64,000 nt of DNA from Candidatus Nomurabacteria bacterium. Lineage in GTDB: Bacteria; Patescibacteriota; Minisyncoccia; Phycocordibacterales; UBA918. Shown piece after piece: positions 1 through 64,000 of the stretch. The translations under genes were made by a program, and so were the position numbers. The DNA lies in NCBI GenBank assembly GCA_023898585.1, contig CP060229.1:594149-658148 (forward strand), given 5' to 3'. Within the stretch, counting starts at the first letter, position 1, and each line of letters starts with the position of its first letter. The notes under the pieces are model-generated. The model made no database searches. It saw only the letters and a program-made list of their open reading frames with translations, and was not told the DNA's origin.

Positions 1-930
1 GGCAGTCTCGAGAACCTAGCGTACTTGCTGAAATTCGATTCGGTTTACGGCCGGAGTCCTTTCTCGGTTGAAACCGAAGAAGGAAAGCTAAAGGTAGACG
101 GCAGAGAAATTGCGTTTGTTCAAGAATCAGACCCGGAAAGATTACCTTGGAAGGATTTGAATATTGATGTAGTAGTCGAATCCACCGGATTCTTTACTTC
201 GTATGAGGGCTCAAAAAAACATCTTACGGCTGGTGCGAAAAAGGTGGTCATTTCCGCACCGGTAAAAGATGATCCGTCAGCGCTTGGTATCAATGGAGCA
301 ACAGTACTGATGGGTGTCAATGACGATCAACTTGAAACTTGCGACATTTCCTCAAACGCCTCCTGTACCACCAACGCGACTAGTCCTTTGATTGCGATTC
401 TCAAAGAAGCGATTGGTATTGAAAAAGCGATTCTTAATACTGTTCATGCCTTCACTGCAACACAATCTCTCGTTGACGGTCCGGTCAAGGGTGATTTTCG
501 AAAGGGAAGAGCTGGTACTTTGAATATTATACCGTCAACAACTGGTGCAGCGGAAGCGACCACCAAGGCTCATATTGAGCTTGAAGGTAAATTTGACGGT
601 ATGGCCATGAGAGTTCCGGTCCCGGTTGGTTCTATCGTGGACGTGACGTTCATTTCCTCCAGGGATACAACTGTCGAGGAAGTAAACAACGCTCTCAAAA
701 AAGCATCGGAAGAAGACCGTTGGGCGAACATCTTTGCAGCTACCGATGAGCCGATCGTTTCTTCCGATATTATCGGTTCCAGGGTGGGATCGATTGCCGA
801 CCTTTCGTTTACGAGGGTGGTAGGGGGTAATTTAGTAAAAGTATTGGCTTGGTACGACAACGAGACCAGCTACACACAGACGTTGATCGAGCATGTAGCG
901 AAAGTGGCAAGAAACTTAGCGAAACAATAA
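1..930 (+). CDS. gap: Glyceraldehyde-3-phosphate dehydrogenase, 5' partial (runs off window start)
   Basis: Frame is open from nt 1. Translation matches the GAPDH catalytic domain (SNASCTTN active-site Cys motif, C-terminal WYDNE). The NAD-binding N-terminus is missing, so the gene is truncated by the window edge. Confidence 0.9.
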   Translation, partial: GSLENLAYLLKFDSVYGRSPFSVETEEGKLKVDGREIAFVQESDPERLPWKDLNIDVVVESTGFFTSYEGSKKHLTAGAKKVVISAPVKDDPSALGINGATVLMGVNDDQLETCDISSNASCTTNATSPLIAILKEAIGIEKAILNTVHAFTATQSLVDGPVKGDFRKGRAGTLNIIPSTTGAAEATTKAHIELEGKFDGMAMRVPVPVGSIVDVTFISSRDTTVEEVNNALKKASEEDRWANIFAATDEPIVSSDIIGSRVGSIADLSFTRVVGGNLVKVLAWYDNETSYTQTLIEHVAKVARNLAKQ

Positions 931-947
931 AACACTAATATTTATTC

Positions 948-1412
948 ATGATCGTACACTTGGCATCAGATCACGCAGGCTTTTATCACAAAGAGGCCGT
1001 TCAGGTGTGGTTGATGGACGAAGGTTATAAAATTGTCGATCATGGTGCAGTATCTTTGGATAATGAAGATGATTTTCCGGATTTTATTTCCAAAGCAGCG
1101 CTCGCTGTAAGTCGAAAACCGGAAAAGGACAAAGCGATAATTTTTGGCGGTTCCGGTCAGGGCGAGGCGATTATGGCCAACCGTTTCCCTCAAGTCAGGG
1201 CGGCCGTTTTTTACGGAGGCGATAATTCCATCCCTGCTCTTTCGCGTCAGCATAACAACTCTAATGTGCTTTCGATCGGGGCACGTTTCATCAGTGTTGA
1301 TCTCACTAAGCAAGTAATATGGGAATGGTTGCACACAGAGCCATTACCACTGATTAAATATAAAAGACGCAATCAAAAGATCGAAGAAATAACTAAAAAA
1401 ATACAGCCATGA
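948..1412 (+). CDS. rpiB: Ribose-5-phosphate isomerase B (RpiB/LacAB family)
   Basis: 154 aa. MIVHLASDHAGF...FGGSGQGEAIMANR matches the RpiB fold. Its TGA stop overlaps the next start as ATGA. Confidence 0.85.
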   Translation: MIVHLASDHAGFYHKEAVQVWLMDEGYKIVDHGAVSLDNEDDFPDFISKAALAVSRKPEKDKAIIFGGSGQGEAIMANRFPQVRAAVFYGGDNSIPALSRQHNNSNVLSIGARFISVDLTKQVIWEWLHTEPLPLIKYKRRNQKIEEITKKIQP

Positions 1413-2065
1413 CTTACGTACCTATTGTTCCGGCAGTTATTCCTTCCAGTTTAGATGAAATAATCAAATATGCGGAAAACTTGTCTTTTTCACCGGAGTT
1501 CCATCTGGACTTGGTTGATGGTAAATTTGTTCCAACCATATCTTGGCCTTACGAGCCTATAGACGACATTCTTTCTGTAAAACCATATTTGGATTTCTTT
1601 ACTCTCGAGGTTGATTTGATGGTAGCTGAACCAATTTCTGTAGCGGAAGAATGGGTAAGGGCGGGGGCGGATATGTTGGTCTTTCATGTCGAGACACTTT
1701 CCCTCGATGATTTTAAGCTGATTGTCGAAGAGACAAAAATTTCGGTGGGGGTAAGTGCTCACGGCGACACCCCGCTTAATAAACTGATTGAATATGCCCG
1801 TTACGCAGATTATATTCAACTGATGGGTATCCATGAAATTGGTTCCCAAGGTCAGCCTTTTGACGAGGATGTGTTGAGAAAAATTGCAGAACTTAAGAAA
1901 GTATTTCCGGAAAAATCCATAACGGTAGACGGCAGTGTTAACAAAAATACGATCAGGCGTATTTATGATGCCGGAGCAGATCGTTTTATTTGTGGTTCAG
2001 CCATTGTCTTACAGCCTGATCCGGCCAAAGCACACAGCGAATTATTAAGTCTTATTAACGAGTAA
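1409..2065 (+). CDS. rpe: Ribulose-phosphate 3-epimerase-like (TIM barrel)
   Basis: 218 aa with HLDLVDGKFVP, similar to the HxDxMDGxFVPN motif of Rpe. Sits in the pentose-phosphate context between rpiB and tkt. Confidence 0.65.
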   Translation: MTYVPIVPAVIPSSLDEIIKYAENLSFSPEFHLDLVDGKFVPTISWPYEPIDDILSVKPYLDFFTLEVDLMVAEPISVAEEWVRAGADMLVFHVETLSLDDFKLIVEETKISVGVSAHGDTPLNKLIEYARYADYIQLMGIHEIGSQGQPFDEDVLRKIAELKKVFPEKSITVDGSVNKNTIRRIYDAGADRFICGSAIVLQPDPAKAHSELLSLINE

Positions 2066-2108
2066 AATTTCACCCTCGCGATAAAGGTTGTTATACTACT
2101 AGAACATT

Positions 2109-3005
2109 ATGCGGTATCTTACTTCTGAAGAAATAAAGGCGCTTGAGCAGAAAGCGAATACACTTCGACAGAGTGTGATCGAAATGTTAACCGAAGCTGG
2201 CAGTGGACACACCGCCGGTCCGCTTGGTATGGCTGATGTTTTCACCCTGCTTTATTTTGGGGTACTAAAACACGATCCGAAAAACCCGGATTGGGAAGAA
2301 AGGGACAGAGTAGTCTTGTCTAATGGTCATATCTGTCCGATTTTGTATGCCACTTTAGCTCATGCCGGCTACTTTCCGGTTGAAGAACTCATGACTTTGC
2401 GCAAGCTTGGTTCACGTCTCCAGGGTCATCCTCACAGGGGAACGTTACCCGGAGTAGAAACCAGCTCAGGACCGCTAGGGTCGGGTTTGTCGCAGGCGGT
2501 TGGCATGGCTCTGGCGGAGAGGATAGACAATCCCTATTCTTCCAAATTCATTTATTGTTTAACCGGCGATGGGGAATTGGATGAGGGTCAGATTTGGGAA
2601 GCTTTGATGTTAGCCGGAAAAGAAAAACTAAACAATCTGATCATGATTATTGACCGTAACGGTATTCAGATTGATGGTTACACCAAAGACATCATGCCAC
2701 TAGAGCCTTTGGCGGAAAAGCTTGAATCATTTAATTTTGATGTGCAAGAGGTTGATGGGCACAACATAAGAGCCTTGAATGACGCTATCGGTAAAGCACA
2801 GTCGGTATACAGTCAACCATCAGTCATTATTGCTCATACTGTCGCCTCGAAAGGAGTTGATGTGTTTGAGAGAGACTTCAGGTGGCATGGCAATCCTCCC
2901 GGGAAAGGACCGGAGGACAGGGTGAGTAAAGGCGAGCAAGAAGCAGTGGCACTGAGAAAACTCAGAACATTAGCCGGAACTATTGAACCTCAAGATATTT
3001 CATAA
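2109..3005 (+). CDS. tkt: Transketolase, N-terminal (TPP-binding) subunit of a split enzyme
   Basis: GSGHTAGPLGMADV...NGHICPILYATLAHAGYF...GDGELDEGQIWEA are typical of the transketolase N-terminal section. Confidence 0.9.
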   Translation: MRYLTSEEIKALEQKANTLRQSVIEMLTEAGSGHTAGPLGMADVFTLLYFGVLKHDPKNPDWEERDRVVLSNGHICPILYATLAHAGYFPVEELMTLRKLGSRLQGHPHRGTLPGVETSSGPLGSGLSQAVGMALAERIDNPYSSKFIYCLTGDGELDEGQIWEALMLAGKEKLNNLIMIIDRNGIQIDGYTKDIMPLEPLAEKLESFNFDVQEVDGHNIRALNDAIGKAQSVYSQPSVIIAHTVASKGVDVFERDFRWHGNPPGKGPEDRVSKGEQEAVALRKLRTLAGTIEPQDIS

Positions 3006-3008
3006 ATT

Positions 3009-3992
3009 ATGTTTGCTAACCATCTACAACAAAATCTATCAGAAGAAACGGTAGAAAAAATACCAAACAGAAACGGTTACGGAGACGGGCTGTTGGAAGC
3101 GGGGAAGCGCGACGAGAGGGTCGTTGCCTTATGTTGCGATCTGACAGAGTCCACTCGCACCAATTTGTTTGCGGAGGAGTTTCCGAACCGCTTTATCCAG
3201 GTAGGTATTGCTGAACAAAACATGGCTTCTGTCGGCTCGGGAATGGCCTCTATGGGCAAGATTCCTTTTATCGCTTCTTACGCTATGTTTTCACCGGGCA
3301 GAAATTGGGAACAAGTCCGCACCACCATTGCTTACAACAATAGTAATGTAAAAATAGTCGGGGCTCACGCCGGTATCTCAGTCGGACCCGACGGTGCTAC
3401 TCATCAAGCGATTGAGGACATTGCCATTATGAGAGTAATTCCTAACATGGTTGTGATTGCTCCTTCTGATATCCACGAAGCGCGCAAGGTTACTTTAGCG
3501 GCTTCCAAGTACGATGGCCCGGTATATTTTCGTGTGGGGCGAAGTGCGGTGCCGGTTGTTACTACTCCTGAATCACCGTTTGAAATCGGGAAAGCTTACC
3601 GGATGTACTCAAGAAACGAATCACACGAACGTAAAGTGGGTATAGTGGTGACCGGTTCATTGCTCTTTAACGCGCTGATGGTAGCTGATAAATTAAACAA
3701 GGAAAATGTAGGCGTTTCGGTTCTGCATATGCCGACTATTAAGCCGTTAGACACCGAAGCTCTGGAGTCTTTTGCGGTCGAACATGGAGTCTTGGTAACA
3801 ATGGAAGAGCATAGTATCATCGGTGGTCTTGGTGGTGCGGTCGCTGAACATCTGTCAGAAACAGTCCCAACAAAAATTGTCAGAATGGGAATAAAGGATG
3901 TGTTTGGTGAGTCCGGAGAACCGGACGAGTTGATTTCTCACTTTGGTCTTGATGTGAAAAGTCTTATAAGTGCGATAAAGATGTTGGTCTAA
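3009..3992 (+). CDS. tkt: Transketolase, C-terminal (pyrimidine-binding) subunit
   Basis: GIAEQNMASVGSGMA...FSPGRNWEQVR present. Starts 4 nt after the N-terminal subunit's stop. Confidence 0.9.
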   Translation: MFANHLQQNLSEETVEKIPNRNGYGDGLLEAGKRDERVVALCCDLTESTRTNLFAEEFPNRFIQVGIAEQNMASVGSGMASMGKIPFIASYAMFSPGRNWEQVRTTIAYNNSNVKIVGAHAGISVGPDGATHQAIEDIAIMRVIPNMVVIAPSDIHEARKVTLAASKYDGPVYFRVGRSAVPVVTTPESPFEIGKAYRMYSRNESHERKVGIVVTGSLLFNALMVADKLNKENVGVSVLHMPTIKPLDTEALESFAVEHGVLVTMEEHSIIGGLGGAVAEHLSETVPTKIVRMGIKDVFGESGEPDELISHFGLDVKSLISAIKMLV

Positions 3993-4066
3993 GAAACTAC
4001 ATTAACTCTTTTCATTGTCCATACCTATCTAATATCTTGGGTAAGTTAAGCGAAAATCTTAACCTC

Positions 4067-5077
4067 TCAATTAACCTTACTAGCTACGTACTCATCAGGG
4101 CGATTGGCCAAAAGTTCTTCCAATTCCTCGCGCGTTAAAAGCCCTGTTTGGGCGCCGATATGTTGCACTACATTCATGGAATTGATTGGTCCCCAAGACA
4201 ATGCTTCAGCCGGATCTTTGCCTAGTATGATGGCTGAGGTGAAGGTGGATGAGAAAGAGTCTCCAGCTCCAGTACGGTCAACCGGCGGGGCGGGGTCCGG
4301 ATACATCGGCATGTACCAAGCTTGGTCATCAGTGTCTACAGTGTAGGCGCCATTTGGACCGTCGGTAATAACAGGAATCGTAGGACCGAGTTCTCTGATG
4401 GCGCGAATAAGAGTAGGAATATGCTGTTCGTCGGTTTTTAATATTTCTTGCGCTTCTTCTTTGTTACAGAAGAATATTTCCGTGTTTTTGTAAACGTCGG
4501 AAATCTCCTCAATTCCGACTTTAATCTGAAAAGTTCCCGGCTGGAACGCCAATTTGGTCTCATTGTTTTTTACGTATTCGGCGATTTCGTGGTGATAGGG
4601 TATGCCGTGTTCGCCAACCGAGGAAAAGTAAAAGAATTTCGGTGCGACTGGGAAGTCGGGTAAGGAATAAGGATAATGTTCGTGGTTGATGAGAATGGTT
4701 CTTTCCGGTCCGTAGCGAAGGACGTAATGGTAATTGGTCACTTTGCCTTCATGAATTTTTACAAAATCAGTGTACACGCCCTCTTTCCGTAAAGCTTCCA
4801 AACATTCTTTGCCAAACTTGTCATGACCCAAGTTTGTGACCAATCCTGTCTCGAGACCCAATCTATGAGCGGAAACAGAGGCGTTTGGCGAATTGCCGAC
4901 TGCCGGTATTACCACTACGTTATCGTAGGGTAACTTACTTCCAAAAGGCATGTGGAGGGTTTTTCTGCCTGTGTCTAAATCGACCGAAACATCCGCCTGA
5001 TCTATATTTAACTGTATAAACGCATCAATGAGAATATCTCCGATCGCGACAAAATCATATTGTTGTGACATATACAA
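4067..5077 (-). CDS. PfkB-family carbohydrate kinase (ribokinase-like)
   Basis: 336 aa. N-terminal DFVAIGDILID and C-terminal TGAGDSFSSTF (PfkB signature 2). Confidence 0.75.
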   Translation of the reverse strand: MYMSQQYDFVAIGDILIDAFIQLNIDQADVSVDLDTGRKTLHMPFGSKLPYDNVVVIPAVGNSPNASVSAHRLGLETGLVTNLGHDKFGKECLEALRKEGVYTDFVKIHEGKVTNYHYVLRYGPERTILINHEHYPYSLPDFPVAPKFFYFSSVGEHGIPYHHEIAEYVKNNETKLAFQPGTFQIKVGIEEISDVYKNTEIFFCNKEEAQEILKTDEQHIPTLIRAIRELGPTIPVITDGPNGAYTVDTDDQAWYMPMYPDPAPPVDRTGAGDSFSSTFTSAIILGKDPAEALSWGPINSMNVVQHIGAQTGLLTREELEELLANRPDEYVASKVN

Positions 5078-5154
5078 TTGAGTATACCATCCGCGTCCGA
5101 CGTCAAGGCTTCAAATTACTTCACATTTCGGGGGATTATGCTAGGCTATTTCGC

Positions 5155-5802
5155 ATGACTATAACATTATCTGTCACTAAACGTGACGAAGCGACAACAA
5201 CGGATAAATTAAGAGCTAACGGCATTGTACCGGCGGTGGTTTATGGGCCTAAGCAAGAGCCTGTTCATATCGCGATTGACGGTAGAGAATTTGATAAAGT
5301 GAGAAAAGAAGCGGGGGAATCGACCATTGTTGAACTGACAGGTTTGGAAAAACCCATCGAAGTGTTGATAAAAGAAGTGGATTTTAATCCGCTAAAACAG
5401 CAGATCATGCACGCTGATTTTTATGCTATTGAAAGAGGTAAAGAAATGACGGTTCATGTCGGGCTTGAGTTTATTGGTGAGGCACCAGTCGAGAGTTCTC
5501 GCGCCGGTTCTGTTACCAAAGTTCTTCATGAAATTGAAGTAACTTGTCTACCAAGAAATCTCCCGTCTCATATAGACGTAGACATCAGTTCGCTAGTTGA
5601 GGTGACAGACAAGATTCATGTCAGCGATCTTAACATACCGGAAGGAGTGACTGTCGAAGGTGATTTGGATGATATCGTCGCGGTTGTTAGTGTAACTAAG
5701 GAAACATCCGAAGAGGAAGACACAGACTCGTCAGTTGACATGGACTCAATCGAGGTTGAATCAAAAGGAAAAATCGCCGAAGGTGAGGAGGATAAGTCAT
5801 AA
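5155..5802 (+). CDS. rplY: Ribosomal protein bL25 / general stress protein Ctc, with an acidic C-terminal tail
   Basis: MTITLSVTKRDE...ANGIVPAVVYGPKQEPVHIAIDGREF is L25-like. The ORF-track start at 5065 overlaps pfkB, so the internal ATG at 5155 was chosen. Confidence 0.8.
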   Translation: MTITLSVTKRDEATTTDKLRANGIVPAVVYGPKQEPVHIAIDGREFDKVRKEAGESTIVELTGLEKPIEVLIKEVDFNPLKQQIMHADFYAIERGKEMTVHVGLEFIGEAPVESSRAGSVTKVLHEIEVTCLPRNLPSHIDVDISSLVEVTDKIHVSDLNIPEGVTVEGDLDDIVAVVSVTKETSEEEDTDSSVDMDSIEVESKGKIAEGEEDKS

Positions 5803-5851
5803 TAACTTTCTCATCCAGACACACTGAATAAAATTCTGATATAATACCGGT

Positions 5852-7213
5852 ATGGCACGAACGTTTCTGTCCGGTATTTTGGTTTTGACTTTTATAATTT
5901 CACCGTTTGTTGTGTTGGGTGAAACCGAGAAAGAACGTCGAACCAGGTTGGAGACCGAACTACAGAATGTAGAAAGACAAATACTGACACAGCAAAGATT
6001 GGTTGAAGACAAGCAACAAGAAAGACAATCTCTCGAAAGGGATATATCAATCATCGAAGGTGAGATAAAAAAGACCCAGCTTGGTATTCAAGCGAGAGCG
6101 GTTGCGATTGAACAGTTATCCGACCAGATTGGTGAGAAAGAAGTTGTCTTGGATATACTATCCGACAAGTTGAAACGACAAAAAGTGTCTCTCGCCGATT
6201 TGGTGCGTAAGTCAGCTTTGCTTGAAGACTACTCATTGGTGGAGGTTATGTTGAGCAAACAAAGCTTCTCGGAATTTTTTACTGATGTGGCAACTTACCA
6301 AGCCATTAAAGAATCACTCAATGAATCACTGGCAGTTCTCCACGGTATCAGGCGTGACACGGTTGAACAAAAGAATGAACTGGAAAACAAGCAAGAGACG
6401 GAGGCTGAGATGAAAAGAATTCAGGAATTGCAGAAAAAAGAAATCGAAACAAAAGAAAGAGAGAAGACTCGGATTTTGACGGTTACAAAGGGTCAAGAAG
6501 AAGCTTATCAGACGTTGTTGGAATCACAACAGAGAACAGCCTCTCAGTTAAGAAGTGCTCTTTTTGAACTCTTGGGTGGGGGAGGCGGTATTCCGTTTCC
6601 GGAGGCTGTTAGTCTTGCTCAGTATGCGTCGCGCGTGACCGGGGTTGAAGCCACTTTGATTTTGGCGATTTTGGAACAAGAAACCAACATCGGCTCTAAT
6701 CTTGGTAGCTGTCTCTTTACCGATAGTCACAGCTCGCGACCGGTTATGCATCCGACTCGTGACGAACCAGTCTTTTTGGCCATTGCCGGAATACTTGGTT
6801 TTGATCCTTATTCGAGAACGGTGTCTTGTCCGATTATGCAAAATGGTTCGCGAGTCGGTTGGGGTGGCGCAATGGGACCGTCACAATTTATTCCTTCGAC
6901 CTGGGCAATTTATGGCGGTATCATAAATATTGGTGGTAATTGGGTGTACGACAAAGGCGCAGATGCGATTCGAAAAATTAACGGAAACAATACCCCAGCC
7001 AATCCTTTCAATAACAAAGACGCTTTTATCGCCACAGCACTTTTGCTACGCGACAATGGCGCCAACGGTAGCTACGGTGGAGATCGTCTCGCGGCGCTTC
7101 GTTATTACGCCGGTTGGGGCGGAGCATCTAATCCGGCTAACGCCTTCTACGGTGATCAGGTGATGAATCGTAAAGCCAGGCTCGCGAATGAGATTAAGAT
7201 TTTGGGGTCTTAA
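5852..7213 (+). CDS. Membrane-anchored lytic murein transglycosylase (MltB/SLT_2-like) with N-terminal coiled coil
   Basis: N-terminal TM segment, then about 200 aa of heptad-rich E/K/Q sequence. The C-terminal domain carries AMGPSQFIPSTW (MltB GPMQFMPSTW motif). Confidence 0.7.
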   Translation: MARTFLSGILVLTFIISPFVVLGETEKERRTRLETELQNVERQILTQQRLVEDKQQERQSLERDISIIEGEIKKTQLGIQARAVAIEQLSDQIGEKEVVLDILSDKLKRQKVSLADLVRKSALLEDYSLVEVMLSKQSFSEFFTDVATYQAIKESLNESLAVLHGIRRDTVEQKNELENKQETEAEMKRIQELQKKEIETKEREKTRILTVTKGQEEAYQTLLESQQRTASQLRSALFELLGGGGGIPFPEAVSLAQYASRVTGVEATLILAILEQETNIGSNLGSCLFTDSHSSRPVMHPTRDEPVFLAIAGILGFDPYSRTVSCPIMQNGSRVGWGGAMGPSQFIPSTWAIYGGIINIGGNWVYDKGADAIRKINGNNTPANPFNNKDAFIATALLLRDNGANGSYGGDRLAALRYYAGWGGASNPANAFYGDQVMNRKARLANEIKILGS

Positions 7214-7280
7214 AACTTTACTTCGGAGTTAAGAGTCGTTACTGTTAAGAGTAGTATAAGTTGGGCAAGGAGAAAATATT

Positions 7281-7550
7281 GTGTACGTTAAAGTAAGAGA
7301 TGTGTTAAAGATGTTCTTGGATACTTTGGATCCAGAATCAGATCAGGATCAAAGAAATTTCATAAATATAGTCCGCACTGCAATTAATGAGGAGTCTCAT
7401 TTGTATTACGAAAAGAGTAATTTGTTGGAAGCCATCCTTTCAAATATTGTAAGTACTAATGAAGGAGGTCGTATATCAGATCCATTGAATTCGATGTTAC
7501 TCGCTATGCAGATAGCTACTTGGGTGAATAGTGCAAGTCATGTCAAATAA
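7281..7550 (+). CDS. Hypothetical protein (89 aa)
   Basis: GTG start 7 nt after an AGGAG RBS. No family recognised. Confidence 0.4.
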   Translation: MYVKVRDVLKMFLDTLDPESDQDQRNFINIVRTAINEESHLYYEKSNLLEAILSNIVSTNEGGRISDPLNSMLLAMQIATWVNSASHVK

Positions 7551-7658
7551 TACTTTAGACAAGGCCACCACGGAAGGTGGCTATTGCTTGTTGTCAAAAT
7601 CGAAACATTTGCTATAGTGTCGCCACAAAAAGTAGGTGTGTTTAATTATTATATTCCG

Positions 7659-7699
7659 GTAGCTGGCGGGAAAAATCAAAGATTTTTCCCGCCAGCTAC
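7659..7699 (+). promoter_or_regulatory. Perfect 19-bp-stem hairpin (GTAGCTGGCGGGAAAAATC-aaa-GATTTTTCCCGCCAGCTAC) 27 nt upstream of rpmE, with no U-run
   Basis: The two arms are perfectly complementary by direct reading. No T-run follows, so it is not an intrinsic terminator. Could be a leader structure or a dimeric-regulator site. Confidence 0.5.
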
Positions 7700-7725
7700 A
7701 CCGAATACGCCGAAGTATTTGTAAT

Positions 7726-7995
7726 ATGAAAAAAGACATTCATCCCAAAAATTATCGCAAAGTAATCTTTCATGATAATTCCAGTGGCGAGCGCTTTCTG
7801 ATCGGTTCTACCGTGGAAACCAGCGCCACCGACAAATGGACCGATGGTAAAGAGTATTCACTAAAACAAGTTGATGTAACAAGTGCATCACATCCGTTTT
7901 ACACCGGACAAGAAAAAGTTATGGATACCGCCGGTCGCGTTGATCGTTTCAAGCAACGTGCATCAAAGGTCAGAGACAGAAAGAGTAAATCTTAA
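7726..7995 (+). CDS. rpmE: Ribosomal protein bL31, type B (no Cys zinc ribbon)
   Basis: [13 protein letters not shown]...HPFYTG...GRVDRFKQR. No CxxC pairs. Confidence 0.9.
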
Positions 7996-8007
7996 ATACA
8001 AGTTAAG

Positions 8008-8041
8008 ATGTGTCACAGGTGCAAATCTGTGACACATTTTC
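8008..8041 (+). terminator. Intrinsic terminator after rpmE
   Basis: ATGTGTCACAG-gtgcaaat-CTGTGACACAT followed by TTTT. Confidence 0.75.
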
Positions 8042-8113
8042 AATTAGGTTCTATAGAAAAAATCGAAGTTGGTATTACTGTCTTGCTTGATATTGTAACA
8101 AGATTAAGTACTA

Positions 8114-9094
8114 TTGATTCACGATATGGAATTCGATACCGAAAAGCTGAAAGAATTTAAGAACAATCAAAAAACGCAGTTCTTGGCGTCGCAGTTTGAG
8201 AGTGAGCTGGAGAAATTGAGGGAAGCGGAAGAATTGGCTTGTAGCGACCCGGAAATGGCCGAGCTGGCTAGGGAAGAAATTGCAACTCTCACTAAACAAC
8301 TGGAAGGACAGTTTTCTGACATGGATAAAATTATCGAGTCCGACAAAGAGGAAGAGACAAAACCATACGGAGTGATGCTCGAAGTAAGAGCCGGGGCCGG
8401 AGGAGACGAAGCGTCACTTTTTGCTACTGAATTGGCAAACATGTATTTAAAGTATGCCGAGCTTAACAATTGGCCGACTTTTCGCTCTCACGTATCGGCA
8501 ACCGAGGCCGGGGGATATAAAGAGGCTTCTTTTGAAATAATGGGTAAAGACGTCTATGATCACTTGAGATATGAAACCGGTGTCCATCGAGTACAGAGGA
8601 TACCGGCGACTGAAAAACAGGGAAGAATTCACACTTCAACCGCTTCGGTTGCTATACTGCCAATGCGTAAAAAATCCACCATCGAGATTAATCCCGGAGA
8701 CATCGATATGGAGTTTTCGAGATCAGGTGGGGCCGGCGGACAAAACGTTAATAAGGTGGAGTCCGCGGTACGATTAATCCACCGTCCGACGGGAATTGAT
8801 GTTCGATGTGAAAGTGACAGAACACAACTTAAGAACAGAATCAAAGCTATGGAAATGCTAACCGCTAAGCTTGAAGCGCTTCATGAGGAAGAGGAAGCGA
8901 AGAAACACGCTGAAACTCGCAAGAATCAAATCGGCACCGGAGATCGTTCAGAAAAAATCCGTACCTATAATTTCCCGCAAAACCGTATTACCGATCATAG
9001 AATCAAACAGTCATGGCACACTATAGAATCAACTTTAGCGGGAAACATAGCACCTATTGTTGAAGCTTTGCGTATGGTGGCTACGGAGGAATAG
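8114..9094 (+). CDS. prfA: Peptide chain release factor 1
   Basis: PAT tripeptide (RIPATE) rather than SPF, and the GGQ motif ([14 protein letters not shown]). Global similarity to RF1. Confidence 0.9.
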
Positions 9095-9207
9095 GCAAAC
9101 TAATCTCACGAACAGCAGTCAATCAGACTGACTATTGCTTTTTATGGTATTTGTTGTATAGTATCTGGGGAGAAGAAATAACTTTTCAATTATTGAGGAG
9201 AGCTAAG

Positions 9208-9594
9208 ATGGACACATACGATGAGATTGAAAGTTTGCTGGACGAATTCGAGCAATGCTTGCTGGATGGATATGGAGAGGATCCTATCGATCCGGGCAGA
9301 GTCTCTATACTGTTTTTTTTCTTAAAACCTGTTGGTGAACTCGTGGGTATCGGTGCAGAGGTTGTTCCACACCTCCAACAGCGCTTGGAGAAGTTAGTCG
9401 GCCATGATAAGGATCATATTCTAAATCAAAGTAATAGCAGACAAACCTCGTATATAGGTTACTTGATTTTAGCTGATGTGTTGAGTTTATTGCCTGACGT
9501 CGAGATATCTCAACCTTTAAGTCAGTTAATCGAGGGTGCCGGTGCAACTTACTTTAGAGACAGAATCCATCTCTTTAGACAGCGACGAGTTTAG
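9208..9594 (+). CDS. Hypothetical protein (129 aa)
   Basis: ATG 8 nt after GAGGAG. No recognised domain. Confidence 0.4.
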   Translation: MDTYDEIESLLDEFEQCLLDGYGEDPIDPGRVSILFFFLKPVGELVGIGAEVVPHLQQRLEKLVGHDKDHILNQSNSRQTSYIGYLILADVLSLLPDVEISQPLSQLIEGAGATYFRDRIHLFRQRRV

Positions 9595-9685
9595 TTCGTT
9601 TCGTCTGAATGAATGGGCCGGAATTGTCTTAGACAGTCCGGCCTTTTTCTTTCCTGAAAACGGTTTGTAATTCAAAATTTTTAAT

Positions 9686-9714
9686 TTGCGTTCAAGAATT
9701 GGCTGTGGTACTAT
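9686..9714 (+). promoter_or_regulatory. Sigma70-like promoter (TTGCGT-17-TACTAT) feeding a roughly 160-nt rpsB leader
   Basis: -35 and -10 hexamers with 17-nt spacing, read directly. It follows a terminator hairpin (GGCCGGA...TCCGGCC plus T-run) at about 9620-9655. Confidence 0.5.
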
Positions 9715-9876
9715 CTCGCGACTAGCGTGTTACCTGGGTTTTTGTATTACAAACCCACGTAGCGCTTTTAAGACCCAGACCGCCATTCTTGTAATGATCG
9801 GTTGTCTAGACCAGGAGTGTTTTATTATTAACTTTCATTCCGGATCAGAATCTCACATGGGTCGCTATAAATTATT

Positions 9877-10641
9877 ATGTCAATTACAACAGAAAAAACA
9901 CCACTGATAGATCGGCTTTTCAAAGCCGGGTCACATTTTGGTTTCAAAAAAGCCAGACGCCATCCGACAGTCGCTCCGTTTCTTTTTACCACAAAGGACG
10001 GTAACGATATTTTTGATCTTGAAAAGACCGCTTTATCAATAGAAAAAACTAAAGAAATGCTCAAAGAGGCCGGTCTTCAGGGCAAAACGGTACTTTTAGT
10101 TGGAACAAAAGATGAAGTCTCCAGAATTGTAAAGGCGGTTGCCGAAAAAGTGGCCACTCCCTACGTGACCAACCGTTGGATAGGAGGTATGTTAACTAAT
10201 TTTGCTGAGATGAAGAGACGTATCAATCGCCTGGAAGAATTGAATGCGGAAAAAGAATCAGGTGAGCTCGAAAGAAAATACACTAAGAAGGAACGAGTAC
10301 TTATCGGTCGTGAGGTGGCCAAATTAGATTTTAATTTCAGTGGCATTTCTTCACTTAAAAAAATGCCAGACTACATATTGGTGGTTGATCCTCGACACGA
10401 TTCCATAGCGGTAACCGAAGCTAGGGATAAAAAAATTCCTGTCATAGCGATAATGAGTTCTGATTGTGACGTCGCTAAAGTCAAGTTCCCTATCGTAGCC
10501 AATGATTCGCTACAGACTAGCGTGTCTCTTATTTTGAATGAGCTCACTGCTTCCTATGCGGAAGGTAAGTCTTCCTATACACCTACACCTAAATCCGCTG
10601 ACTCTCAATCGAGAGTTTCGGTTAGACGCAAGGTTGCATAG
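9877..10641 (+). CDS. rpsB: Ribosomal protein uS2
   Basis: N-terminal KAGSHFGFKKARRHP and VVDPRHDSIAVTEA are conserved S2 blocks. Confidence 0.9.
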   Translation: MSITTEKTPLIDRLFKAGSHFGFKKARRHPTVAPFLFTTKDGNDIFDLEKTALSIEKTKEMLKEAGLQGKTVLLVGTKDEVSRIVKAVAEKVATPYVTNRWIGGMLTNFAEMKRRINRLEELNAEKESGELERKYTKKERVLIGREVAKLDFNFSGISSLKKMPDYILVVDPRHDSIAVTEARDKKIPVIAIMSSDCDVAKVKFPIVANDSLQTSVSLILNELTASYAEGKSSYTPTPKSADSQSRVSVRRKVA

Positions 10642-10689
10642 CGGTTTTGGTTGTAGCAAGGTCTAATTTATTTAGTTCATTTATATTTT

Positions 10690-11274
10690 ATGGAAATAAC
10701 ATCGGCACAATTAAAAGAATTACGAGAAAAGACTGGAATTTCAGTGATGCAATGTAAGACTGCGTTGGAAGAGGCTGGAGGGGATATGGACAAAGCGGTT
10801 ATTATTTTGAAGAAAAAGAGAAGTGAGGCCGCGGATAAAAAATCCGATCGAGTGCTGGGAGCGGGAGCGGTTGGAGTCTACGTTCATAATACAAACGAAG
10901 TCGCAGCTATGGTGTTGCTGGCTTGCGAAACCGATTTTGTGTCCAAGAATGAGGAATTTGTTGCTCTTGCGAAAGATATCGCAATGCATGTTGCTGCCAC
11001 GAACCCAGGTTATATAAACAGGGATGAATTACCTGAAGAAGTAGTAAAGAAAGCCAAGGAAGTATTTGCGACTGAAATAGAAGGTAAACCGGCTGAAATG
11101 CAAGAAAAAATAATGGAAGGGAAATTGGCTTCCTATTTCAAAGATCAAATTTTGCTCGAACAAGATTTCATTAAAAATCCCGAGACGACTATCGGTGAAA
11201 TGGTCAAGGGTGCTGTGCATAAATTCGGAGAAAATGTGTCGGTTGCAAAAATAGCCCAAGTGTCTGTAAAATAG
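10690..11274 (+). CDS. tsf: Elongation factor Ts (short form)
   Basis: MEITSAQLKELREKTGISVMQCKTALEEAGGDMDKA is the UBA-like N-terminal domain of EF-Ts. Canonical rpsB-tsf order. Confidence 0.9.
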   Translation: MEITSAQLKELREKTGISVMQCKTALEEAGGDMDKAVIILKKKRSEAADKKSDRVLGAGAVGVYVHNTNEVAAMVLLACETDFVSKNEEFVALAKDIAMHVAATNPGYINRDELPEEVVKKAKEVFATEIEGKPAEMQEKIMEGKLASYFKDQILLEQDFIKNPETTIGEMVKGAVHKFGENVSVAKIAQVSVK

Positions 11275-11278
11275 TCGA

Positions 11279-11722
11279 ATGATATTTCCCGCCACTATTT
11301 CATTTGTTGGAAGTATTTTGGTTTTCATCATTCTCTGCGCGGGGATACAAAAAGAACGTCGGCGCGGTCGACGTTTTTTTGCGACCAGTCTCAGAAACTG
11401 GTTGGATGAAAAGATCGATAAACTCGGTCGATGGGTAATTATGAGCTGGGATCATTTCGTTAAGTATATTGTACAGCTAAATTGGTACTACAGTATCCAT
11501 TCTGTTTTGAAAGGAATCTTAAGAGTGATTGTTAAGTTCTACACTTATTTCGAAAACGTCTTTGAAGTAAACAGAAGTCGGACAAAACAACTCCGGGCGG
11601 AAAAAAGACAGTTGAGCAAAATGAATCATCTGCGACAAATGGCTGAGCACAAAGAAGACGTGGCTCTATCGCCAGCCCAAAAACAAAAATTGCGGAAAAA
11701 GAAGTTGGAAGAAAAACATTGA
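11279..11722 (+). CDS. Hypothetical membrane protein with K/R-rich C-terminus
   Basis: One N-terminal TM helix. No known domain. Confidence 0.4.
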   Translation: MIFPATISFVGSILVFIILCAGIQKERRRGRRFFATSLRNWLDEKIDKLGRWVIMSWDHFVKYIVQLNWYYSIHSVLKGILRVIVKFYTYFENVFEVNRSRTKQLRAEKRQLSKMNHLRQMAEHKEDVALSPAQKQKLRKKKLEEKH

Positions 11723-11814
11723 TGTTTTCTGAACAGCAGAAAAGATGGAAAATATATTTTTTTTCTGATAGGATACAGACCGCAATCAGGTTAGTTCCGA
11801 TAGTTTTTAGATAA

Positions 11815-11889
11815 GCCACCTTAGCTCAGTGGTAGAGCATCGGTTTTGTAAACCGCAGGTCGTCAGTTCAAATCTGACAGGTGGCTCCA
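11815..11889 (+). tRNA. tRNA-Thr (anticodon UGU), CCA encoded
   Basis: Manual cloverleaf: acceptor GCCACCT/AGGTGGC, D stem GCTC/GAGC, anticodon loop TTTGTAA (U33, UGU, A37), T stem GTCAG/CTGAC with loop TTCAAAT, discriminator U, 3' CCA. Confidence 0.85.
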
Positions 11890-12084
11890 AAAAGAAGGAA
11901 GTGGTGAGAGACTCTAGACTCCGGGTTTGCTATTTCTGTTTCCGAATAAGTTCACGACGTATTTTACTGGCAATGATTTATAACAAAGATATTTTTAATT
12001 ACGCCCAATACTTTCTCGACTAAGTTTTTGTAAACCTATTGATTATGTGTCCAACTGCGTAAAATAGCTTTATTTTAGGCTGAA

Positions 12085-13671
12085 ATGGGTATATACTCGC
12101 CAAGTAAATCTATGTCCCAAAAAGACTTGTCGCATTTACTACCGTATGCCAGGAGGAGTGATTTCAAGGTAGCGAGAGCATCGGAGTTGGTTGGTAGAGA
12201 CCGATATTTTTTTCGCTTTCTGGAGGTTGTGCCCGGTGTGGCCTCCTGGGGGGCACTGATTGGGATCGTGTTGGCCTCGATGTACGCTCCTTTTTTCGCT
12301 GCCTATTTCATCATTGCTTTTTCAGTATATTGGGTTTTGAAAACAGTCTTTCTTTCTGTTCACGTGAGACATAATTGGAAGCGACTCAAGCACCATATGG
12401 AGCTTGATTGGCAACAAATGGTTGGCCGTTTTGAATATGATAAATTTTACCACTTAGTAATTTTCCCCTTCTACAAAGAACCCAGGGAGGTCCTGGAAGA
12501 AACATTACTTGGCCTCACCAAAGCCAAGTACGACGCTAAAAAGTTGATTGTGGTTCTGGCGTCGGAAGAGAGGGCAGGGAAGGACGCGACCGCACTAGCT
12601 TATGAAATGGAAAAAAAGTTTTCCTCGCAATTTGGTCACTTTCTCGTCACGGTTCACCCTGCTGACACCATGGGAGAGATTGCCGGCAAAGGTTCTAATA
12701 CTCACTTTGCCCTGCACGAAGTAAAAGAAAAAATCATTGATCAGAATCACATTCCCTATAAAAATATAATAACTTCGATTTTTGATGTTGATACGGTTAT
12801 CTACCCAGACTATTTCAACTGCCTGATTTGGCACTTCATGACGGTCGAAAATCCTTACAAAAGCGCTTTCCAGCCGGTACCTCTTTTCACAAATAATTTA
12901 TGGGAAGCAACGGCTCTCGCTAGAGTAATGGCCATGTCAAGCACTTTCTGGCAAATGATCATGCAAGAACGTCCAGAGAAAGCAGCAACATTTTCTTCCC
13001 ACTCCGTCAGTTTTCAGGCCCTTTACGAAATCGGTTATGGTCAGGCCAATGTGGTAAGTGAAGACTCCAGGATATTCTGGAATTTATTGATTGCGAATAA
13101 CGGTAATTTTGAAGTTGTTTCGCTGTCCTACCCGATTGCCATGGATGCTACGACTGCTCCGACTTTACGAGGTACGATTGCCAATATCTATCGCCAACAC
13201 CGACGTTGGACATATGGGGTGGAAAATTGGTGTTATATCATTTATCATTTTTCCAAGAACAAAGCCATTCCTTTTAAAAAACGACTGACGATAGCTGTTT
13301 TGCAGGGGGAGGGGTATTGGTCTTTGGTTACCAACCCAATAATGCTTTTTATTCTCGGTTGGGCACCGATCTTTTTGGGCACCAGAGAATTTCATGAAAC
13401 GGTACTTTCTTACGAATTGCCGATTATGGTCAGAAATCTACTCATCGTCGCCATGTTTGGCTTAGTTGTGTCGTCGGTTATTTCGTTATCGCTGACTCCG
13501 CCTCGCCCCGATGGACACAGCCGTTTTCGTTACATTGTCATGACCTTGCAGTGGATAATGGTGCCGATGACGATGATTGTGTTTAGCGCTATACCCGGCC
13601 TTGATGCGCAGACAAGGTTAATGTTGGGGCGATACATGGGATTTTGGGTGACACCCAAGAGAGAAAAATAA
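12085..13671 (+). CDS. Processive family-2 glycosyltransferase, integral membrane (cellulose/chitin/hyaluronan-synthase-like)
   Basis: Multiple TM helices. DVDTVIYPD (DxD) and YRQHRRW (QxxRW processivity motif). Confidence 0.7.
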   Translation: MGIYSPSKSMSQKDLSHLLPYARRSDFKVARASELVGRDRYFFRFLEVVPGVASWGALIGIVLASMYAPFFAAYFIIAFSVYWVLKTVFLSVHVRHNWKRLKHHMELDWQQMVGRFEYDKFYHLVIFPFYKEPREVLEETLLGLTKAKYDAKKLIVVLASEERAGKDATALAYEMEKKFSSQFGHFLVTVHPADTMGEIAGKGSNTHFALHEVKEKIIDQNHIPYKNIITSIFDVDTVIYPDYFNCLIWHFMTVENPYKSAFQPVPLFTNNLWEATALARVMAMSSTFWQMIMQERPEKAATFSSHSVSFQALYEIGYGQANVVSEDSRIFWNLLIANNGNFEVVSLSYPIAMDATTAPTLRGTIANIYRQHRRWTYGVENWCYIIYHFSKNKAIPFKKRLTIAVLQGEGYWSLVTNPIMLFILGWAPIFLGTREFHETVLSYELPIMVRNLLIVAMFGLVVSSVISLSLTPPRPDGHSRFRYIVMTLQWIMVPMTMIVFSAIPGLDAQTRLMLGRYMGFWVTPKREK

Positions 13672-13673
13672 TT

Positions 13674-14825
13674 ATGACGATAGAACCGCAAATTGGTGAA
13701 TTATCACATAAACGCCGACAACGATTCTTTTTCGTGTTGGTATTTATTTTTATACTGGCGTTGCCGGCGCTTATATTCTATACGACCGGATACCGACTGA
13801 GTTTCGAAAACGAAGAGACCAGTATTGTTTCGACCGGGGGAATTTATGTTACGACCGACAATCTTGAAGTCAGTGTATACATAGATGATAAAAAAGAAGA
13901 AAAACCCCGCCTCTTTCGCTCGGCCTATTACATTCAAAACATCGCGTCGGGACAACATAGAATCGTGGTTCAACGTCCGGATTTGTACACCTGGGTCAAG
14001 GTACTGCCGGTTGATCCTCATATCGTTATAGAGGCATCGTCTTTCAATATGCCTCTTCTGCCACATTTGCGACCAATAACCAGATACACAACAAAGACAA
14101 ACATGCCGGTATTTTTTGTGTCCTCGACTTCAATAGATGTTTTACCGGGGGCTACCTCCACCATCCCATATTTGCTCGCCACTTCGACAGCCACCTCGAC
14201 TTTTAATCTGAACGAAGAATATATCTTCGTCGAAAGTCTTTTCAGCACGACTTCGACATCCAGCAAATCGGTTTTTGATATATTTTTGAATAATTTTGAA
14301 CGCTTTGGTTTTGCCACCTCCAGTTCCGGTGTTGATGATTATGCACCAGAAGAGGAATTTATTCGAAACGGTAACTCAGTATTGATTGAAAGAGATAATG
14401 AGTTGTATGTCGTATGGCAAGGTGGCCTGAATAACATCCCGCACTATTTTTGTGTATCCGGTATCAGACCAAGCTCTACAGCCAAACGCTATGGACAACA
14501 TGTCGCTGACGAGATAAAAAGAATGTCAATCTCCACCTCGAGCCCTTTGCTGATTGATGGTAACAGAGTTTGTCGCTCGGAAATAAAACTTGATCGCCTG
14601 AGACAAGATGTTTATTTTTATGACTTCTTTCCTGATAATTCAGACCTGGTATTGTTACAGTTGGAAGACGGACTCTATGTAACGGAGATCGATGATCGTT
14701 CCTGGCAGAATTCACAAATGATCTATCCCGGAAAAGATTTTCGAGTGGTGGTGGAAAACAACGCGATTTTTATTGAAAAAAATGAGATGTATTTCGAGAT
14801 TATTACGGAAATTGAACCGAAGTAA
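13674..14825 (+). CDS. Membrane-anchored PEGA-domain protein, likely partner of the GT2 synthase
   Basis: Starts 3 nt after the GT2 stop. N-terminal TM helix. GGIYVTTDNLEVSVYIDD...GQHRIVVQRPDLYTWVKVLPV fits the PEGA beta-sandwich pattern. Confidence 0.55.
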   Translation: MTIEPQIGELSHKRRQRFFFVLVFIFILALPALIFYTTGYRLSFENEETSIVSTGGIYVTTDNLEVSVYIDDKKEEKPRLFRSAYYIQNIASGQHRIVVQRPDLYTWVKVLPVDPHIVIEASSFNMPLLPHLRPITRYTTKTNMPVFFVSSTSIDVLPGATSTIPYLLATSTATSTFNLNEEYIFVESLFSTTSTSSKSVFDIFLNNFERFGFATSSSGVDDYAPEEEFIRNGNSVLIERDNELYVVWQGGLNNIPHYFCVSGIRPSSTAKRYGQHVADEIKRMSISTSSPLLIDGNRVCRSEIKLDRLRQDVYFYDFFPDNSDLVLLQLEDGLYVTEIDDRSWQNSQMIYPGKDFRVVVENNAIFIEKNEMYFEIITEIEPK

Positions 14826-14856
14826 TCACATGCTAGAATAAGAACTGTAAAATTTT

Positions 14857-15576
14857 ATGAAAATACCAACTGGACATCAGCATCCAATCACCAGAATGAT
14901 CTCAGAGATCAATAGTATTTTTTCCGAAATCGGTTTCGTCTTTGCTGAAGGACCAGAGGCAGAAACGACACATTACAACTTTGATCAACTCAATGTACCG
15001 AAAGATCACCCGGCTCGTGATATGCAAGACACATTCTTTTTTAAAGAGAAAGACGTGAGTGAACCAACGGTATTGCGCACGCATACGAGTCCTGTGCAGG
15101 CGCGATATATGGAAAGTCACAAACCACCAATTCGTATCATTGTGCCAGGGAAAGTATTTCGCAACGAAGCGACTGATGCTACGCACGAAGCACAGTTTTA
15201 TCAGCTAGAGGGTCTGTATGTTGACAAAGGGGTGCATCTCGGTCACCTGAAAGGAACTCTTGAGTACTTTTTCTCCAAACTGTTTAGTGGTGAGACAGAA
15301 GTTCGTTTCCGACCGAGCTTCTTCCCATTTACTGAGCCGAGCGTGGAAGTCGATATGAAAATCGAGGGAGAAGGAAAGTTGTGTGGCAAATGGATCGAGG
15401 TTATGGGTGCGGGTATGGTGAATCCAAGAGTGCTTAGTAACTGTGGTATTGATCCTGACGTGTACTCTGGTTTTGCATTTGGTATGGGTATCGATCGTCT
15501 GGGGGTGATGAAGTATGGCATTGAGGATGTGCGCGACTATTATTCGGGTGACTTACGATTCGTTAATCAGTTTTAA
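14857..15576 (+). CDS. pheS: Phenylalanine--tRNA ligase alpha subunit (short, catalytic core only)
   Basis: Class II motifs: PKDHPARDMQDTFF (motif 2 region), FRPSFFPFTEPS, GMGIDRL (motif 3). Only 239 aa. Confidence 0.9.
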   Translation: MKIPTGHQHPITRMISEINSIFSEIGFVFAEGPEAETTHYNFDQLNVPKDHPARDMQDTFFFKEKDVSEPTVLRTHTSPVQARYMESHKPPIRIIVPGKVFRNEATDATHEAQFYQLEGLYVDKGVHLGHLKGTLEYFFSKLFSGETEVRFRPSFFPFTEPSVEVDMKIEGEGKLCGKWIEVMGAGMVNPRVLSNCGIDPDVYSGFAFGMGIDRLGVMKYGIEDVRDYYSGDLRFVNQF

Positions 15577-15579
15577 AGT

Positions 15580-17502
15580 ATGGAAGTAATACATAGCTGG
15601 CTCAAAGAATATCTTGGTAAAGCACTACCTGAAGCAAAGCAAATAGAAGATTTGTTGACGTTCCATGCATTTGAAATTGAGGGAGTTGAGGAACGGGTAG
15701 GCGAGACAATTATTGACGTGGATGTGTTGCCAAACCGTTCCAGTGACAGTCTCTCACACCGTGGCGTAGCGCGAGAGGTAGCCACCTTACTTGATGTGCA
15801 GTTAGAGACAGATCCATTAACTCAAGATATCACCATTGGGACTGGTTCTAAGGTTACTCTACATATTGAAGACAAAGAGTTGTGTCCTCGGTTCACCGCG
15901 GCTGTGATTACTGGTGTGAAAGTAAAAGAGTCTCCCACTTGGCTTAAGCAAAAGCTGGAGGCACTTGGCCAGCGTTCTATTAACAATGTGGTGGACGCGA
16001 CTAACTATGTCATGTATGGGATCGGACAACCAACCCATGCTTTTGATTTCGATAAAATGGGGAAAGATACTGAAGGTCGAGTGAATATCACCGTTCGTCT
16101 TGGGAAAGCAGGTGAAGAACTAACGCTGCTGACTGGCGAGCACATTACATCCGATCCTAACATGTTGCACCTCGTTGATGGTAATACTGACACTTTGCTT
16201 GACTTGGCGGGTATCAAAGGTGGCGCTGCAGCGGAGTTAACTAAAGATACAATGAACATTGTTGTGACTAGTGGTAACTTCAACTTCAAGTCAGTGCGCC
16301 AGACTGCGCGTAAAGTACGAATTACCACCGACGCTTCTAACCGATTCCAAAATCAGCCATCCCCAGAGTTAGCAGGATATGGTCTCCAGGAAACTGTACG
16401 ACTTATCTTGGAGCTGGCTGGTGGTGAAAATGACGGTATGGTAGATGCGTATCCATTGCGTCCAGAAACCGTTGTAACCAAAGTGCGAGTTGAGAAAGTC
16501 AATGACCTGCTCGGTCTCTCACTATCTGTTGAGGAAGTAAAACACATCATCGAGCGCATAGGTGCGACGGTGGAAGAAAAAGGCGGGGGTGTGCTTGTGG
16601 CAACAGCACCATGGGAACGAACCGACCTTGTGATCGAAGCGGACTACATTGAAGAAGTGGGGCGCATTCATGGTTTGTCTAACATAGAGCCAGTTGTCCC
16701 AGAAGCAGCACCACTCATTGAGGTCAATAAACGGCAGTACTATAGCGAGAAGGTGCGGCACACACTCATGGCAGTTGGCTTTTCTGAGGTCATTACTTCA
16801 TCATTCCTTAAAAAAGCGGAGATACAGCTGCAAAACGCACTGGCTGGTGATAAGAGCTACATCCGCAATACGTTGTTAAGAAATATTACTGCCGTACTTG
16901 ATGCTAATATTGTGCACTGCGATCTGCTCGGTATTCCAGATGTGCGCGTGTTCGAGATTGGTGCGGTTTTTGATAAGACTGAAAGCGGAGTGGGGGAGCA
17001 TTTGGCGCTGACTCTTGGTGCGCGTACTAAAGGTAATGGCTACAACCCGAAAGATGACCAGGTGTTGGAAGTGGGGCAGAAAGCGGTCGAGAGTGTGTTG
17101 GGTGAAAAATTAGATTGGAAGATAGAAAAAGGGGTAGCAGAACTTGATCTTGGTGCTGTGCTGGAAACGCTTCTTGTGCCAACAGGGTACGAACCATATG
17201 AGAAACCAGCAGTCGTTTCATTTCGGCCAATTGTGCCATATCCAGCTATTGCTCGTGACATAGCGCTGTGGGTGGCCGGCGACGATGAGGCTTCCGAGGT
17301 GGCAGACATCCTCACTGCCGCCGCCGGCCCACTGCTTGTCCGACATGACCTTTTCGACACCTTCGAAAAAGATGATCGTACGAGCTACGCCTTTCGTCTC
17401 GTTTTTCAGTCCCCAGAAAAAACCCTCACTGATGAAGAGGTGAACAAAATTATGGACGAGGTGTACGCGGTGGCAAAGAAAGAGGGTTGGGAGGTGAGAT
17501 AG
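15580..17502 (+). CDS. pheT: Phenylalanine--tRNA ligase beta subunit (short, 640 aa)
   Basis: N-terminal MEVIHSWLKEYL and B3/4 and B5-like regions. Immediately downstream of pheS. Confidence 0.85.
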   Translation: MEVIHSWLKEYLGKALPEAKQIEDLLTFHAFEIEGVEERVGETIIDVDVLPNRSSDSLSHRGVAREVATLLDVQLETDPLTQDITIGTGSKVTLHIEDKELCPRFTAAVITGVKVKESPTWLKQKLEALGQRSINNVVDATNYVMYGIGQPTHAFDFDKMGKDTEGRVNITVRLGKAGEELTLLTGEHITSDPNMLHLVDGNTDTLLDLAGIKGGAAAELTKDTMNIVVTSGNFNFKSVRQTARKVRITTDASNRFQNQPSPELAGYGLQETVRLILELAGGENDGMVDAYPLRPETVVTKVRVEKVNDLLGLSLSVEEVKHIIERIGATVEEKGGGVLVATAPWERTDLVIEADYIEEVGRIHGLSNIEPVVPEAAPLIEVNKRQYYSEKVRHTLMAVGFSEVITSSFLKKAEIQLQNALAGDKSYIRNTLLRNITAVLDANIVHCDLLGIPDVRVFEIGAVFDKTESGVGEHLALTLGARTKGNGYNPKDDQVLEVGQKAVESVLGEKLDWKIEKGVAELDLGAVLETLLVPTGYEPYEKPAVVSFRPIVPYPAIARDIALWVAGDDEASEVADILTAAAGPLLVRHDLFDTFEKDDRTSYAFRLVFQSPEKTLTDEEVNKIMDEVYAVAKKEGWEVR

Positions 17503-17519
17503 TTTTATATGTAATCAAA

Positions 17520-17829
17520 AACAAAAAAGCCGGTCTACATCTTATTTCTCACCAGCGCTACGCGCACCTCAATTAGGGTGGTGGTTCGAAATAAGACGTG
17601 AGCCGGTTTTCTCTTGTGTGCGTAGCCACCCAAGCCACTTCCGCTAAGTAGACTCACCGTCCTTGCGGACAGCGGTTTGGGGATGGTAGCGGAAGCGGCT
17701 TTTGCGAAAACTGACCAGCCTGAACCTATGAGAGGTCAAACCCCTCATAAAAACGGAATGGTGAAAATGGCAGGACGGGAAGTATGATAAAAAAGTCCCG
17801 CATCGTGTTAATGATGCGGGGCGGTTTTT
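17520..17829 (+). ncRNA. Candidate structured non-coding RNA (class unassigned) ending in a bidirectional intrinsic terminator
   Basis: About 310 nt with no credible ORF in a compact genome. Nested imperfect inverted repeats: AGCCGGTCTACATCTTATTTC / GAAATAAGACGTGAGCCGG, and CCACTTCCGCTA / TAGCGGAAGCGG enclosing CCGTCC..GGACAG. Terminates at CCCGCATC-gtgttaat-GATGCGGG plus TTTTT (17797-17829). Confidence 0.4.
17797..17829. terminator. Bidirectional intrinsic terminator (U-runs on both strands)
   Basis: 8-bp GC-rich stem flanked by AAAAAA on the plus 5' side and TTTTT on the 3' side. Serves the candidate ncRNA on plus and the 17847..18368 gene on minus. Confidence 0.7.
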
Positions 17830-17846
17830 CAGGGCGAAGCCTCTAC

Positions 17847-18368
17847 TCACAAATCTTGAGTTTTACCCAACAGTTCAGCGTATCGAGGATTATCCCTTCG
17901 AAACTGTGTTTCCAGGGCCATTCGCTCCCGGTCGCTTTTTCGGGTGTATTTCAGATAGAGAAGTGACACCAATAATGCACCAACTATGGCGGTTAGCAAT
18001 GCGATAGAAAAAGTGTAACTAAATCCTGTAGCAAGCAAAGATTCAATGTTGTTGACTGTTAACCAAATGACGACTGAAAAATATGTGAATATGAGTGCCA
18101 CTATAAACGTACCATCATGACCCCAAATCCCTAATCGTTCATTCGTGAATTCCTGGAGTCGTTTTCTCCAGGTGTTCCACTCTTCGGTACATACATTTGC
18201 CTGAACATATTGAGTCTCGTGCATATGAGGTTCGTCATCAGTGCTGCAGATCAAACACTTAGCCATCCTCTCATTGATAGGGTGGTCTAGTCCAGTGGCT
18301 TCGTCGTGGAAGAAGCGAACTTTCTGCTTCGTTGTCATGGTAAGAACTCCTTGCAGGGTTTCCTGCAT
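17847..18368 (-). CDS. Hypothetical membrane protein with N-terminal Cys/His cluster (possible zinc-ribbon; anti-sigma-like architecture)
   Basis: N-terminal HDEATGLDHPINERMAKCLIC...H.H...C, then two or three TM helices. Confidence 0.4.
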   Translation of the reverse strand: MQETLQGVLTMTTKQKVRFFHDEATGLDHPINERMAKCLICSTDDEPHMHETQYVQANVCTEEWNTWRKRLQEFTNERLGIWGHDGTFIVALIFTYFSVVIWLTVNNIESLLATGFSYTFSIALLTAIVGALLVSLLYLKYTRKSDRERMALETQFRRDNPRYAELLGKTQDL

Positions 18369-18468
18369 TGTAAATTCGCTGTTATTTATATAACGAAGTA
18401 TGTATTATGTCAAAAAACCCCGCACACGTGTAGTGGCGGGGTCGTCGATTTGAGATTGTTTGGTCAGG

Positions 18469-18729
18469 TCAGTTTTCGGCCGCCGCCTTGACTATGCGCC
18501 TGAGCAGTTCCGGACCCAAAGCTACAGTCAAGAATCCGATACAAATGAGCACGGATCCAAGCAGAGCGTTAAGCCACGCATTGGGCAGGAAGGGTCCTGT
18601 CACGTCAGATAAGATCCTGACTCCAAACATAAGGGTGATTCCGCCTGCGGCGATGAGTAAGAAAAAGAGCTTAAGCTGCAGTGTTTTGAGTTTGTCGCTC
18701 TTCTTCAAAAGACTGAGTGTGTTTTCCAC
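18469..18729 (-). CDS. Small two-TM membrane protein (86 aa)
   Basis: Hydrophobic helices. Followed on the minus strand by a hairpin plus T-run at about 18415-18445. Confidence 0.4.
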   Translation of the reverse strand: MENTLSLLKKSDKLKTLQLKLFFLLIAAGGITLMFGVRILSDVTGPFLPNAWLNALLGSVLICIGFLTVALGPELLRRIVKAAAEN

Positions 18730-18889
18730 GGTTTCCTCCTTAAGGTTCAGTGGTGGAACCGAATTATTTAATCATAAATTAAGCATTAAGTCAATAAATA
18801 ATTACTCAACAAACCAGTCTAAAAGGAAGAGATTTTTGGGTAAAAAAATGCTATAATGGGCGCTAATTTATTGATTATTTTTATTCTGT

Positions 18890-20986
18890 ATGCCAGCGAA
18901 AAAACCAGCCAAAAAAGCCGTAAAAAAGAACGGACATCATTACGACGCTTCTTCCATTTCGGTCCTTGAAGGATTGGAACCGGTTCGGAAACGCCCCGGA
19001 ATGTACATCGGCACAACCGGTCCGGACGGACTCCATCACTTAATATGGGAAGTGTTTGACAACTCGCGCGATGAAGCGATGGGTGGTTTTGCCGACAGAG
19101 TGGAAGTGGCTTTGTTGCCTGATAATTACATACGGGTGGTCGACAACGGTCGCGGTATTCCGGTTGATATACACAAACAAACCAAAGTTTCCGCCCTTGA
19201 AACCATCCTCACCACCCTTCACGCCGGCGGTAAATTTGGAGGAGAAGATTCCGGCTACAAATCATCCGGAGGCTTGCACGGAGTCGGTGTGTCGGTGGTA
19301 AATGCTCTCTCGACTCACATGATCGCTGAGGTTCATCGTGACGGTGCTTACTGTATTCAGGAATACAACATCGGTAAAGCCAAAGCTAAGGTTAAAAAAG
19401 TCGGCGCTTCCAAACTAAACGGCACCATCATTACTTTCAAAGCCGATCCCGATATTTTTAGTGTCATAGAGTATGACTATAAGCGAATTGTCAGTCGTCT
19501 TCGTCAGCAAGCGTATTTGGTCAAAGCCATGCATGTTACCGTTATCGATGCTCGTGAACTGGACGAAAAATCACAAGCAAAACTCGATCTAAAAGGTAAG
19601 CAATATTTGGCCGATGAACACCTGGAAGTGCCGTCGCAGAGTTTTTATTTTGAAGGAGGTCTCCGTTCGCTAGTTTCTTTCAGTAACAAGTACCAGAAAC
19701 CGATTCATAAAAATATTTTTTATGTTGAGAAAAATGACGCCACTCCCGAGGTGATGGCGGTCGAGGTTGCTTTACAATACGTTGATGATATTGCTCCTCG
19801 TATCACAGCTTTTGCTAACAACATCTACAATCCCGAGCAAGGTACTCACGTAACCGGTTTTAAAACGGCTCTGACTCGAACTCTTAACAATTACGCTAAG
19901 AAAAATAATTTTTTCTCAGTCAAAGATAAAGACACCGGCTTTACCGGAGATGATGTGCTTGAAGGGATTACCGCGGTGATATCGATCAAGATGGGGTCTG
20001 ACATTCAGTTTGAAGGTCAAACCAAAGCTAAGCTAGGATCGGTGGAGGCGCGTGGCGCGACAGAATCAGTCTTCAGCGAAGCTTTTAACGCTTTTCTGGA
20101 AGAGAATCCCGACGACGCCAAGGCTATTGTTAACAAGGTGATCATTGCGGTAAAAGCTCGGAAGGCAGCTAAGGCGGCTAAGGACAGCGTGCTTCGAAAG
20201 GGAGCTCTGGAAGGCATGTCTTTGCCGGGCAAGTTGGCCGACTGTCAGAGTAAGAAGGCGGAGAACTCAGAAATTTTCATAGTGGAGGGAGACTCGGCTG
20301 GTGGTTCGGCTAAAATGGGTCGTGATCGAAAGACTCAAGCAGTGTTGCCTCTTCGAGGTAAGATTCTTAATGTCGAACGGGCTCGTATCGATAAAATGCT
20401 GGCTTCGGAGCAAATCAAGAATTTGGTGATAGCACTAGGTACGGCCATTGGTGACGTTTTTGATGTTTCCAAGTTACGCTATCATAAAATAATCATTGCG
20501 ACTGATGCTGATGTTGACGGAGCACACATAAGGACTCTGTTGCTGACACTTTTCTTCCGTTACTTCAGGCCTCTTATCGATGAGGGGTATGTCTATATTG
20601 CTCAACCACCTCTCTATAAAATTCAAAAAGGCCGTGATTCGCGTTACGCATTCACCGACGAAGAAAAGTTCGCTATTCTTAAAGATATGGGCGAAGACGT
20701 CAACGAAGATGTTCCCGACGAAGAAGAAAGTGAAGAGGAAGAATCGGAAACAGTCGGTAAAAAAGGAGGCAAGGTTCGTATTCAAAGGTATAAGGGTCTC
20801 GGTGAAATGAACGCTGAAGAATTGGCTGAAACAACTATGAAAATCGAGAATCGAATTTTGAAACAAGTGTCAGTAGATGATGCGCAGGAAGCAGACAAAG
20901 TATTCGACATCCTGATGGGAACTGATGTGTCAAGCAGAAAATCATTTATTCAGAGTAACGCGAAGATGGCGACTTTGGACATTTAG
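18890..20986 (+). CDS. gyrB: Type IIA topoisomerase ATPase subunit (DNA gyrase B-like) with Lys-rich N-terminal extension
   Basis: GHKL ATPase motifs (HHLIWEVFDNSRDEA, GLHGVGVSVVNALS), TOPRIM (EGDSAGGS) and a C-terminal tail. No gyrA adjacent. Confidence 0.85.
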   Translation: MPAKKPAKKAVKKNGHHYDASSISVLEGLEPVRKRPGMYIGTTGPDGLHHLIWEVFDNSRDEAMGGFADRVEVALLPDNYIRVVDNGRGIPVDIHKQTKVSALETILTTLHAGGKFGGEDSGYKSSGGLHGVGVSVVNALSTHMIAEVHRDGAYCIQEYNIGKAKAKVKKVGASKLNGTIITFKADPDIFSVIEYDYKRIVSRLRQQAYLVKAMHVTVIDARELDEKSQAKLDLKGKQYLADEHLEVPSQSFYFEGGLRSLVSFSNKYQKPIHKNIFYVEKNDATPEVMAVEVALQYVDDIAPRITAFANNIYNPEQGTHVTGFKTALTRTLNNYAKKNNFFSVKDKDTGFTGDDVLEGITAVISIKMGSDIQFEGQTKAKLGSVEARGATESVFSEAFNAFLEENPDDAKAIVNKVIIAVKARKAAKAAKDSVLRKGALEGMSLPGKLADCQSKKAENSEIFIVEGDSAGGSAKMGRDRKTQAVLPLRGKILNVERARIDKMLASEQIKNLVIALGTAIGDVFDVSKLRYHKIIIATDADVDGAHIRTLLLTLFFRYFRPLIDEGYVYIAQPPLYKIQKGRDSRYAFTDEEKFAILKDMGEDVNEDVPDEEESEEEESETVGKKGGKVRIQRYKGLGEMNAEELAETTMKIENRILKQVSVDDAQEADKVFDILMGTDVSSRKSFIQSNAKMATLDI

Positions 20987-20991
20987 AACCT

Positions 20992-21228
20992 ATGGTGAAA
21001 ATAATTTCCGTAGCTCTTATTGTGTTGATTTTTGTGTTGGGAGCGTATTATTTTTTGATGCAAAATCGACAACCAACCAAGCAAGAAATATGTGCGAGTT
21101 ACGATGGGGGACTCCGTGGAGGATCGTGCCTTGAAGGTGCGCCTGATTACTGTCGAGTGGTAATTTATCGGGCTGGTTCGGATTCGGGAATGCAGGATGG
21201 AGGAAGTTGCGGATATGCTGAACAGTAA
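20992..21228 (+). CDS. Small membrane/secreted protein (78 aa), Gly/Cys-containing
   Basis: N-terminal TM helix. Followed by a bidirectional terminator (AACTGCCT...AGGCAGTT). Confidence 0.35.
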   Translation: MVKIISVALIVLIFVLGAYYFLMQNRQPTKQEICASYDGGLRGGSCLEGAPDYCRVVIYRAGSDSGMQDGGSCGYAEQ

Positions 21229-21283
21229 AGAAAACTGCCTAGCAACGAAGTGCCAGGCAGTTTTACTGAGTTTAAGTCAATGG

Positions 21284-22348
21284 TTACTTAATGAACGATG
21301 CTGTTTTTACGAATCTGTCATTCAGTGAGTTTCTGTCAGTTGCTTCATCTATCGTCACTACGAATTCATGGATCGGATCTTTGTTGGTAGAGAAACCAAC
21401 AGCCAGCACTGCCCGCTCATTTGGTTTTAGTGGTTTTTGTTTTTCCGAGGAATAGGTACTACCATCAGGCAAGGTCACTTTAAAGTCCCACTCCTTTGAA
21501 GTTTTCGAACCGAGATTTATGACTTCAAACTGAATGGCACCGTTACTGTTTTGCTTTATTGGTCCAGTGTAAAAAGCACCACTTTTAATTGTTCCCAAAT
21601 TTAAGAATTTTGTCGATAAGTCGGTACGACCATTGGGGTCCGAGACAGGGATAGTATAGATGAATTTTTGCTCATAAGTCGGTTTGGACGGCTTTGTAGC
21701 GACAGTAGCAACTGTGTCAGTTGTGGTTTCTGTATCGGTCTCTTCCTCGGTTTCGAATTCCGTCTTTGTCGATGCGTCACCGTTGTCATCGGTTGCGAAA
21801 ACACTTTTCCTCTCGCTGTTAACAACGGTGATTGAGGCAGAGCCACTGTTTCGTGGCGTGGTGTCGTTGGTAGCCAGAAATGACACAGTATATTCGACGT
21901 CGGAATAACGGTCCTTCTCTGAGTCTATTGTCAGAGTAAGAGAATTCACATCACCAACATTGTAGTTTGTGTCGCAGGCAATGTTACGGATGCCTTCGAT
22001 ATTGGTTATATCGACAGCGACTCCCTCGCGACACTTATAAGAGAAGGTGAAACTGCCTTGTGTCTCTGTTTTGCCCCATGAAATATTTACGCTATCACCA
22101 GCGCTAATCAGGGTGTTGTCGCTACTTACCAACAATGGATTCTCGGTAGCGTCGCTAGTGTCATTCGTATTCAACCTTTGACCTTGATTTATTCCCTCGG
22201 CTAAGGAAGCAAGGGACGAAAAAGCGCCGGGCAAGACGTTTACCAACTGTATTGAAAGCCAAGCTATTAAAACGATAATACCGATAAAACCGGCGACTGC
22301 CAGAGATTTGAGAACCGAATCTTTTTTGTTTTGTGTAGCATCATTCAT
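21284..22348 (-). CDS. Membrane-anchored extracellular protein with T/E-rich linker (354 aa)
   Basis: N-terminal TM anchor, Thr/Glu/Asp low-complexity linker and beta-rich segments. No catalytic motif. Confidence 0.5.
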   Translation of the reverse strand: MNDATQNKKDSVLKSLAVAGFIGIIVLIAWLSIQLVNVLPGAFSSLASLAEGINQGQRLNTNDTSDATENPLLVSSDNTLISAGDSVNISWGKTETQGSFTFSYKCREGVAVDITNIEGIRNIACDTNYNVGDVNSLTLTIDSEKDRYSDVEYTVSFLATNDTTPRNSGSASITVVNSERKSVFATDDNGDASTKTEFETEEETDTETTTDTVATVATKPSKPTYEQKFIYTIPVSDPNGRTDLSTKFLNLGTIKSGAFYTGPIKQNSNGAIQFEVINLGSKTSKEWDFKVTLPDGSTYSSEKQKPLKPNERAVLAVGFSTNKDPIHEFVVTIDEATDRNSLNDRFVKTASFIK

Positions 22349-22488
22349 AATGCGCGAAAACTACCACTGTCATGGCGAATTGTCAATGTACAAAAGCTGA
22401 TTATTTACGTACTCTGAATATTGGTTATTTGATTGCAGGGGGCAGGGTCACCGATCCGACATATGTGCTTAGACATTACCTTGCTTCA

Positions 22489-22516
22489 TTGACTTTTGGT
22501 GAAGTAATGCTATAAT
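22489..22516 (+). promoter_or_regulatory. Strong sigma70-like promoter (TTGACT-16-TATAAT) upstream of sortase
   Basis: Consensus hexamers read directly. Confidence 0.55.
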
Positions 22517-22543
22517 TTTAACATTGATTTTAATGATTGAGTC

Positions 22544-23272
22544 ATGAACACCATTTTCGAAAAGATATGGGAGAAAAAGTTTGTGTTTTTGGGCACGTTT
22601 TTTCTGGTGTTCACTTTGTCATACATTGTCCTTCTGGCCGTTGATTTCTTACCCGAGCCGGTAACTAAAACAGAAGAATCAAAATCAGGGACCGACCAAG
22701 AGTCCTCCAAAGAATCTGCATCCGAATTGGATACTGAAGATGTTGAAGCGGTTGATGTATCGGGTGATGACATCTCCGCTCTTGAGATTGAATCAACGTC
22801 AACAGAGGATTTAGCAGTCAACGATAGTGAAGCGGTGAAACCAATCAGGATCGCGATCGCTAAAATTGACAAGGACATAGCTGTTCTTAATCCCACTTCT
22901 CGCACCATAGCCGACTTGGACGAGGCGCTACTTGGTGGTGTCGTAAGACATCCCGACTCAGCCACTTTGGCCCAAGAAGGTAACGTTTTTATTCTCGGCC
23001 ACTCCAGTTATCTGCCTAAAGTCTTCAATAAAAATTTTCAAGCATTTAATGGTATTCAAAATCTTGAATGGGGAGATGTGATTGAGGTTTATTCTGAGGA
23101 TTCTGTATACAAATACCAAGTGGTAAAAGTTTACCGAGCCAAGGCCAATGATGTGACAGTTCCTATCGCCGGGACAGGTAAAATGCTTACCTTGGCAACC
23201 TGCAACAGCTTTGGTAGTACCGACGATCGGTATATAGTGGAAGCAAAACAGATAGAGGTGGAAACCATCTAG
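22544..23272 (+). CDS. Sortase-family cysteine transpeptidase
   Basis: N-terminal TM anchor, acidic linker, His motif (FILGHSS) and catalytic TLATC (TLxTC) followed by Arg. Confidence 0.8.
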   Translation: MNTIFEKIWEKKFVFLGTFFLVFTLSYIVLLAVDFLPEPVTKTEESKSGTDQESSKESASELDTEDVEAVDVSGDDISALEIESTSTEDLAVNDSEAVKPIRIAIAKIDKDIAVLNPTSRTIADLDEALLGGVVRHPDSATLAQEGNVFILGHSSYLPKVFNKNFQAFNGIQNLEWGDVIEVYSEDSVYKYQVVKVYRAKANDVTVPIAGTGKMLTLATCNSFGSTDDRYIVEAKQIEVETI

Positions 23273-23435
23273 CAACTTGACAAAAGGTGAATTTACGGTA
23301 CATTATTAAATAATAGTGTTCTCCCGGTTGTACGGTTTATTTATTTAGTTCGTTTTCCTTGACGCATGTTTCTTTGTTGTTTCGTAAGCTTTGTTACTCT
23401 TGTGTATATATGGTGTAGGCAGGAGTATTAATTTT

Positions 23436-26400
23436 ATGAATAACCAAGATACTCGCATTATGAAAAAATATTCAAAGACCATTGCCAGTGTGATGGTGGT
23501 TTTTGCTATGACACTGTCAGCTGTGGCAAACCCATTTCTAACTGTGGCGGCATTCGATCAGTTTGATTCCCAATTTGGTTTTGACAATTCCTTTAATTTT
23601 GACAAGGACTTCGAATTTTCAAATTCTCAAGGATCGTCGAATGGAAACACTTTCGAATCCACCACTCCCGGTCAGGTGATAACCTCATCATCAGAGACAT
23701 TCACCGAATGTGTTCTCGAAGCTAGTCACGATGTTGTGACGGTGGGAGACAATATTACTCTCAACTGGCGAACCAGTGGTTTTGACAGTATCACTATCAA
23801 CGGCCAGTCTGTTTCTGGTAACAGTGGTTCTAAAGTCATTACCAATTTGCGTGAAAACTCCACTTTTACACTGCAGGCCTTGAGCAACAGTGGTTCAAGT
23901 TGTTTTCAGCAAGTACAAGTTACTTGTCTTCCTCCGGAAGAGCCGAAGGAATGTAAGCTTGAGATTGAGAAGACGGTAAACACGACTACCGCCGTACCGG
24001 GCGATAATCTTACCTATACAATCACGGTAAAAAATACCGGTGACGCCGACTGTACCGGAGGAGGGGTAAAGATCGAAGATGTAGTTGATAATAACCTGAG
24101 TTATTTGAGCCACCAATTAAGCGGTAATTTCAGTGCCGGTTACGGAGGTGATCCTGTCTACACCACCAACAATCGCACTCTGCATTTTAATGGCAATGTT
24201 CTAAATCCCGGTGAATCAGGAACTATTACTTGGATCGGTAAAGTAAACGCCCCCACTCAATGTGGAGACTTCCAGGTGAAGAATCAAGCCAAGGCTTCTG
24301 CCAAGGAACTAAATAATTTTCAGAGTTGGGTATACAGTCAAACTGTAAAAACTGACATTGATAATGATTGTCCGGAACCGGACGGGTGTGTGCTTGATGT
24401 CGATAAGACGGTAAACAAAACCACCGCTGTACCAGGTGATAACCTCACTTACACCATCACGGTAAAAAATACCGGTGACACCGATTGTACCGGGAGTGGT
24501 GTTTTGATTGAGGATGTGGTTGATCCGAACATCAGTTACCTGAGTCATAGTTTGAGCAATGATTTCCTCGCCGGATATCTTAATATTCCTGTCTACACCA
24601 CCAACAATCGCACTCTGCATTTTAATGGCAACATCTTGACTCCCGGTGAATCAGGAACCATTTCTTGGGTCGGTAAAGTCAGCGCTCCTAATCAGTGTGG
24701 TGATTTTGAAGTTACAAACCAAGCCAAAGCAACGGCTGTTGAGTTGGATAATTTTCAGACTTGGGCATATAGCCAGGTTGTAAAAACTGTTGTCGATAAT
24801 GACTGTGTGGTTGAGGATGAATTCGCCACAGTGGTTGCTCATAAAATTGTTTGTTCAAACGAGGCTGAATTGCCGAATTACGGTAACGATGGTCCGAACA
24901 TTACATCCAACACCGCTACCGATTGGGTTGCTACTCACAACAGTTGTTCACTGGTTTCCGGATGGGAATTCGAATGGACCGACAACCAAATCAACGACCC
25001 CGGCGACACACTGATCGGCCGGGCCGGTTCACCTTGGAACACTTTTGGTCCAACTGATGGAAACGGAAAAACTTCAACCGTGATCAATCTAACCAATTTG
25101 ACAAACGACCAAGTTTGGTTCAGGGAAGTGTTGCAAAATGGATATATTCCATTTACTCATGGAGCAAACGCCGGAACGAATATTGATAATGTTTCAGCTG
25201 AATTCTATTGTGGCAGTGACGTTATTAACTATGACAATCGAGATTATATACAAGGAATGCAAGATGATGGTGTCTATTATTGTGTAGCTTGGAATTCTCC
25301 GATACCAGAGGTACCCGCTCCAACCTGTGATTTGTTCACAGCCAATCCAACGGCCATAACCGCAGGCGACAGTTCGACTCTAACTTGGGAGACATCGCAT
25401 GCTAGTCAAGTCTTCTTGAATAATGGCATCGGAGAGGTGGCACACGACGGCTCTATAGCTGTTTCTCCTCTAGCCGATATTGTCTACAAACTTACTGTTA
25501 TTGGAGAGGAAGACAAGCGAGTTGAATGTGAAGTTCCTATTAATGTCTCTCTCGATTCGGTACCGGTTTGTGAATTGTTCACCGCGACTCCCAATTCACT
25601 TCCGTACGGAGGAGGAAGTGTGGCCTTGAATTGGAAAGTTTCTAATGCTTCCCAAGTGTCCATCTCTCCTTTGGTCGGTTCTGTTGAATTGATCGGCACA
25701 CGAAATGTAAATGTAGCGGAAGGTACCACTTTCATTTTAACTGCGACTGATGACAATGGAGACAAGGTGACTTGCCCGGCTCCGGTTGCTGTGGCTGATC
25801 CGGAACCAGATCCTATCACATGTCAAAACAACGTCTCTTTCTCTGCTTCTGACACGTCCATCAGACGAGGTGGTTCATCCACTCTTACTTGGAGCACGAC
25901 CGATATCGACTCAGTGTCTATAAGTGGTATAAACGAAACTTCGTTGTCAGGAAGTAAAAAAGTTTCACCCTCAAATGATATCACTTACACTTTAACCGCA
26001 ACAAAAGGGAATAATTCAATAAACTGTCCGGTTTCGATTGATGTTTCGAGTGGTGGTGGCGGTGGAGGAAGTGTGTCACCAAGTTGTGAGTTGGATATTT
26101 CTGATACCAAAATTAAAGCTGGTGAGAAAATCACTTTGGAGTGGGACACATCAAGAGCGACCGAAGTAACACTGACAGACGACAAAGGTAAGGTTCTGTT
26201 TACAACGGATGATTACCTAGCTAAGGATAAAGTTGATTATTACGATGGCTCGATCACCCTGAAGCCAACCCGAGACACCGAATATACACTGTTGGCGGAA
26301 CGAGGTTCAAGAGACGAAGAGTGTAAAGTAAAAGTTAAAGTCGAGGATGACGTGGTTGTTTTACAAACTAGAGACCAGCAACCATTGGTAGCCGGCATCT

Positions 26401-27341
26401 CTCTAAGTCAAGTGCCATACACCGGATTTGAAGCAGGTCCGATCATGACCGCTATGTTCTACATTCTTTTGATTGCTTGGGCAGTGTACGTCAGTTACCT
26501 GTTGGTGATACGAAGACAGGTGTCTTCAGTTGGTGGGGGAGGAGGTGAAGTGTTTTCCGTTAAAGAAGAAAAAAAAGCATCAATGCGACAGAAGGAGGAG
26601 TCAGTACGACCCGACGTATTTGTAGCTTCTGTTACGACAAGTCCCGCTCCGTCTGATGTCACCCCGGCTAATTTACCAACCGGTATGCCTGTTATCGGCT
26701 ATGAAAATCACATTGAAGATGAGGGTGATGGTGAGACTGACGAGACAAACCCGCATCAAGTTGATGACGCTTTTGTCACCGCTTTGGAGAATCGCGCTCA
26801 CAGTCAAAAAGCACTTTTGTCCAGCGATGCTGTACGGTACTTTATTGGAACAACTACAAATGAGGCGGAACGTAATGAAATACTTGATGTTGTTATCAAA
26901 GAAGCAAAAAACAATTATCCGCTTGAGGACGGTTGGATTGTGATAAATGAATCAAGAATGCGAAACCTTTGTGAAGTTTGTAAAAACAATAAGCAATCAT
27001 CGGAATTCTCATCGTTTATCCCTGCTGTTGTGCCGGAAGGCACTGGCTCTCTTGCGGAAGCAATTGTAACCGGTAACGTGGTCGCCGCTTACCAAATGAT
27101 CGGCAATCGACCAATGTTTGCTTTGGCTGATGCTTCGGCCGATCTTGACGCTCTGTATCGACAGAGGAAAGGAGGCAAAGAGCAAGTCTCAAATCTCTTG
27201 AAAAAGGAGTCAGAGAAATTGTCTGATGAAAAAATAAAAAATATGATTTCAGCTTTGACCGGGGCGTTAGATGGTGTATATACCGATGAAGCGTCTGCGG
27301 TAAAGATGGCGATCATGAAAGCAGTTAAGGAAGTATCGTAA
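23436..27341 (+). CDS. Giant (about 1300 aa) secreted surface protein with two DUF11-type repeat domains, Ig-like repeats, a VPYTG sorting-like signal, TM helix and an unusually long (about 280 aa) C-terminal domain
   Basis: ATG 13 nt after AGGAG. Signal peptide KKYSKTIASVMVVFAMTLSAVA. Two copies of KTVNxTTAVPGDNLTYTITVKNTGD[AT]DCTG..EDVVD..SYLSH (DUF11-like). QVPYTG followed by the hydrophobic segment IMTAMFYILLIAWAVYVSYLLV and RRQ. The ORF then continues to 27341. Confidence 0.7.
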   Translation: MNNQDTRIMKKYSKTIASVMVVFAMTLSAVANPFLTVAAFDQFDSQFGFDNSFNFDKDFEFSNSQGSSNGNTFESTTPGQVITSSSETFTECVLEASHDVVTVGDNITLNWRTSGFDSITINGQSVSGNSGSKVITNLRENSTFTLQALSNSGSSCFQQVQVTCLPPEEPKECKLEIEKTVNTTTAVPGDNLTYTITVKNTGDADCTGGGVKIEDVVDNNLSYLSHQLSGNFSAGYGGDPVYTTNNRTLHFNGNVLNPGESGTITWIGKVNAPTQCGDFQVKNQAKASAKELNNFQSWVYSQTVKTDIDNDCPEPDGCVLDVDKTVNKTTAVPGDNLTYTITVKNTGDTDCTGSGVLIEDVVDPNISYLSHSLSNDFLAGYLNIPVYTTNNRTLHFNGNILTPGESGTISWVGKVSAPNQCGDFEVTNQAKATAVELDNFQTWAYSQVVKTVVDNDCVVEDEFATVVAHKIVCSNEAELPNYGNDGPNITSNTATDWVATHNSCSLVSGWEFEWTDNQINDPGDTLIGRAGSPWNTFGPTDGNGKTSTVINLTNLTNDQVWFREVLQNGYIPFTHGANAGTNIDNVSAEFYCGSDVINYDNRDYIQGMQDDGVYYCVAWNSPIPEVPAPTCDLFTANPTAITAGDSSTLTWETSHASQVFLNNGIGEVAHDGSIAVSPLADIVYKLTVIGEEDKRVECEVPINVSLDSVPVCELFTATPNSLPYGGGSVALNWKVSNASQVSISPLVGSVELIGTRNVNVAEGTTFILTATDDNGDKVTCPAPVAVADPEPDPITCQNNVSFSASDTSIRRGGSSTLTWSTTDIDSVSISGINETSLSGSKKVSPSNDITYTLTATKGNNSINCPVSIDVSSGGGGGGSVSPSCELDISDTKIKAGEKITLEWDTSRATEVTLTDDKGKVLFTTDDYLAKDKVDYYDGSITLKPTRDTEYTLLAERGSRDEECKVKVKVEDDVVVLQTRDQQPLVAGISLSQVPYTGFEAGPIMTAMFYILLIAWAVYVSYLLVIRRQVSSVGGGGGEVFSVKEEKKASMRQKEESVRPDVFVASVTTSPAPSDVTPANLPTGMPVIGYENHIEDEGDGETDETNPHQVDDAFVTALENRAHSQKALLSSDAVRYFIGTTTNEAERNEILDVVIKEAKNNYPLEDGWIVINESRMRNLCEVCKNNKQSSEFSSFIPAVVPEGTGSLAEAIVTGNVVAAYQMIGNRPMFALADASADLDALYRQRKGGKEQVSNLLKKESEKLSDEKIKNMISALTGALDGVYTDEASAVKMAIMKAVKEVS

Positions 27342-27375
27342 TCAAACTAAGGGTTACCCTTCGTAGCCAAAAAAC

Positions 27376-27415
27376 AAAAGAGGCGCGCCCTTGGGTGCGC
27401 CTCTTTTGTTTTTTG
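27376..27415. terminator. Bidirectional terminator between the surface-protein gene and thrS
   Basis: AAGAGGCGC-gcccttgggt-GCGCCTCTT with A-run and T-run flanks. Confidence 0.7.
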
Positions 27416-27455
27416 CGTATTTTGTAGCATCGTAACACCCGAAAAACGACACAAA

Positions 27456-29207
27456 TTACACGTCCGCTTCCGGGTTCAGTTTTTCGATAAGTTCTTCCAC
27501 TTTGTAACTTTTCGACTCCATCGTATCTCGTGACTCAAGTGTAACAGTTTTGTCCTCCTTCTCCTTATCTCCCACCACTATGAAATAAGGCAGTCTCATC
27601 TTTTTGGCATTGCGTATTTTTTTACCCATACTTTCGTTAGAGGTGTCTATTTCCGTCCTGAAACCGGCTTCAAGTAGCTGTTGGTAAATTTCCATGGCGT
27701 ACTCGTTATGTGTATCAGCAACCGGAATAACGGCAATTTGTGTCGGACAGAGCCAGAGTGGAAAATTGCCCGCGAAGTGTTCAATAATGATTGACATAAA
27801 TCGTTCCAGAGAACCGGCAATGGCGCGGTGTATCATAACCGGACGTTCCTTCTTTCCCGTATTGTCTGTGTACTCGAGCCCAAAGCGCTCTGGCATAACA
27901 AAGTCAAGCTGAGCTGTTGCTAATTGCCACTCGCGACCGATGGCGTCCTTAAACATAAAATCCAGTTTGGGTCCGTAAAAGGCAGCCTCTCCCTCAACTC
28001 GTTTGTAGGGCAGGTTTAGTCTTGTGGCTACATTTTCCAGCATACTTTCAGCTTTAACCCAGTTTTCCGGATCGCCAAGATACTTTTCCGGTTCGGCTGG
28101 ATTGCTGACTGAGAGCGATACCCAGAATTTATTTTTCTCATACATGCCGAGTGCGGTGTAGAATTTCTCAATCACTTTTACGATGTTTTCAACCTCTTGG
28201 TCTATTTGTTCGACAGTGCAAAAGACGTGCCCATCGTCTTGAGTGATACTGCGCACTCGGCCGAGTCCAAGCAGTTCACCTGCTTGTTCATCGCGATAGA
28301 CCATCGTCGATTCGGCATAACGAATCGGCAGTTCTTTATAAGAACGAAGTTTGCTGTCAAAGATTTGCGTATGATGCGGGCAGTTCATCGGCTTCATAAC
28401 AAACTCTGCGTCAGTCTTGCCTTTGACATGAAATAGCTCATCTTTAAATTTTTCCCAGTGACCGGATGTCTTGTATAAGTCACTTTTAGTGATGTGTGGG
28501 ATAACAACTTTCGTGTAGCCAAACTTTAATTGTATAGACATTATTTTGTCTACTATCAAATCACGCATTAAAGTTCCGTTGGGAGTAAAAAGCGGAAGGC
28601 CGGGACCAACCAGTTCCGAGAAAGTGAACAGATCCAATTCTTTTCCTAGCTTTCGATGATCGCGTGCCTTAGCTTCTTCAATTTGTGTTTCGTACTCGCC
28701 CAACTCTTCTTTGGTGTTAAAAGCGATTCCGTAGATACGGGTAAGCATTTTATTTTTTTCATCACCACGCCAGTAGGCACCGGCGATTTTGTCGAGCTTG
28801 AAGGCATCAGGATTGATTTCTGCTTTAGGGTTCTCCGAGTGGCCACCTCGGCAAAGATCGGTAAAACCGCCACAGGTGTACAAGGTAATTTTCTCTCCCT
28901 TATCTTCAATTTCGTCGATCAGTTCGAGTTTGAATTGGTTGCAGGCGAACATTTCGCGCGCTTTGTCTACCGAAACTTCCTCGTGGGTAAATCCATCCCA
29001 TTTATTCAAAAGTTTTTTCATCAACTTCTGTATTTGTTTCAAGTCCGCATCTCCTGGCGCTTCTCCATCGCCAAAGTCGATATCGTAGTAGAAGCCAGTG
29101 TCGATAGCAGGGCCGAGAGTTAGTTTGGCGTGAGGGTATTTTTCTAACACTGCTGCTGCCAATAGGTGGGCGAGAGTGTGTCGTTTAAATTCTAGTTGTC
29201 GATTCAT
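27456..29207 (-). CDS. thrS: Threonine--tRNA ligase (583 aa, N-terminally reduced)
   Basis: Class II core motifs (FRDE.., GLGRVRS, HRAIAGSLERF) and C-terminal anticodon-binding domain. Confidence 0.9.
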   Translation of the reverse strand: MNRQLEFKRHTLAHLLAAAVLEKYPHAKLTLGPAIDTGFYYDIDFGDGEAPGDADLKQIQKLMKKLLNKWDGFTHEEVSVDKAREMFACNQFKLELIDEIEDKGEKITLYTCGGFTDLCRGGHSENPKAEINPDAFKLDKIAGAYWRGDEKNKMLTRIYGIAFNTKEELGEYETQIEEAKARDHRKLGKELDLFTFSELVGPGLPLFTPNGTLMRDLIVDKIMSIQLKFGYTKVVIPHITKSDLYKTSGHWEKFKDELFHVKGKTDAEFVMKPMNCPHHTQIFDSKLRSYKELPIRYAESTMVYRDEQAGELLGLGRVRSITQDDGHVFCTVEQIDQEVENIVKVIEKFYTALGMYEKNKFWVSLSVSNPAEPEKYLGDPENWVKAESMLENVATRLNLPYKRVEGEAAFYGPKLDFMFKDAIGREWQLATAQLDFVMPERFGLEYTDNTGKKERPVMIHRAIAGSLERFMSIIIEHFAGNFPLWLCPTQIAVIPVADTHNEYAMEIYQQLLEAGFRTEIDTSNESMGKKIRNAKKMRLPYFIVVGDKEKEDKTVTLESRDTMESKSYKVEELIEKLNPEADV

Positions 29208-29400
29208 GTATTTATAAAATTAAATAGCCCGCGCAAATACAAGAGTCTTCTTGTATTTGCGCGGGCGATCTACGCCGCGGTTCCACCGCGCTTCCAGGCG
29301 AGCCTGGCACTTATTAACATTACAGATTAGAGAAATAAGTTCTGGACAAACATAGTCCCGGTGGTTGGTAGCCATCGCAATCTCTGTAAATACAATCCTA
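29208..29400 (-). promoter_or_regulatory. T-box riboswitch leader (Thr-specific by context) with terminator/antiterminator, upstream of thrS
   Basis: Minus strand reads GCGCGGTGGAACCGCGG, matching the T-box consensus GGGUGGNACCGCG with bulge UGGA. It is followed by a perfect 18-bp terminator GCCCGCGCAAATACAAGA-agac-TCTTGTATTTGCGCGGGC and TATTTAATTTT (plus coords 29227-29266). A Stem-I-like AGAGAUUGCGAUGG...ACCAACCACC lies upstream. Confidence 0.7.
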
Positions 29401-29467
29401 ACGCGACTGAGGATATTGTCAATAAAAAAACCGCGCTCGTGGCGCGGTTCTGAGATAAAAGAGCACT

Positions 29468-29920
29468 TTATTCTATCGTTTGATACCCATGTGCGGATAA
29501 AGCATTATTGAGAGCCACTATGCACTTTGGTCCAAAGTTAGGAATTTTTTTAATGAGGTCAAGAGTAGCTACTTCAAGAAACTCAGTAACTGTGCACGAA
29601 TGAAAATCTAACTTTTCTAGCGGCGTAGGTCTCTCTCCTTCTTTTAAATACCTACCTTCGTTAAGTGTTGCAATAAAATTGTGTATGATTAACGTACAGA
29701 CGTTTTTTGAAGCTCCTACTTCGGCAAGGTTCTTTTTCGAAAGCAACTCTACGAGCATCAACGGCTCGGCCTCCTCTATCTCTACCACCTTTGCCTCAGG
29801 TTGGATGATTAATTTCTTTTTGTCAGTGAACGTCAATGAAATTTCAATTTGTGAAATATTTTCGGGTTGCTTGGCTGTCCAATCTTGGACAAGTTTTTGA
29901 AGACCAGTTATATCCATCAA
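29468..29920 (-). CDS. Small protein with C-terminal helix-hairpin-helix resembling the RNA polymerase alpha C-terminal domain
   Basis: C-terminal LDFHSCTVTEFLEVATLDLIKKIPNFGPKCIVALNNALSAHG parallels the alphaCTD pattern (L.LSVRS.N.L......I.DL.....L..I.N.GKKSL.EI...L). Its terminator is at about 29423-29450. Confidence 0.45.
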   Translation of the reverse strand: MMDITGLQKLVQDWTAKQPENISQIEISLTFTDKKKLIIQPEAKVVEIEEAEPLMLVELLSKKNLAEVGASKNVCTLIIHNFIATLNEGRYLKEGERPTPLEKLDFHSCTVTEFLEVATLDLIKKIPNFGPKCIVALNNALSAHGYQTIE

Positions 29921-29973
29921 GAATCCTCCGGTTAAACAAACTGGTACAGTTAAATACTATTATAAGTAATGTG

Positions 29974-32900
29974 TCAAGAATCTATTGAAACCGGCTCACC
30001 AACCAACCTATCATCTCCCAATCTTTTCACCTTATCGATCAGGATACTCGGTTCATCATTGCGAAGGTTGAATTTACCTTTTACTGCAACGCAATTGCCG
30101 GGTACAAGCAGTTCGTGATTTTCTCTGTAAGTTTCGGGAAAAGCGACTGTTTCAATACTGTCTTTTTGATCTGCCAATTTTATAAAGGCCATCTTGTCGC
30201 CCTTCTTGGTGAGAAGTTCTTTCACCGACTCAATCAAACCGGTTGTGACCACTGTCGTTCCTTGATAACTGTTTTTGATTTTTTCGATGCTAGGACGCTT
30301 GGCGACCTCATCGGCAACCGCATTGAGCGGGTGACCGGAAACATAAACACCCAGCAATTCTTTTTCCCAAAGCAATTTCTGAGCCAGGGGAATATCTTTA
30401 GTCGGTTTCAGAGTGAGGTCATTGACGGCGTGATCTAGTCCACCAAAGAGAGAATCTTGATTGGCTTCCTTACCAACCACTTGTTCCCGATTGTAACTGA
30501 GTAGATTTTCAATATTGGTAAAAAATGTTCCTCGTTCGCCGAAGCTATCGAAGGCTCCCGTGGTGATCAGCGCTTCCATTGATTTTTTGTTCAGATTACG
30601 GTCGTGGATACGAGTGAGAAAATCTTGCATCGAAGTAAAAGCCCCATTGGTTTTTCTTTCTTCTATAATTACTTCCGCAATACCCGCCCCGAAGTTTTTT
30701 ATGGTAGTGAGACCGAAGCGGATGGTGTTTTTGTTTGGTACGACCGAAAAATCCGCGAATGATTCATTGATGTCCGGCGGAAGCACGGTGATTCCCATCC
30801 TTTCACACTCGTGGATGGAATCGGAGACTTTTTCGGTATCACCCGAATCGGCTGTGAGTACGGCAGACATGTATTCGACGGGGAAATTTGCCTTCATATA
30901 TGCTGTCTGGTAAGCGACACGTCCGTAGCTTGCAGCGTGGGCCTTATTGAAGCCGTAAGCGGCGAAAGGTTCAATCAATTTCCAAAGTTGCTCGGCTTTG
31001 GTCTCGGTGAGTCCGTGTTCAACAAAACCCTTAAACAACTTGTCTTTCTCGGCTGCCATCACTTCGGGAATCTTTTTTCCCATAGCCTTGCGCAGTTTGT
31101 CTGCTTCAAGCCATGAGTAGCCGGCCAGCTTTATGGAAATCATCATCACGTCATCCTGATAGGTGATAACCCCGTACGAACGTTCAATTACTTCTTCCAG
31201 TCTCGGATCAAGATAGGTAACCAATGAAGGATTGTGTTTGCGTTCGATATACTGAGGAATCATTTCCATCGGGCCTGGGCGATACAGCGCCACCATCGCA
31301 TTAATATCGTGGATGGTGGTCGGTTTTAGTTGCTTTAAGAAAGCTGTCATCCCGGTGCCGTTGAGCTGGAAAAGACCCATGGTTTCTCCTTTGGAGAGCA
31401 TTTCAAAGGTCTTAGGATCGTCAAGCGGTACATCTTCTATATCGATGGTTATTTTGTGTATCTTTTTTACACGCCTGACGGCGTCGGCCAAAATGGCCAA
31501 GTTTTTAATACCGAGAAAATCAAATTTCAGAAGACCGACTCCGTCTTCGCCCACACTGTGCATTTCGTACTGCGTAATCGACTTGCCAGTTTTGGAATCG
31601 ATTTGAATCGGTACATATTGATTGAGTGGTTTTGGGGCTATAACGACTCCGGCCGCATGTACACCAAGGTGTCTGACACGCCCCTCGATTTTTTTGGCCA
31701 AGTCGATGACCTCGCGCGACTCAGCGTCTTTTTGGTAGAGTTCTGCCAGGTCGGGCTCTATCTCCATCGCTCGGTCTATCGTCATAGGAAATCCCTGCGC
31801 TCCGAGAGGGATCATTTTAGCAATCCTGTCGCCGGTTGAATACGAATGTCCAAGAGCACGAGCGACATCCCGGACGGCAGCCTTAGCCATCATTGTTCCA
31901 AAGGTTCCAATCTGGGCTACTTTGTCAGAACCGTATTTTTCTTTGGCGTATTCTATGATTTCATCACGGCGATTATCGGCAAAGTCCATGTCTATATCGG
32001 GAGCCGATGGTCTTTCCGGATTAAGAAATCGCTCAAAAGGGAGGCGATATTCAAGCGGGTCGACGTTAGTAATCCCGAGCACATAAGTCGCGTAACTTCC
32101 GGCTACCGAACCCCTGATAGTGGTGTAGATTCCACGCTCGCGAGCCTCGCGCAATAAATCTCCAACAGCGAGGAAGTATGTGGAATAGCCCTTATTCTTG
32201 ATGACTTCTAGTTCATAATCAAGTCTTTTCTTGATGGTCGGATTATTTATATCGTGTTTTCTCCAAGCGACACCCTTGTAGGCCATGTCTTTAAGCTCAT
32301 CATCCGGAGTTTTACCGCTCTCAATTATGTAGTTCGGGAACTGCCAGGCTTCTTGTCCGAGCGTGATTTCGACATTGCACTCATTGGCTATTTTGACAGT
32401 GTTTTCAATCGCTTCCGGAACATCAACAAACCATTCCTTCATTTCGGCTTGGGTTTTGAAAGAAAAGTCTTCCGATATGTCGTGGTCGGCGGTGGTGTCT
32501 ACGACACCACCGTTTTGAATCTTAATCATCGTTTCTCTAGTCAGCCTGTCTTCCGGTTTCATGTAATAAACGTCATGGACAGCAACCAGGGGAGTCTTGG
32601 TCTTTTGGGCGAGTTTTTTTATTTTGGCTTGGTTTTCTTGGTGGCTGAATATTTCCGGGTGGTTGGATATTTCGAGATAGCAATCGTCGCCGAAAAGACT
32701 CTTATACCAATCCAATCGCTCGGACGCTTTTTCCGGATTGTTGTCTTTTAGAGCTTGTGCCACTTCGCCGGCAAAGGAGGGAATGATACAGACGAGATCT
32801 TGTTTCAGGTTTTCAATAAGTTGATCATCGATGCGTGGGCGGTAGTAAAAACCGTCGACATTGGAGCGAGTTACCATCTCGATGAGGTTTTGGTAACCCT

Positions 32901-33222
32901 TAAAAGTTTTGGCCAAGAGGACGAGTCGTGAATGTGGCCGATCAACCATTTCTTTATCGAAGCGGGTTCGGGGGGCGAGGAAAGCATCCAGTCCAATAAT
33001 GGGCTTAATACTTTCTTGCTGGCAAGCGTTGTAGAAATCGATGGCGCCATAGAGAGCACCGGCATCGGTGAGAGCTAGAGCGTCTTGTCCGTCGGCCTTA
33101 GCGCCGGCAACCAGTTCCTTCGGAGTAGGTACGGCGTTTAACAGAGAATACATTGAATGGACATGCAGGTGGATGAAATCGGCAGTCAGTTTCGAGTGAG
33201 GCATGATGTCAGTAGTATACAT
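29974..33222 (-). CDS. dnaE: DNA polymerase III alpha subunit (1082 aa)
   Basis: PHP domain start IHLHVHSMYSLLN, the polymerase core and a C-terminal OB region. Confidence 0.9.
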   Translation of the reverse strand: MYTTDIMPHSKLTADFIHLHVHSMYSLLNAVPTPKELVAGAKADGQDALALTDAGALYGAIDFYNACQQESIKPIIGLDAFLAPRTRFDKEMVDRPHSRLVLLAKTFKGYQNLIEMVTRSNVDGFYYRPRIDDQLIENLKQDLVCIIPSFAGEVAQALKDNNPEKASERLDWYKSLFGDDCYLEISNHPEIFSHQENQAKIKKLAQKTKTPLVAVHDVYYMKPEDRLTRETMIKIQNGGVVDTTADHDISEDFSFKTQAEMKEWFVDVPEAIENTVKIANECNVEITLGQEAWQFPNYIIESGKTPDDELKDMAYKGVAWRKHDINNPTIKKRLDYELEVIKNKGYSTYFLAVGDLLREARERGIYTTIRGSVAGSYATYVLGITNVDPLEYRLPFERFLNPERPSAPDIDMDFADNRRDEIIEYAKEKYGSDKVAQIGTFGTMMAKAAVRDVARALGHSYSTGDRIAKMIPLGAQGFPMTIDRAMEIEPDLAELYQKDAESREVIDLAKKIEGRVRHLGVHAAGVVIAPKPLNQYVPIQIDSKTGKSITQYEMHSVGEDGVGLLKFDFLGIKNLAILADAVRRVKKIHKITIDIEDVPLDDPKTFEMLSKGETMGLFQLNGTGMTAFLKQLKPTTIHDINAMVALYRPGPMEMIPQYIERKHNPSLVTYLDPRLEEVIERSYGVITYQDDVMMISIKLAGYSWLEADKLRKAMGKKIPEVMAAEKDKLFKGFVEHGLTETKAEQLWKLIEPFAAYGFNKAHAASYGRVAYQTAYMKANFPVEYMSAVLTADSGDTEKVSDSIHECERMGITVLPPDINESFADFSVVPNKNTIRFGLTTIKNFGAGIAEVIIEERKTNGAFTSMQDFLTRIHDRNLNKKSMEALITTGAFDSFGERGTFFTNIENLLSYNREQVVGKEANQDSLFGGLDHAVNDLTLKPTKDIPLAQKLLWEKELLGVYVSGHPLNAVADEVAKRPSIEKIKNSYQGTTVVTTGLIESVKELLTKKGDKMAFIKLADQKDSIETVAFPETYRENHELLVPGNCVAVKGKFNLRNDEPSILIDKVKRLGDDRLVGEPVSIDS

Positions 33223-33326
33223 CGCTTGGCGGGGGACAGGAAATCGTAAAAATGGGCTTATTATGGTTCTCGTTTATAAAAAAACGCACCGAATTGCTAC
33301 TCGGTGCGCTTCTAGGACACTGGTCC

Positions 33327-33791
33327 CTACTGAGTTACGTTAAGTGGAGCAGATGCGGAAAAACATTCTTTGGCAAACCTTCCCCACCTTACTTTGGTTG
33401 GTTTCGGATTGAAACCTGCGATTGAGTCGTCGATCGCAAAGGTGAAATTTACGGTGATATTCCACAGGTGACTTTTATCAGAGAGTCCGGTGTAACCCAC
33501 CAATATGTCTATTTCTTGATCGTTCACCGAGAATGTGCTGATTGTCGGTTTTTCTTTTCGACTGACTTTCTTAGCATTCCTTTCTGGAACAAAACTCTTT
33601 TTAATTGTATCAACGGCGTATAATCGAATTTTTTCAGCGATTTCTAATGACGGAACCTCTTTTTGGTTGATTGCAACGGCGTCTTTGTATTTGTCATACG
33701 TGATTTGGTGTGTGATTAGTGCCGTAAGTGGTATTGCCACGAACAGAGTTAATAATACCGTTTTCAAGTGACTCACAGGCTTGTCTCCCAA
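33327..33791 (-). CDS. Hypothetical membrane-anchored protein (154 aa)
   Basis: N-terminal TM helix. No recognisable domain. Confidence 0.4.
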   Translation of the reverse strand: MGDKPVSHLKTVLLTLFVAIPLTALITHQITYDKYKDAVAINQKEVPSLEIAEKIRLYAVDTIKKSFVPERNAKKVSRKEKPTISTFSVNDQEIDILVGYTGLSDKSHLWNITVNFTFAIDDSIAGFNPKPTKVRWGRFAKECFSASAPLNVTQ

Positions 33792-33863
33792 CTTGAATTA
33801 AGAATACAAAATTTTGACCTGCGACATTATGTATAAAAAATAAAATAAGTCAAATTTGTTATA

Positions 33864-34457
33864 ATGTGCGGAATGGAAACGAAATGGTTGATTGGTATTG
33901 ATGAGGCCGGACGAGGACCGCTTGCCGGCCCGGTCTCGGTTGGAGTAGTGGCTGTGCCTTTGAATTTTGATTGGAGTTTAATTGAAGGAGTGGGGGATAG
34001 TAAGGCGATTGTGCCGGAAAAGCGCGAAGCGCTTTTCCGGCGAGCGCAAGACCTCCGGCACCATCGGCAATTAAACTTTGCATCATCAATGGTCGGACCG
34101 TCAGTAATTGATGAAAAGGGAATAGTTTACGCCATCAACTTAGCTATGGGGCGCTGTCTAAAAAGATTAAATTTAAACGAGGACGGTTGTTTTATTAAGT
34201 TGGACGGCGCGCTTCGCGCGCCGTCCCAATTCCCCCAAGAAACCATCATCAAAGGCGACAGTAAGGAGAAAGTCATCGGCCTGGCTTCAATTGTAGCTAA
34301 GGTTACGAGAGACCGATACATGGAGCGGATCGCGAGACGCTACTTTCAATATGGTTTTGAGAAGCATAAAGGGTACGGCACACGGTCCCACCGATTGGCT
34401 ATTTTGAAATATGGTAAATGCCCAATTCACCGCGTTAGCTATTGTAAAAATATATAA
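33864..34457 (+). CDS. rnhB: Ribonuclease HII
   Basis: LIGIDEAGRGPLAGPV (DEAGRG catalytic motif) and downstream conserved blocks. Confidence 0.9.
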   Translation: MCGMETKWLIGIDEAGRGPLAGPVSVGVVAVPLNFDWSLIEGVGDSKAIVPEKREALFRRAQDLRHHRQLNFASSMVGPSVIDEKGIVYAINLAMGRCLKRLNLNEDGCFIKLDGALRAPSQFPQETIIKGDSKEKVIGLASIVAKVTRDRYMERIARRYFQYGFEKHKGYGTRSHRLAILKYGKCPIHRVSYCKNI

Positions 34458-34521
34458 ATGTTGTACAGTTTTGAATGGATTTGGGTATTAATTTACTTGG
34501 TTGTGTACTTTGGGGAAACAA

Positions 34522-34758
34522 ATGAATAGAAATGATCGCAGAGAAAGTGACAAAAGGAAGTCAGATTTATCTACTCCTGAACACATTGGTGCGTGTTCGG
34601 ATTGTGGTTGGCACAATGCTCAGGGTTCGTGGATAGTTGAAAACGGACGAGTTGTCGCAATCAGCTGTTTTAATGAAAAAGGTGTGGTGCCACCGCGGCT
34701 CGACATATCAGATCCAAAACAATGTGAGTGGTACAGATCGGGAATTTCGGTTGACTGA
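34522..34758 (+). CDS. Small Cys-containing hypothetical protein (78 aa)
   Basis: ATG 6 nt after GGGGA. CSDCGW...SCF...QCEW. Confidence 0.35.
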   Translation: MNRNDRRESDKRKSDLSTPEHIGACSDCGWHNAQGSWIVENGRVVAISCFNEKGVVPPRLDISDPKQCEWYRSGISVD

Positions 34759-34833
34759 AAACCCTGTTTGTTGTATCAATATAAGGTGCAATTGGGCACA
34801 AACAATTTTGACGAAACAAAAAATGGGGAAATA

Positions 34834-35061
34834 ATTGTGGAGACAACACAAATAGTAACAGAAAGCATCTGTTCTAGTTGCAATTCTAACTATCCTTCTC
34901 GGCTTTGTCAGGGTTCGCCTTCTTGTAACTGGGAACCTATACCTGGAGTAAACAATCCCAGAGATTGCGAGCGAACCCATGCGAACGATTGGACAGCTCG
35001 CGTGAGGAACAATGGGTATAGTAGCAAGAAAAACCCGAGCACTGTTCCTGGGCTGGGATAA
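34834..35061 (+). CDS. Small Cys-rich hypothetical protein (about 75 aa, GTG start)
   Basis: GTG 7 nt after GGGGA. CSSCNS...CQGSPSCNW...DCE. Followed by a terminator (AACCGG..CCGGTT plus T-run, about 35095-35135). Confidence 0.3.
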   Translation: MVETTQIVTESICSSCNSNYPSRLCQGSPSCNWEPIPGVNNPRDCERTHANDWTARVRNNGYSSKKNPSTVPGLG

Positions 35062-35203
35062 TATAACATTCGACCCTGCCTTCGGCAGTAGGATCAAAAC
35101 CGGTAAGCGTAAGCGAGCCGGTTCTTTTATACTTTTTTTCAAATAGAAACAATCCACGCAAAACCATTGCATTTGTTGATTTTTTTGCTATAGTTTCGCC
35201 ACT

Positions 35204-35533
35204 ATGGTAATTCGAATGCGTCACACGCGGGCACATACCGCGAACCGCCGTTCCCATCATGCGCTTAAAACGCCCACTTTAGCTATTTGTAGTAATTGTG
35301 GAGCAAAGCATCGTCCGCACCACATGTGTTTAGAATGTGGCTTTTACAATGGACGAATGGTGGTTGATATGGAGGCCAAGAAGAAAGCACGGGAGGAGCG
35401 TTTGCAGGCCAAGCGCGAAGCAATAAGAGGAGAAGAGCCTGAGTCTGCAGAGTCAGGAGAACCGGCTACTGCCGAAGTCAAGGAACTGAAAGGGGGAAAG
35501 AAAGAAGAAGCAAGAGACGAGAAGAAAAAATAA
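35204..35533 (+). CDS. rpmF: Ribosomal protein bL32 with K/E-rich C-terminal extension
   Basis: [17 protein letters not shown] and a C-x2-C...C-x2-C zinc ribbon ([20 protein letters not shown]). Confidence 0.8.
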
Positions 35534-35618
35534 ATTTAAATCCCCACCTGGGGATTTAAGTTTGTTTGGTTATTTTTCAGTGCTACACTTATGTTAGTAA
35601 AAGTTTAGTACATTTAAT

Positions 35619-36521
35619 ATGGCAAACCGACATTTATCGCGCAGTATTGTTCTTCAGTCACTCTTTGAGTGGGATTTAAACGCGTTAGAAAAAAAGGCGG
35701 TACTGGAAGTTTTAAATAGAAACGTCACGGAGTTCGCTCCCAACAAGACCGACATGCCATTTATGGAAAAACTACTCGATGGAGTGATGGCCAAACAACC
35801 CGAGCTCGATCTGGTGATAGAAAAAGCGGCCCCGGAGTGGCCCATCGACCGCATTTCTCCTGTCGATCGAAATATTCTTCGTCTCGGTCTATATGAGTTG
35901 CTTTTTGCAGACCGAGCGGAGGTCCCGGCCAAAGTCGCTATCAATGAAGCGATCGAACTTGCCAAGCAATTCGGCGGTGACAATAGCAGTCGTTTTGTTA
36001 ACGGCGTCCTCGGCGCTGTCTACAAAGAAATCGGCGAGCCTGGAAAGAACGAACAAAGCAAAAACCGCAAAAAAGACGTTCCCTTTGAAGAAATGCCGAT
36101 TGAGCGCCTGTCTGGAGCGGTTGTCTACGCGGTGCATGAAGGGCAAATTTACCTCGCCTTAGTACATGACATTTTCGGCCATTGGACTCTCTCTAAGAGC
36201 AAAGTGAAAGAAGAAGAATCATTTGAGGATGGCGCGACAAGAGCTTTATTGGAAGAAATCGGCTTGCCGGTCAAGATTGAAGATAGTCTCGGAAACAACG
36301 AATATGTAGCCTCTCAGCCGGAAAAAGGCAAGGTTCGGAAACAAGTTCAGTATTTCCTTGCGCAAGCACCATACCAAGATGTCGAATTGCTCAAGAAAGG
36401 CGGTCTCGACGACGCCAAGTGGTTTAAAGTGGCTGAAATTCTCGACCTTAATTTTTACGAAGATATCTTACCGATCGTGACTAAGGCCGTTACCGTGCTG
36501 GTTGGCAGGGGCTCAAAATAG
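35619..36521 (+). CDS. nusB: NusB-like antitermination domain fused to a C-terminal Nudix-hydrolase-like domain
   Basis: N-terminal 140 aa: RHLSRSIVLQSLFEWDL...RNILRLGLYELLF (NusB fold). C-terminal 150 aa: AVVYAVHEGQIYLALV...EEESFEDGATRALLEEIGL (Nudix box variant E-x7-RALLEEIGL) and DDAKWFKVAEIL. Confidence 0.7.
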   Translation: MANRHLSRSIVLQSLFEWDLNALEKKAVLEVLNRNVTEFAPNKTDMPFMEKLLDGVMAKQPELDLVIEKAAPEWPIDRISPVDRNILRLGLYELLFADRAEVPAKVAINEAIELAKQFGGDNSSRFVNGVLGAVYKEIGEPGKNEQSKNRKKDVPFEEMPIERLSGAVVYAVHEGQIYLALVHDIFGHWTLSKSKVKEEESFEDGATRALLEEIGLPVKIEDSLGNNEYVASQPEKGKVRKQVQYFLAQAPYQDVELLKKGGLDDAKWFKVAEILDLNFYEDILPIVTKAVTVLVGRGSK

Positions 36522-36569
36522 TGCTACTCTCTCATAATTAAATAAGCCAGTTAAATAACCAAGGAACCG

Positions 36570-37289
36570 TTGTCTATGGAAGAACGAAATATTCAAACAG
36601 ATTTACTAAAACTGCAAAATTTACTCAATGTACAGTTTAAAGACACTACTGTCCTGCTTTCGGCTATTACGCACCGTTCGTATTTAAACGAACACCGGGA
36701 AGCAACCTGGGACCATAATGAACGCCTGGAGTTTTTGGGAGACGCGGTTTTGGAGTTGGTGGTGACCGATTATCTCTTTGCCAAGTACCCCGAAAAACCG
36801 GAGGGTGAACTGACTGCTGTAAGGGCGGCGCTGGTTAATACTGTGTCGCTGTCTGCCACCTCCGAGCAGATGGGAATCAATGAATACTTGCTCATGTCAA
36901 AGGGTGAAGCGAGAGATGTCGGGCGCGCGCGTCAGTATATTTTAGCCAATGCCTTTGAGGCTTGTATCGGGGCCATCTACAAAGATCAGGGTTATAGGGA
37001 AGCTAAGGAATTCATCGCCGGTCGTCTGTTTGAAAAAACCGATGAGATTGTCCGCAAGCGCTTATGGCAAGACGCCAAGAGCCGTTTTCAAGAACTGGCC
37101 CAAGAGCATGTCTCAGTTACTCCGACTTACGAGACCATTTCCCAAGACGGTCCCGATCATGACCGAGTATTTACCGTCGGTGTTTATTTAAAGAAAGTTT
37201 TAGTAGCCGAAGGAACAGGCTGTTCCAAGCAAGAGGCCGAACAAAAGGCCGCCGAGCAGGCCATTGTGGCGAAGGGTTGGGATGTTTAG
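36570..37289 (+). CDS. rnc: Ribonuclease III
   Basis: RNase III signature ERLEFLGDAVLELVV and C-terminal dsRBD. Confidence 0.9.
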   Translation: MSMEERNIQTDLLKLQNLLNVQFKDTTVLLSAITHRSYLNEHREATWDHNERLEFLGDAVLELVVTDYLFAKYPEKPEGELTAVRAALVNTVSLSATSEQMGINEYLLMSKGEARDVGRARQYILANAFEACIGAIYKDQGYREAKEFIAGRLFEKTDEIVRKRLWQDAKSRFQELAQEHVSVTPTYETISQDGPDHDRVFTVGVYLKKVLVAEGTGCSKQEAEQKAAEQAIVAKGWDV

Positions 37290-37346
37290 AAACAGTTCGT
37301 ATATTCTACGAAGCATGTTTAAATCTACTCTGGTCTGAAAAACCAA

Positions 37347-37374
37347 ATTGCGGGCTTAAAGGGCGTGGTATAAT
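37347..37374 (+). promoter_or_regulatory. Promoter with extended -10 (TGGTATAAT) upstream of the pilin array
   Basis: ATTGCG/TTGCGG -35 candidates 15-16 nt upstream of TATAAT, preceded by TGg. Confidence 0.45.
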
Positions 37375-37380
37375 TTTGAC

Positions 37381-38073
37381 ATGAGAAAAATGTCTGTCGG
37401 AATGAGTCTGGTTGAGTTGTTGGTGGTCATGACCATAATCGCCATTTTGACCGCCGCCTTTGCCACCAGCTTTACCAAGGAATCTCAACAAAAGAGGGAT
37501 ATTCAAAGACAGTCTGATCTGCGGAATCTTCAAGTGGCGATTGAGCTTTATAAAAATAAGAATGGTCGGTATCCGGAGGGGTGTAACACGCCTGGTAATT
37601 GGTCTGGAGAGTTAGGGTCGAGTTATAAATGTGGTAATAATACCTCACAATACATAAAAAATTTAGCTCCTGAGTTTATTCCGGTTCTACCCACTGATCC
37701 TAAGCTAAACTGCCCATCGAGCGGATCTTGTAACAAGGGGTATGTTTATACGGTAAACGCCGACGGCAGTGTGTATAAATTAATGGCCAAGAATACAGTT
37801 GAGGCTGAGCCTGACAGTGATAATTTGAACGGCAAAGGTGTCGACTGGGACCATCCTTTCAAAAGTTGTGAAATTAGTGATGATAGCCAGTCATATTGTA
37901 CAGGCTCTCTGTCTGGAAACACGCCTCCTCATTGTCAAGAGAGTAACGATCAATTTAAAACCAGTTACGGTGTATGGGGAGGTTACGCTATACCAGATGT
38001 AGTTCCTGGTCATCCTCAATATGAAAACAAAATTAAAACAGGAACCAGGGCTATTATTTGCAACATCCCATAA
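37381..38073 (+). CDS. Type IV pilin / pseudopilin-like protein (class A of this array)
   Basis: Prepilin signal VGMSLVELLVVMTIIAIL (G at -1, E at +5), then LRNLQVAIELYKNKNGRYPEG. Confidence 0.75.
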   Translation: MRKMSVGMSLVELLVVMTIIAILTAAFATSFTKESQQKRDIQRQSDLRNLQVAIELYKNKNGRYPEGCNTPGNWSGELGSSYKCGNNTSQYIKNLAPEFIPVLPTDPKLNCPSSGSCNKGYVYTVNADGSVYKLMAKNTVEAEPDSDNLNGKGVDWDHPFKSCEISDDSQSYCTGSLSGNTPPHCQESNDQFKTSYGVWGGYAIPDVVPGHPQYENKIKTGTRAIICNIP

Positions 38074-38119
38074 ATATAACCCCTCAATCAAACCTTACAA
38101 CCACTGCATTTACCACAAC

Positions 38120-38704
38120 ATGAATTTTTACAAAAACAAAACAAACACCACCGGCTTCTCACTGATTGAAGTTATGATCGTGACCTCGATCATCGGTATT
38201 TTGGCGACATACGGGACATTCTCCTATAACGAAACCAAGAAGCAGGCACGCGATGTTAGGCGTATGGAAGACCTGACCACCATCGCCAAGGCATTTGTGT
38301 TGGCAGAAGAGGACAGGGGTCGGGCGTTTGATTGTGATTCGGGGGTGAGGATTGAGCCGGGTTTTATGTCTGCGGACAACAACACCGTAGTTGATTGTAG
38401 TGATAAAGACGAGATACAATCCGCTTTGGCAAAGTATTTGGGCAAAATACCGAGTGACCCTAAAGGCCCGGGCGATGCGAGGTATTTTTATTACTACAGC
38501 AATCATGATTGTCTCGCTCCGCAAAGCAAAGGATATCTAGTCCATGGCGCTATGGAAAATGACAGCAATTCCAACCGCGACCAGGTGTGTGGCAAAAAAG
38601 TCAATGGAACTGATGCGGGGTTGAATAATGAAGGTTACTACAATTACAACACTGGTCTAGGAGTCGCTAACCATCCCTTCGTCGTTCGGGTCGGAGATCT
38701 GTAG
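38120..38704 (+). CDS. Type IV pilin-like protein (class B)
   Basis: TGFSLIEVMIV prepilin motif. KQARDVRRMEDL...NHPFVVRVGDL. In-frame ATG chosen at the signal peptide. Confidence 0.75.
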   Translation: MNFYKNKTNTTGFSLIEVMIVTSIIGILATYGTFSYNETKKQARDVRRMEDLTTIAKAFVLAEEDRGRAFDCDSGVRIEPGFMSADNNTVVDCSDKDEIQSALAKYLGKIPSDPKGPGDARYFYYYSNHDCLAPQSKGYLVHGAMENDSNSNRDQVCGKKVNGTDAGLNNEGYYNYNTGLGVANHPFVVRVGDL

Positions 38705-38729
38705 TATTCCTCTTTAAATAAAAGTCAGT

Positions 38730-39365
38730 ATGTTCAAAGATATTTTACAAACAAAAAAATCCGGCTTCACCTTGGTGGAGCTCTTGGTGGTGATTGGGAT
38801 TATCGGGGTTTTGGTCGGAGCGGTTTCTTTGAATTTCAACGCTTCCAAAGTAAAGGCCAGAAACGAAGCTTTTCAAAATTCTCTGGAAGAATTACGTCTG
38901 GCCATGAATCTCTACAAGGCTAAGTACGGGAGATATCCGGAGGCTAATAGCAATTGTTCCACTTATTCTTATTCTGGTAATATTACAAAAATACACAAAA
39001 CAGACGCTAGTGGATGCGCCGGTTTCGAAATAATTTCCGGAATGGTACCGGATTTTGTTGATGGCTTACCTTCGGCCAAGAGTTCGGCCAATGAGAATTG
39101 TGTAATTACCTATCAAGTTCATGGTGATAACATTGGTACCTGGGGTGATAATATCATTGATGGTGATTGGTATAAACTGACGGCCGAAAATTGTCACGGC
39201 GGAGCTTCTTCACCGGCCGAAGGTATTCAGCCGGGAGACAGATTTGCTCGCTGTCCGGATAGTTGTTCTGACTGTAATGGTGTCACCTACGCGACGATCA
39301 AAGTAGACAAGTCTTTTTATGAGTCTTACAGTATCTACAGTAGCAGTACAGGCATGTGTCGCTAG
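38730..39365 (+). CDS. Type IV pilin-like protein (class A paralog)
   Basis: SGFTLVELLVVIGIIG, and LRLAMNLYKAKYGRYPE shared with the first pilin. Confidence 0.75.
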   Translation: MFKDILQTKKSGFTLVELLVVIGIIGVLVGAVSLNFNASKVKARNEAFQNSLEELRLAMNLYKAKYGRYPEANSNCSTYSYSGNITKIHKTDASGCAGFEIISGMVPDFVDGLPSAKSSANENCVITYQVHGDNIGTWGDNIIDGDWYKLTAENCHGGASSPAEGIQPGDRFARCPDSCSDCNGVTYATIKVDKSFYESYSIYSSSTGMCR

Positions 39366-39448
39366 ATTTCAAATAAAATATTTAAACTATAAGAAACCCC
39401 TGTGCACACGTAAAACAATCCATCTCCCCTCGGTGGTACAATATCACC

Positions 39449-40030
39449 ATGATTAAACTTAATTCGCGGGCTGGCTATTCTTTGCTTGAGATTATGGTGG
39501 TGGTGTCTATTATCACTATACTGGCTTCCATCGGCGCCTATTCTTTAAACGAAAGTTCAAAACAAGCTCGTGATGTTAAGCGAATTGAAGAATTAAAGCA
39601 AATAGCAAAAGTGTTAAGTTTGGCTGAATTTGAGTTGGGGAGGGAGATAAAGTGTGGTGGCGGAACACGTATAGAATCCGGTTTTAAGGAAGAGGATGGT
39701 GTAACACCGCTTACAGAAACTAGCTGTGCAGACATAGAAATAATAAAGAGATACATAACCGAGTATTTTCCTGAAGTGCCACACGATCCCAAAGGCCCAG
39801 ATGATAAAAGATACTTTTATTATTATGATCGACATGATTGTCCACTTCCACAAAAAAATGGCTTCTTGGTTTATGCCGCCATGGAAAATGAAAGCAATTC
39901 CAACCGTGATGAAGTGTGTGGGAAAAAGGATAATTCAAACGAGGGAGGTAATAATCATGGCTACTACAATTACCATCCAGTTTTAAAAGTTCACAATCAT
40001 CCCTACGTTGTACGGGTCGGAGATCTATAG
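39449..40030 (+). CDS. Type IV pilin-like protein (class B paralog)
   Basis: AGYSLLEIMVV. KQARDVKRIEEL...NHPYVVRVGDL is nearly identical in its blocks to the second pilin. Confidence 0.75.
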   Translation: MIKLNSRAGYSLLEIMVVVSIITILASIGAYSLNESSKQARDVKRIEELKQIAKVLSLAEFELGREIKCGGGTRIESGFKEEDGVTPLTETSCADIEIIKRYITEYFPEVPHDPKGPDDKRYFYYYDRHDCPLPQKNGFLVYAAMENESNSNRDEVCGKKDNSNEGGNNHGYYNYHPVLKVHNHPYVVRVGDL

Positions 40031-40043
40031 TTATTATAAAAAT

Positions 40044-40607
40044 ATGTTTAAAAAAAATTCCCAACCCAACCAACTCGGCTTCACTCTCATTGAGGTTTTG
40101 GTGGTGATTGCTATTATCAGTGTGTTGATTTCAATTGTCAGTATCAGCTTTACTGAAGCCAGAAAGGGGACTAGAGACGGCGTTAGAATGACCGCGCTCT
40201 CCGAGCTTCAGTTGGCGATAGAAAAGTATAAAGCGCAAAAAGGGCAGTACCCGGATCAAGGTTGCGGGGTGGCGGGAACTAATTGGGCCGGGCCGGGTAG
40301 CCATTCGTCAGATGGTGGGGTGACTTGCAATGAATACATAACAGGTTTAGCCCCTGAATATATCGCCAAATTACCAACTGATCCGAATAGCGAAGCGGTT
40401 GCCGATATGGGCTTTCTTTATCAAGTATCGACGAACAGAGACGCCTACAAAATAATGGTTTACGGCAGTGTGGAGAAAAAGACCATCACTTCCTACGGTG
40501 ATAAATTTGCTCGGTGCCCAGCGAAAGATACTAGCGGTGAGTGTGGCGGAGATTTACCTCCGGAAAAAGTATACGCTGTCTATTCACCGGGGGCGGAAAA
40601 TTGGTAA
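40044..40607 (+). CDS. Type IV pilin-like protein (class A paralog)
   Basis: LGFTLIEVLVVIAIIS. LQLAIEKYKAQKGQYPD. Confidence 0.75.
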   Translation: MFKKNSQPNQLGFTLIEVLVVIAIISVLISIVSISFTEARKGTRDGVRMTALSELQLAIEKYKAQKGQYPDQGCGVAGTNWAGPGSHSSDGGVTCNEYITGLAPEYIAKLPTDPNSEAVADMGFLYQVSTNRDAYKIMVYGSVEKKTITSYGDKFARCPAKDTSGECGGDLPPEKVYAVYSPGAENW

Positions 40608-40616
40608 TCATTAACA

Positions 40617-42869
40617 ATGTACTTAAAAGAACTTTCCATCAACGGTTTTAAATCTTTCGCTAAAAAAAGCGAGTTGGAATTTTCCGCACCCATCACCGCG
40701 ATAGTCGGGCCAAACGGCTCCGGCAAAAGTAACATTGCCGAATCTTTTCGTTTTGTCTTGGGTGAACAGTCGGTGAAGTCGATGCGGGGCAAAAGAGGCG
40801 AGGATCTCATTTGGGGTGGTTCGGAGAAAGTGTCGCGTGGTAATCGAGCCGGTGTTGTGGTGGTTTTTGATAATAAAAGTCGGACGTTCGCGCTCGATTT
40901 TGACGAAGTCAAAATCGAGCGCGTCGTCCATCGCGATGGTCAAAATGAGTACAAGCTCAATGATTCTTCAGTTCGCTTGAAGGATATTCATGAACTGCTG
41001 GCGAACGCCAACATCGGTTCGACCGGTCATCATATTATTTCCCAAGGTGAGGCTGACCGTATCTTAGCTTCCGGCCCGAAAGAGCGACGTGAAATGATTG
41101 AAGACGCGCTTGGTCTCAAGGTTTACCAGCTCAAAAAACAAGAAACCGAGCGAAAGTTGGAAAAAACCAGAGAAAACATTGCCCAAGTGGAGTCGTTACG
41201 AAGAGAAGCTTCCCCGCATTTAAAGTATTTAAAGAAGCAAATGGAGAAAGCCGAACGCTCGCTGGAAGTGCAAAAAGAATTGCGCTCCAGATACGCCGAA
41301 TATTTAAAGAGGGAAGATGTTTACGTTGCTTTTCATACCGACAGACTGACAACGAGCCGTCGCGAGCCGTCTGAAGGGCTGGAGGTGGTGCAGAAAAAAT
41401 TATCCAAAATCAAAGAAGTACTCAGAGAAACCGAGTCAGAACCAGCCACCCCGCCCGATTTGGTGTCGGCCGAAGAGGCCTATCGCTTAGCTACAAAAGA
41501 GCGTCAGTCTCTTGAGCGCGAGTTGAGTAAGGTGGAAGGACAAGTTTCGTTTATTGAGCGACGCCTAGCGAACCCGGCTCGAACGGAGGTCAAGGCCGAT
41601 ATGTTTGTCTCACGCGCGGAGCTCGAAGAGGTGGTGCTTGATATCGAATCCGATGTCGACAAAGCGCTTGGTAAAGGCGGAGAGTCCGTTCTGGAGCGAG
41701 CGTTGAATGATTTGCTTCATAAGCTGAAAACTTTTTTACGACGCGAACAAGGAGAGGTGGTCGACACCGCCTCGGCCGACAAGGAGGAGTTGGAGATATT
41801 GTGGAAAAGTTTGGAAAAAGCGGACAAGGCGGTTAAAGAAGCGTTGGCAACGGAAGGAAAAAAAAGAGAAAGTCTTGAAGCTCTAAGACTGGCCCGAGTG
41901 GCGGATTCCGAGAAGAATCGCGATGCCGAAAGAGAAATGTTTTCGCTTCTGAACAGAGAGCGGGAATTGGAAGCGAGTATAGAGAATATTGACAGAGAAT
42001 TGCGAGTCTTGGAGCGTGACCGAACTGATTTTAAAATTCAACTTCAGGAAGCGGTTGCTCTGCTCGGGAGAGGAGCTTCCGATTATTTCACACTGGAAGT
42101 TATAAATGAAGAGGGTGAGAAAATAGCTGACGAAGCAATTGTCAGTGAAGATCGTGACGCGCAAAGAAAGCGCCAGCATGAGCTCGAGAAACTGAAAATC
42201 AGACTGGAAGAATTGGGGGTTGGTGCCACGGAAGATCTGCTCAAAGAATACAACGACGCGAAAGAACGTGACGAATTCTTGGCGCGCGAACTCGGAGACT
42301 TGGAAGCCTCTGTCTCCAATCTGAAAGAATTAATTGTCGACATGCAATCCAAGCTACAAGAGCAATTTGCCGGCGGGGTGGAAAAAATTAACAAGGAATT
42401 TCATACCTTTTTCACGCTCATGTTTGGTGGCGGTTCGGCCGGTCTCGAAAAAGTGCAATTAAAACAACGTGGTGAAGGGGAAGAATCATTGAGTGATGAT
42501 GAAGTGGAAGGGGAAGAAGGGGTGGAGTTGCGGGTTGCGCTACCCAACAAAAGAGTGAAGGGCCTCGAAATGCTGTCCGGGGGAGAAAGAGCGCTTACCT
42601 CGATCGCGCTTATTTTTGCCATGAGTCAGGTGAATCCACCGCCGTTTATCATTCTCGACGAGACGGACGCCGCGCTTGATGAGGCCAACAGTCGGCGTTA
42701 TGGTGACATGATTGAGGCGTTGGCCAAGAAATCACAGTTGGTCTTAATCACTCACAACCGCGAAACCATGAGCCGGGCGGGCATTCTGTACGGTATTACC
42801 ATGGGCTCGGATGGGGTGTCGAAAATGTTGTCGGTGAAGTTTGAAGAAGCGGCTGAAGTTGCGAAGTAG
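40617..42869 (+). CDS. SMC-family ABC ATPase, short (750 aa), no obvious hinge domain
   Basis: N-terminal MYLKELSINGFKSF..GPNGSGKSN (Walker A), a long heptad-rich E/K/R/L middle, and C-terminal LSGGERALTSIALIFAM (signature) plus FIILDETDAALD (Walker B). Confidence 0.65.
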   Translation: MYLKELSINGFKSFAKKSELEFSAPITAIVGPNGSGKSNIAESFRFVLGEQSVKSMRGKRGEDLIWGGSEKVSRGNRAGVVVVFDNKSRTFALDFDEVKIERVVHRDGQNEYKLNDSSVRLKDIHELLANANIGSTGHHIISQGEADRILASGPKERREMIEDALGLKVYQLKKQETERKLEKTRENIAQVESLRREASPHLKYLKKQMEKAERSLEVQKELRSRYAEYLKREDVYVAFHTDRLTTSRREPSEGLEVVQKKLSKIKEVLRETESEPATPPDLVSAEEAYRLATKERQSLERELSKVEGQVSFIERRLANPARTEVKADMFVSRAELEEVVLDIESDVDKALGKGGESVLERALNDLLHKLKTFLRREQGEVVDTASADKEELEILWKSLEKADKAVKEALATEGKKRESLEALRLARVADSEKNRDAEREMFSLLNRERELEASIENIDRELRVLERDRTDFKIQLQEAVALLGRGASDYFTLEVINEEGEKIADEAIVSEDRDAQRKRQHELEKLKIRLEELGVGATEDLLKEYNDAKERDEFLARELGDLEASVSNLKELIVDMQSKLQEQFAGGVEKINKEFHTFFTLMFGGGSAGLEKVQLKQRGEGEESLSDDEVEGEEGVELRVALPNKRVKGLEMLSGGERALTSIALIFAMSQVNPPPFIILDETDAALDEANSRRYGDMIEALAKKSQLVLITHNRETMSRAGILYGITMGSDGVSKMLSVKFEEAAEVAK

Positions 42870-42994
42870 GGGTTGTGGATAACCAAGGCCGGCGAGATTG
42901 CTTTTCTTGGTAAATGTGGTATTATCCTGGTAGCGCTCCGGTCCTTTTCGGAGTTTCTTTTTTGCTCCGCACGGGGCTTTTGGAGGATAGTACG

Positions 42995-43543
42995 TTGAAA
43001 TATAAAATCATTCTTCTGGTTTTGGGTCTTTTTGTCTCCGGAATAAACTTTGCCTATTCGGCCACATATGTGGCACACAACGAGTTTTACAAGATTCACG
43101 TTCCTGGGGATGCTTATATCCCTTCGGGAACGATAAGCGAATCTCAATATTACACCTTCGGGCTAGGTATGACTCAGTCTTGGTATGTGCTCGAAGTTAC
43201 AATTACCGCGCCGGATAGTCTCGAGGGCGGATTGGAGTTCGTTACCAGTAGTAAACCCTACGGATCCGGATGGTTATTTTATGATGGCACCTTATTTGGT
43301 GGAGAATCGTCAAGTTTTACTATGTCTGGTTCCTTACTCTCGACGCCCGAGGTGCCAACTAACGTGTACTTGTCTATGGCACTATACGGAACCGATCAGG
43401 TGATCACCTTCGGTGAAGGTGGAAGCTTTATCACTGCGGGTGTAGACACCTCGGTGATACCGATCCCGGCCGCGTTTTGGCTCTTCGGCTCAGCCCTACT
43501 CAGCTTTGTCGGATTCTCAAGAAGGAGAACTGTCTTTGTATGA
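42995..43543 (+). CDS. Secreted protein with PEP-CTERM-like C-terminal sorting signal (TTG start proposed)
   Basis: GGAGG 9 nt upstream of TTG. Signal peptide KYKIILLVLGLFVSGINFAYSA. C-terminus VIPIPAAFWLFGSALLSFVGFSRRRTVFV (P-x-P motif, TM helix, RRR). Confidence 0.55.
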   Translation: MKYKIILLVLGLFVSGINFAYSATYVAHNEFYKIHVPGDAYIPSGTISESQYYTFGLGMTQSWYVLEVTITAPDSLEGGLEFVTSSKPYGSGWLFYDGTLFGGESSSFTMSGSLLSTPEVPTNVYLSMALYGTDQVITFGEGGSFITAGVDTSVIPIPAAFWLFGSALLSFVGFSRRRTVFV

Positions 43544-43549
43544 CAATGG

Positions 43550-43613
43550 CCCTAGGTCTTGCCTAGGGAAAAAGACGAAAATAAACCCAGGTAACCCTAG
43601 GTCTTGCCTAGGG
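43550..43613. repeat. Two tandem copies of the 19-bp palindromic hairpin CCCTAGGTCTTGCCTAGGG (43550-43568, 43595-43613)
   Basis: Exact duplicate read directly. Each is followed by an A-run on the plus strand. Confidence 0.7.
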
Positions 43614-43627
43614 AGAAAAAATGGAAC

Positions 43628-43666
43628 GAGCGTGTCGGAAATCACTTTTCCGACACGCTCTTTTTT
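43628..43666. terminator. Bidirectional intrinsic terminator (GAGCGTGTCGGAAA...TTTCCGACACGCTC plus TTTTTT)
   Basis: 14-bp stem with T-runs on both strands. Sits between the PEP-CTERM-like gene and rnr. Confidence 0.75.
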
Positions 43667-43676
43667 ATTCCTTTTT

Positions 43677-43711
43677 CCGAAGGGTTACCCTTCGCGAAGG
43701 GTAACCCTTCG
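43677..43711. repeat. Two adjacent copies of the dispersed palindrome CGAAGGGTWACCCTTCG (also at 27350-27364 and 63266-63284)
   Basis: Four intergenic occurrences in 64 kb, read directly. Core GGTWACC flanked by CGAAG/CTTCG. Confidence 0.7.
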
Positions 43712-43753
43712 TTTGGTTCCCTCGGTATGCGGTATGTTTTTGTTCGTTATTTT

Positions 43754-45694
43754 TTAGGTTTTTTCCACTAGTTCAAAATCCAACTGCCTTTCGTCTTTGT
43801 CGGCACGAACCAGCTTCACACGAACAGCGTCTCCCAGACGATATATCTTTCCGGTACGTTGACCTCTTATTCGGTACTTTTGTGCTTCGTGCTCAAAGAA
43901 ATCACTTTTAATACTCGATAGTCTGACCATGCCGTCAGCCAAAGTGTCTTGTTCTTGTACGTAGATACCCCAGTCGGCTACACCATTTATCACCCCTTCA
44001 AATTCTTCACCGACTCTATTTATCATATACTCGACCTGCTTGAATTTGATGGAATCACGTTCGGCGGACACCGCTTCCATTTCACGTTCTGATGATTGAA
44101 TTGATATTTGTTCGTATTTGGCGGTTTCTTTCGGTCCGATATTTGAGCCGTCAAGATGTCGTCGTAACAGGCGATGAGCCATCAAGTCGGGATAGCGACG
44201 AATGGGGGAAGTGAAGTGAGTGTAATACTTGAAAGCCAATCCAAAGTGGCCAATGTTTTTAGTGGAGTAAATCGCTTTGGCCATGGAGCGGATACTGGCG
44301 GTCTTTATTAAATTTTCCTCCGGCTTACCTTCGACCTCTTTCATTAGTTGGTTGATGGACTTGGCGTGAACGATACCTTTTTTCGCTTCAAAATCGTAAC
44401 CCAATGCGTGAACAAAAGTAGCCAGTTCTTCAATTTTGTCGGGATTGGGAACATCGTGAATACGATAGACAAACGCCAGATCGCGACTTTGGCTTTTGGC
44501 TTTTTTGTTTATGTAGGTTGCTACCTCACGATTAGCAAGAAGCATAAAGTCTTCGATCATGAGCATGGTTTCTGTGCGGTGCTTCACGTAGGCCTTAATA
44601 GGCGCTCCTCTCTCGTCAAGTTCGAACTTTACTTCCGGTTGCTCGAAAGCGATTGCTCCGTCGGCGTAGCGTCTTTTACGGAGAGTTCTTGACAGGCTCA
44701 TTAGAGTCTTTAGTTCCGGCAGATAATCACCTTCATTTTTATCGAGAGTAGTTTGAGCTTCTTCATAACTGTAGCGTTTGTTGGAGTGGATTATTGTTTG
44801 ACCGTACCAGGCATTTTCAATACCGGCTTTGGGCGTGAGTTCAAAGACGGCCGAGAACGCCAACCGGTCTTCATTGGGTCTCAGGGAACAAAGATCATTG
44901 GAAAGCACCTCAGGTAACATCGGAATCACTCTATCCACCAAATAGACAGAAGTTCCGCGTTCTACTGCCTCGTTGTCTAACGGCTCACCTTCGATAACGT
45001 AATGTGAAACATCGGCAATATGAACCCCGACCTCAACATTGCCGTTTTTAAGAATTCTACAAGACAGCGCGTCGTCAAAATCCTTGGCGTCTTTTGGGTC
45101 TATGGTCATGGTGACGACGTCTCGCATGTCGCGACGTTTCGGGTCGGCTATCGCTTCTGCAAAAATCTGCTCTCTTTTTTCATAGATATCGTGGGCGGAT
45201 TTTTGGACGGATTCGGGAAAATCTTTGGAAAAACCGCCGGAGCGAATAATGGCCTGCATTTCGGTTTCGTGGTCCCCGGTCCTGCCCAGTGTCTCGCTGA
45301 TTTTGGCGATGGGTTCTATGTTGGGGCTAGGCCAACTGGAAATCTCAACCGCTACTTTCGTATCGAGATCATTGGTTGTTGCTCCGGGCAAAAGAGGTCG
45401 GATATGGATTCTGTGATTATCCGGTTGGAGATAAAAAACCGTCTTGCTCCCTTCTTGTTTTTCTTTCACCGAACCGATAAGTTCGCGGTGGGCTGACTTT
45501 ATAACTTGCTCAACGGTGCCTTCTTGGCGACGTCCTGATACCTTCTTTTTAAGTTTAATTTTGACAATGTCGCCGTCGAGCGCGAAGCCAAGGGCTTCGC
45601 GCTCGATGACAATATCTTCCGTAAAATCCGGGTGGGAAACAAAACCTGTTCCTTTGCCACGGATCATAATTGCGCCTTCGTAGGTTGTTAACAT
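43754..45694 (-). CDS. rnr: Ribonuclease R / exoribonuclease II family (RNB domain)
   Basis: N-terminal cold-shock-like OB, RNB catalytic region (DPKDAKDFDDALS) and C-terminal S1. Confidence 0.85.
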   Translation of the reverse strand: MLTTYEGAIMIRGKGTGFVSHPDFTEDIVIEREALGFALDGDIVKIKLKKKVSGRRQEGTVEQVIKSAHRELIGSVKEKQEGSKTVFYLQPDNHRIHIRPLLPGATTNDLDTKVAVEISSWPSPNIEPIAKISETLGRTGDHETEMQAIIRSGGFSKDFPESVQKSAHDIYEKREQIFAEAIADPKRRDMRDVVTMTIDPKDAKDFDDALSCRILKNGNVEVGVHIADVSHYVIEGEPLDNEAVERGTSVYLVDRVIPMLPEVLSNDLCSLRPNEDRLAFSAVFELTPKAGIENAWYGQTIIHSNKRYSYEEAQTTLDKNEGDYLPELKTLMSLSRTLRKRRYADGAIAFEQPEVKFELDERGAPIKAYVKHRTETMLMIEDFMLLANREVATYINKKAKSQSRDLAFVYRIHDVPNPDKIEELATFVHALGYDFEAKKGIVHAKSINQLMKEVEGKPEENLIKTASIRSMAKAIYSTKNIGHFGLAFKYYTHFTSPIRRYPDLMAHRLLRRHLDGSNIGPKETAKYEQISIQSSEREMEAVSAERDSIKFKQVEYMINRVGEEFEGVINGVADWGIYVQEQDTLADGMVRLSSIKSDFFEHEAQKYRIRGQRTGKIYRLGDAVRVKLVRADKDERQLDFELVEKT

Positions 45695-45746
45695 GTCGGC
45701 CAGTATAACACTTGTAAAAAAACATGATAGGGTTTAAAATGCTCAG

Positions 45747-45885
45747 CACCACAAAGTCATGAAAGGGCGTAGTGGTAGGCAACAGTTCCGGGTACCCTCT
45801 GGAACAAACTCTCCCTACAAGGAGATAGCAGTACAAGTCCCGCGTGTTCACCGTCTACAATTTGGTGAACTGCGCGGGGCTTTTT
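45747..45885 (+). ncRNA. Candidate small RNA: sigma70-like promoter (TTGTAA-17-TAAAAT at 45712-45740), about 140-nt hairpin-rich transcript, strong terminator (45839-45885)
   Basis: Promoter hexamers, internal hairpins (GUUCC..GGAAC, UCUCC..GGAGA) and a long terminator CCCGCG..GUUCACC..GGUGAAC..CGCGGG plus TTTTT. Could instead be insulation between the divergent rnr and rpsP promoters. Confidence 0.3.
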
Positions 45886-46018
45886 ATTTTTGCTATTGAC
45901 GTATAGTTCCAATCTGGTATGCTAGCGTCCACTACAAGTGAAGAGAGCGAGCAACGCAGGTAAAAAAGTCTTTGCTTTTGTCGAGCGAGCGAAGCTTGTA
46001 TAAATTTCTCAAATTTCT

Positions 46019-46492
46019 ATGTTAATGATGCGTTTACAACGAGTCGGTCGCAAGAATGATCCATCATTCCGAATTGTGGTGACTGACAAAAGAACCAGTG
46101 TAAAAAGCGACAGGCATGTTGATCGTCTCGGTTCATATAATCCCAAGTCAAATCATATTCAGATTGATGTTGATAGGGCGAAAGAATGGCTGGAAAAAGG
46201 CGTTCAGCCGTCTGACACTATGCACAACATACTGGTTAGCCAAAAGGTGATTGAAGGCAAGAAAATCAATGTTCTTCCGAAGAAATCACCGATTATAGAT
46301 GAGGTAGCAATTAAAAAGGCGGAGGAAGAAGCTAAAGCAAAGGCTGAAGCAGAAGCGAAACTAAAAGCGGAAGCGGAGGAAAAAGTTAAGGAAGAAACCG
46401 AAGCAGAAACTCCCGTAGAACCAGTGGCAGAAGAAAGTTCGGAAGCAGGGGAAGAAAAAGCAGGTAAGGAAGAAGAAAAAATCGAGAAATAG
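46019..46492 (+). CDS. rpsP: Ribosomal protein bS16 with K/E/A-rich C-terminal extension
   Basis: MRLQRVGRKNDPSFRIVVTDKR...RLGSYNP. The start may be 46022 or 46028. Terminator at about 46503-46535. Confidence 0.85.
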   Translation: MLMMRLQRVGRKNDPSFRIVVTDKRTSVKSDRHVDRLGSYNPKSNHIQIDVDRAKEWLEKGVQPSDTMHNILVSQKVIEGKKINVLPKKSPIIDEVAIKKAEEEAKAKAEAEAKLKAEAEEKVKEETEAETPVEPVAEESSEAGEEKAGKEEEKIEK

Positions 46493-46683
46493 TTTGTGAA
46501 GAAAAACGGCCGGGCTAAAGCCCGGCCGTTTTCAATAGACAATAATTAAGTGTGCTCACTGAAAGACATAAAGATTTTTTGCACCTAAGGCTATTGACTC
46601 TCTGAGGCCACTCTCGTATGATTTTGATAGCACGTTGCAAATACTGTAACGGAAGCTTAACAGCTATAGACATAAATCGATGT

Positions 46684-47037
46684 ATGGATACGCACGAAGA
46701 TAAGCAATTTCTTGAGAATTTGGTTAAATCACTGGTTGATCACCCGGATTCGGTCAAAATTAACAGAACAGTCGACGAGATGGGAGTTCTCCTTACTCTC
46801 GATGTGCACGCAGAAGACATGGGAAAGATTATCGGCCGTTCCGGCAACACTGCCAAAGCAATCAGAACTTTGCTTCGAGTGGTGGGAATGAAGAACGACG
46901 CTCGAGTTAATCTCAAGATCAACGAGCCGGAAGGTGGACAACGAATGAATCCAGAAGTAGCTGAGGCTATGAAGGAAGATAATCCTTCCAGCGAACCTAA
47001 AAGCTTGGATCAAGCTATAGACGATTTAAAGATTTAA
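46684..47037 (+). CDS. KH-domain RNA-binding protein (YlqC/UPF0109-like), canonical rpsP neighbour
   Basis: LVKSLVDHPDSVKINRTVDEMGVLLTLDVHAEDMGKIIGRSGNTAKAIRTLL is a type-II KH domain with GxxG. The ORF track starts at 46618; the internal ATG 46684 was chosen. Confidence 0.7.
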   Translation: MDTHEDKQFLENLVKSLVDHPDSVKINRTVDEMGVLLTLDVHAEDMGKIIGRSGNTAKAIRTLLRVVGMKNDARVNLKINEPEGGQRMNPEVAEAMKEDNPSSEPKSLDQAIDDLKI

Positions 47038-47060
47038 ATCCAGGAGAACAAAAGAATACG

Positions 47061-47126
47061 AACAAAAAAGCAATTTACCTATCATTAATGATAGGTAAAT
47101 TGCTTTTTTGTCTATCATTAATGATA
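47061..47126. promoter_or_regulatory. Two operator-like perfect palindromes TATCATTAATGATA (47070-47083, extended to the 32-bp palindrome 47061-47092; and 47113-47126) overlapping the presumed promoter of the HTH gene
   Basis: Exact 14-bp self-complementary sequence read directly. Centres are about 43 bp apart. The second site abuts the start codon at 47137. Confidence 0.6.
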
Positions 47127-47136
47127 TGATTTTGAT

Positions 47137-47586
47137 ATGAGTAAAAATCTTAAACATGTTAAACCAAGTGAGCGAAAACGCGTTATCAATGCGCTCTATA
47201 AAACAGCACGCAGTATGCCCCAGAAAGATCCTGTCGTTACTTTCATTTCCAGTGTTCTCACAGAGAGTGAGCAAGTACTGATCGGGCGCAGACTACTTAT
47301 TGCGCAAATGATACTGGCGGGGAAGAAGCAAACCGAGATTGCTTATGAGTTGGACGTAAGTCCGAACACATTTAGTAGAACCAAGAAATGGCTAAGTGGC
47401 CAGATTCCTGAATATGACAAAGCTCTTAAAGAGTACCGGGCTGAGCAAAATCGATTGAAAGGTGATTCTAAACTTATTCACAGTAACTTCGCAACCCCTT
47501 TTTCGTTCACTGCTCTCAGGAAAAAGTATCCAGCTCACTTTCTTTTGTTTGCATTGATATACCAAGTGAATAAAAAGACTGACTAA
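47137..47586 (+). CDS. TrpR-like / YerC-YecD family helix-turn-helix regulator
   Basis: LTESEQVLIGRRLLIAQMILAGKKQTEIAYELDVSPNTFSRTKKWL matches the Trp-repressor-like YerC pattern (..RL.VA..L..G....EI....G.S..T.SR.K..L). Confidence 0.6.
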   Translation: MSKNLKHVKPSERKRVINALYKTARSMPQKDPVVTFISSVLTESEQVLIGRRLLIAQMILAGKKQTEIAYELDVSPNTFSRTKKWLSGQIPEYDKALKEYRAEQNRLKGDSKLIHSNFATPFSFTALRKKYPAHFLLFALIYQVNKKTD

Positions 47587-47590
47587 TGAC

Positions 47591-47667
47591 TATCATTAAT
47601 GATAGAAAAACTCATCTAATCACCACCTAGTGGCAACTTTAAAAACGTCTATCTATCATTAATGATA
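47591..47667. promoter_or_regulatory. Two further copies of TATCATTAATGATA (47591-47604, 47654-47667) downstream of the HTH gene, before its terminator
   Basis: Exact copies. Centres are about 63 bp apart. Confidence 0.6.
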
Positions 47668-47694
47668 GGTAGTTTGTTTCTAGATTGTGTGAGA

Positions 47695-47724
47695 AGAGCG
47701 CGACCCTTCGGGTCGCGCTTTTTT
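47695..47724 (+). terminator. Intrinsic terminator (AGCGCGACCC-ttcg-GGGTCGCGCT plus TTTTTT) 18 nt before the NADAR gene
   Basis: Perfect 10-bp GC stem, tetraloop and U6. Confidence 0.8.
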
Positions 47725-47742
47725 GTGCTAAGATTTGGAAAT

Positions 47743-48210
47743 ATGTCAGACATTTTTTTAGGCTTGGATTTTGATAAAAATTCAAGCGCACCAATAAACT
47801 TTCTTGAGAATCGATTTCACGATCTGTCACCGTTTTCCGCACTCGAAGTTGAGATTGATGGAGTAAGGTACAAAACAGCTGAACATGCTTATCATGCTTT
47901 ACGTGTGGTCCCTGAAGCACGAACAGAAATCATGAATGCTTCAAGTCCTTTGGAAGCGTGGCGTTTAGCTCAGGTGTGTAAAGAGAAAGACCAGCTAATA
48001 GAACATGATAAAGATGAATTAATGGAGAGAATCTTCCGAGCAAAATTGGCACAGCACGAAAGTGTGAAAGAAGTGTTGTTGCTTACTGGCGAAAGAGAGT
48101 TACTTAAAGTGTTTGATAAAGATTACTATTGGGGAACTGGCTCAGATGGAACTGGTCAAAACAAAATGGGAAAGCTTTGGATGAAACTGCGCGAAGAGAT
48201 ACGAAATTGA
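47743..48210 (+). CDS. NADAR / YbiA-family (DUF1768) protein
   Basis: FLENRFHDLSPFSALEVEIDGVRYKTAEHAYHALRV...AKL fits the YbiA/NADAR pattern (F.......LSNF.....E....Y.S.EH.Y...K). Confidence 0.6.
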   Translation: MSDIFLGLDFDKNSSAPINFLENRFHDLSPFSALEVEIDGVRYKTAEHAYHALRVVPEARTEIMNASSPLEAWRLAQVCKEKDQLIEHDKDELMERIFRAKLAQHESVKEVLLLTGERELLKVFDKDYYWGTGSDGTGQNKMGKLWMKLREEIRN

Positions 48211-48220
48211 CCAACTCTAT

Positions 48221-48757
48221 ATGAATAATTCAGTGAGGTTTATACCATTTTCCAGTAACATAATTTTTTACGACACGGAGTTTTCGTCGCTTGATCCATA
48301 TGTGGGTGAAATCCTGTCCATCGGAGCAGTTAAAATGGATGGTCGGGAGTTTTACTGTGAGCTGGAATACCGTGGTGAATATAGTGAATGGGTCAGAGAA
48401 AACTTATTAGTAACGCTCACCCAACCAAAACTTTCAAGAGAATTAGCCAGACAGAAGCTCTCTGAGTTCGTCGGTAATTCAAAACCTTACGCTCTAGCTT
48501 ACATAAACCAGTTTGATACCATCTATACCAAGAAGCTATTTGTTGGAGAAGGTGAAGAACCCTTCTACTGGTTGCCTTTAGACTTTGCTTCGATTTTGTT
48601 TGGTTTAGGTTATGATCCCGAGGTGTACAAATACGATAACTACACCAAGCTGGCTAAGGATTTGGGAGTTCTTGTGAAAGAGGGGCATACACACAATGCT
48701 TTAGACGACGCCCGTTTTTTAAAGGATGTCTATATGGCATTAATTAACAGAGGTTAA
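48221..48757 (+). CDS. DEDDh 3'-5' exonuclease, oligoribonuclease (Orn)-like
   Basis: Exo I IIFYDTEFSSLD, Exo II YINQFDTIY, Exo III HTHNALDDARFL. Size (178 aa) and block spacing parallel Orn. Confidence 0.65.
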   Translation: MNNSVRFIPFSSNIIFYDTEFSSLDPYVGEILSIGAVKMDGREFYCELEYRGEYSEWVRENLLVTLTQPKLSRELARQKLSEFVGNSKPYALAYINQFDTIYTKKLFVGEGEEPFYWLPLDFASILFGLGYDPEVYKYDNYTKLAKDLGVLVKEGHTHNALDDARFLKDVYMALINRG

Positions 48758-48759
48758 AT

Positions 48760-49434
48760 ATGAATTTTCACATAATCACTATCTTTCCTGAAGTTTGCGA
48801 AGCGTACACGAACGCCAGCGTGCTGGGGCGGGCGCAGAAAACAGAGAAGGGAAAAGGAGCCAAAGTGCGTGGTAAGAAAATTTCGGTCAGTTACTACAAT
48901 CCTCGTGATTATACCGACGACAAGCACAAGAAGGTCGACGACAAACCTTACGGAGGCGGGCCGGGAATGGTGATGAAAGCGGAACCTATTCTTAAGGCGT
49001 GGCAAAAAGCAGTTGGAAGAAAAAAAGATCAGAAAAAAGTGAAAACCCTCATAATGTCCCCTCGCGGTAAACAATTTACCAACGAACTGGCCAAACAATA
49101 TGTCAAAAATTACGACCATCTCGTTCTTATAAGCGGTCGTTATGAAGGTATTGATGCGCGAGTGAAGGAGATTCTCAAAGCCGAGGAGGTGAGTGTCGGT
49201 GACTACATATTAACTGGGGGAGAATTACCCGCCCTTTCTATCGTTGACTCTACCGCGCGTCAAGTAAAAGGGGTGTTAGGCGCCTTTGATTCCCTGGAAG
49301 ACGATCGTGCTACGACCGGAGAAACGTACACCCGTCCTGAGGTGATTGAATACAAAAAGAATAAATTAAAAGTCCCTGATGTTTTTCTCGGGGGCAATCA
49401 CGCAGAGATTGAAAAACGACGAGGTAAAAAGTAA
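48760..49434 (+). CDS. trmD: tRNA (guanine37-N1)-methyltransferase
   Basis: MNFHIITIFPEV...YDHLVLISGRYEGIDARV...ILTGGELPALSIVDS. Contains an inserted K-rich loop. Confidence 0.85.
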   Translation: MNFHIITIFPEVCEAYTNASVLGRAQKTEKGKGAKVRGKKISVSYYNPRDYTDDKHKKVDDKPYGGGPGMVMKAEPILKAWQKAVGRKKDQKKVKTLIMSPRGKQFTNELAKQYVKNYDHLVLISGRYEGIDARVKEILKAEEVSVGDYILTGGELPALSIVDSTARQVKGVLGAFDSLEDDRATTGETYTRPEVIEYKKNKLKVPDVFLGGNHAEIEKRRGKK

Positions 49435-49517
49435 CATGAAATATTACTTCAATAACAACGTAAAAGAGATAATGGCTAAAGGCCGAATGGAGTTTTTGTT
49501 TAGTTAAAATTTAAAAT

Positions 49518-50240
49518 ATGAAAATAATCCTTGGATTCGTAGCAGTGGTTATGGTGGTAGGTTTGTTCGTCTTTATAAATATGGATGCAGACTCTGACTT
49601 GGAAATCGAATCTATAGTCACCACTGAAACGGGAGTAGAAACAGAAGTGGCGTCTTCTATAGAGGGAGATACGCCATCAGTCATGTCGGTAGATGCTAAC
49701 TACGTAGTGGTGGCAGAAAAAAGTGAAATCAATTGGTCCGGCAAAAAGCCTTTAATTGAAGGCTATATAAATTCCGGTTCTCTAGCGGTGAATAAAGGAG
49801 ATGTTTTAGTTTCCGCTGGTACAGCGACAGGGGAATTCGAAATAGACATGAATTCCTTAACTGTGAGCGAAACTAAAGCCAAGCCAGGGAAGGAATCTTT
49901 GTTGGAAAGTCATTTGAAAGGAGAAGGTTGGTTTAGTGTGGCAGAATTTCCTGTCGCCACATTCGAAATCATTGAAGCAACGGCAGATGTGAACGGCGAG
50001 AGCAATACTTACAACGTCCGAGGAGCTTTGACCATGAAGGGACAGACACACGAACTCACATTCCCGGCAGAGATCTATTTGAACAGCGACGGTCAACTGC
50101 AAGCCGATGCTACTTTTGAGTTTGACCGCACCCAGTGGGGAATTACCGCTGGCTCTGGGTCTTTCTTTGATAATCTGGCTGATAACGTTGTTGACGATAT
50201 GGTCTCTCTCACTTTTTCCTTGGTGGCTGAGAAAAAATAG
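49518..50240 (+). CDS. YceI-like periplasmic/lipid-binding domain protein with N-terminal TM anchor
   Basis: INWSGKK...GEFEIDMNSLTV...GEGWFSVAEFPVATF...VRGALTMKGQTHELTF fits the YceI fold pattern. Confidence 0.6.
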   Translation: MKIILGFVAVVMVVGLFVFINMDADSDLEIESIVTTETGVETEVASSIEGDTPSVMSVDANYVVVAEKSEINWSGKKPLIEGYINSGSLAVNKGDVLVSAGTATGEFEIDMNSLTVSETKAKPGKESLLESHLKGEGWFSVAEFPVATFEIIEATADVNGESNTYNVRGALTMKGQTHELTFPAEIYLNSDGQLQADATFEFDRTQWGITAGSGSFFDNLADNVVDDMVSLTFSLVAEKK

Positions 50241-50546
50241 AATTTACGTTTGCTGTCAACAGTCGTTGCTATTGCAAAAACTATAAACTCCTGTATACTT
50301 TCGCCCACAAACGCAAGTCAATGCGATCTCGAATGAGTTCTGGGAGTGAGATACTTTGCCGCGGGGTAAATGAACTTTCCAGCGCAATAATATTTTTTTA
50401 AATGTTATTTTTTGTTGTCAGTTCAAATAAATCACTGTCGTGATGCATTTATTCATCGGGTAAAAATTAAAAGTAAAAAAATGCGCGTCCGCGCGATTTT
50501 TGGGTTGTAGTCAATTCGTTTTATCCAAATTAATTATTTGTTTTTT

Positions 50547-53500
50547 ATGAGCAAAAAAGAACTGTCGGTTGGGCAATTGCCACAAAAGATCTTTGCGAAA
50601 GCTTCGGCGCCTCGTATCCCATTACCTGACCTTATCGAACCGCAACGCGAATCATACAAATGGTTTGTAGAGACTGCACTGAAAGAAATTTTCACTGAGT
50701 TTTCACCTATATCTGATTATTCAGAGAAGAAGTTTGAAATGCAGTTTAAAAAATATGAGCTCGGTGCACCAAAATATTCACCCGAATTCGCTCGTGAAAA
50801 CAAACGCACCTACGAAGCACCCCTGCGTGCAACGGTTGTTTTGAAAAACAAAACTTTCAATAGTGCCAAAGACCAGGAAATCTTCATGTCCGACATCCCG
50901 GTCATGACCGACAATGGAACTTTCATCATAAACGGAGTGGAAAGAGTCATTGTGCCTCAGTTGGCGAGAAGCTACGGTATTTTCTTTACCACCAATGAGT
51001 CTAAAGGAAAAACTTACTTTGGAGCTAAAATCATCCCGGCTCGCGGAGCTTGGGTTGAAATCGAATCCGAAGCCGATGGAATAATTTATGTAAAAATCGA
51101 CCGTAAAAAGAAGTTTCCTATTACTTCACTTCTTAGAGTTTTGGGAGTTGATGAAGACAAAGAAATGGTCAAGCTCATGAAGGGTGTTGAGCGTGGTCCT
51201 GAGTATATCAAGGCTACCTTGGAAAAAGACCCTGCTAAAACCAAAGACGAGGCTTACGTCGAAATCTACAAACGTCTTCGAGATGGTGATTTGGCGACTG
51301 TCGATAATGCCCGAGAATTTGTTGATTCAATATTTTCACCAGAACGTTATGACTTGTCTGAAATCGGTCGTCATCACTTCAATGGACGATTCGGTCTTCC
51401 GACCGACGCGAAAGCAACCGCCGAAAGAACTGTTTCGATTGAGGACTTGCGATTGATAATCACCCAGATCATCAACTCAAATCATGATAATCAGGCTCTG
51501 CCCGACGATATCGACCATCTCGGTTTTCGCCGAGTCAGGTATTTTGGTGAAATGCTTCAACAGCGAGTTCGAGTGGGAATGACTCGCATGAAGCGAAACA
51601 TTCAAGACAGAATGTCTACTATCGAAGCGGAAACGTCACTCCCTATGCAAATAATCAACCCTCGCCCGCTCCAAGCTGCTATCAAAGAATTTTTCACCAC
51701 CAACCAGCTTTCACAGTTTTCTCAGCAACAAAACATCTTGGCTGAAGTTGAGCACCTACGCACACTATCGGCCCTCGGCCCGGGCGGACTCACAAGAGAA
51801 AGAGCCGGTTTTGAAGTGCGTGACGTTCACCCTTCCCACTACGGAAGACTTTGTCCAATCCATACTCCGGAAGGACCGAACATCGGTTTGATCCTTCGGC
51901 TTTCCATGTATTCCCGAGTTAATCGTTTCGGTATTATCGAGACCCCGTACATGAAAGTGGTCAAAGGTAAGTTGACTGATGAAATCGTTTACATGAATGC
52001 TCACGAGGAAGAAGGTCACACTATCGCTCATGCTGCTATCGAGGTTGATGATAAAGGTAAAATCAAAAAGGAATTTGTCGAAGCTAGAATGAAAGGTGAA
52101 CCGAGAGTGGTACCAAGGGAAAATGTTGATTATATCGACGTGGCAACCAACCAGCCGTTTTCTGTCGCGACATCAATGATCCCGTTCTTGAACCACGATG
52201 ACGCCAACCGTACTCTCATGGGTTCAAACATGCAGAAGCAGTCTACACCTTGTGTTATCCAAGAAGCACCGATCGTAGCAACCGGAGTGGAGGGAATGTC
52301 TGCGCGTGATGTCGGTAGAGTGCTCTACGCGGAAGAGGCGGGTGAGGTAACTGTCGCAGACGCTCGAATGATCGTGGTGAAGGGTAAGAGTGGTAAAGGT
52401 AAAGAGTACCCGCTTACGCAATTGCAAAGGACAAATGATTTTTCCGCTTTCCAACATCGACCGGCAGTTTCTGTCGGACAGAAAGTAAAGAGAGGAGACT
52501 TACTTGCCGACACGACTTCGACCGATAACGGTCAGATCGCGGTTGGGCAAAATGCCATGGTGGCGTTTCTGAGCTGGAACGGAGCAAACTACGAAGACGC
52601 GATTATCATTTCCGAAAGATTGGTCAAGAAGAGTAAGTTCTCCAGCATTCACCTTGATGAACTTGAGGTAGCAGTACGAGACACCAAGCTTGGACCGGAA
52701 GTGACCACTCCCGATATTCCCAACGTTTCGGAATTGAAACTGAGAAATTTGGATGAAAGTGGAATAATCAGAATCGGAGCAGAGGTCAGGCCGGGCGATA
52801 TTCTCGTCGGTAAAGTGACTCCGAAAGGCGAAACTCAACTTACCCCCGAGGAGCGATTGTTAAGATCAATCTTTGGAGAAAAGGCTAAAGATGTAAAAGA
52901 TACCTCGCTTCGCTTGGAAGCCGGAAAGAGAGGGCGTGTCATAGGAGTAAAAATCTTTTCCCGAGAAAACGGTGATCAACTGGAAAGCGGTGTTATTAAG
53001 AAAATACATATCACAGTCGCACAAGTTAGAAATGTTTCGGTCGGAGATAAATTAGCTGGTCGTCACGGAAACAAGGGTGTTATCTCTCGAATTCTTCCGG
53101 AGGAAGACATGCCATACACGGAAGATGGTACACCGGTTGATATTCTTTTGACTCCGCTTGGTGTGCCGTCACGTATGAACCTGGGTCAGATTCTTGAGTT
53201 GCATTTAGGAATGGCCGCCAACACCCTTGGCTACCAAGCAATAGTGCCTCCATTTGCCGGAGCTTCGGAAGATGATGTTAAGAAAGAACTGGAAGAAGCC
53301 GGTTTTTCAACCGACGGAAAAATTCAACTGCGAGACGGTCTTACCGGTGAAAAATTTGCACAGAAGACGGCAGTTGGATACATGTATATTCTCAAGCTTC
53401 ATCACATGGTAGAAGACAAAATTCACATGCGATCCATTGGTCCGTACTCACTTATTACCCAACAGCCACTTGGCGGAAAGGCCCAAATCGGCGGACAACG

Positions 53501-53750
53501 TTTTGGAGAAATGGAAGTTTGGGCTCTTCTTGGATACGGAGCCGCTTACACGCTACGAGAAATGCTTACTATCAAGTCTGACGATATCGTGGGCCGAAGC
53601 GCAGCTTTTGACGCGATTGTGCGAGGCGAGAAGATCTCCCATCCGCACACTCCCGCAGCATTCAATGTATTGTTGAATCAGCTTCGTGGTTTGGTACTTG
53701 ATGTGAAACTGGATAAAGAAGAAGTCCGACGTAATTATGAATCATCTTAA
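50547..53750 (+). CDS. rpoB: DNA-directed RNA polymerase beta subunit
   Basis: Full-length collinear match to conserved RpoB blocks (GRHGNKGV, NMQRQ-like regions). Confidence 0.95.
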   Translation: MSKKELSVGQLPQKIFAKASAPRIPLPDLIEPQRESYKWFVETALKEIFTEFSPISDYSEKKFEMQFKKYELGAPKYSPEFARENKRTYEAPLRATVVLKNKTFNSAKDQEIFMSDIPVMTDNGTFIINGVERVIVPQLARSYGIFFTTNESKGKTYFGAKIIPARGAWVEIESEADGIIYVKIDRKKKFPITSLLRVLGVDEDKEMVKLMKGVERGPEYIKATLEKDPAKTKDEAYVEIYKRLRDGDLATVDNAREFVDSIFSPERYDLSEIGRHHFNGRFGLPTDAKATAERTVSIEDLRLIITQIINSNHDNQALPDDIDHLGFRRVRYFGEMLQQRVRVGMTRMKRNIQDRMSTIEAETSLPMQIINPRPLQAAIKEFFTTNQLSQFSQQQNILAEVEHLRTLSALGPGGLTRERAGFEVRDVHPSHYGRLCPIHTPEGPNIGLILRLSMYSRVNRFGIIETPYMKVVKGKLTDEIVYMNAHEEEGHTIAHAAIEVDDKGKIKKEFVEARMKGEPRVVPRENVDYIDVATNQPFSVATSMIPFLNHDDANRTLMGSNMQKQSTPCVIQEAPIVATGVEGMSARDVGRVLYAEEAGEVTVADARMIVVKGKSGKGKEYPLTQLQRTNDFSAFQHRPAVSVGQKVKRGDLLADTTSTDNGQIAVGQNAMVAFLSWNGANYEDAIIISERLVKKSKFSSIHLDELEVAVRDTKLGPEVTTPDIPNVSELKLRNLDESGIIRIGAEVRPGDILVGKVTPKGETQLTPEERLLRSIFGEKAKDVKDTSLRLEAGKRGRVIGVKIFSRENGDQLESGVIKKIHITVAQVRNVSVGDKLAGRHGNKGVISRILPEEDMPYTEDGTPVDILLTPLGVPSRMNLGQILELHLGMAANTLGYQAIVPPFAGASEDDVKKELEEAGFSTDGKIQLRDGLTGEKFAQKTAVGYMYILKLHHMVEDKIHMRSIGPYSLITQQPLGGKAQIGGQRFGEMEVWALLGYGAAYTLREMLTIKSDDIVGRSAAFDAIVRGEKISHPHTPAAFNVLLNQLRGLVLDVKLDKEEVRRNYESS

Positions 53751-53755
53751 TTTCT

Positions 53756-56700
53756 GTGCTTATGTCTAATGAATCAACATTCAAAAAAACAGATTTCAAA
53801 AAACCACCGGTAATTCCAACAAATTACACAGGAGTGAGTTTGAAACTGGCTAATCCAGAAACCATTCTCGATTGGTCTTGGGGAGAAGTAACAAAGCCGG
53901 AGACGATCAACTATCGTACACAACGTCCGGAAAAGCACGGTCTTTTCGATGAGCGAATTTTCGGACCGGTTGAAGATTATGAGTGTTCTTGCAAGAAATA
54001 TCGCGGTATCAGATATAAGGGGATTGTCTGTGAAAAGTGTGGAGTGGAGATTACGCGTTCGATTGTGAGAAGGGAACGTATGGGTCATATCGACCTTTGT
54101 GTACCCGTGTCACACATTTGGTTTTTGCGGGGTGTGCCGAGCCGAATCGCCATGATCCTCGGTATCACCGCGTCGGCAGTGGAAAAAGTCATCTACTTTG
54201 CAGGATACATTGTGACGAGTGTCAGTGAACAAGACCGAGTTAGAATTCTAGGAGAACTGGAAACCGAGTTCAAAGCCAAGCTCAAAACTTTGCAAAATGA
54301 GGAAGCGAGGGACGCTCTAAAAGCACGAGCCGACGAAACTAAAAAAGAGATCGAAAGCATTACCCAAGGAGTGGTGCTTGATGAAGCGACTTTCCATAAG
54401 TTTTCAATCAAGTATAGTACTTTGTTCGAAGCAAAAATCGGGGCTGAAGCAATCTATGAAGTGTTTAAGCAAATCGACCTCGCCAAATTGTGTGAAGAAT
54501 TGGAAGACAGGTACACCAAAGCTGGCGCGATGGAGAGAGCGAAATTGGATAAGCGACTGGCCCTTATTCGTGGAATGTTGAATGCCGGCGTGAGACCCGA
54601 ATGGCTCTTTTTGGTTCGTATTCCGGTCGTTCCTCCAGCTATCCGACCAATGGTTGCTCTCGAAGGTGGACGACACGCTTCTTCAGACCTAAACGATCTC
54701 TACAGACGCGTGATCAACCGAAACAACCGACTAAAGAAATTGATAGATATCCAAGCTCCGGACGTGATTCTTCGCAACGAAAAAAGAATCATGCAGGAGG
54801 CGGTCGACGCTTTGATTGATAACTCGATTCGTCATGGTGGCGGTGCTTATTCTGTCATGAGTCAGGCGCAACGACGTCCCCTGAAGTCACTTTCCGATTA
54901 TCTAAAAAGTAAACAAGGTTACTTCCGACAGAACTTGCTCGGTAAGCGAGTCGACTACTCTGGACGTTCGGTGATTGTTATTGGTCCTGAATTGGCGCTC
55001 GATCAGTGTGGTCTACCAAAACACATGGCACTTGAATTATTCAGACCGTTTGTTATTGCCGAACTCTTAAAACAAGAACTGGCCTATAACATACGCGGTG
55101 CCGGGCGATTGATCGAAGATGGAGTGCCGGAAGTGTGGGCTATTTTGGAAGATATTATCAAGAAGAAATATGTGATGCTAAACCGTGCGCCGACTCTTCA
55201 CCGACAAGGTATCCAGGCGTTCCGACCGGTTCTTATTGAAGGAAATGCTATCCAGGTTCACCCATTGGTTTGTCGTGCCTTTAATGCCGACTTCGACGGT
55301 GACCAGATGGCGGTACATGTACCTCTTTCCGACGAGGCGCAAATGGAAGCCAAAGAGATAATTTCAGCAAACAAGAATATTTTGAAACCCGGATCTTCCG
55401 AGCCGGTTGTTTCTGAAAAACTTCTCGATATGGCTCTTGGTGCGTACTGGATGACCAAAATCGTCAAAGGTGCAAAAGGGGAAGGAAAATACTTTTCTTC
55501 ACCAAATGATGCGATCAATGCTTACGATTACGGTGTGATTGATTTCCGCGCTAAAGTGCAAGTGCTTGCCACGAATACTCCAAAGTACGCCCAGTACGAA
55601 GAAAAACTGTTTGAAACATCAGTCGGTAGGTTGCTTTTCAACTCAGTTTTACCGAGTGACCATCCTTTTATCAATGAAGTGATTGTACAAAAGACACTCT
55701 TCCAAATAATCATTGACATTATTGACGACCGCGGGGCTGAAGCCGTGCCGGCAATCGTAGATAAGCTTAAAAAGTTTGGTTTTCGATACGCCACAAAATC
55801 GGGTGTTACTTGGGGAATCGATGATGTGATTGTGCCGGAACAAAAGCAAGCGATTATAGAAGAAGCGCGTGTTGAAGAGAGGGAAATCATCAGTCATTAC
55901 GAAGAAGGTCTTATTTCCCGAGATGAGAGACGACGCATGATTGTAGAAATCTGGCATCGCGCCAAGACAGAGATTGAAAGTGTTCTTCCTGATACACTTA
56001 GTGAAGATGGTTCTGCTTACGAAATGTGGAAGTCAGGCGCGAGAGGTTCGCTCGGACAAATTGCGCAGATGGCGGGTATGAAAGGACTGATCGTTAACAC
56101 CCGAGGTGAAACTTTGGAGTTCCCAGTACTTTCTTCCATGAAGGAGGGTATGACACCGATTGAGTACTTCAACACGACTCACGGTTCTAGAAAAGGTCTT
56201 GCCGACACCGCACTACAGACCGCTAAAGCCGGTTACTTGACCAGACGTCTCTTCGTTGTTGCTCAAGATGCTATTGTCACTGAAGCGGATTGTAAGACTA
56301 AAGCGGGAATCAACATCAATCGCATTTCAGCTTCAGGAATAGAGATTGCTTTTTCAAAGGCGATTAAAGGACGCATCTTGGCTGAAGACGTGCTCGATAA
56401 AAAGGGCAACGTCATATTCAAGAAAGGCCATCTGCTTTCTCGTCGTGACGCAATTGCGGTTGAGGATTCTACTTGTGAATCTTTAGTGGTTAGATCTCCG
56501 ATGACTTGTAAGACAATGCGTGGTGTTTGTCAGAAATGTTACGGAATTGATTTGACAACCAATGACATTGTAGATATCGGAGAGGCGGTCGGAACCGTGG
56601 CTGCGCAGGCGATCGGAGAGCCTGGTACTCAGCTTACTATGAACACTAAACACGCCGGAGGTGCAGCTACGGTTGGTGGAGACGTAACTCAAGGTCTTCC

Positions 56701-57445
56701 GCGTGTTGAGGAAGTGTTTGAAAAAAGGCAACCAAAAATACCGTGTGTTATTTGTAAATACACTGGTGTTGTGACCGACATAAGAACCGAAGGTCGTGAC
56801 AAAGTGATTGTGGTTGCCCCCGACATGACTGCTGAAGGCGCTCCCAAAAAGAAGGATAATACCGAATACGAGGTCAACCATCGACGCGTCGCCATGGTGT
56901 CGAAAGGCGATTCAGTGGTGGCTGGTCAAATGTTGACCGATGGTTCCGCTCTTCTTCCGGAGCTCTTCAAGTACGGAGGACAGGAAGTTACCCAGGATTA
57001 TATTATTTCCGAAGTTAACAAGATTTACGAACTGCAGGGTGTAACGATTTCACGAAAGCATATTGAGTTGATTGTCAAACAAATGATGTCGAGAGTTAAG
57101 ATCACTCACCGAGGAGACAGTCCGTTTACGGTCGGTGAAATTGTAGAAGAATGGATTATGGTGGATACCAACAAGAAGCTTAAAGAGGAAGGAAAAGATG
57201 TTGCTAAGGGTGAGCGACTCATCATGGGTATTACTGAAACTTCACTTTCCAGAAAGAGTTTTCTTTCAGCTGCCTCGTTCCAGAACACCACTCGCGTTTT
57301 GATCAACGCTGCGGTCAGAGGAAGTAACGATAACCTAGCCGGGTTAATGGAAAACGTAATTATTGGAAAATTGATACCGGCCGGATCAGGTTTTGAAGGA
57401 AGCAATAAACACAAGATGATTGAGGAGTTGCAAGCTCGTCAGTAA
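53756..57445 (+). CDS. rpoC: DNA-directed RNA polymerase beta' subunit
   Basis: Zn-finger CxxC...CEKC and [12 protein letters not shown] (catalytic DFDGD). Confidence 0.95.
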
Positions 57446-57462
57446 TCAATAAGCGCTGTAGA

Positions 57463-57499
57463 AAATCGGCCGGATGTAAAACATCCGGCCGATTTTCAT
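57463..57499 (+). terminator. Strong intrinsic terminator after rpoC
   Basis: AAAATCGGCCGGATG-taaaa-CATCCGGCCGATTTT. Confidence 0.8.
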
Positions 57500-57529
57500 A
57501 ATAATCAACACCCGAGTACAAGTTGGTTT

Positions 57530-58213
57530 TTGAGTCATGCTAAAATCTTTTTTATGGAAGAAGTGGAAGTTTTACTTGAACTTTGGGAGTATTTTTTACC
57601 TGTCCTCGTAGCGGCTCTGGCCGGTGGTCTTATTGGTATAGAGCGTGAGTATCGAGACAAAAGTGCCGGTTTTCGGACGATGATTTTGATTGCTGTCGGT
57701 TCCGCTTTGTTTACTATTTTATCAACGACGATCGCCGGACCAAAAGGAGAAATGACCAGAATAGCGGCCGGTGTGGTAAGCGGTGTCGGGTTCTTGGGAG
57801 CCGGGGCGATATTAAAAGATGGCATAACGATAAAAGGGCTAACTACCGCCGCTTCTATTTGGCTCGTTGCTTCGCTTGGTATGGGGGCTGGTGCGGGAGA
57901 ATTTGCTTTAGTCGGCGCCGTTACTCTACTGATTCTTATTGTCCTCTGGGCATTACCGCCTTTCGAAAGATGGCTGGATCGATTGCATGAGTTTATTGAG
58001 ATTCATATAACCATTAAGAATTCGGATGAAGATGAAGACGAAATCTTGGATATTTTTGATGAGTGCAAGATAAAGGTTGTTCAGATTACCCGTTCAAGAG
58101 TGGTCAAAGGGGAGAGGATAGTCCATATCAAAGCGAAAATGACCCCTCAAAAAAGAACGACTCTCAGTGAAATATTGGTCAATGAAAAAGTCGTCCTAGC
58201 ATTTGAGTCTTAG
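57530..58213 (+). CDS. MgtC/SapB-family membrane protein
   Basis: GGLIGIEREYRDKSAGFRTMILIAVGSALFT is the MgtC signature region. Has a C-terminal ACT-like tail. Confidence 0.7.
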   Translation: MSHAKIFFMEEVEVLLELWEYFLPVLVAALAGGLIGIEREYRDKSAGFRTMILIAVGSALFTILSTTIAGPKGEMTRIAAGVVSGVGFLGAGAILKDGITIKGLTTAASIWLVASLGMGAGAGEFALVGAVTLLILIVLWALPPFERWLDRLHEFIEIHITIKNSDEDEDEILDIFDECKIKVVQITRSRVVKGERIVHIKAKMTPQKRTTLSEILVNEKVVLAFES

Positions 58214-58318
58214 TTTATTCCGCAAAAATACCCCGTCCTGTCAGGGCACGGTAGTTCATTTTTAAAAGCCCCGTTGGTGACGAGGCTTTCTTTTTTTTGT
58301 CGTAGATAGAGACAGGAT

Positions 58319-58768
58319 CTAAATCTTCCCTGCAATTTTTGTCACTATTTTTTCAAACTTTTCCCTATCCTCCCGATTGGGGGTCTTACCTACACACTTG
58401 AACTCTTTGAAACAGACTTTTTTCAAAACCCCGTTTCCTGCCTCTGCGTAGTAGGTTGCCAGTAATTCGCTCAGCCTTATTCCTTCGCCTTCAGGTGTCA
58501 TTCTGTGCATCACCCACAGCTCGTTTTTCGAAACGAGAGTGAAAAATTTTTCATTACCATCTCTGACAATCAATGGTTTTGGAACACCATTGTATTCGTG
58601 ACTTATTGCCACCGCCTGTATTGTCTTTAAGCTAGCGAGTATTTTTTCGTCACTTTGAACACTGCTGGCACCAAAGATGACAATGACTGACAAAAAAAGA
58701 ACTGTTACTTTACATCTGCATCTGCAATTAAACACAACACTCTCCCCGAAACTGACATGTTGAACCAA
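58319..58768 (-). CDS. Small secreted hypothetical protein
   Basis: Hydrophobic N-terminus. No known domain. Start codon uncertain. Confidence 0.35.
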   Translation of the reverse strand: MVQHVSFGESVVFNCRCRCKVTVLFLSVIVIFGASSVQSDEKILASLKTIQAVAISHEYNGVPKPLIVRDGNEKFFTLVSKNELWVMHRMTPEGEGIRLSELLATYYAEAGNGVLKKVCFKEFKCVGKTPNREDREKFEKIVTKIAGKI

Positions 58769-58924
58769 AAAGCCCAGCCGGTATATTACATCTTTATTGT
58801 TAACAAAGTCAAATTTTTATCTAAGAAACTGCAATATTTTTTCTTCCCTAAGGCTGGTTAGAGAGACTGGAAAGGTAAACCAAGTCCTCGCTTTCGTTGC
58901 TCATTTTGCTTATACTACACAATC

Positions 58925-60679
58925 ATGAGTGATACTGTGAGACAAATTAAGGACAGATTAAATATCATAGATATTGTTGCTCCTTACGTTGAACTACATA
59001 AAGCCGGTAAGAACTTTAAAGGCAAGTCGCCTTTTTCGGCCGAGAAGACCCCTTCTTTTTATGTGTCGCCGGACAGGGGAATGTATTACTGCTTTTCAAC
59101 TTCACAGGGAGGAGATATTTTCAACTTCATAGAAGCGATGGAAGGAGTTGATTTTAAGGGCGCGCTAAAAATATTGGCCGAAAAAGCCGGAGTCGAACTG
59201 GTAGCGGAAGATCCAAAGAAAAGAAGCGAGCGGGATAAAATGTATTCTTTACTTGAGGCGACGACTATTTTTTACTCTGAGTATTTGGAAAAGGACAGAG
59301 AGGCCGTTTCTTACCTGGAACAACGCGGGGTTAACAAGGAGACAATTTTAAAATGGAGAATCGGTTATGCACCCGGTCCACCAAATCACGGTTGGAGAGA
59401 GACAAAAGAACACCTGAATAAACTTGGGTATGTTAACGATGAAATCTTAAAAGCCGGTTTAATTAAAACAACCGATGTCGGTAAAGACCCTTTTGATGTC
59501 TTTCGCGATCGGATAGTTTTTCCGATGGCTGAACCTAGTGGTCAAACTGTTGCTTTTTCGGGAAGGATACTGCATCCGGACGATAAATCTCCCAAGTATG
59601 TCAATTCACCTGAGACTTTGTTGTACAAGAAATCCGAGTTGCTCTATGGCTACGATAAGGCTAAGACAGGAATCAGGAACTTGGACTTTTCTCTGATTGT
59701 TGAAGGACAGTTCGATGTTGTCATGTGCCATCAAGCCGGTTACCACAATACCGTGGCTGTCTCCGGCACGGCTCTGACTCTTCACCACGTGCAGTTGCTT
59801 GAGCGTTTATCTGATAAAGTAGTACTTGCTCTTGATGCCGATCGAGCCGGGATCAACGCCATGAAGAAAGGAGCGACTTTGTTACTTGGTCGTGGACTGG
59901 ATGTAAAAATAGCGGAATTGCCGATTGGAATGGACCCGGCTGATTTGATCAAGATAAATAAATCCGACTTCAGACGCGTAGTTGGGAAATCGGTGCATGT
60001 GATAGAATTCTTACTCCATGTAATAAGAAGAGAAATTGATGACGATCGTTCTTTTAAGTTAAAGGTTAGGGAAGAAGTGTTGCCATTTGTCTTGTTGTTA
60101 CCAAGTCGAATTGATCAAGAGCATTTTGTGTCTAGGGTTGCAAAATTCATTAATTCAACCACTGAAGCGGTGCGTTATGAACTCGATCATTTGCGGGAAA
60201 AAAGTGCCATCGAGAAGTCGCAAGGGCACGCTGAACAAGAGTCAACAATTCATGCTAACAAAACAACAAAAGAAGTTAATGGAGAAGATATAGTTTCTCG
60301 ACTTTTGTTGTTTTTGTCAGCCTCCGCCTTGGTGGTGGAAGATGAATTATGTAAAAAAATAAACGGTGAGCTAAAAAATGTTAGTGAAATCTCGGAACTG
60401 AAAAAACCTTCTGATTCAGAACTGGCGGGGACTGTCTTTACTTTGGAACAACAGTTTGCCGAACTACCCAAACAAGCGATCTTAAGTGAAATAACAGCAA
60501 AACTCAATCAATTAAAAACAAATTTGATAAGAACACGTTTGGCAGAATATCGTGGCATATTGGCGGACCCGGAAAATAGCCAAGACGAAAAAAGATTTAC
60601 CGAGGCGCTTAAATCCATCAGTAATTACGAAGAAATGCTTCGTGAACCGGCTTACTCCCCGGAAACGTTCCTCGACTGA
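58925..60679 (+). CDS. dnaG: DNA primase
   Basis: Zinc-binding domain (CFSTSQGGDIFNF) and TOPRIM (EGQFDVV...LALDADRAG). Confidence 0.9.
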   Translation: MSDTVRQIKDRLNIIDIVAPYVELHKAGKNFKGKSPFSAEKTPSFYVSPDRGMYYCFSTSQGGDIFNFIEAMEGVDFKGALKILAEKAGVELVAEDPKKRSERDKMYSLLEATTIFYSEYLEKDREAVSYLEQRGVNKETILKWRIGYAPGPPNHGWRETKEHLNKLGYVNDEILKAGLIKTTDVGKDPFDVFRDRIVFPMAEPSGQTVAFSGRILHPDDKSPKYVNSPETLLYKKSELLYGYDKAKTGIRNLDFSLIVEGQFDVVMCHQAGYHNTVAVSGTALTLHHVQLLERLSDKVVLALDADRAGINAMKKGATLLLGRGLDVKIAELPIGMDPADLIKINKSDFRRVVGKSVHVIEFLLHVIRREIDDDRSFKLKVREEVLPFVLLLPSRIDQEHFVSRVAKFINSTTEAVRYELDHLREKSAIEKSQGHAEQESTIHANKTTKEVNGEDIVSRLLLFLSASALVVEDELCKKINGELKNVSEISELKKPSDSELAGTVFTLEQQFAELPKQAILSEITAKLNQLKTNLIRTRLAEYRGILADPENSQDEKRFTEALKSISNYEEMLREPAYSPETFLD

Positions 60680-60745
60680 CCCTGCCGTATTTGCAAAAGT
60701 GTGGCACTAGACATTTTGGGTTTTTTCTGTATAGTGGTGGACGTT

Positions 60746-62131
60746 ATGCCTATAAAAAAGGCCACAAAGAAAGTTGTAAAAAAAGCGGTTAAAAAACCCG
60801 TGAAAAAAATTAAAAAGACGACCCTCAAAAAAGCTTCCACCAAAGCATCGGTCGCTAAAAAAAAGACAGTGAAGAAAAAGATTGTAGCGAAGAAAGCGGT
60901 AAAGAAGAAAGTCAAGAAATCAGTTAAAAAGACCGCCACCAAGGTGGTTGCTTCGTCTGCCAGAAAAGCTAAAAAAGTGACGGCCAAGAAAGTTACTCCA
61001 AAGAAAACCGTTTCAAAAAAGGACTCTGGTAAAGATACTCCACGCAAACTAACTAAAAGTGAAAAAGTCTTGGAGGCAAAATCGGCCGAGTTAATGAAGC
61101 TCGGAAAGGAGCGTGGTTACGTAACTTATGATGAACTCTTGAGATCTTTTCCTGAAATCGAGAGAGATGTGGATTTTCTAGATTTGATGTACGAACGTTT
61201 TTCTGTTGCTGGTATTGACGTGCTTCAAAGTGGTGGAATGTTGGGTGATGATCCCAGTGTTGAAATCATTGCCCAGAAAAATGCTTTTAAACGCAGTGAT
61301 AGCGGGTATGACTCAATCCAAATGTATTTGCGGGAAATCGGACAGTACCCGTTGTTGAACGCGCACGAAGAACGAGTGCTCGCAAAGCGAATCGTTGAAG
61401 GTGATGACGAAGCTCGTAATTTGTTAGCGAGAGCCAACCTTCGTCTTGTTGTCTCTATTGCCAAGAAGTATGTTGGAAGATCTCCGGATCTCACTTTACT
61501 TGACTTGATTCAGGAGGGAAACCTCGGTCTTTTTAAAGCCGTAGACAAATTTGATTTTACCAAAGGTTTTAAATTTTCAACCTATGCCACTTGGTGGATA
61601 AGACAGGCCATCACGCGAGCATTGGCAGATCAATCACGCACCATTCGTATTCCCGTTCACATGGTGGAGACGATGGCAAAGTATAAACAAGTCTCACGAC
61701 GTTTATCTCAAGACTTGGGAAGAGACCCGATGCCTGAAGAAATCGCCACTGAGATGAATGTTGAAGTCGAGAAAATTTACCAAATCGAAAAGATCAGTCA
61801 GGACACCATCTCTTTGGAGCTTCCGGTTGGAGACGATGATGATCGTTCTCGTTTATCCGATTTCATTTCGGATGACAAAATTACGTCGCCGGACCAAGAA
61901 GTATCTCACAGTATCCTGACCGACCAAATCACTGAAATACTCGATACACTTTCCGAGAAAGAAAGAAAAATTTTGGAAATGCGCCATGGCTTGATCGACG
62001 GTACGTACCACACTCTTGAAGAGGTAGGTAAGGAATTCGGGGTAACTCGTGAGCGTATCCGTCAGATTGAAGCTAAGGCGCTCGAAAAGATAAGACAACA
62101 CGAAAAAGCACGTAGATTGAAATCGTATTAA
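60746..62131 (+). CDS. rpoD: RNA polymerase sigma-70 family primary-like sigma factor with Lys-rich N-terminus
   Basis: Regions 1.2 through 4: [42 protein letters not shown], and C-terminal [23 protein letters not shown]. Confidence 0.9.
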
Positions 62132-62132
62132 A

Positions 62133-62633
62133 CTAATTAAAAAAGTACGAAAACAAATTTTCTCCCTGAATAATAATAAACAACCAGAACAGGATCCAAC
62201 AAAGAGCAATTATTGATTCGTACAAAATGAACCGTCTAAAACTTATTGCCAGACTGCCGAGCAATAATGCATATAAAGGACGAAAGAAGGTAATAAAACG
62301 GCTGACCGCCATAAATATAAATAATCCTTTTTTATTTAAATACCCTCGCGCTTTTTCGACTTTGGGGTGTCTGAGTCTTTGCGATACGACGGGTGTCTTT
62401 CCAAACAGTCTTCCGGCCCAGTAGTTTGTAACATTGCCTAAAATGGTTCCGGAGTATGAGGAGACAATTATCATCTCAATACTAATCATGCCTGTCGCGT
62501 GCATTAGTGCCACCGAACTCATCATGGCTACTCCATAGAAAATAAAACCGGTAACAAAAAACACGTCGAGAGCTGAGGCTATAAATACAACCACTGGTGC
62601 AAAAGGGGATAGGCTATAGATTGTTTCTAACAC
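62133..62633 (-). CDS. DedA/SNARE-associated-like membrane protein
   Basis: Multi-TM protein. G..LFGK.P and RFITFFRPLYALLLG are reminiscent of the DedA family. Confidence 0.5.
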   Translation of the reverse strand: MLETIYSLSPFAPVVVFIASALDVFFVTGFIFYGVAMMSSVALMHATGMISIEMIIVSSYSGTILGNVTNYWAGRLFGKTPVVSQRLRHPKVEKARGYLNKKGLFIFMAVSRFITFFRPLYALLLGSLAISFRRFILYESIIALCWILFWLFIIIQGENLFSYFFN

Positions 62634-62645
62634 AAGCGATCAAGG

Positions 62646-63093
62646 TCAACTCGCTTCCATGAATTTGGCCAGAATCTGTTTTAGTCCTTGTCTAGAAATT
62701 ATTCCTATCGGCCTGTTATCAGTATCGACAACTGGAATTCTAGCTCTTTCGTAAGTAATGGCCGTTGCGATGATCGTTATTAAATTGTCATTCAAAGTGA
62801 GCGCAGAATAATCTCTCGACATGATTTCAGATACCGGCAATTCTTTCGCTACTTCTATGGACGCGATAAAAGAATCGTCATTATTGAAGTGACCTATAAC
62901 TTCACTACCGTCAAGCGTGTCTGGCACTACCGCATTGAGCAAATCCGCAACTGTTACTTCTCCGACCAACTCACCATTATCGTTGGTTACTAAGAGTGTG
63001 TTTGTGTGCTCGGTCATTAAAGACTTAAGAGCCGAAGCAAAAGTTTTCGTCTCTGGTATAATCACCGCCGGTTTTACAATGTCTTTGACTTTC
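62646..63093 (-). CDS. CBS-domain pair protein
   Basis: Two CBS motifs (VLVTNDNGELVGEVTVADL; IPVVDTDNRPIGIISRQGL). Confidence 0.75.
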
Positions 63094-63556
63094 ATATAAA
63101 ACAATCATACACCTAACTGTAGAAGGTGTACATCTGAAAGTTTCTCCAAATTCCATCTTTACCCCGCATGCTTGCATCGGGGAAGACTCCCTATACACTA
63201 GGCAGTAATGTCTGGTACGCTATCCCATCTCAAAAAACCACACAATAAGTCGTTATTTATCTTTTCCGAAGGGTAACCCTTCGGAACTTCGTAAATTCCT
63301 AAAGCTATCTTTGCTGAACATAAAGAGGTGAGAGGTGAAGACAAAGTTATGGGGCGGTAATTTCTGAACACAAGGTTATTATACCAATATCGTCGGCAAC
63401 GCTAACATGTCCATTTTTACCAACTACGTTAAAAACCAAGGGCTACCTCAGTATCAGTAGCTACGTACCGCACTACAACAAACGTCACTTTTTACCACCT
63501 AACCCAACGCCGATATCCCGTATGCTCTGCATCGGGATAGTACATTTGGAATACCC

Positions 63557-63994
63557 TTAGTTTTTTGAAGTCTCCTCTTTTAAAGTGATGTAAAGTTTTT
63601 GGGTTATGAGTTCTTTGTGGAAAATGTTATTCAAGACTTTTTCTTCAATAGTATGAACACCATGGCCGGCCAAAGACTCAGCCAATACCTTTGCAACCTC
63701 GGGGTTTTGTGATTTTAGATTTTCAAATTTCAAGGAAGAATTCTCTTTAAAGGAGGTATAAAGATTGTTAACGTGATCAACCGCTTCCCTTGTGAAAATC
63801 GTTGATGAGGCCTGGTTCAATATGCTGAGTTCTTTTAAGACCTTGCGAGAAATAATCGCTTGCGCGCGGTAATACATGTATCGTTCCGCGAAAGATTGTT
63901 TGTCACCACATCGTCCCACCAATTTTTTTATCGTACGGAAGAAAATCTCGAACACATCTCTCCCGTCGTCATGAATAGTAACATCGGGTTTCAA
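63557..63994 (-). CDS. Hypothetical protein (145 aa)
   Basis: ORF with start inside the window. No domain recognised. Confidence 0.35.
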   Translation of the reverse strand: MKPDVTIHDDGRDVFEIFFRTIKKLVGRCGDKQSFAERYMYYRAQAIISRKVLKELSILNQASSTIFTREAVDHVNNLYTSFKENSSLKFENLKSQNPEVAKVLAESLAGHGVHTIEEKVLNNIFHKELITQKLYITLKEETSKN

Positions 63995-64000
63995 GTCACC

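What the first reader, a model, noticed from the sequence alone, without database searches (positions are those of the whole stretch)
21284..27341. Cell-surface module: membrane-anchored protein, sortase and a giant DUF11-repeat protein with a non-canonical VPYTG sorting signal
A sortase gene (TLATC catalytic Cys) with its own TTGACT-16-TATAAT promoter sits immediately upstream of a roughly 1300-aa secreted protein. That protein carries two near-identical DUF11-type repeats, Ig-like segments and a QVPYTG-hydrophobic-RRQ element resembling a sorting signal. Sortase and substrate as neighbours implies a housekeeping-sortase-dependent surface structure, such as an adhesin or S-layer-like coat, in an organism otherwise dominated by housekeeping genes. 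The VPYTG variant suggests an unusual sortase specificity.
Basis: partly seen in the sequence, partly recalled or inferred. Interest (0 to 1): 0.6.

Follow-up and report, generated by a model that had tools for sequence, protein, structure and literature searches.

The report
Sortase module with internal sorting signal
A Kaiserbacteria-type (CPR) bacterium carries a deeply conserved three-gene surface module in which the sortase's likely cut site (VPYTG) lies inside a membrane-spanning giant protein, so cutting would separate an outer fibre from a conserved inner domain that resembles part of a DNA clamp loader.

Summary
The sequence features are real. Present are a TM-anchored two-Ig-domain protein (21284-22348, minus strand), a sortase with the His/Cys/Arg triad and a near-consensus promoter, and a ~1300-aa protein with two DUF11/CLIPPER domains, five Cys-bounded Ig-like domains and VPYTG-TM-RRQ.

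The order gyrB-A-sortase-Big-thrS-dnaE recurs in about 200 related loci. VPYTGFEAGP and the TM helix are the least variable part of the protein.

Best reading (confidence about 0.6): a sortase of no established class cleaves VPYT|G. This releases a wall-linked fibrillar ectodomain and leaves a membrane-anchored cytoplasmic module.

Natural variants support this. Some lineages have lost the tail, some have a tail without an ectodomain, and three conserved A7-A9 sites need a -1 shift to reach the tail. At one of these sites standard decoding ends as a canonical signal (VPYTG-TM-KKKVS-stop).

I class it as a new variant of a known kind. Cleavage, the acceptor and the tail's function are untested.

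The parts
21284..22348 (-). Protein A (354 aa). It has an N-terminal cytoplasmic stub, a TM helix (about aa 10-42), a conserved juxtamembrane P.AFSSLASLAE helix, a disulfide-containing Ig-like domain, a disordered T/E/P-rich linker (about aa 183-216) and a C-terminal CARDB-like Ig domain.
21231..21264 (-). Terminator-like hairpin downstream of gene A.
   Evidence: 14-bp stem followed by a T-run.
22489..22516 (+). Promoter-like site TTGACT-16-(TG)TATAAT, ending 28 nt upstream of the sortase ATG.
   Evidence: Matches 11 of 12 positions and is the best site in 20900-27600. The total count of such sites in the region is not above the shuffled expectation (14 found against 11.1 expected).
22544..23272 (+). 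Membrane-anchored sortase (242 aa). It has an N-terminal TM helix (aa 11-40), an acidic linker and a catalytic domain with His153, Cys220 (TLATC) and Arg229.
   Evidence: Pfam PF04203 at 1.2e-19. NCBIfam class D, E and C models all score far below their cut-offs. The closest solved sequences are 4d70 and 2ln7. One copy is found next to the substrate gene in 73 loci, and the catalytic motifs are conserved.
23436..27341 (+). Big: a type-I bitopic surface protein of 1301 aa counted from ATG 23436. The ORF is open from TTG 23391.
   Evidence: ORF. AGGAG lies upstream of ATG 23436. Signal-peptide-like N-terminus and a single internal TM helix.
23436..23555 (+). Signal peptide region (MNNQDTRIMKKYSKTIASVMVVFAMTLSAVANPFLTVAAF).
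   Evidence: Hydropathy peak at ORF residues 28-55.
23946..24812 (+). Two tandem DUF11/CLIPPER domains (23946-24377 and 24381-24812).
   Evidence: Pfam PF01345, two stretches, and TIGR01451. The repeats are 76% identical to each other. CLIPPER is a CnaA-like stalk domain of fibrillar adhesins (PMC12617251).
24813..25310 (+). Cys-containing middle domain of unknown family (aa 475-640).
   Evidence: No hit in Pfam, NCBIfam or PHROGs.
25320..26333 (+). Four Cys-bounded Ig-like repeats (Ig2-Ig5), with a GGGGGG linker (26052-26072) before the membrane-proximal repeat. A fifth repeat of the same type (Ig1) lies at 23688-23933.
   Evidence: Cys spacing and pairwise local alignments. The membrane-proximal repeat and the Gly linker are conserved in homologues.
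26334..26426 (+). Conserved stalk (RDQQPLVAGISLSQ) and the VPYTG motif (26412-26426).
   Evidence: In the tabulated set of 77 loci, P, T and G are invariant and Y is present in 76. Position 1 is V in 73, I in 2 and T in 2. Of 120 motif-anchored metagenome loci, 109 carry the tail.
26427..26519 (+). FEAGP, TM helix (26442-26510) and RRQ stop-transfer (26511-26519).
   Evidence: F, A, G, T, FY, L, W and Y positions are invariant through the helix in 77 loci.
26520..26765 (+). Cytoplasmic linker, variable in length. It contains the conserved short motifs RPDVF (26607-26621) and PANLPTG (26664-26684) and an in-frame A8 run (26569-26576).
   Evidence: Alignment A1; coordinates.
26766..27338 (+). 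Conserved cytoplasmic tail domain (~190 aa): an AAA+ lid-like subdomain followed by a helical, collar-like subdomain.
27370..27413 (+). Strong hairpin terminator between Big and the convergent thrS.
   Evidence: 20-bp stem flanked by A/T runs.

Best explanation
This is a clade-wide envelope module of Paceibacteria/Kaiserbacteria-type CPR bacteria. It has three parts.

(1) Protein A is a type-II anchored protein with two Ig-like domains; the C-terminal one is CARDB-like.
(2) The sortase is membrane-anchored and fits no established class. It is nearest to classes D and E.
(3) Big is a ~1300-aa type-I membrane protein. Its ectodomain is a fibrillar stalk of CLIPPER/DUF11 and Ig-like domains.

Shown: the anatomy, the conservation and the synteny.

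Inferred:
- After Sec export, Big is held in the membrane by its single TM helix.
- The neighbouring sortase recognises VPYTG at the outer membrane face and cleaves between Thr and Gly.
- The sortase then transfers the ectodomain to an envelope acceptor. That acceptor could be a peptidoglycan precursor or, less likely, protein A.
- Because the motif is internal, cleavage splits the protein in two. The products are a covalently anchored surface fibre and a remnant that starts with GFEAGP, spans the membrane with a highly conserved helix, and carries a cytoplasmic AAA+-lid/clamp-loader-collar-like domain.
- The remnant is probably a functional unit in its own right, for example an oligomerising or partner-binding module that reports or organises surface-fibre assembly. 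Its actual activity is unknown.
For: Anatomy.

Motif and sortase co-occur. The sortase is present upstream in all 70 GTDB loci with enough flank and in 57 of 62 motif-anchored metagenome loci.

The motif has the [VIT]PxTG form and lies directly before a TM helix and R/K residues. It is almost invariant across 77 loci.

Separability of ectodomain and tail:
- Lineages L100, L122, L165 and L184 have lost the tail domain. They keep VPYTG-TM and a short conserved C-terminus.
- An L065 paralogue ends VPHTG-TM-ARK plus 22 aa, with no tail.
- At recoding site 1, found in seven loci, standard decoding stops at VPYTG-TM-KKKVS. That is a canonical sorting-signal layout.
- L066, L071 and L073 have TM plus tail with no ectodomain.

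Tail fold and conservation.

CLIPPER/DUF11 domains are typical stalks of fibrillar adhesins that carry sorting domains (PMC12617251).

Sortases are common in CPR bacteria (PMC6744442).
Against: - No cleavage has been shown.
- Canonical sorting signals lie at the extreme C-terminus and have poorly conserved TM segments. Here 304 residues follow the motif, and both FEAGP and the helix are nearly invariant. That pattern would also fit a permanent transmembrane protein.
- No Gram_pos_anchor or LPXTG-anchor model matches.
- L066, L071 and L073 keep an apparently active sortase without the motif, so the enzyme must have another role or substrate there.
- The acceptor is unknown.
- I could not scan a whole genome for other substrates.
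Confidence: 0.6

Rival explanations
1. Big is never cut. It is a permanent bitopic protein that physically couples an extracellular stalk to a cytoplasmic clamp-loader-like domain. VPYTGFEAGP is a structural or interaction motif at the membrane interface, for example one contacting the TM segments of the sortase or of protein A. The neighbouring sortase works on other substrates.
For: - Residues after TG and the whole TM helix are nearly invariant, which is atypical for sorting signals.
- The fused architecture holds in 72 of 80 GTDB loci and 102 of 120 metagenome loci.
- The sortase is retained where the motif is absent.
- No LPXTG-anchor model matches.
Against: - The motif has exactly the sortase-signal form and position.
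- Tail-less natural forms end like canonical signals.
- Ectodomain-less tail proteins exist. Covalent continuity is therefore not required.
- The sortase adjacency is essentially universal.
Confidence: 0.25
2. The sortase acts like a pilus-type (class C-like) enzyme. It joins VPYT of one Big molecule to a lysine of another Big molecule, or to protein A. The result is a polymer or a Big-A conjugate, not a peptidoglycan-anchored monomer.
For: - CLIPPER/DUF11 and Ig-like domains are typical of pilins and fibrillar adhesins.
- Protein A is always encoded next door and has invariant surface lysines such as the LKPNE motif.
- VPxTG-type motifs occur in pilins. This last point is from my own knowledge and was not tested here.
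Against: - No pilin motif was identified.
- Only one sortase is present per locus.
- LKPNE is simply part of the CARDB fold signature.
- Class C models score far below their cut-off (30.9 bits against 160).
Confidence: 0.1
3. The long ORF in the window is an artefact: an assembly or frameshift fusion of a normal sortase substrate with a downstream gene.
For: Some relatives have the two parts in different frames. The window has an A8 run in the linker.
Against: - The fused reading frame is found in 72 of 80 species-level GTDB loci and 102 of 120 metagenome loci.
- Most of the representative proteins listed carry the tail at the C-terminus of 600-1900-aa proteins.
- The linker motifs are conserved in frame.
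Confidence: 0.02

Closest known systems
LPXTG cell-wall sorting signal with sortase anchoring (Staphylococcus aureus SrtA / protein A paradigm)
   Same: A pentapeptide of the [LVI]PxTG type, directly followed by a hydrophobic helix and basic residues. A sortase with the His-Cys-Arg triad is encoded next to the substrate.
   Different: - The signal is internal, with a 304-residue C-terminal extension that includes a conserved folded cytoplasmic domain.
- Residues P1'-P5' (FEAGP) and the TM helix are nearly invariant.
- The sortase fits no defined class.
- No anchor HMM matches.
Dedicated sortase-substrate pairs (class D/E sortases; class GN 'marine' sortase TIGR03784 with its single neighbouring target)
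   Same: One sortase gene lies beside one conserved target with a lineage-specific motif. The best, though sub-threshold, model matches are class D and E. 4d70 and 2ln7 are the closest solved sequences.
   Different: Scores are 40-50 bits against cut-offs of 140-165. The target architecture (bitopic, with a cytoplasmic domain) is different. That these other systems are dedicated pairs is from my own knowledge, not tested here.
Fibrillar adhesins with CLIPPER (DUF11) stalks (PMC12617251)
   Same: Signal peptide, tandem CLIPPER and Ig-like stalk domains, and a sorting element at the membrane-proximal end.
   Different: No recognisable adhesive head domain. The isopeptide triad was not checked. 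It occurs in a CPR bacterium, with a cytoplasmic extension.
Clamp-loader subunits gamma/tau, delta and delta' (domains II-III), and RFC
   Different: - It lacks the P-loop ATPase domain I.
- There is no detectable sequence similarity.
- It is tethered to the membrane behind a surface protein.
- The resemblance is of fold only.
dnaX recoding (E. coli -1 frameshift at A_AAA_AAG; Thermus thermophilus A9 transcriptional slippage) and mxiE-type slippage, which gives a longer product (PMC1088944, PMC5009743)
   Same: In relatives, though not in the window, in-phase A7-A9 runs, some of them exactly A_AAA_AAG, separate a short 0-frame product from a longer -1-frame product.
   Different: The gene family is different. 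No consistent downstream stimulatory structure was found. Expression is untested.
C-peptide remnant sensing after sortase A processing in Streptococcus gordonii (as cited in PMC11326707)
   Same: It sets a precedent that the membrane remnant left by sortase cleavage can have a function of its own.
   Different: There the remnant is a short peptide sensed by a histidine kinase. Here it would be a ~300-residue protein with its own folded domain.

Membership tests
Sortase (Pfam PF04203) | Domain HMM above the gathering threshold | tested here: met
   70.8 bits against a cut-off of 26.6, covering residues 103-236.
Sortase (Pfam PF04203) | Catalytic His, Cys (TLxTC) and Arg | tested here: met
   His153 (LGHSS), Cys220 (TLATC) and Arg229 (DDRYIVEA). 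They align to the solved sortases 4d70 and 2ln7 and are conserved in 73 orthologues.
Sortase classes A-F / GN (NCBIfam class models) | Score above a class-specific cut-off | tested here: not met
   Scores against cut-offs: SrtD-type 50 vs 140; class D 43 vs 165; class E 40 vs 160; class C 31 vs 160; GN 20.5 vs 158. The generic sortase model TIGR01076 also falls short of its cut-off (33.9 vs 39.35).
LPXTG-type cell-wall sorting signal | [LVI]PxTG-like pentapeptide followed by a hydrophobic segment and basic residues | tested here: met
   VPYTG, FEAGP, a 23-residue helix and RRQ. The pattern is conserved in 77 loci.
LPXTG-type cell-wall sorting signal | Located at the extreme C-terminus, with only a few residues after the basic patch | tested here: not met
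   304 residues follow the motif in the window. The same holds in 72 of 80 GTDB loci and 102 of 120 metagenome loci. The criterion is met only in some relatives: site-1 0-frame products ending KKKVS-stop.
LPXTG-type cell-wall sorting signal | Match to the Gram_pos_anchor / LPXTG-anchor HMMs | tested here: not met
   No such family appears in the Pfam or NCBIfam scans at E <= 0.1.
LPXTG-type cell-wall sorting signal | Cleavage between T and G, and transfer to the wall by the sortase | not testable with these tools
   This needs biochemistry or proteomics.
DUF11 / CLIPPER (PF01345) | Domain HMM above the gathering threshold | tested here: met
   77.5 bits against 24.6, two stretches. TIGR01451 scores 65.3 against 24.
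DUF11 / CLIPPER (PF01345) | Lys-Asn isopeptide with a catalytic Asp | not tested
   Candidate residues (EKTV, IEDVVD, VKNQAK) were seen by eye only.
Clamp-loader subunit (DnaX / HolA / HolB) | AAA+ (or degenerate) domain I preceding the lid and collar | tested here: not met
   The tail domain has only about 190 residues. What precedes it is a disordered linker and a TM helix.
Clamp-loader subunit (DnaX / HolA / HolB) | Sequence-family membership | tested here: not met
   No hit in Pfam, NCBIfam or PDB sequences.
Clamp-loader subunit (DnaX / HolA / HolB) | Fold of domains II-III (lid plus collar) | tested here: inconclusive
CARDB (PF07705), for protein A | HMM match or fold match | tested here: inconclusive
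Programmed -1 frameshift / transcriptional slippage (relatives only) | In-phase X_XXY_YYZ heptamer or A>=7 run at the frame junction, with the downstream part in the -1 frame | tested here: met
   There are three sites. All have A7-A9 runs and all need a -1 shift. They occur in 7, 4 (plus 4 tail-less) and 2 loci.
Programmed -1 frameshift / transcriptional slippage (relatives only) | Evidence that the -1 frame is coding directly from the slip site | tested here: met
   Substitutions by codon position are 14/12/52 for L078 against L079. KKKGFLGF matches the RRDSILGF consensus of the fused genes.
Programmed -1 frameshift / transcriptional slippage (relatives only) | Downstream stimulatory RNA structure / measured frameshifting | tested here: inconclusive
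   Folding z-scores range from +1.4 to -3.35 with no common structure. Expression is not testable here.

The most novel reading that the evidence does not exclude
Sortase is used here as a maturation enzyme for a two-part machine, not for ordinary C-terminal anchoring. It would cut a universally conserved bitopic protein of Paceibacteria at an internal VPYT|G site. That yields a wall-linked surface fibre and a membrane-tethered cytoplasmic clamp-loader-collar-like module. Through its invariant TM helix and collar-like domain, this module would oligomerise or bind an AAA+/replication-type partner, coupling envelope assembly to a cytoplasmic process. Some lineages tune the ratio of tail-less to tailed product by -1 slippage at conserved A9 sites.
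Probability: 0.2. Interest if true: 0.85.

Novelty: new variant of a known kind. Interest (0 to 1): 0.68.

Why it matters
Very little is known about how CPR/Patescibacteria build their envelopes and attach to hosts. This module is one of the few surface systems that is syntenic and nearly universal across a whole class of them, so it is a prime candidate for a core envelope structure.

For sortase biology it would be a first. As far as I could find, no other putative sorting signal is followed by a conserved folded cytoplasmic domain. That would make the 'remnant' a protein in its own right.

The clamp-loader-like fold has no ATPase core and sits on the inner face of the membrane. It is an unexplained domain family (510 representative clusters) with no annotation in any library searched.

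The conserved A9 recoding sites in relatives add a new candidate case of two-product decoding. Public metatranscriptomes could test it.

Tried and rejected
- A Foldseek search against afdb50 could not be run because the library was not installed.
- Sequence searches with the tail found nothing usable. These were the PDB (only OSCP at E 0.12), Pfam (scattered chance hits), NCBIfam and PHROGs. The middle domain (aa 475-640) also has no family.
- A literature search for 'VPYTG' gave only unrelated papers.
- My first regex-based classification of loci was wrong in two ways. It mislabelled L004 and L080 as split (corrected). It also labelled many metagenome loci as 'short form' (corrected by tblastn).
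- I looked for a common RNA structure downstream of the slip sites. None was consistent, so I do not claim a ribosomal-frameshift stimulator; transcriptional slippage is equally possible.
- The 78-aa ORF at 20992-21228 between gyrB and gene A is not conserved in any related locus. I dropped it from the module.
- I considered that the neighbours gyrB and dnaE, together with the clamp-loader-like fold, point to a replication role. I rejected this as evidence. Those genes are not co-oriented in an operon with the module, and synteny is generally high in this clade.
- I considered an assembly-error explanation for the split genes. It is unlikely for three reasons: the identical A9 junction occurs on 12 contigs from at least four runs; the three sites are each shared by several lineages; and all need the same -1 shift. 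Without reads it cannot be excluded.
Full report
**1. What is in the window**

The region holds three genes between gyrB (18890-20986) and a convergent thrS (27456-29207) and dnaE (29974-33222).

Gene A (21284-22348, minus strand) encodes a 354-aa protein with one N-terminal TM helix. The sortase gene (22544-23272) diverges from gene A. The large ORF ('Big', open from 23391 to 27341) follows 118 nt after the sortase stop codon.

Big most likely starts at ATG 23436, which is preceded by AGGAG. That gives 1301 aa.

Protein A is 100% identical to a partial protein of a Candidatus Kaiserbacteria MAG. All related loci come from Paceibacteria, Kaiserbacteria or Nomurabacteria-type CPR bacteria. The rest of the window encodes housekeeping functions: RF, S2, PheRS, RNase HII, NusB, RNase III, SMC, RNase R, RpoB, DnaG and sigma-70.

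**2.

Most of them hold.

- The sortase domain is clear, at 70.8 bits against a cut-off of 26.6.
- TLATC is present (Cys220), with His153 and Arg229.
- TTGACT-16-TATAAT, with a TG extension, is the best promoter-like site in the region. The total number of such sites is not above the shuffled expectation.
- Two DUF11 domains are real. They are 76% identical to each other, not near-identical.
- Five Cys-bounded Ig-like repeats are present.
- VPYTG, then FEAGP, a 23-residue helix and RRQ lie at residues 1008-1043.

One point was not noticed: 304 residues follow the motif. Big is therefore a type-I bitopic membrane protein. It has a ~950-aa ectodomain, one TM helix and a ~270-aa cytoplasmic region.

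**3. The cytoplasmic region is a conserved domain, not junk**

A homology search with the C-terminal 337 aa found 99 hypothetical proteins from the same clade. A profile search of 1.84 billion representatives found 510 proteins. Among the 150 listed, the domain lies at the C-terminus of 600-1900-aa proteins or forms a stand-alone ~200-aa protein.

The alignment shows three parts:
- a very conserved stalk, motif and TM block;
- a linker of variable length carrying the short motifs RPDVF and P.NLPTG;
- a ~190-aa domain with many invariant positions.

No Pfam, NCBIfam, PHROG or PDB sequence family matches this domain.

I read the domain as an AAA+ lid plus a collar-like helical domain with no ATPase core. 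This is a fold resemblance only.

**4. Comparative genomics**

A scan of one genome per GTDB species returned 80 loci. The order gyrB(+), A(-), sortase(+), Big(+), thrS(-), dnaE(-) is kept in essentially all of them. The sortase is present in all 70 loci with enough upstream sequence, always as a single copy with conserved catalytic motifs.

In 72 of the 80 loci the motif, TM and tail are in one ORF, as in the window. L081 is also fused, but its tail is truncated.

Across the 77 tabulated loci the motif reads VPYTG in 72, IPYTG in 2, TPYTG in 2 and VPHTG in 1. F, A and G in FEAGP are invariant, as are T, FY, L, W and Y inside the helix.

A second sampling was anchored on the motif itself, using the degenerate DNA pattern for PYTGFEAGP in metagenome contigs.
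- 102 are fused with the tail;
- 6 are split from the tail;
- 1 has a lid-only tail;
- 4 have no tail domain, and a fifth (L184) has the same short C-terminus on a contig too short to show what follows;
- 7 run off the contig.

Subfamilies with a different helix (the FW type) keep the same synteny and the same sortase. The motif therefore marks this one family in both samples.

**5. Natural experiments on separability**

(a) L066, L071 and L073 have the sortase followed directly by a ~340-aa protein. That protein has only hydrophobic N-terminal segments, the linker and the tail. It has no ectodomain and no VPYTG.

(b) In L100, L122 and L165 the tail domain is gone; L184 has the same ending but is too short to show this. 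All four proteins end about 35 residues after the helix with a conserved peptide, RKKVEALVAKYTGR(S/N)W or a close variant.

(c) L065 has a second, tail-less paralogue that ends VPHTG-TM-ARK plus 22 aa.

(d) In three groups of relatives the tail lies in the -1 frame relative to the ectodomain. In each group the junction is an in-phase A7-A9 run.
- Site 1 lies directly after the helix: NTA AAA AAA AAG GTT TCT TAG. The 0-frame ends ...KKKVS-stop. It occurs in seven loci, and the identical junction is on 12 contigs from at least four sequencing runs.
- Site 2 has the 0-frame ending (R/K)KKV..L.AK(H/Y)....W-stop. Four loci have it with the tail, and this ending is also the C-terminus of the tail-less lineages.
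- Site 3 has the 0-frame ending YVEKKTM..-stop, in two loci.

Directly after site 1 the -1 frame encodes KKKGFLGF, which matches the RRDSILGF consensus of the fused genes. Substitutions there fall mainly on third codon positions (14/12/52).

All sites need the same -1 shift, which is equivalent to one extra A. This is the signature of dnaX-type frameshifting or A9 transcriptional slippage (PMC1088944, PMC5009743, PMC4066793). No common downstream structure was found, and without reads a systematic A10-to-A9 miscall cannot be fully excluded.

The window's own gene is fused. It has an in-frame A8 run in the linker (26569-26576).

**6. Interpretation**

Four things make sortase recognition the most economical explanation: the form of the motif, its position at the outer face of the only TM helix, the basic residues after the helix, and the essentially universal adjacency to a catalytically intact sortase.

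The tail-less forms, and the site-1 forms where standard decoding stops after KKKVS, show that the same motif and helix also work in a layout identical to a canonical C-terminal sorting signal. The ectodomain-less forms show that the TM helix plus tail is a unit that can stand alone.

Together these observations fit a model in which the sortase cuts VPYT|G. The cut separates a wall-linked (or otherwise covalently anchored) fibrillar ectodomain from a membrane-anchored cytoplasmic module.

Two features suggest that the remnant is functional and not merely debris:
- the unusual invariance of FEAGP and of the helix;
- the conservation of the tail.

There is a precedent that sortase remnants can have a role. 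In Streptococcus gordonii the C-peptide left after sortase A processing is sensed by a two-component system (as cited in PMC11326707).

Which acceptor is used, whether protein A takes part, and what the tail binds are all unknown. Protein A is a TM helix plus two Ig-like domains, the second CARDB-like.

The main rival is that the protein is never cut and the motif is a structural element. I give that about 0.25.

**7. Comparison with what is known, and novelty**

Sortases are known to be frequent in CPR bacteria (PMC6744442). Public annotations already call this gene 'sortase'. CLIPPER/DUF11 stalks are known from fibrillar adhesins (PMC12617251).

Several things are not described in anything I could search:
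- a sorting-signal-like element placed internally, ahead of a conserved folded cytoplasmic domain;
- the clamp-loader-like domain family itself;
- the class-wide synteny of the three genes;
- the conserved A-run recoding sites.

The sortase meets the family definition but fits no class model. The signal meets the motif, helix and charge criteria but fails the C-terminal-position criterion.

I therefore file the finding as a new variant of a known kind, a sortase-substrate system. The probability is modest (about 0.2) that the full split-protein and coupling mechanism is right.

**8. Caveats**

- Everything functional is inferred from sequence, predicted structure and comparative genomics.
- Several GTDB record titles name other taxa (Saccharibacteria, Patiriisocius, Acidimicrobiales, Azotimanducaceae) for contigs with typical Paceibacteria synteny. 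These are probably mislabelled or contaminated bins.
- I could not scan complete genomes for other sortase substrates.

Noticed in passing
Relatives: L078:10189, L079:10189, L083:977, L087:3909, L113, L133, L167 (site 1); L001:7893, L002:3283, L094, L206 (site 2); L082:1454, L123 (site 3): There are three conserved A7-A9 recoding sites between the VPYTG-TM part and the tail domain. All are in-phase slippery heptamers and all need a -1 shift. At site 1 the 0-frame product ends VPYTG-TM-KKKVS-stop. Each site is shared by several lineages, and the site-1 junction is identical on 12 contigs from at least four runs.
   Followed up: yes
window 26569-26576: An in-frame A8 run (GAA GAA AAA AAA GCA) lies in the cytoplasmic linker of the window's own gene. 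A one-base slippage there would meet a stop about 30 codons later (one extra A) or about 17 codons later (one A fewer) and give a tail-less product. 10 of 71 fused loci have an A>=6 run in this linker.
   Followed up: partly
L066:9869-10882, L071:9890-10972, L073:9247-10266: In three species the gene after the sortase encodes only hydrophobic N-terminal segments, the linker and the tail domain. There is no ectodomain and no VPYTG, and a RarA/MgsA-like AAA+ gene lies directly downstream. The sortase keeps its catalytic residues.
   Followed up: partly
L065:11269-12783: A second, tail-less paralogue (504 aa) lies downstream of the main gene. It ends VPHTG-TM-ARK plus 22 aa.
   Followed up: no
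L081 (tail ends ...EDGWVVLNEDRIKNILN-stop) and L112: These tails are truncated after the first (lid-like) subdomain, which suggests the two subdomains can be separated.
   Followed up: no
L100, L122, L165, L184: This lineage has lost the tail domain. A remnant of the linker (PPNLPVG) survives in the -1 frame, and the 0-frame C-terminal peptide is conserved.
   Followed up: partly
window 35619-36521: A single ORF combines a NusB domain with a NUDIX hydrolase domain (300 aa). The same fusion is called in the relative L002 (10461-11357).
   Followed up: no
window 37381-40607: A run of small co-oriented ORFs. The one scanned against Pfam that matched (38730-39365) has a type IV pilin N-terminal methylation motif, so this may be a pilin or pseudopilin cluster. 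It would be a second surface system in the window.
   Followed up: no
window 20992-21228: A 78-aa ORF between gyrB and gene A, with a TM helix and a Cys/Gly-rich tail. It has no counterpart in any of the related loci.
   Followed up: partly
L007, L016, L055, L059, L068 and others (record titles): Contigs with typical Paceibacteria synteny are deposited under other names (Saccharibacteria, Patiriisocius, Acidimicrobiales, Azotimanducaceae). These are probably mislabelled or contaminated bins.
   Followed up: no
window 5852-7213 and 13644-14825: Two sizeable ORFs (453 and 393 aa) among housekeeping genes have no Pfam family at E <= 1e-5.
   Followed up: no

What the first reader, a model, noticed from the sequence alone, without database searches (positions are those of the whole stretch)
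26380..27341. Sorting-signal-like element is internal: about 280 aa of soluble domain follows the TM helix and RRQ stop-transfer
Canonical sortase substrates end within roughly 10 residues of the charged tail. Here the ORF continues uninterrupted for about 280 aa (Gly5 linker, acidic stretch, helical domain) after ...VPYTG...LLVIRRQ. Three readings are possible: (i) a bitopic protein whose cytoplasmic domain is liberated or retained after sortase cleavage, a signalling-like logic; (ii) a sequencing or frameshift fusion of two genes; (iii) a coincidental motif in a single-pass membrane protein.
Basis: seen in the sequence. Interest (0 to 1): 0.55.

Follow-up and report, generated by a model that had tools for sequence, protein, structure and literature searches.

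The report
Sortase substrate carrying a cytoplasmic domain
A large surface protein of a tiny Patescibacteria bacterium has its cell-wall sorting signal in the middle of the chain, followed by a conserved intracellular domain; dozens of related species share this layout, so cleavage by the neighbouring sortase probably makes two working proteins from one gene.

Summary
ORF 23391-27341 (+) runs without interruption through ...SQVPYTG-FEAGP, a 23-residue TM helix, RRQ, and then 273 more residues. It is not an assembly or frameshift artefact. In 68 of 80 species-level genomes of related Patescibacteria the same single ORF occurs (xPxTGF + TM + linker + C-domain). The profile search finds mostly 600-1930 aa proteins with this module at the C-terminus. 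A sortase gene lies just upstream in 74 of 75 loci.

The motif is not coincidental: P, T, G and F are invariant in 69 of 69 species. In some relatives it ends a textbook sorting signal (...VPYTGFEAGP-TM-KKKVS*).

The tail is an ~80-residue disordered linker plus a ~190-residue helical domain. That domain has no Pfam or NCBIfam family. Its predicted fold resembles the lid and collar domains of clamp-loader subunits, without an ATPase core.

The tail domain also occurs without any ectodomain (2-TM forms). In seven species it sits in the -1 frame behind an A7 or A9 run, which suggests recoding.

Best reading: sortase cuts VPYT|G, the variable adhesin goes to the wall, and a conserved membrane-tethered cytoplasmic protein remains. 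Cleavage and the domain's function are inferred, not shown.

The parts
21284..22348 (-). Conserved ~350 aa membrane-anchored protein (N-terminal TM, extracellular part), transcribed divergently from the sortase. No known family.
   Evidence: ORF. No Pfam or NCBIfam family. A tblastn homolog sits in the same position and orientation in almost all related loci.
22489..22516 (+). Promoter-like site (TTGACT-16-TATAAT, 11 of 12 matches, TG extension) in front of the sortase gene.
   Evidence: This is a consensus match only.
22544..23272 (+). Sortase gene (242 aa) with an N-terminal TM anchor and catalytic motifs ILGHS, TLATC and DDRYIV.
   Evidence: PF04203 at 70.8 bits against a cutoff of 26.6. 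Below the curated cutoffs of classes C, D, E and GN. Motifs. Upstream on the same strand in 74 of 75 loci.
23391..27341 (+). The whole precursor gene (1316 aa from TTG; likely start at ATG 23436 or 23460).
   Evidence: A promoter-like site lies at 23277-23304.
23460..23528 (+). Sec-type signal peptide (MKKYSK + hydrophobic TIASVMVVFAMTLSAVA).
   Evidence: Read directly from the sequence; hydrophobic segment found.
23958..24740 (+). Two DUF11/CARDB-type Ig-like repeats within the hypervariable distal ectodomain (aa ~40-890).
   Evidence: PF01345 E 1.3e-21 and TIGR01451 E 3.6e-18. The distal ectodomain is a median of only 15% identical to 64 full-length homologs.
26052..26411 (+). Gly6 hinge, then the conserved membrane-proximal repeat ending in RDQQPLVAGISLSQ.
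   Evidence: Median 57% identical across 64 homologs; per-position conservation.
26412..26426 (+). VPYTG, a sortase-type pentapeptide. The predicted scissile bond lies between T (26421-26423) and G (26424-26426).
   Evidence: VPYTGF in 65, VPHTGF in 2, TPYTGF in 1 and IPYTGF in 1 of 69 loci. Cleavage is inferred, not shown.
26427..26519 (+). FEAGP, a 23-residue TM helix and the RRQ stop-transfer. The helix is conserved in sequence: F, Y, L, W and Y are invariant.
   Evidence: positions +15, +16, +19, +22 and +28 are invariant in 69 of 69. AF2 helix at residues 21-51 of the model.
26520..26765 (+). Disordered cytoplasmic linker: Gly5 at 26532-26546, an A8 run at 26569-26576, the conserved short motif P-x-NLP-x(6)-GY at 26664-26702, and an acidic stretch.
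   Evidence: pLDDT about 46-60. Consensus PxNLPxxxxxxGY. Only 24% identical across homologs. Coordinates.
26766..27338 (+). Conserved ~190 aa all-helical cytoplasmic domain (ENRAH, EDGW, GSLAEAI, RPMFALADA, LDGxYTDE). It consists of a lid-like subdomain plus a helical bundle. No described family.
27370..27413 (+). Strong hairpin terminator (20-pair stem) shared with the convergent thrS gene.

Best explanation
This is a genuine single gene of a Patescibacteria (Paceibacteria/Kaiserbacteria-type) bacterium. It encodes a two-part precursor.

Shown: the architecture is real. The sorting-signal-like element, its TM helix and the tail domain are strongly conserved. A sortase gene is always next door. 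The tail domain also exists on its own.

Inferred mechanism: the signal peptide sends the chain through Sec. The TM helix with RRQ stops transfer, leaving the ~270-residue tail in the cytoplasm. The adjacent sortase cuts VPYT|G at the outer membrane face and attaches the fast-evolving Ig-repeat ectodomain to the cell wall. The 304-residue remnant (GFEAGP, TM helix, disordered linker, helical domain) stays behind as a membrane-tethered cytoplasmic protein.

This remnant is the conserved core of the locus and is separable from the ectodomain. Its helical domain looks like the lid and collar half of an AAA+ clamp-loader subunit without the ATPase. It is therefore more likely a partner-binding or oligomerising module than an enzyme. 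The sequence-conserved TM helix probably docks to the sortase or to another membrane partner. One gene would thus deliver a wall-anchored adhesin and, in 1:1 ratio, an intracellular factor.
For: - Continuous ORF.
- The fused layout occurs in 68 of 80 species-representative loci, in full-length L002, and in most of the top 150 profile hits.
- Motif and flanks are nearly invariant, and five TM residues are invariant in 69 of 69.
- Sortase lies upstream on the same strand in 74 of 75 loci.
- Synteny gyrB / 350-aa protein / sortase / this gene / thrS / dnaE is conserved.
- Relatives L003, L007 and L080 end the surface protein canonically...VPYTGFEAGP-TM-KKKVS*. The element is therefore a true sorting signal.
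- Tail-domain autonomy: 2-TM forms have neither ectodomain nor motif, yet sit right after an intact sortase (L001, L074, L076). A mini form has about 30 aa of ectodomain (P0074). Split or recoded forms exist.
- Conservation profile: distal ectodomain 15%, last repeat 57%, sorting signal 67%, linker 24%, tail domain 61%.
- Cytoplasmic location: positive residues after the TM helix; no signal peptide in front of the tail-domain ORF of split forms such as P0087 and P0103.
Against: - No experimental or proteomic evidence for cleavage.
- The LPXTG-anchor model of NCBIfam does not hit. The sortase scores below every curated class cutoff.
- In 2-TM species the motif is lost while both sortase and tail domain persist. 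Whatever the tail domain does, it does not strictly need cleavage.
- The fold resemblance is moderate (Foldseek E 0.011). It has no sequence-level support: the PDB profile search found nothing, and hhalign against RarA gave 0.1% probability.
- No partner of the tail domain has been identified.
Confidence: 0.6

Rival explanations
1. The tail (TM helix plus cytoplasmic domain) is a sortase accessory or sorting factor, not an independent product. It would hold the precursor and present it to the sortase. Alternatively it would stabilise or regulate the sortase in the membrane, as SafA does for actinobacterial SrtA. The remnant would have no role beyond sorting.
For: The gene sits directly after the sortase. 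In 2-TM species the two nearly abut: 10 nt between the called genes in L001, and the module's open frame overlaps the sortase ORF by 18-85 nt. The TM helix is conserved far beyond what a generic sorting signal needs. The sortase TM is also similar among the loci read. SafA precedent: PMC9282373.
Against: The sortase has only about 12 cytoplasmic residues, so a 190-residue cytoplasmic domain has little of it to bind. In recoded relatives the 0-frame product is a complete canonical substrate without the tail, so the tail is not needed in cis. There is no FPW motif and no similarity to SafA.
Confidence: 0.2
2. The protein is never cleaved. It would be a bitopic adhesin or receptor whose cytoplasmic domain links surface binding to the cell interior, like an integrin. 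VPYTGF would be conserved for a structural reason.
For: The layout is that of a type I membrane protein. The juxtamembrane F-x-x-G-P and the TM helix are partly kept in 2-TM forms that lack the P-x-TG motif.
Against: The xPxTG consensus is strictly kept, with P, T and G in 69 of 69. A sortase with intact catalytic motifs is adjacent in 74 of 75 loci. The same element ends canonical substrates in relatives. The motif disappears exactly when the ectodomain disappears (2-TM forms).
Confidence: 0.15
3. Artefact: two genes (a surface protein and a cytoplasmic protein) were fused by a sequencing or assembly error that removed a stop codon or shifted the frame near 26500-26560.
For: A few relatives do have a stop after the charged tail with the domain in another frame.
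Against: Dozens of independent assemblies of different species have the same in-frame fusion. The window's post-TM linker aligns in frame with them. There is no frame change in the window. The split cases are a minority, and most need a -1 shift at an A-run to restore the common layout.
Confidence: 0.01
4. Coincidental motif in an ordinary single-pass membrane protein.
For: P-x-T-G is short, and the LPXTG-anchor HMM does not hit.
Against: It is the only such element in 64 kb. It is next to a sortase. It is invariant across 69 species.
Confidence: 0.02

Closest known systems
Canonical LPXTG-type cell-wall sorting signals of Gram-positive sortase substrates
   Same: N-terminal signal peptide. 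x-P-x-T-G pentapeptide followed within 5 residues by a hydrophobic helix and a positively charged stop-transfer. A cognate sortase is encoded next door. Relatives carry the same element at a true C-terminus.
   Different: The chain continues for 273 residues after the charged tail, with a conserved folded domain. The motif is VPYTG rather than LPXTG, LAXTG or NPQTN. The TM helix is conserved in sequence. The organism is a Patescibacteria member, and its sortase fits no curated class.
C-pep sensing in Streptococcus gordonii: the membrane remnant of LPXTG adhesins is sensed by the SGO_1180 two-component system (as summarised in PMC11326707)
   Same: The C-terminal remnant left in the membrane after sortase cleavage is used by the cell rather than discarded.
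   Different: In S. gordonii the remnant is a ~30-residue peptide read by a separate histidine kinase. Here the remnant would itself carry a 190-residue cytoplasmic domain. No kinase or regulator is linked to it.
SafA, the small TM protein encoded next to the housekeeping sortase of Actinobacteria (PMC9282373)
   Same: A conserved membrane protein genetically coupled to a sortase gene. The 2-TM forms (L001, L074, L076) occupy the same position immediately downstream.
   Different: SafA is a small TM protein with an exoplasmic FPW motif and no large cytoplasmic domain. No sequence relationship was seen, and the mechanism (signal-peptidase antagonism) is untested here.
Domains II and III (lid and collar) of clamp-loader subunits gamma/tau, delta and delta', and AAA+ lid domains in general
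   Different: No ATPase domain. No sequence-level similarity. The domain is membrane-tethered. The resemblance is at fold level only.
dnaX-type recoding: -1 frameshift at A AAA AAG in E. coli, transcriptional slippage at an A9 run in Thermus, and poly(A) slippage that rescues genes in endosymbionts (own knowledge)
   Same: In relatives (not in the window) an A9 or A7 run, which includes A AAA AAG, separates a short 0-frame product from a long -1-frame product. This arrangement is conserved across species.
   Different: Here the 0 frame gives the short product and the shift gives the long one. No conserved stimulatory RNA structure was found at the A9 sites. Expression of either product is untested.

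Membership tests
Sortase substrate with cell-wall sorting signal (LPXTG type) | x-P-x-T-G pentapeptide | tested here: met
   VPYTG at 26412-26426. P, T and G invariant in 69 of 69 homologs.
Sortase substrate with cell-wall sorting signal (LPXTG type) | Hydrophobic membrane-spanning segment shortly after the motif, followed by a positively charged tail | tested here: met
   A 23-residue helix starts 5 residues after G, followed by RRQ.
Sortase substrate with cell-wall sorting signal (LPXTG type) | Signal located at the extreme C-terminus (stop within about 10 residues of the charged tail) | tested here: not met
   273 residues follow RRQ. The feature is met only in the 0-frame products of relatives L003, L007, L080 and L103.
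Sortase substrate with cell-wall sorting signal (LPXTG type) | N-terminal secretion signal | tested here: met
   MKKYSK + TIASVMVVFAMTLSAVA at aa 24-46. Judged by eye and hydropathy; no dedicated predictor was run.
Sortase substrate with cell-wall sorting signal (LPXTG type) | Match to the curated LPXTG-anchor profile | tested here: not met
   The NCBIfam scan of the whole protein and of the last 320 aa returned only TIGR01451.
Sortase substrate with cell-wall sorting signal (LPXTG type) | Actual cleavage between T and G and linkage to peptidoglycan | not testable with these tools
   Needs biochemistry or proteomics.
Sortase (neighbouring gene 22544-23272) | Sortase domain with catalytic His, Cys and Arg | tested here: met
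   PF04203 at 70.8 bits against a cutoff of 26.6. ILGHS, TLATC and DDRYIV present.
Sortase (neighbouring gene 22544-23272) | Membership in a curated class (C, D, E, GN) | tested here: not met
   Best scores are 50 bits (class D, LPxTATN-specific; cutoff 140) and 40 bits (class E; cutoff 160).
AAA+ clamp-loader subunit (gamma/tau, delta, delta') | P-loop or RecA-like domain I | tested here: not met
   The folded part starts at the lid-like subdomain. Only a disordered linker and a TM helix precede it. No AAA Pfam hit.
AAA+ clamp-loader subunit (gamma/tau, delta, delta') | Lid plus helical collar fold | tested here: met
AAA+ clamp-loader subunit (gamma/tau, delta, delta') | Sequence-profile relationship | tested here: not met
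   Profile search against PDB sequences: 0 hits at E up to 10. Pfam scan of 121 members: no consistent family. hhalign against RarA: 0.1% probability.
SafA (sortase-associated factor) | Small TM protein with an exoplasmic FPW motif, encoded directly downstream of the housekeeping sortase | tested here: not met
   The position matches. There is no FPW motif, and a 270-residue cytoplasmic part is present. Feature definition from PMC9282373.
Programmed -1 frameshift / transcriptional slippage gene | Slippery homopolymer at which a -1 shift joins two conserved reading frames | tested here: not met
   Not met in the window: the gene is in frame, and a shift at its A8 run (26569-26576) would only truncate it. 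Met in relatives L003, L080, L007, L082, L083, L085 and L087.

The most novel reading that the evidence does not exclude
Sortase cleavage is used here as a processing or signalling step, not only for wall anchoring. It would generate, or change the state of, a membrane-tethered clamp-loader-like (AAA+ lid and collar) module. That module would couple the display of a hypervariable adhesin to a cytoplasmic machine, for example an AAA+ or replication-associated partner. Some lineages would tune the ratio of adhesin to intracellular module by programmed -1 slippage at an A-run placed exactly at the end of the sorting signal. This would be a previously undescribed use of the sortase pathway, and it would be a core feature of a large class of Patescibacteria.
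Probability: 0.12. Interest if true: 0.85.

Novelty: new variant of a known kind. Interest (0 to 1): 0.62.

Why it matters
Sortase substrates are defined by a C-terminal sorting signal, and the membrane remnant is normally a throw-away peptide. Here a whole lineage of ultra-small, uncultivated bacteria has placed a strongly conserved, undescribed cytoplasmic domain on that remnant. The locus sits in a core-genome neighbourhood next to the sortase. If the cleavage model holds, one gene yields a wall-anchored, fast-evolving adhesin and an intracellular factor in fixed proportion. That would be a new way to link surface and interior in organisms that live attached to other cells.

There are also practical consequences:
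- Predictors that require the signal at the C-terminus will miss this entire substrate family.
- The tail domain deserves a family definition.
- The A-run variants are candidate natural recoding sites in Patescibacteria.

Tried and rejected
- Pfam, NCBIfam, PADLOC and PHROGs on the tail, and Pfam on all 121 family members: no family.
- Profile search against PDB sequences: nothing.
- hhalign against RarA, the AAA+ gene that follows the 2-TM forms: 0.1% probability.
- The afdb50 fold library was unavailable.
- Search for a second sortase substrate in the window: none.
- Search for dnaX or holB in the window or in the loci, to test homology with the tail: none found.
- Test of whether A-runs are a general feature of the linker in fused genes: no. 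Five of 71 loci have one, 0.20 per kb, equal to background. The window's A8 run therefore carries no evidence of function.
- Metagenome scan for the A-run junction: one further family member (L103, A9) and no A8 or A10 variants.
- RNA structure downstream of the A9 sites: not significant.
- Many 'domain-only' hits of the first protein search turned out to be contig-edge truncations (P0014, P0018), a scaffold gap (L006), or random frameshifts (L122, L078). They are not counted as evidence for free-standing genes.
- CxxC motif as a metal site: present in only 46 of 71 fused forms, so it is not a defining feature.
- Literature: no paper in the library mentions VPYTG as a sorting motif, and a keyword search turned up no description of an internal sorting signal followed by a cytoplasmic domain.
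Full report
**1. What is in the window**

ORF 23391-27341 (+) encodes 1316 aa. Its parts, in order (coordinates):
- a Sec-type signal peptide (aa 24-46);
- a long ectodomain with two DUF11/CARDB-type repeats (PF01345 E 1.3e-21, TIGR01451 E 3.6e-18) and further Ig-like repeats;
- a Gly6 hinge (26052-26072) and a last repeat ending in RDQQPLVAGISLSQ;
- VPYTG (26412-26426) and FEAGP;
- a 23-residue hydrophobic helix (26442-26510) and RRQ (26511-26519);
- Gly5, and then 260-odd more residues to the stop codon.

In total, 273 residues follow RRQ. There is no stop or frame change.

A six-frame scan of the whole 64 kb finds only this one P-x-[TSA]-G + hydrophobic element. Immediately upstream (22544-23272) lies a sortase gene: PF04203 at 70.8 bits, with catalytic ILGHS, TLATC and DDRYIV motifs. 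It falls below the curated cutoffs of every sortase class. A strong terminator follows the stop codon at 27370-27413, and nothing terminator-like separates RRQ from the tail.

**2. Is the fusion real?**

A search with the last 320 aa found 152 proteins, and those named by a source are Patescibacteria (Kaiserbacteria, Paceibacterota).

A scan of one genome per species returned 80 loci. In 68 of them the tail domain lies in the same ORF as [VIT]P[YH]TGF plus a TM helix; the complete ORFs are about 640-1457 aa. Three loci are a short 2-TM form, seven are split, one is unclear and one is a contig fragment.

A profile search of 1.84 billion representatives gave 671 hits. Most of the best 150 are 600-1930 aa with the module at the very C-terminus.

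Several apparent 'domain-only' proteins from the first search are explained by other causes: contig edges, a scaffold gap, or a miscalled start on a full 773-aa ORF (L002). The assembly or frameshift reading is therefore rejected.

**3. Is the motif meaningful?**

Across 69 in-frame loci the element reads RDQQPLVAGISL(T/S)Q-VPYTGF-EAGP. P, T, G and F are invariant. Five TM residues (F, Y, L, W, Y) are also invariant, which is far more conservation than a generic sorting signal needs.

A sortase homolog lies upstream on the same strand in 74 of 75 loci with enough flank. The wider gene order is also conserved: pheT, gyrB, a ~350-aa membrane protein on the minus strand, the sortase, this gene, then thrS and dnaE on the minus strand.

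In L003, L007 and L080 (and metagenomic L103), the surface protein ends as a textbook sorting signal...VPYTGFEAGP-TM-KKKVS*. The element is therefore a genuine sortase-type sorting signal that in most species is internal. The 'coincidental motif' reading is rejected.

**4. What follows the TM helix?**

AF2 with a 121-sequence alignment gives three regions:
- a TM helix;
- a disordered linker of about 80 residues (pLDDT about 46-60), which carries a conserved short motif P-x-NLP-x6-GY (window 26664-26702);
- a confidently folded all-helical domain of about 190 residues (pLDDT about 90; window 26766-27338).

Invariant residues of the domain lie in ENRAH, LLSSDA, EDGW, GSLAEAI, RPMxALADA and ALDGxY..E.

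No Pfam, NCBIfam, PADLOC, PHROGs or PDB-sequence relative exists.

The domain thus looks like an AAA+ lid plus a helical collar without any ATPase core. This is a fold-level resemblance only. hhalign against the RarA gene that neighbours some family members gave 0.1% probability.

**5. The tail is the conserved, separable part**

Identity of window segments to 64 full-length homologs:

| Segment | Median identical |
|---|---|
| Distal ectodomain | 15% |
| Last repeat | 57% |
| Sorting signal | 67% |
| Linker | 24% |
| Tail domain | 61% |

Three species (L001, L074, L076) have only a short hydrophobic N-terminus, a G-x-x-G-G-P turn, the homologous TM helix and the tail domain. They have no ectodomain and no P-x-TG motif, yet the gene sits directly after a sortase gene; the H, C and R motifs were confirmed in L001 and L074.

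One contig encodes a mini form: signal peptide, about 30 residues, VPYTGL, TM helix and tail (P0074).

The ectodomain can therefore shrink to nothing while the TM helix and tail persist. The motif disappears only when there is nothing left to sort.

**6. Split forms point to recoding, not to separate genes**

- In L003/L080/L007/L103 the junction is (I/L/V) AAA AAA AAG GTT TCY TAG. This is an A9 run that contains A AAA AAG.
- In L082/L083/L085 an A9 run lies about 70 codons after the TM helix.
- In L087 an A7 run follows the TM helix.

In every case the tail domain is in the -1 frame. Adding one A (equivalent to a -1 shift) restores a 286-301-residue post-motif product, the same size as in fused genes (266-328). 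A +1 shift does not.

The -1-frame peptide across the junction is homologous to the in-frame sequence of fused relatives. Codons upstream of the first Met vary synonymously in the -1 frame.

Independent assemblies keep the same frame structure (L004, L005, L008).

The A9 sites have no significant downstream RNA structure, which favours transcriptional slippage. L087 has a hairpin of -32 kcal/mol (z -6.5) starting 8 nt downstream, which is typical of a frameshift stimulator.

Two other split cases (L078, L122) are random single-base frameshifts. They are probably errors or decay.

For the window, the implications are these: the fused state is the reference state, the short canonical substrate is viable on its own, and the tail is not needed in cis for sorting. 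The window's own A8 run (26569-26576) would only truncate the protein if slipped. A-runs are not enriched in the linkers of fused genes.

**7. Mechanism**

Shown:
- the architecture, its conservation and the synteny with the sortase;
- the autonomy of the tail domain;
- cytoplasmic placement, supported by the positive-inside rule and by the lack of a signal peptide in front of the tail-domain ORF of split forms.

Inferred:
- Sec export with stop-transfer;
- cleavage at VPYT|G by the adjacent sortase;
- wall attachment of the variable adhesin;
- persistence of a 304-residue remnant (GFEAGP, TM helix, linker, domain) as a membrane-tethered cytoplasmic protein, whose helical domain binds a partner or oligomerises.

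I put about 0.6 on this overall picture: about 0.97 on the architecture being real and about 0.7 on cleavage.

The main rivals:
- The tail is a sortase accessory or presentation factor, analogous to SafA (0.2).
- The protein is an uncleaved bitopic receptor (0.15).
- Artefact or coincidence (0.02 or less each).

**8. Comparison with known systems and novelty**

The system works like a sortase substrate, but it fails the defining 'extreme C-terminus' feature and the LPXTG-anchor profile.

The nearest functional precedents are:
- the S. gordonii C-pep circuit, in which the membrane remnant is sensed by a two-component system (PMC11326707);
- SafA next to actinobacterial srtA (PMC9282373).

Neither involves a folded cytoplasmic domain on the remnant.

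Literature searches found no description of this layout or of VPYTG as a sorting motif. Méheust et al. (PMC6744442) only note that sortases are common in CPR bacteria.

I rate it a new variant of a known kind, of moderately high interest. It is a lineage-wide, core-genome feature with an undescribed domain family. The candidate recoding sites in relatives add a further point of interest.

Noticed in passing
L003 7962-7970; L080 7132-7140; L007 7034-7042; L103 1622-1630; L082 4122-4130; L083 1355-1363; L085 1454-1462: A9 runs at which the 0 frame stops within 2-5 codons, while the -1 frame carries the conserved tail domain. This is conserved across species whose tail domains are 57-79% identical. 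These are candidate transcriptional-slippage or -1 frameshift recoding sites in Patescibacteria.
   Followed up: yes
L087 7132-7138 and the 60 nt downstream: An A7 run (CGA AAA AAA GAA) directly after the TM helix, with the tail domain in the -1 frame. A very stable hairpin (-32 kcal/mol, z -6.5) starts 8 nt downstream. This is the classic layout of a -1 frameshift cassette.
   Followed up: partly
window 26569-26576: An A8 run in the linker (GAA GAA AAA AAA GCA). A slip in either direction would end the protein 16-27 codons later and give a short-tailed substrate. A-runs are not enriched at this place in fused homologs, so there is no evidence that it is used.
   Followed up: yes
window 21284-22348 (-): A ~350 aa protein with an N-terminal TM anchor and an extracellular part, with no known family. 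It is conserved in the same divergent position next to the sortase in almost all related loci, so it may be a third component of the system.
   Followed up: partly
L001 9176-10330; L074 8039-9241; L076 7909-9126: In all three 2-TM species a RarA/MgsA-type AAA+ ATPase gene follows the tail-domain gene directly. It is absent from that position in the window. No sequence similarity to the tail domain was found (hhalign 0.1%).
   Followed up: partly
L125 64-1095 (P0074): A mini variant: signal peptide, about 30 residues, VPYTGL, TM helix and tail domain. In-frame stop codons upstream show that it is not a contig-edge truncation. The motif is kept although there is almost nothing to anchor.
   Followed up: partly
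window 26970-26981 (CEVC): A CxxC motif at the end of the lid-like subdomain. It is present in 46 of 71 fused and 3 of 3 2-TM forms and absent from all split forms and 25 fused forms. It is a clade-specific feature of unknown meaning.
   Followed up: partly
window 26664-26702: A conserved short linear motif P-x-NLP-x6-GY sits within the otherwise variable, disordered cytoplasmic linker. It is kept in fused, 2-TM and split forms, so it may be a docking or processing site.
   Followed up: no
L002 2633-4159: A GC-rich, Arg/Ala-rich 508-codon open frame lies between the sortase and the substrate gene. It is unlike the surrounding AT-richer Patescibacteria DNA. It may be foreign DNA or a chimeric assembly.
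   Followed up: no
L003 6258-6707; L007 4878-5339: A small secreted protein (149-153 aa) with a conserved C(P/K)EYTGW segment is inserted between the sortase and the substrate gene in the recoded lineage. No TM helix follows the segment, so it is not a sorting signal.
   Followed up: no
L122 about 4930-4960; L078 about 4560-4600: Single-base frameshifts that are not at A-runs: one inside the TM-coding region (T4 read as T3) and one in the linker. These are probably sequencing errors or decaying copies.
   Followed up: partly
L062, L063, L070 (record titles): These contigs carry the Patescibacteria-type locus (sortase, substrate) but belong to MAGs titled Patiriisocius, Acidimicrobiales and Azotimanducaceae. 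They are probably mis-binned or mislabelled.
   Followed up: no
window 27370-27413: A 20-pair GC-rich hairpin flanked by an A-run and a T-run, between the convergent substrate gene and thrS. It looks like a bidirectional terminator.
   Followed up: no

What the first reader, a model, noticed from the sequence alone, without database searches (positions are those of the whole stretch)
35619..36521. NusB fused to a Nudix-hydrolase-like domain
NusB is normally a standalone protein of about 140 aa. Here a canonical NusB N-domain is followed in the same ORF by about 150 aa with a Nudix-box-like E-x7-RALLEEIGL motif and typical Nudix flanks (AVVYAV..., DDAKWF). This couples an rRNA antitermination factor to a nucleotide pyrophosphohydrolase, which could be decapping, alarmone or dinucleoside-polyphosphate hydrolysis at transcribing RNAP. 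The REx vs RAx deviation might indicate a catalytically altered or binding-only module.
Basis: seen in the sequence. Interest (0 to 1): 0.55.

Follow-up and report, generated by a model that had tools for sequence, protein, structure and literature searches.

The report
NusB fused to degenerate Nudix domain
This Patescibacteria genome, like hundreds of related ones, makes its rRNA antitermination factor NusB as one protein with a nucleotide-binding Nudix domain that has lost a key catalytic residue, so NusB here probably carries a nucleotide or RNA-5'-end binding module that nobody has yet described or tested.

Summary
ORF 35619..36521(+) encodes 300 aa in three parts: a complete NusB (aa 1-138), a conserved Gly/Pro/Lys-rich tether (139-160), and a Nudix-fold domain (161-298). 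It is not a frameshift. More than 8000 database proteins carry both Pfam domains, at least 590 species-representative genomes (all named ones Patescibacteria) encode it, and 77 of 80 fetched loci have both domains in one frame, in a conserved dnaE/rnhB/rpmF/nusB-nudix/rnc gene string. The Nudix half belongs to the Ap4A-hydrolase / NUDT2 / RppH-like subgroup. Residues that clamp adenine and the first phosphate in NUDT2 are invariant across 120 non-redundant fusions. The Nudix-box Glu of "RE" is Ala here, which matches the inactive human NUDT2 E58A mutant. That position is Glu in only 52 of 120 sequences and changed about 48 times on the tree. Only 43 of 120 keep a full catalytic box. Both halves are under purifying selection. 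The best reading is that this is the clade's working NusB carrying a tethered adenine-nucleotide-polyphosphate binding module (free ApnA/ATP-type ligand or an RNA 5' end) whose hydrolytic activity is impaired and dispensable. No paper describing the fusion was found, and databases label it plain NusB. It is a new variant of known kinds and of moderate interest.

The parts
35619..36521 (+). Whole nusB-nudix ORF (300 aa plus stop codon)
   Evidence: ORF list and sequence. Identical to database protein P0001, labelled 'transcription antitermination factor NusB [Candidatus Nomurabacteria bacterium]' and seen on a 994,774-bp contig.
35619..36032 (+). NusB domain, aa 1-138 (seven helices, ends at helix alpha7)
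   Evidence: Pfam PF01029 at 126 bits and TIGR01951 at 130.6 bits, above the 88.35 cutoff. phmmer against PDB NusB chains gives E 5e-19 to 2e-15, aligned end to end. Foldseek TMt is 0.84-0.87 to M. tuberculosis, E. coli and Aquifex NusB. F126 corresponds to NusB-F122, the BoxA-U8 stacking residue, and is invariant in the family (PMC3177189).
36033..36098 (+). Interdomain tether, aa 139-160: conserved G-E-P-G-K, then a Lys-rich run, then (M/L)-P
   Evidence: pLDDT falls below 50 at aa 144-150. In 120 non-redundant fusions G139 is kept in 103, P141 in 105, K143 in 102, K148 in 86 and P160 in 96, so it is not a random spacer. Met159 is Met in only 51 of 120, so there is no conserved internal start.
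36099..36512 (+). Nudix-fold domain, aa 161-298, of the ApnA-hydrolase / NUDT2 / RppH-like subgroup
   Evidence: Pfam PF00293 at 42.8-45.4 bits. Foldseek gives Aquifex Ap4A hydrolase 3i7u at TMt 0.87 and Thermus Ndx1 at 0.86, followed by Rv2985/MutT1, CT771 and the NrtR Nudix domain. The family profile against PDB gives 3i7u at E 2.4e-18, then CT771, Ndx1, human and C. elegans Ap4A hydrolases and Dcp2.
36198..36266 (+). Degenerate Nudix box, aa 194-216: S-x5-E-x7-R-A-L-x-E-E-x-G-L, against the canonical G-x5-E-x7-R-E-U-x-E-E-x-G-U
   Evidence: Read directly from the translation. The canonical motif is taken from PMC5389931.
36243..36245 (+). Codon GCT = Ala209, at the position of the 'RE' glutamate (human NUDT2 Glu58, Thermus Ndx1 Glu46)
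   Evidence: The sequence reads aga gct at 36240-36245. NUDT2 E58A releases no phosphate from PPP-RNA (PMC8616924). The position is Glu in only 52 of 120 fusions, with 48 changes on the tree.
35528..35577 (+). Strong hairpin plus T-run between rpmF and nusB-nudix (terminator-like element)
   Evidence: The terminator scan finds an 18-bp stem. The RNA fold gives -31.4 kcal/mol, z = -5.1 against shuffles.
35204..35533 (+). rpmF (ribosomal protein L32), conserved upstream neighbour
   Evidence: Pfam Ribosomal_L32p. Found upstream of the fusion in most of the 80 loci.
36570..37289 (+). rnc (RNase III), conserved downstream neighbour, 48 nt after the fusion's stop codon
   Evidence: Pfam Ribonuclease_3 plus dsrm. 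Lies directly downstream in 79 of 80 loci, often abutting or overlapping the fusion's stop codon. Also present in the most divergent fusions, L081 (4-nt overlap) and L083.

Best explanation
The gene encodes this organism's NusB, and most likely its only one. Residues 1-138 are a complete NusB. By homology this part should pair with ribosomal protein S10 (NusE) on the BoxA element of nascent rRNA leaders and join the RNA polymerase antitermination complex (inferred). A conserved 20-residue Gly/Pro/Lys-rich tether leaves the C-terminal end of helix alpha7, the BoxA-binding helix, and leads to a 140-residue Nudix domain of the Ap4A-hydrolase / NUDT2 / RppH type (shown). In that domain, the residues that in human NUDT2 sandwich the adenine ring and hold the first phosphate are invariant across the whole fusion family. 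The Nudix-box glutamate needed for hydrolysis in NUDT2 is Ala in this protein and drifts freely among E, K, V, A and I in the family (shown). The module therefore most likely binds an adenine-nucleotide 5'-polyphosphate rather than turning it over efficiently. The ligand could be a free ApnA/ATP-type nucleotide or the pppA/Np4-capped 5' end of the transcript that NusB is already sitting on. Either way it would couple that ligand to the rRNA antitermination and RNase III processing machinery (inferred). Orthologues with an intact box may still hydrolyse. In this protein's own clade the S...RA variant is fixed, so hydrolysis is predicted to be weak or absent.
For: Architecture: both domains pass curated cutoffs, and the model has two confident domains and a flexible linker.

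Not an artefact: all 240 listed proteins of 8000+ scored hits carry both Pfam domains. At least 590 species-representative genomes encode it. 77 of 80 loci are in one frame with the conserved gene order dnaE(-)/rnhB/rpmF/nusB-nudix/rnc. The same gene order holds for fusions only 31-35% identical in the Nudix half.

NusB competence: F126 (= F122, BoxA-U8 stacking) is invariant, D83 corresponds to E81, and F16 sits at the Y18 NusE-interface position.

Subfamily: the PDB sequence, profile and fold searches all put ApnA hydrolases first.

Binding pocket kept: through the alignment, K193 = NUDT2 Lys42, Y229 = Tyr82, K241 = Lys89, Y280 = Phe128, D282 = Glu130 and W189 = Trp38. PMC4734340 assigns these residues to P1-phosphate binding, adenine stacking and adenine N6 hydrogen bonding. 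They are 107-120 of 120 conserved, equally so in the canonical-box and degenerate-box subsets.

Catalysis relaxed: position 209 is Glu in 52 of 120 with 48 Fitch changes. Only 43 of 120 have the full E/R/E/E/E set, with at least 27 switches on the tree. A209 corresponds to NUDT2 E58, and E58A is inactive on PPP-RNA.

Still functional: dN is 0.08-0.23 in the Nudix half with saturated dS, so selection is purifying.

No second NusB or Nudix ORF exists in the 64-kb window.
Against: No biochemical data exist for any member. E200, R208, E212 and E213 are retained here, and 43 of 120 fusions keep a perfect box, so some hydrolysis cannot be excluded. Nudix enzymes with RL..AE boxes, such as GDP-mannose mannosyl hydrolase, are still enzymes (PMC5389931). 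The residue mapping rests on sequence and profile alignment to NUDT2, because I could not access the model coordinates. The Nudix half is acidic (pI about 5.1, net charge about -7), which argues against an extended RNA-binding surface and leaves open whether the ligand is a free nucleotide or an RNA 5' end. Whether the genome lacks a second, standalone nusB could not be checked beyond the window. The tree used for counting changes is a simple neighbour-joining tree.
Confidence: 0.55

Rival explanations
1. The Nudix domain is an active pyrophosphohydrolase delivered to the transcribing polymerase by NusB. It would clear ApnA, or convert the 5'-ppp or Np4A-capped end of the nascent rRNA leader to 5'-monophosphate, priming maturation together with the co-transcribed RNase III.
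For: The subfamily is that of Ap4A/Ap6A hydrolases, NUDT2 and RppH-type enzymes. NUDT2 and RppH act on PPP-RNA. 43 of 120 fusions keep a perfect Nudix box, and E213 is kept in 115 of 120. The query keeps E200, R208, E212 and E213. rnc is the invariant downstream neighbour. Some Nudix enzymes with altered boxes remain catalytic.
Against: The query and its whole clade (119 sequences with S..E..RA..EE.G) carry Ala at the position whose E-to-A change inactivates NUDT2. That position changed about 48 times among E, K, V, A, I and G, while the binding residues never vary. This pattern is not expected if hydrolysis were the selected function.
Confidence: 0.27
2. The Nudix domain has no small-molecule or RNA-end ligand. 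It is a structural or protein-docking module of the antitermination complex, for example contacting RNAP, NusA or S4, or standing in for an accessory factor such as SuhB, an enzyme fold used structurally in the E. coli rRNA antitermination complex.
For: Non-enzymatic, protein-interaction roles are an established class of Nudix domains (PMC5389931). SuhB is an enzyme fold that forms an integral part of the rrn antitermination complex (abstracts of PMC6614801 and PMC6614797). The catalytic box is degenerate. The tether is conserved.
Against: The invariant residues are precisely those that bind adenine and phosphate in homologous enzymes, and the metal-ligand E213 is kept in 115 of 120. A pure docking surface would not be expected to preserve the ligand pocket this strictly.
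Confidence: 0.13
3. The fusion is an artefact: a frameshift, sequencing error or mis-assembly joined two adjacent genes. Alternatively, the Nudix half is made separately from an internal start codon.
For: Met159 sits at the domain boundary. Some database entries of 140-170 aa begin 'MP(I/V)E...' at that point. One related genome (L078) has the two halves in different frames.
Against: 77 of 80 independent species-level loci are in one frame, and two of the other three are cut by contig ends. L078 is a roughly 20-codon deletion inside NusB, not a gene boundary. Met159 is Met in only 51 of 120 sequences. Thousands of independent assemblies give 297-305 aa proteins with both domains.
Confidence: 0.02

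Closest known systems
Standalone bacterial NusB (E. coli, Aquifex aeolicus, Thermotoga maritima, M. tuberculosis; TIGR01951 / PF01029)
   Same: The N-terminal 138 aa align end to end and pass the equivalog cutoff. The all-helical fold matches at TMt 0.84-0.87. The BoxA-stacking Phe (F126 = F122) and the E81 and Y18 equivalents are kept.
   Different: Canonical NusB is a single-domain protein of about 140 aa. Here helix alpha7 continues into a conserved tether and a 140-aa Nudix domain. The gene sits between rpmF and rnc.
Asymmetric ApnA hydrolases and RNA 5'-pyrophosphohydrolases of the Nudix superfamily (human NUDT2, C. elegans Ap4A hydrolase, Aquifex aq_158, Thermus Ndx1, Chlamydia CT771/NudH, RppH)
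   Same: These are the best sequence, profile and fold matches. They share the W-x-x-P/S-K-G motif. The adenine-stacking Tyr/Phe pair, the P1-phosphate Lys and the adenine-N6 acidic residue are conserved.
   Different: The Nudix box is degenerate: Ser for the first Gly, and Ala for the RE glutamate, which is the NUDT2 E58A inactive mutant. No NCBIfam equivalog is reached (RppH model 13.7 bits against a cutoff of 118). The domain is fused to a transcription factor rather than free-standing.
Non-catalytic Nudix domains attached to or acting with nucleic-acid-binding modules (NrtR/AraR effector domains; NUDT21/CFIm25)
   Same: A Nudix fold with substituted box glutamates serves as a ligand- or RNA-binding module in a gene-expression factor. 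The NrtR Nudix domain (3gz8) and AraR (5bs6) are among the fold and sequence hits. CFIm25 has the box GX5EX7RLX2EIXGR.
   Different: The partner domain is NusB, not a winged-helix DNA binder. Sequence affinity is closer to ApnA hydrolases than to the ADP-ribose pyrophosphatase-derived NrtR. The degeneration is patchy, since 43 of 120 keep a full box, rather than fixed.
RsmB/Sun (16S rRNA m5C967 methyltransferase)
   Same: This is the one well-known case of a NusB-like N-terminal domain fused to a C-terminal enzyme domain acting on rRNA. The NusB half gives sub-threshold hits to RsmB models (63 bits against a cutoff of 319).
   Different: The C-terminal domain here is Nudix rather than a SAM methyltransferase. 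The N-domain is an orthologous NusB (it passes TIGR01951), not the divergent RsmB version.
SuhB in the E. coli rRNA antitermination complex
   Same: An enzyme fold (inositol monophosphatase) recruited as an integral component of the Nus-factor complex on rRNA operons (PMC6614801 and PMC6614797). This is a conceptual precedent for an enzyme-derived module in the same machine.
   Different: SuhB has an unrelated fold, is a separate polypeptide, and is not fused to NusB.

Membership tests
NusB (TIGR01951 / PF01029) | Sequence passes the curated family model over the full domain length | tested here: met
   TIGR01951 scores 130.6 bits against a cutoff of 88.35, covering aa 4-137 on model positions 2-130 of 131. 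PF01029 scores 126 bits.
NusB (TIGR01951 / PF01029) | All-helical NusB fold | tested here: met
   The AF2 model has seven helices with pLDDT around 95. Foldseek TMt is 0.84-0.87 to 1eyv, 3imq, 3r2d and 4eya.
NusB (TIGR01951 / PF01029) | Conserved aromatic in helix alpha7 that stacks on BoxA U8 (NusB-F122), and the acidic residue that reads U8 (E81) | tested here: met
   F126 aligns with Aquifex F122 and is invariant in 38 diverse fusions. D83 aligns with E81 and is conserved in at least 90% (residue roles from PMC3177189).
NusB (TIGR01951 / PF01029) | Binds NusE/S10 and BoxA RNA and supports antitermination | not testable with these tools
   Only inferred. F16 occupies the position of E. coli Y18 in the NusE interface. 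No rRNA operon or BoxA match above chance was found in the window.
NusB (TIGR01951 / PF01029) | Single-domain protein of about 130-150 aa | tested here: not met
   The protein is 300 aa, with a 162-aa C-terminal extension.
Nudix superfamily (PF00293, Nudix fold) | Nudix alpha/beta/alpha fold of about 130 aa with the loop-helix-loop | tested here: met
   PF00293 scores 42.8-45.4 bits against a cutoff of 21.1. Foldseek TMt is 0.82-0.87 to Nudix hydrolases, and a helix at aa 202-214 occupies the box position.
Nudix hydrolases (catalytically competent) | Complete Nudix box GX5EX7REUXEEXGU | tested here: not met
   The box reads S194-x5-E200-x7-R208-A209-L-L-E212-E213-I-G215-L, so the first Gly and the RE glutamate are substituted. 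The motif definition comes from PMC5389931.
Nudix hydrolases (catalytically competent) | Mg2+/Mn2+-dependent pyrophosphohydrolase activity | not testable with these tools
   Predicted to be weak or absent, because A209 corresponds to the inactive NUDT2 E58A.
Asymmetric ApnA hydrolase / NUDT2 / RppH-like subgroup | Closest relatives by sequence, profile and fold | tested here: met
   phmmer ranks CT771, Ndx1, Rv2985 and Aquifex Ap4A hydrolase first. The profile search gives 3i7u at 2.4e-18, then CT771, Ndx1, NUDT2, the C. elegans enzyme and Dcp2. Foldseek gives the same order.
Asymmetric ApnA hydrolase / NUDT2 / RppH-like subgroup | Adenine-stacking aromatic pair and P1-phosphate Lys/His/Tyr ligands | tested here: met
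   K193 = Lys42, Y229 = Tyr82, K241 = Lys89, Y280 = Phe128, D282 = Glu130 and H188 = His37, by the alignment. Residue roles come from PMC4734340. Conservation is 107-120 of 120 for all except H188, which varies among H, Y and K.
Asymmetric ApnA hydrolase / NUDT2 / RppH-like subgroup | Catalytic RE glutamate (NUDT2 Glu58, Ndx1 Glu46) | tested here: not met
   It is Ala209 in the query, and Glu in only 52 of 120 fusions.
Asymmetric ApnA hydrolase / NUDT2 / RppH-like subgroup | Passes a curated equivalog model (RppH, MutT1, NudC and others) | tested here: not met
   The best scores are MutT1 NF052459 at 24.8-27.5 bits against 475, NudC at 20-22 against 158, and RppH at 13.7-15.8 against 118.
Non-catalytic Nudix effector/RNA-binding domains (NrtR, CFIm25 type) | Nudix fold with substituted box glutamates, joined to a nucleic-acid-binding partner | tested here: met
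   The box is degenerate and the domain is covalently joined to the RNA-binding NusB. The NrtR and AraR Nudix domains appear among the hits.
Non-catalytic Nudix effector/RNA-binding domains (NrtR, CFIm25 type) | Winged-helix DNA-binding domain (NrtR), or UGUA-RNA recognition as a CFIm dimer (CFIm25) | tested here: not met
   No wHTH domain was found. The only other domain is NusB.

The most novel reading that the evidence does not exclude
In a large clade of Patescibacteria the Nus antitermination complex has gained a built-in, catalytically silenced sensor or anchor. The Nudix module on NusB would capture either the stress and translation-status nucleotide Ap4A (or ATP), or the pppA/Np4A-capped 5' end of the nascent rRNA leader. 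This would gate or tether rRNA antitermination and hand the transcript to the co-encoded RNase III. It would be a regulatory input to rRNA synthesis with no counterpart in model bacteria, possibly compensating for missing regulators in these reduced genomes.
Probability: 0.25. Interest if true: 0.75.

Novelty: new variant of a known kind. Interest (0 to 1): 0.5.

Why it matters
NusB is one of the most conserved bacterial transcription factors and has been studied as a minimal single-domain protein. Here a whole radiation of ultra-small, mostly uncultivated bacteria (at least 590 species-level genomes) makes it only as a fusion with an Ap4A-hydrolase/RppH-like domain. That domain's ligand pocket is frozen while its catalytic glutamate is free to vary. 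This is a clean natural example of an enzyme fold being converted into a binding module. It also gives a concrete, testable lead on how rRNA transcription and processing might be wired to nucleotide signals or RNA 5'-end chemistry in Patescibacteria, whose regulation is almost unknown. On the practical side, public annotation labels these proteins plain 'NusB' and hides the second domain.

Tried and rejected
Frameshift or mis-assembly was rejected, because 77 of 80 loci are in one frame.

A natural split in L078 was rejected. It is a roughly 20-codon deletion with a frame change inside NusB.

An internal start at Met159 producing a free Nudix protein was rejected, because Met is conserved in only 51 of 120. 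The 140-170 aa 'MPIE...' database entries are most likely fragments from short contigs.

A locus search with the diverse C-half alignment A2 failed for lack of a conserved stretch. It was repeated with the tighter alignment A3.

dN/dS ratios could not be computed properly, because dS is saturated between species representatives. Only the qualitative statement that dN is low while dS is saturated is used.

Rfam at gathering threshold on the whole window found only one tRNA. A permissive scan of 34400-35700 found nothing.

A BoxA consensus search in the window gave 5 hits against 7.6 expected, so there is no signal.

Four literature searches for the fusion returned nothing relevant: NusB+Nudix, NusB+Patescibacteria, Nudix+Parcubacteria and NusB+Candidate Phyla Radiation.

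The CT771 paper (PMC3956076) is not held. The AlphaFold-DB fold library is unavailable.

Cluster-member look-ups for the nearest standalone Nudix relatives and for divergent fusions gave almost no taxon names. The donor lineage of the Nudix domain and the outer phyletic limits of the fusion therefore remain open.

Spatial clustering of conserved residues was replaced by alignment-based mapping to NUDT2.
Full report
**Observation.** Pfam places a NusB domain at aa 7-136 (126 bits, E 1.6e-36) and a NUDIX domain at aa 177-282 (42.8 bits, E 6e-11; gathering cutoff 21.1). The NCBIfam equivalog model for NusB (TIGR01951) is passed at 130.6 bits against a cutoff of 88.35. No Nudix equivalog model comes anywhere near its cutoff.

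**Structure.** An AlphaFold2 model built on 38 diverse homologues has mean pLDDT 93. It shows seven helices up to residue 138, a low-confidence segment (pLDDT below 50 at 144-150), and then a beta-rich domain with a helix at 202-214, the Nudix-box position. pTM is only 0.62, as expected for two independently folded domains on a flexible tether. Foldseek against the PDB matches the C-domain to Aquifex Ap4A hydrolase (TMt 0.87), Thermus Ndx1 Ap6A hydrolase (0.86), M. tuberculosis Rv2985, M. smegmatis MutT1, Chlamydia CT771, C. elegans and human Ap4A hydrolases and the NrtR Nudix domain. It matches the N-domain to NusB structures at TMt 0.84-0.87.

**Not an artefact, and not rare.**
- The exact protein is in public databases, from a 'Candidatus Nomurabacteria' MAG with a 994,774-bp contig, labelled only 'transcription antitermination factor NusB'.
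- The 120 best hits to the single sequence and the 120 best hits to a family profile all carry both Pfam domains. Both searches were capped at 8000 scored hits.
- Searching the C-half alone against 1.84 billion 50%-identity representatives gave 696 hits. Among the best 150, at least 39 are full-length NusB+Nudix proteins, down to about 30% identity in the Nudix half. Most of the shorter hits look like fragments.
All 80 fetched loci come from Patescibacteria-type MAGs, variously labelled Paceibacterota, Parcubacteria, Kaiserbacteria, Adlerbacteria, Elulimicrobium and Minisyncoccia.
- In 77 of 80 loci the NusB and Nudix matches lie in one open frame. Two exceptions are cut by contig ends. The third (L078) has a roughly 20-codon deletion with a frame change inside NusB.
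- The gene order dnaE(-)/rnhB/rpmF/nusB-nudix/rnc is conserved in essentially all loci. It persists in the most divergent fusions examined, L081/L082 and L083. In L081 the fusion's stop codon overlaps the rnc start by 4 nt, and an SMC-like gene follows, as it does in the window.
- Met159 at the domain boundary is not conserved (51 of 120), so there is no evidence for separate translation of the Nudix half.

**The NusB half looks fully functional.** It aligns end to end with solved NusB proteins and stops where they stop.
- Through that alignment, F126 corresponds to NusB-F122, the alpha7 aromatic that stacks on BoxA U8 and whose mutation abolishes function (PMC3177189). F126 is one of only four invariant columns in a 38-sequence alignment of diverse fusions.
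- D83 corresponds to E81, which reads U8.
- F16 sits at the position of E. coli Y18 in the NusE interface.
- N122 sits at the position of D118, the site of the nusB101 D118N gain-of-affinity allele.
- No other NusB or Nudix ORF exists in the 64-kb window.

That this is the only NusB in the genome is an inference from the small genome size and from database naming. It was not tested.

**What kind of Nudix domain.** Sequence, profile and fold searches agree on the asymmetric ApnA-hydrolase group. This group also contains NUDT2 and the NudH/RppH-type enzymes, and Dcp2 is the next closest. The signature W-x-x-(P/S)-K-G preceding the box is typical of the group.

**The key result is the conservation pattern.** I assembled 344 full-length fusions and reduced them to 120 sequences below 80% identity.

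| Position in query | Role | Conservation in 120 | Changes on NJ tree |
|---|---|---|---|
| 209 (Ala) | Glu of 'RE' | E 52, K 23, V 15, A 14, I 6, G 5 | 48 |
| 212 | first Glu of 'EE' | E 93 | 24 |
| 200 | Glu of GX5E | E 99 | 20 |
| 208 | Arg of 'RE' | R 103 | 17 |
| 213 | second Glu of 'EE' | E 115 | 5 |

Only 43 of 120 sequences have the full E/R/E/E/E set, with at least 27 switches between the canonical and non-canonical state. By contrast W189, Y280, D184, K193, W268, Y229, G166, T190 and Y245 are conserved in 115-120 of 120. They are equally invariant in the canonical and non-canonical subsets.

**Mapping to NUDT2.** Using the HMMER alignment of the family profile to human NUDT2 (PDB 3u53) and the residue roles described for human, C. 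elegans and Plasmodium Ap4A hydrolases (PMC4734340):

| Query residue | NUDT2 residue | Role |
|---|---|---|
| K193 | Lys42 | P1 phosphate |
| Y229 | Tyr82 | adenine stacking and P1 phosphate |
| K241 | Lys89 | phosphate region |
| Y280 | Phe128 | second stacking residue |
| D282 | Glu130 | hydrogen bond to adenine N6 |
| W189 | Trp38 | conserved in the group |
| A209 | Glu58 | 'RE' glutamate |

In NUDT2 the motif reads R57-E58-T-Q-E61-E62. The E58A mutant releases no phosphate from 5'-triphosphate RNA or from pppGpA, and it is the form crystallised as PDB 4ijx (PMC8616924). The window protein is therefore a natural equivalent of an engineered catalytically dead, substrate-trapping mutant. All 119 close relatives in my set share the same S..E..RA..EE.G box.

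**Selection.** Between the window and species-level relatives, synonymous sites are saturated. dN is 0.04-0.16 in the NusB half and 0.08-0.23 in the Nudix half. Both halves are under purifying selection, and the Nudix half evolves roughly twice as fast. Mean pairwise amino-acid identity among 74 sequences is 69% for NusB, 60% for the tether and 62% for Nudix. The tether is not a random spacer, since Y135-K-E-I-G-E-P-G-K143 and a following Lys run are conserved.

**Mechanism.**
- Shown: this is a bona fide NusB with a C-terminal Nudix domain of the ApnA-hydrolase type, on a conserved tether that leaves the BoxA-binding helix. The ligand-contact residues are invariant and the catalytic box is relaxed. 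rnc is an invariant neighbour.
- Inferred: the protein works as NusB, pairing with S10 on BoxA in the rRNA antitermination complex. The Nudix module binds an adenine-nucleotide 5'-polyphosphate with impaired or no turnover.
- Two ligand classes fit: free ApnA/ATP-type nucleotides, or the pppA/Np4A-capped 5' end of the nascent transcript, since NUDT2 and RppH both act on RNA 5' ends. The acidic character of the domain (pI about 5.1, net charge about -7) argues against an extended RNA-binding surface but does not separate these two options.
- Lys or Arg at position 209 in 25 of 120 members could contact phosphate directly in place of a metal ion. This is speculation.

I rate the binding-module reading at about 0.55, an active tethered hydrolase at about 0.27, a ligand-free docking module at about 0.13, and an artefact at about 0.02.

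**Comparison with known systems.** The protein is a member of the NusB family on every testable criterion except single-domain architecture. It is a member of the Nudix fold superfamily and of the ApnA-hydrolase-like subgroup by similarity and pocket residues. It fails the defining full Nudix box and the catalytic glutamate, so I do not file it as a Nudix hydrolase.

Functionally it most resembles the non-catalytic Nudix modules of NrtR/AraR regulators and CFIm25, whose box is GX5EX7RLX2EIXGR (PMC5389931), but with a different partner domain and a different Nudix lineage. RsmB is the known precedent for a NusB-like domain fused to an rRNA-directed enzyme. SuhB is the precedent for an enzyme fold built into the rRNA antitermination complex.

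**Novelty.** Four targeted full-text searches found no description of a NusB-Nudix fusion, and NCBIfam has no model for it. The architecture is nonetheless abundantly present in databases, correctly domain-annotated by Pfam, and simply named NusB. I classify it as a new variant of known kinds. Interest is moderate (0.5). A transcription specialist would be surprised that an entire bacterial radiation carries NusB only in this form, and the conservation pattern gives a sharp, cheap experimental test. No new biochemical principle is yet demonstrated.

**Limits.**
- There is no biochemistry for any member.
- The change counts rest on a neighbour-joining tree.
- Whole genomes could not be inspected for a second nusB or for other ApnA or 5'-end enzymes.
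- The taxonomic limits of the fusion and the donor of the Nudix domain are unresolved.

Noticed in passing
window 34458-35203: A 746-nt stretch between rnhB and rpmF has no convincing ORF, no Rfam match even at E<=1, and almost no conservation in 80 related loci apart from the last ~40 nt before rpmF. One 85-aa Cys-containing ORF (34501-34758) has a single weak hit in L002. It is unusually long non-coding or fast-evolving DNA for a ~1-Mb genome.
   Followed up: partly
window 35204-35533: Ribosomal protein L32 is 109 aa, but the Pfam L32p model covers only aa 6-55. The C-terminal ~50 residues are a Lys/Glu-rich low-complexity extension.
   Followed up: no
window 35528-35577: A strong 18-bp hairpin followed by a T-run lies between rpmF and nusB-nudix (-31.4 kcal/mol, z = -5.1). 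It looks like an intrinsic terminator or attenuator directly upstream of an antitermination-factor gene. No clear Shine-Dalgarno sequence is visible before the nusB start codon.
   Followed up: partly
window 37381-40030: At least four tandem type IV pilin-like genes with the N-terminal methylation motif sit directly downstream of rnc. The genes at 38021-38704 and 39449-40030 are paralogues ending in ...HP(F/Y)VVRVGDL. A pilin gene follows rnc in many related loci as well.
   Followed up: no
window 36033-36098 (aa 139-160 of the fusion): The interdomain tether is conserved in sequence (Y-K-E-I-G-E-P-G-K followed by a Lys run) despite low model confidence. This suggests it is itself functional, possibly contacting RNA next to BoxA.
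   Followed up: partly
window 35982-35984 (Asn122 of the fusion): By alignment, Asn122 occupies the position of E. coli NusB Asp118. The nusB101 D118N change at that site increases affinity for lambda BoxA, and Aquifex has Lys there contacting BoxA G9 (PMC3177189).
   Followed up: no
L078 5450-6450: One related genome has a ~20-codon deletion with a frame change inside the NusB part of the fusion. It could be a pseudogene or an assembly error. It is the only one of 78 complete loci that is not in a single frame.
   Followed up: yes
P0227 and P0200 (representative-library hits): The same Nudix subfamily occurs in other fusions. P0227 combines sigma70 region 4, the DnaA C-terminal HTH and NUDIX. 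P0200 is 577 aa, with a ~315-aa N-terminal region before NusB+NUDIX. The subfamily seems prone to joining nucleic-acid-binding domains.
   Followed up: partly
L081 5882-5885; several loci (e.g. L032, L043, L048, L064): In many relatives the nusB-nudix stop codon abuts or overlaps the rnc start codon, a 4-nt overlap in L081. This indicates translational coupling of the fusion with RNase III. The window itself has a 48-nt spacer.
   Followed up: partly
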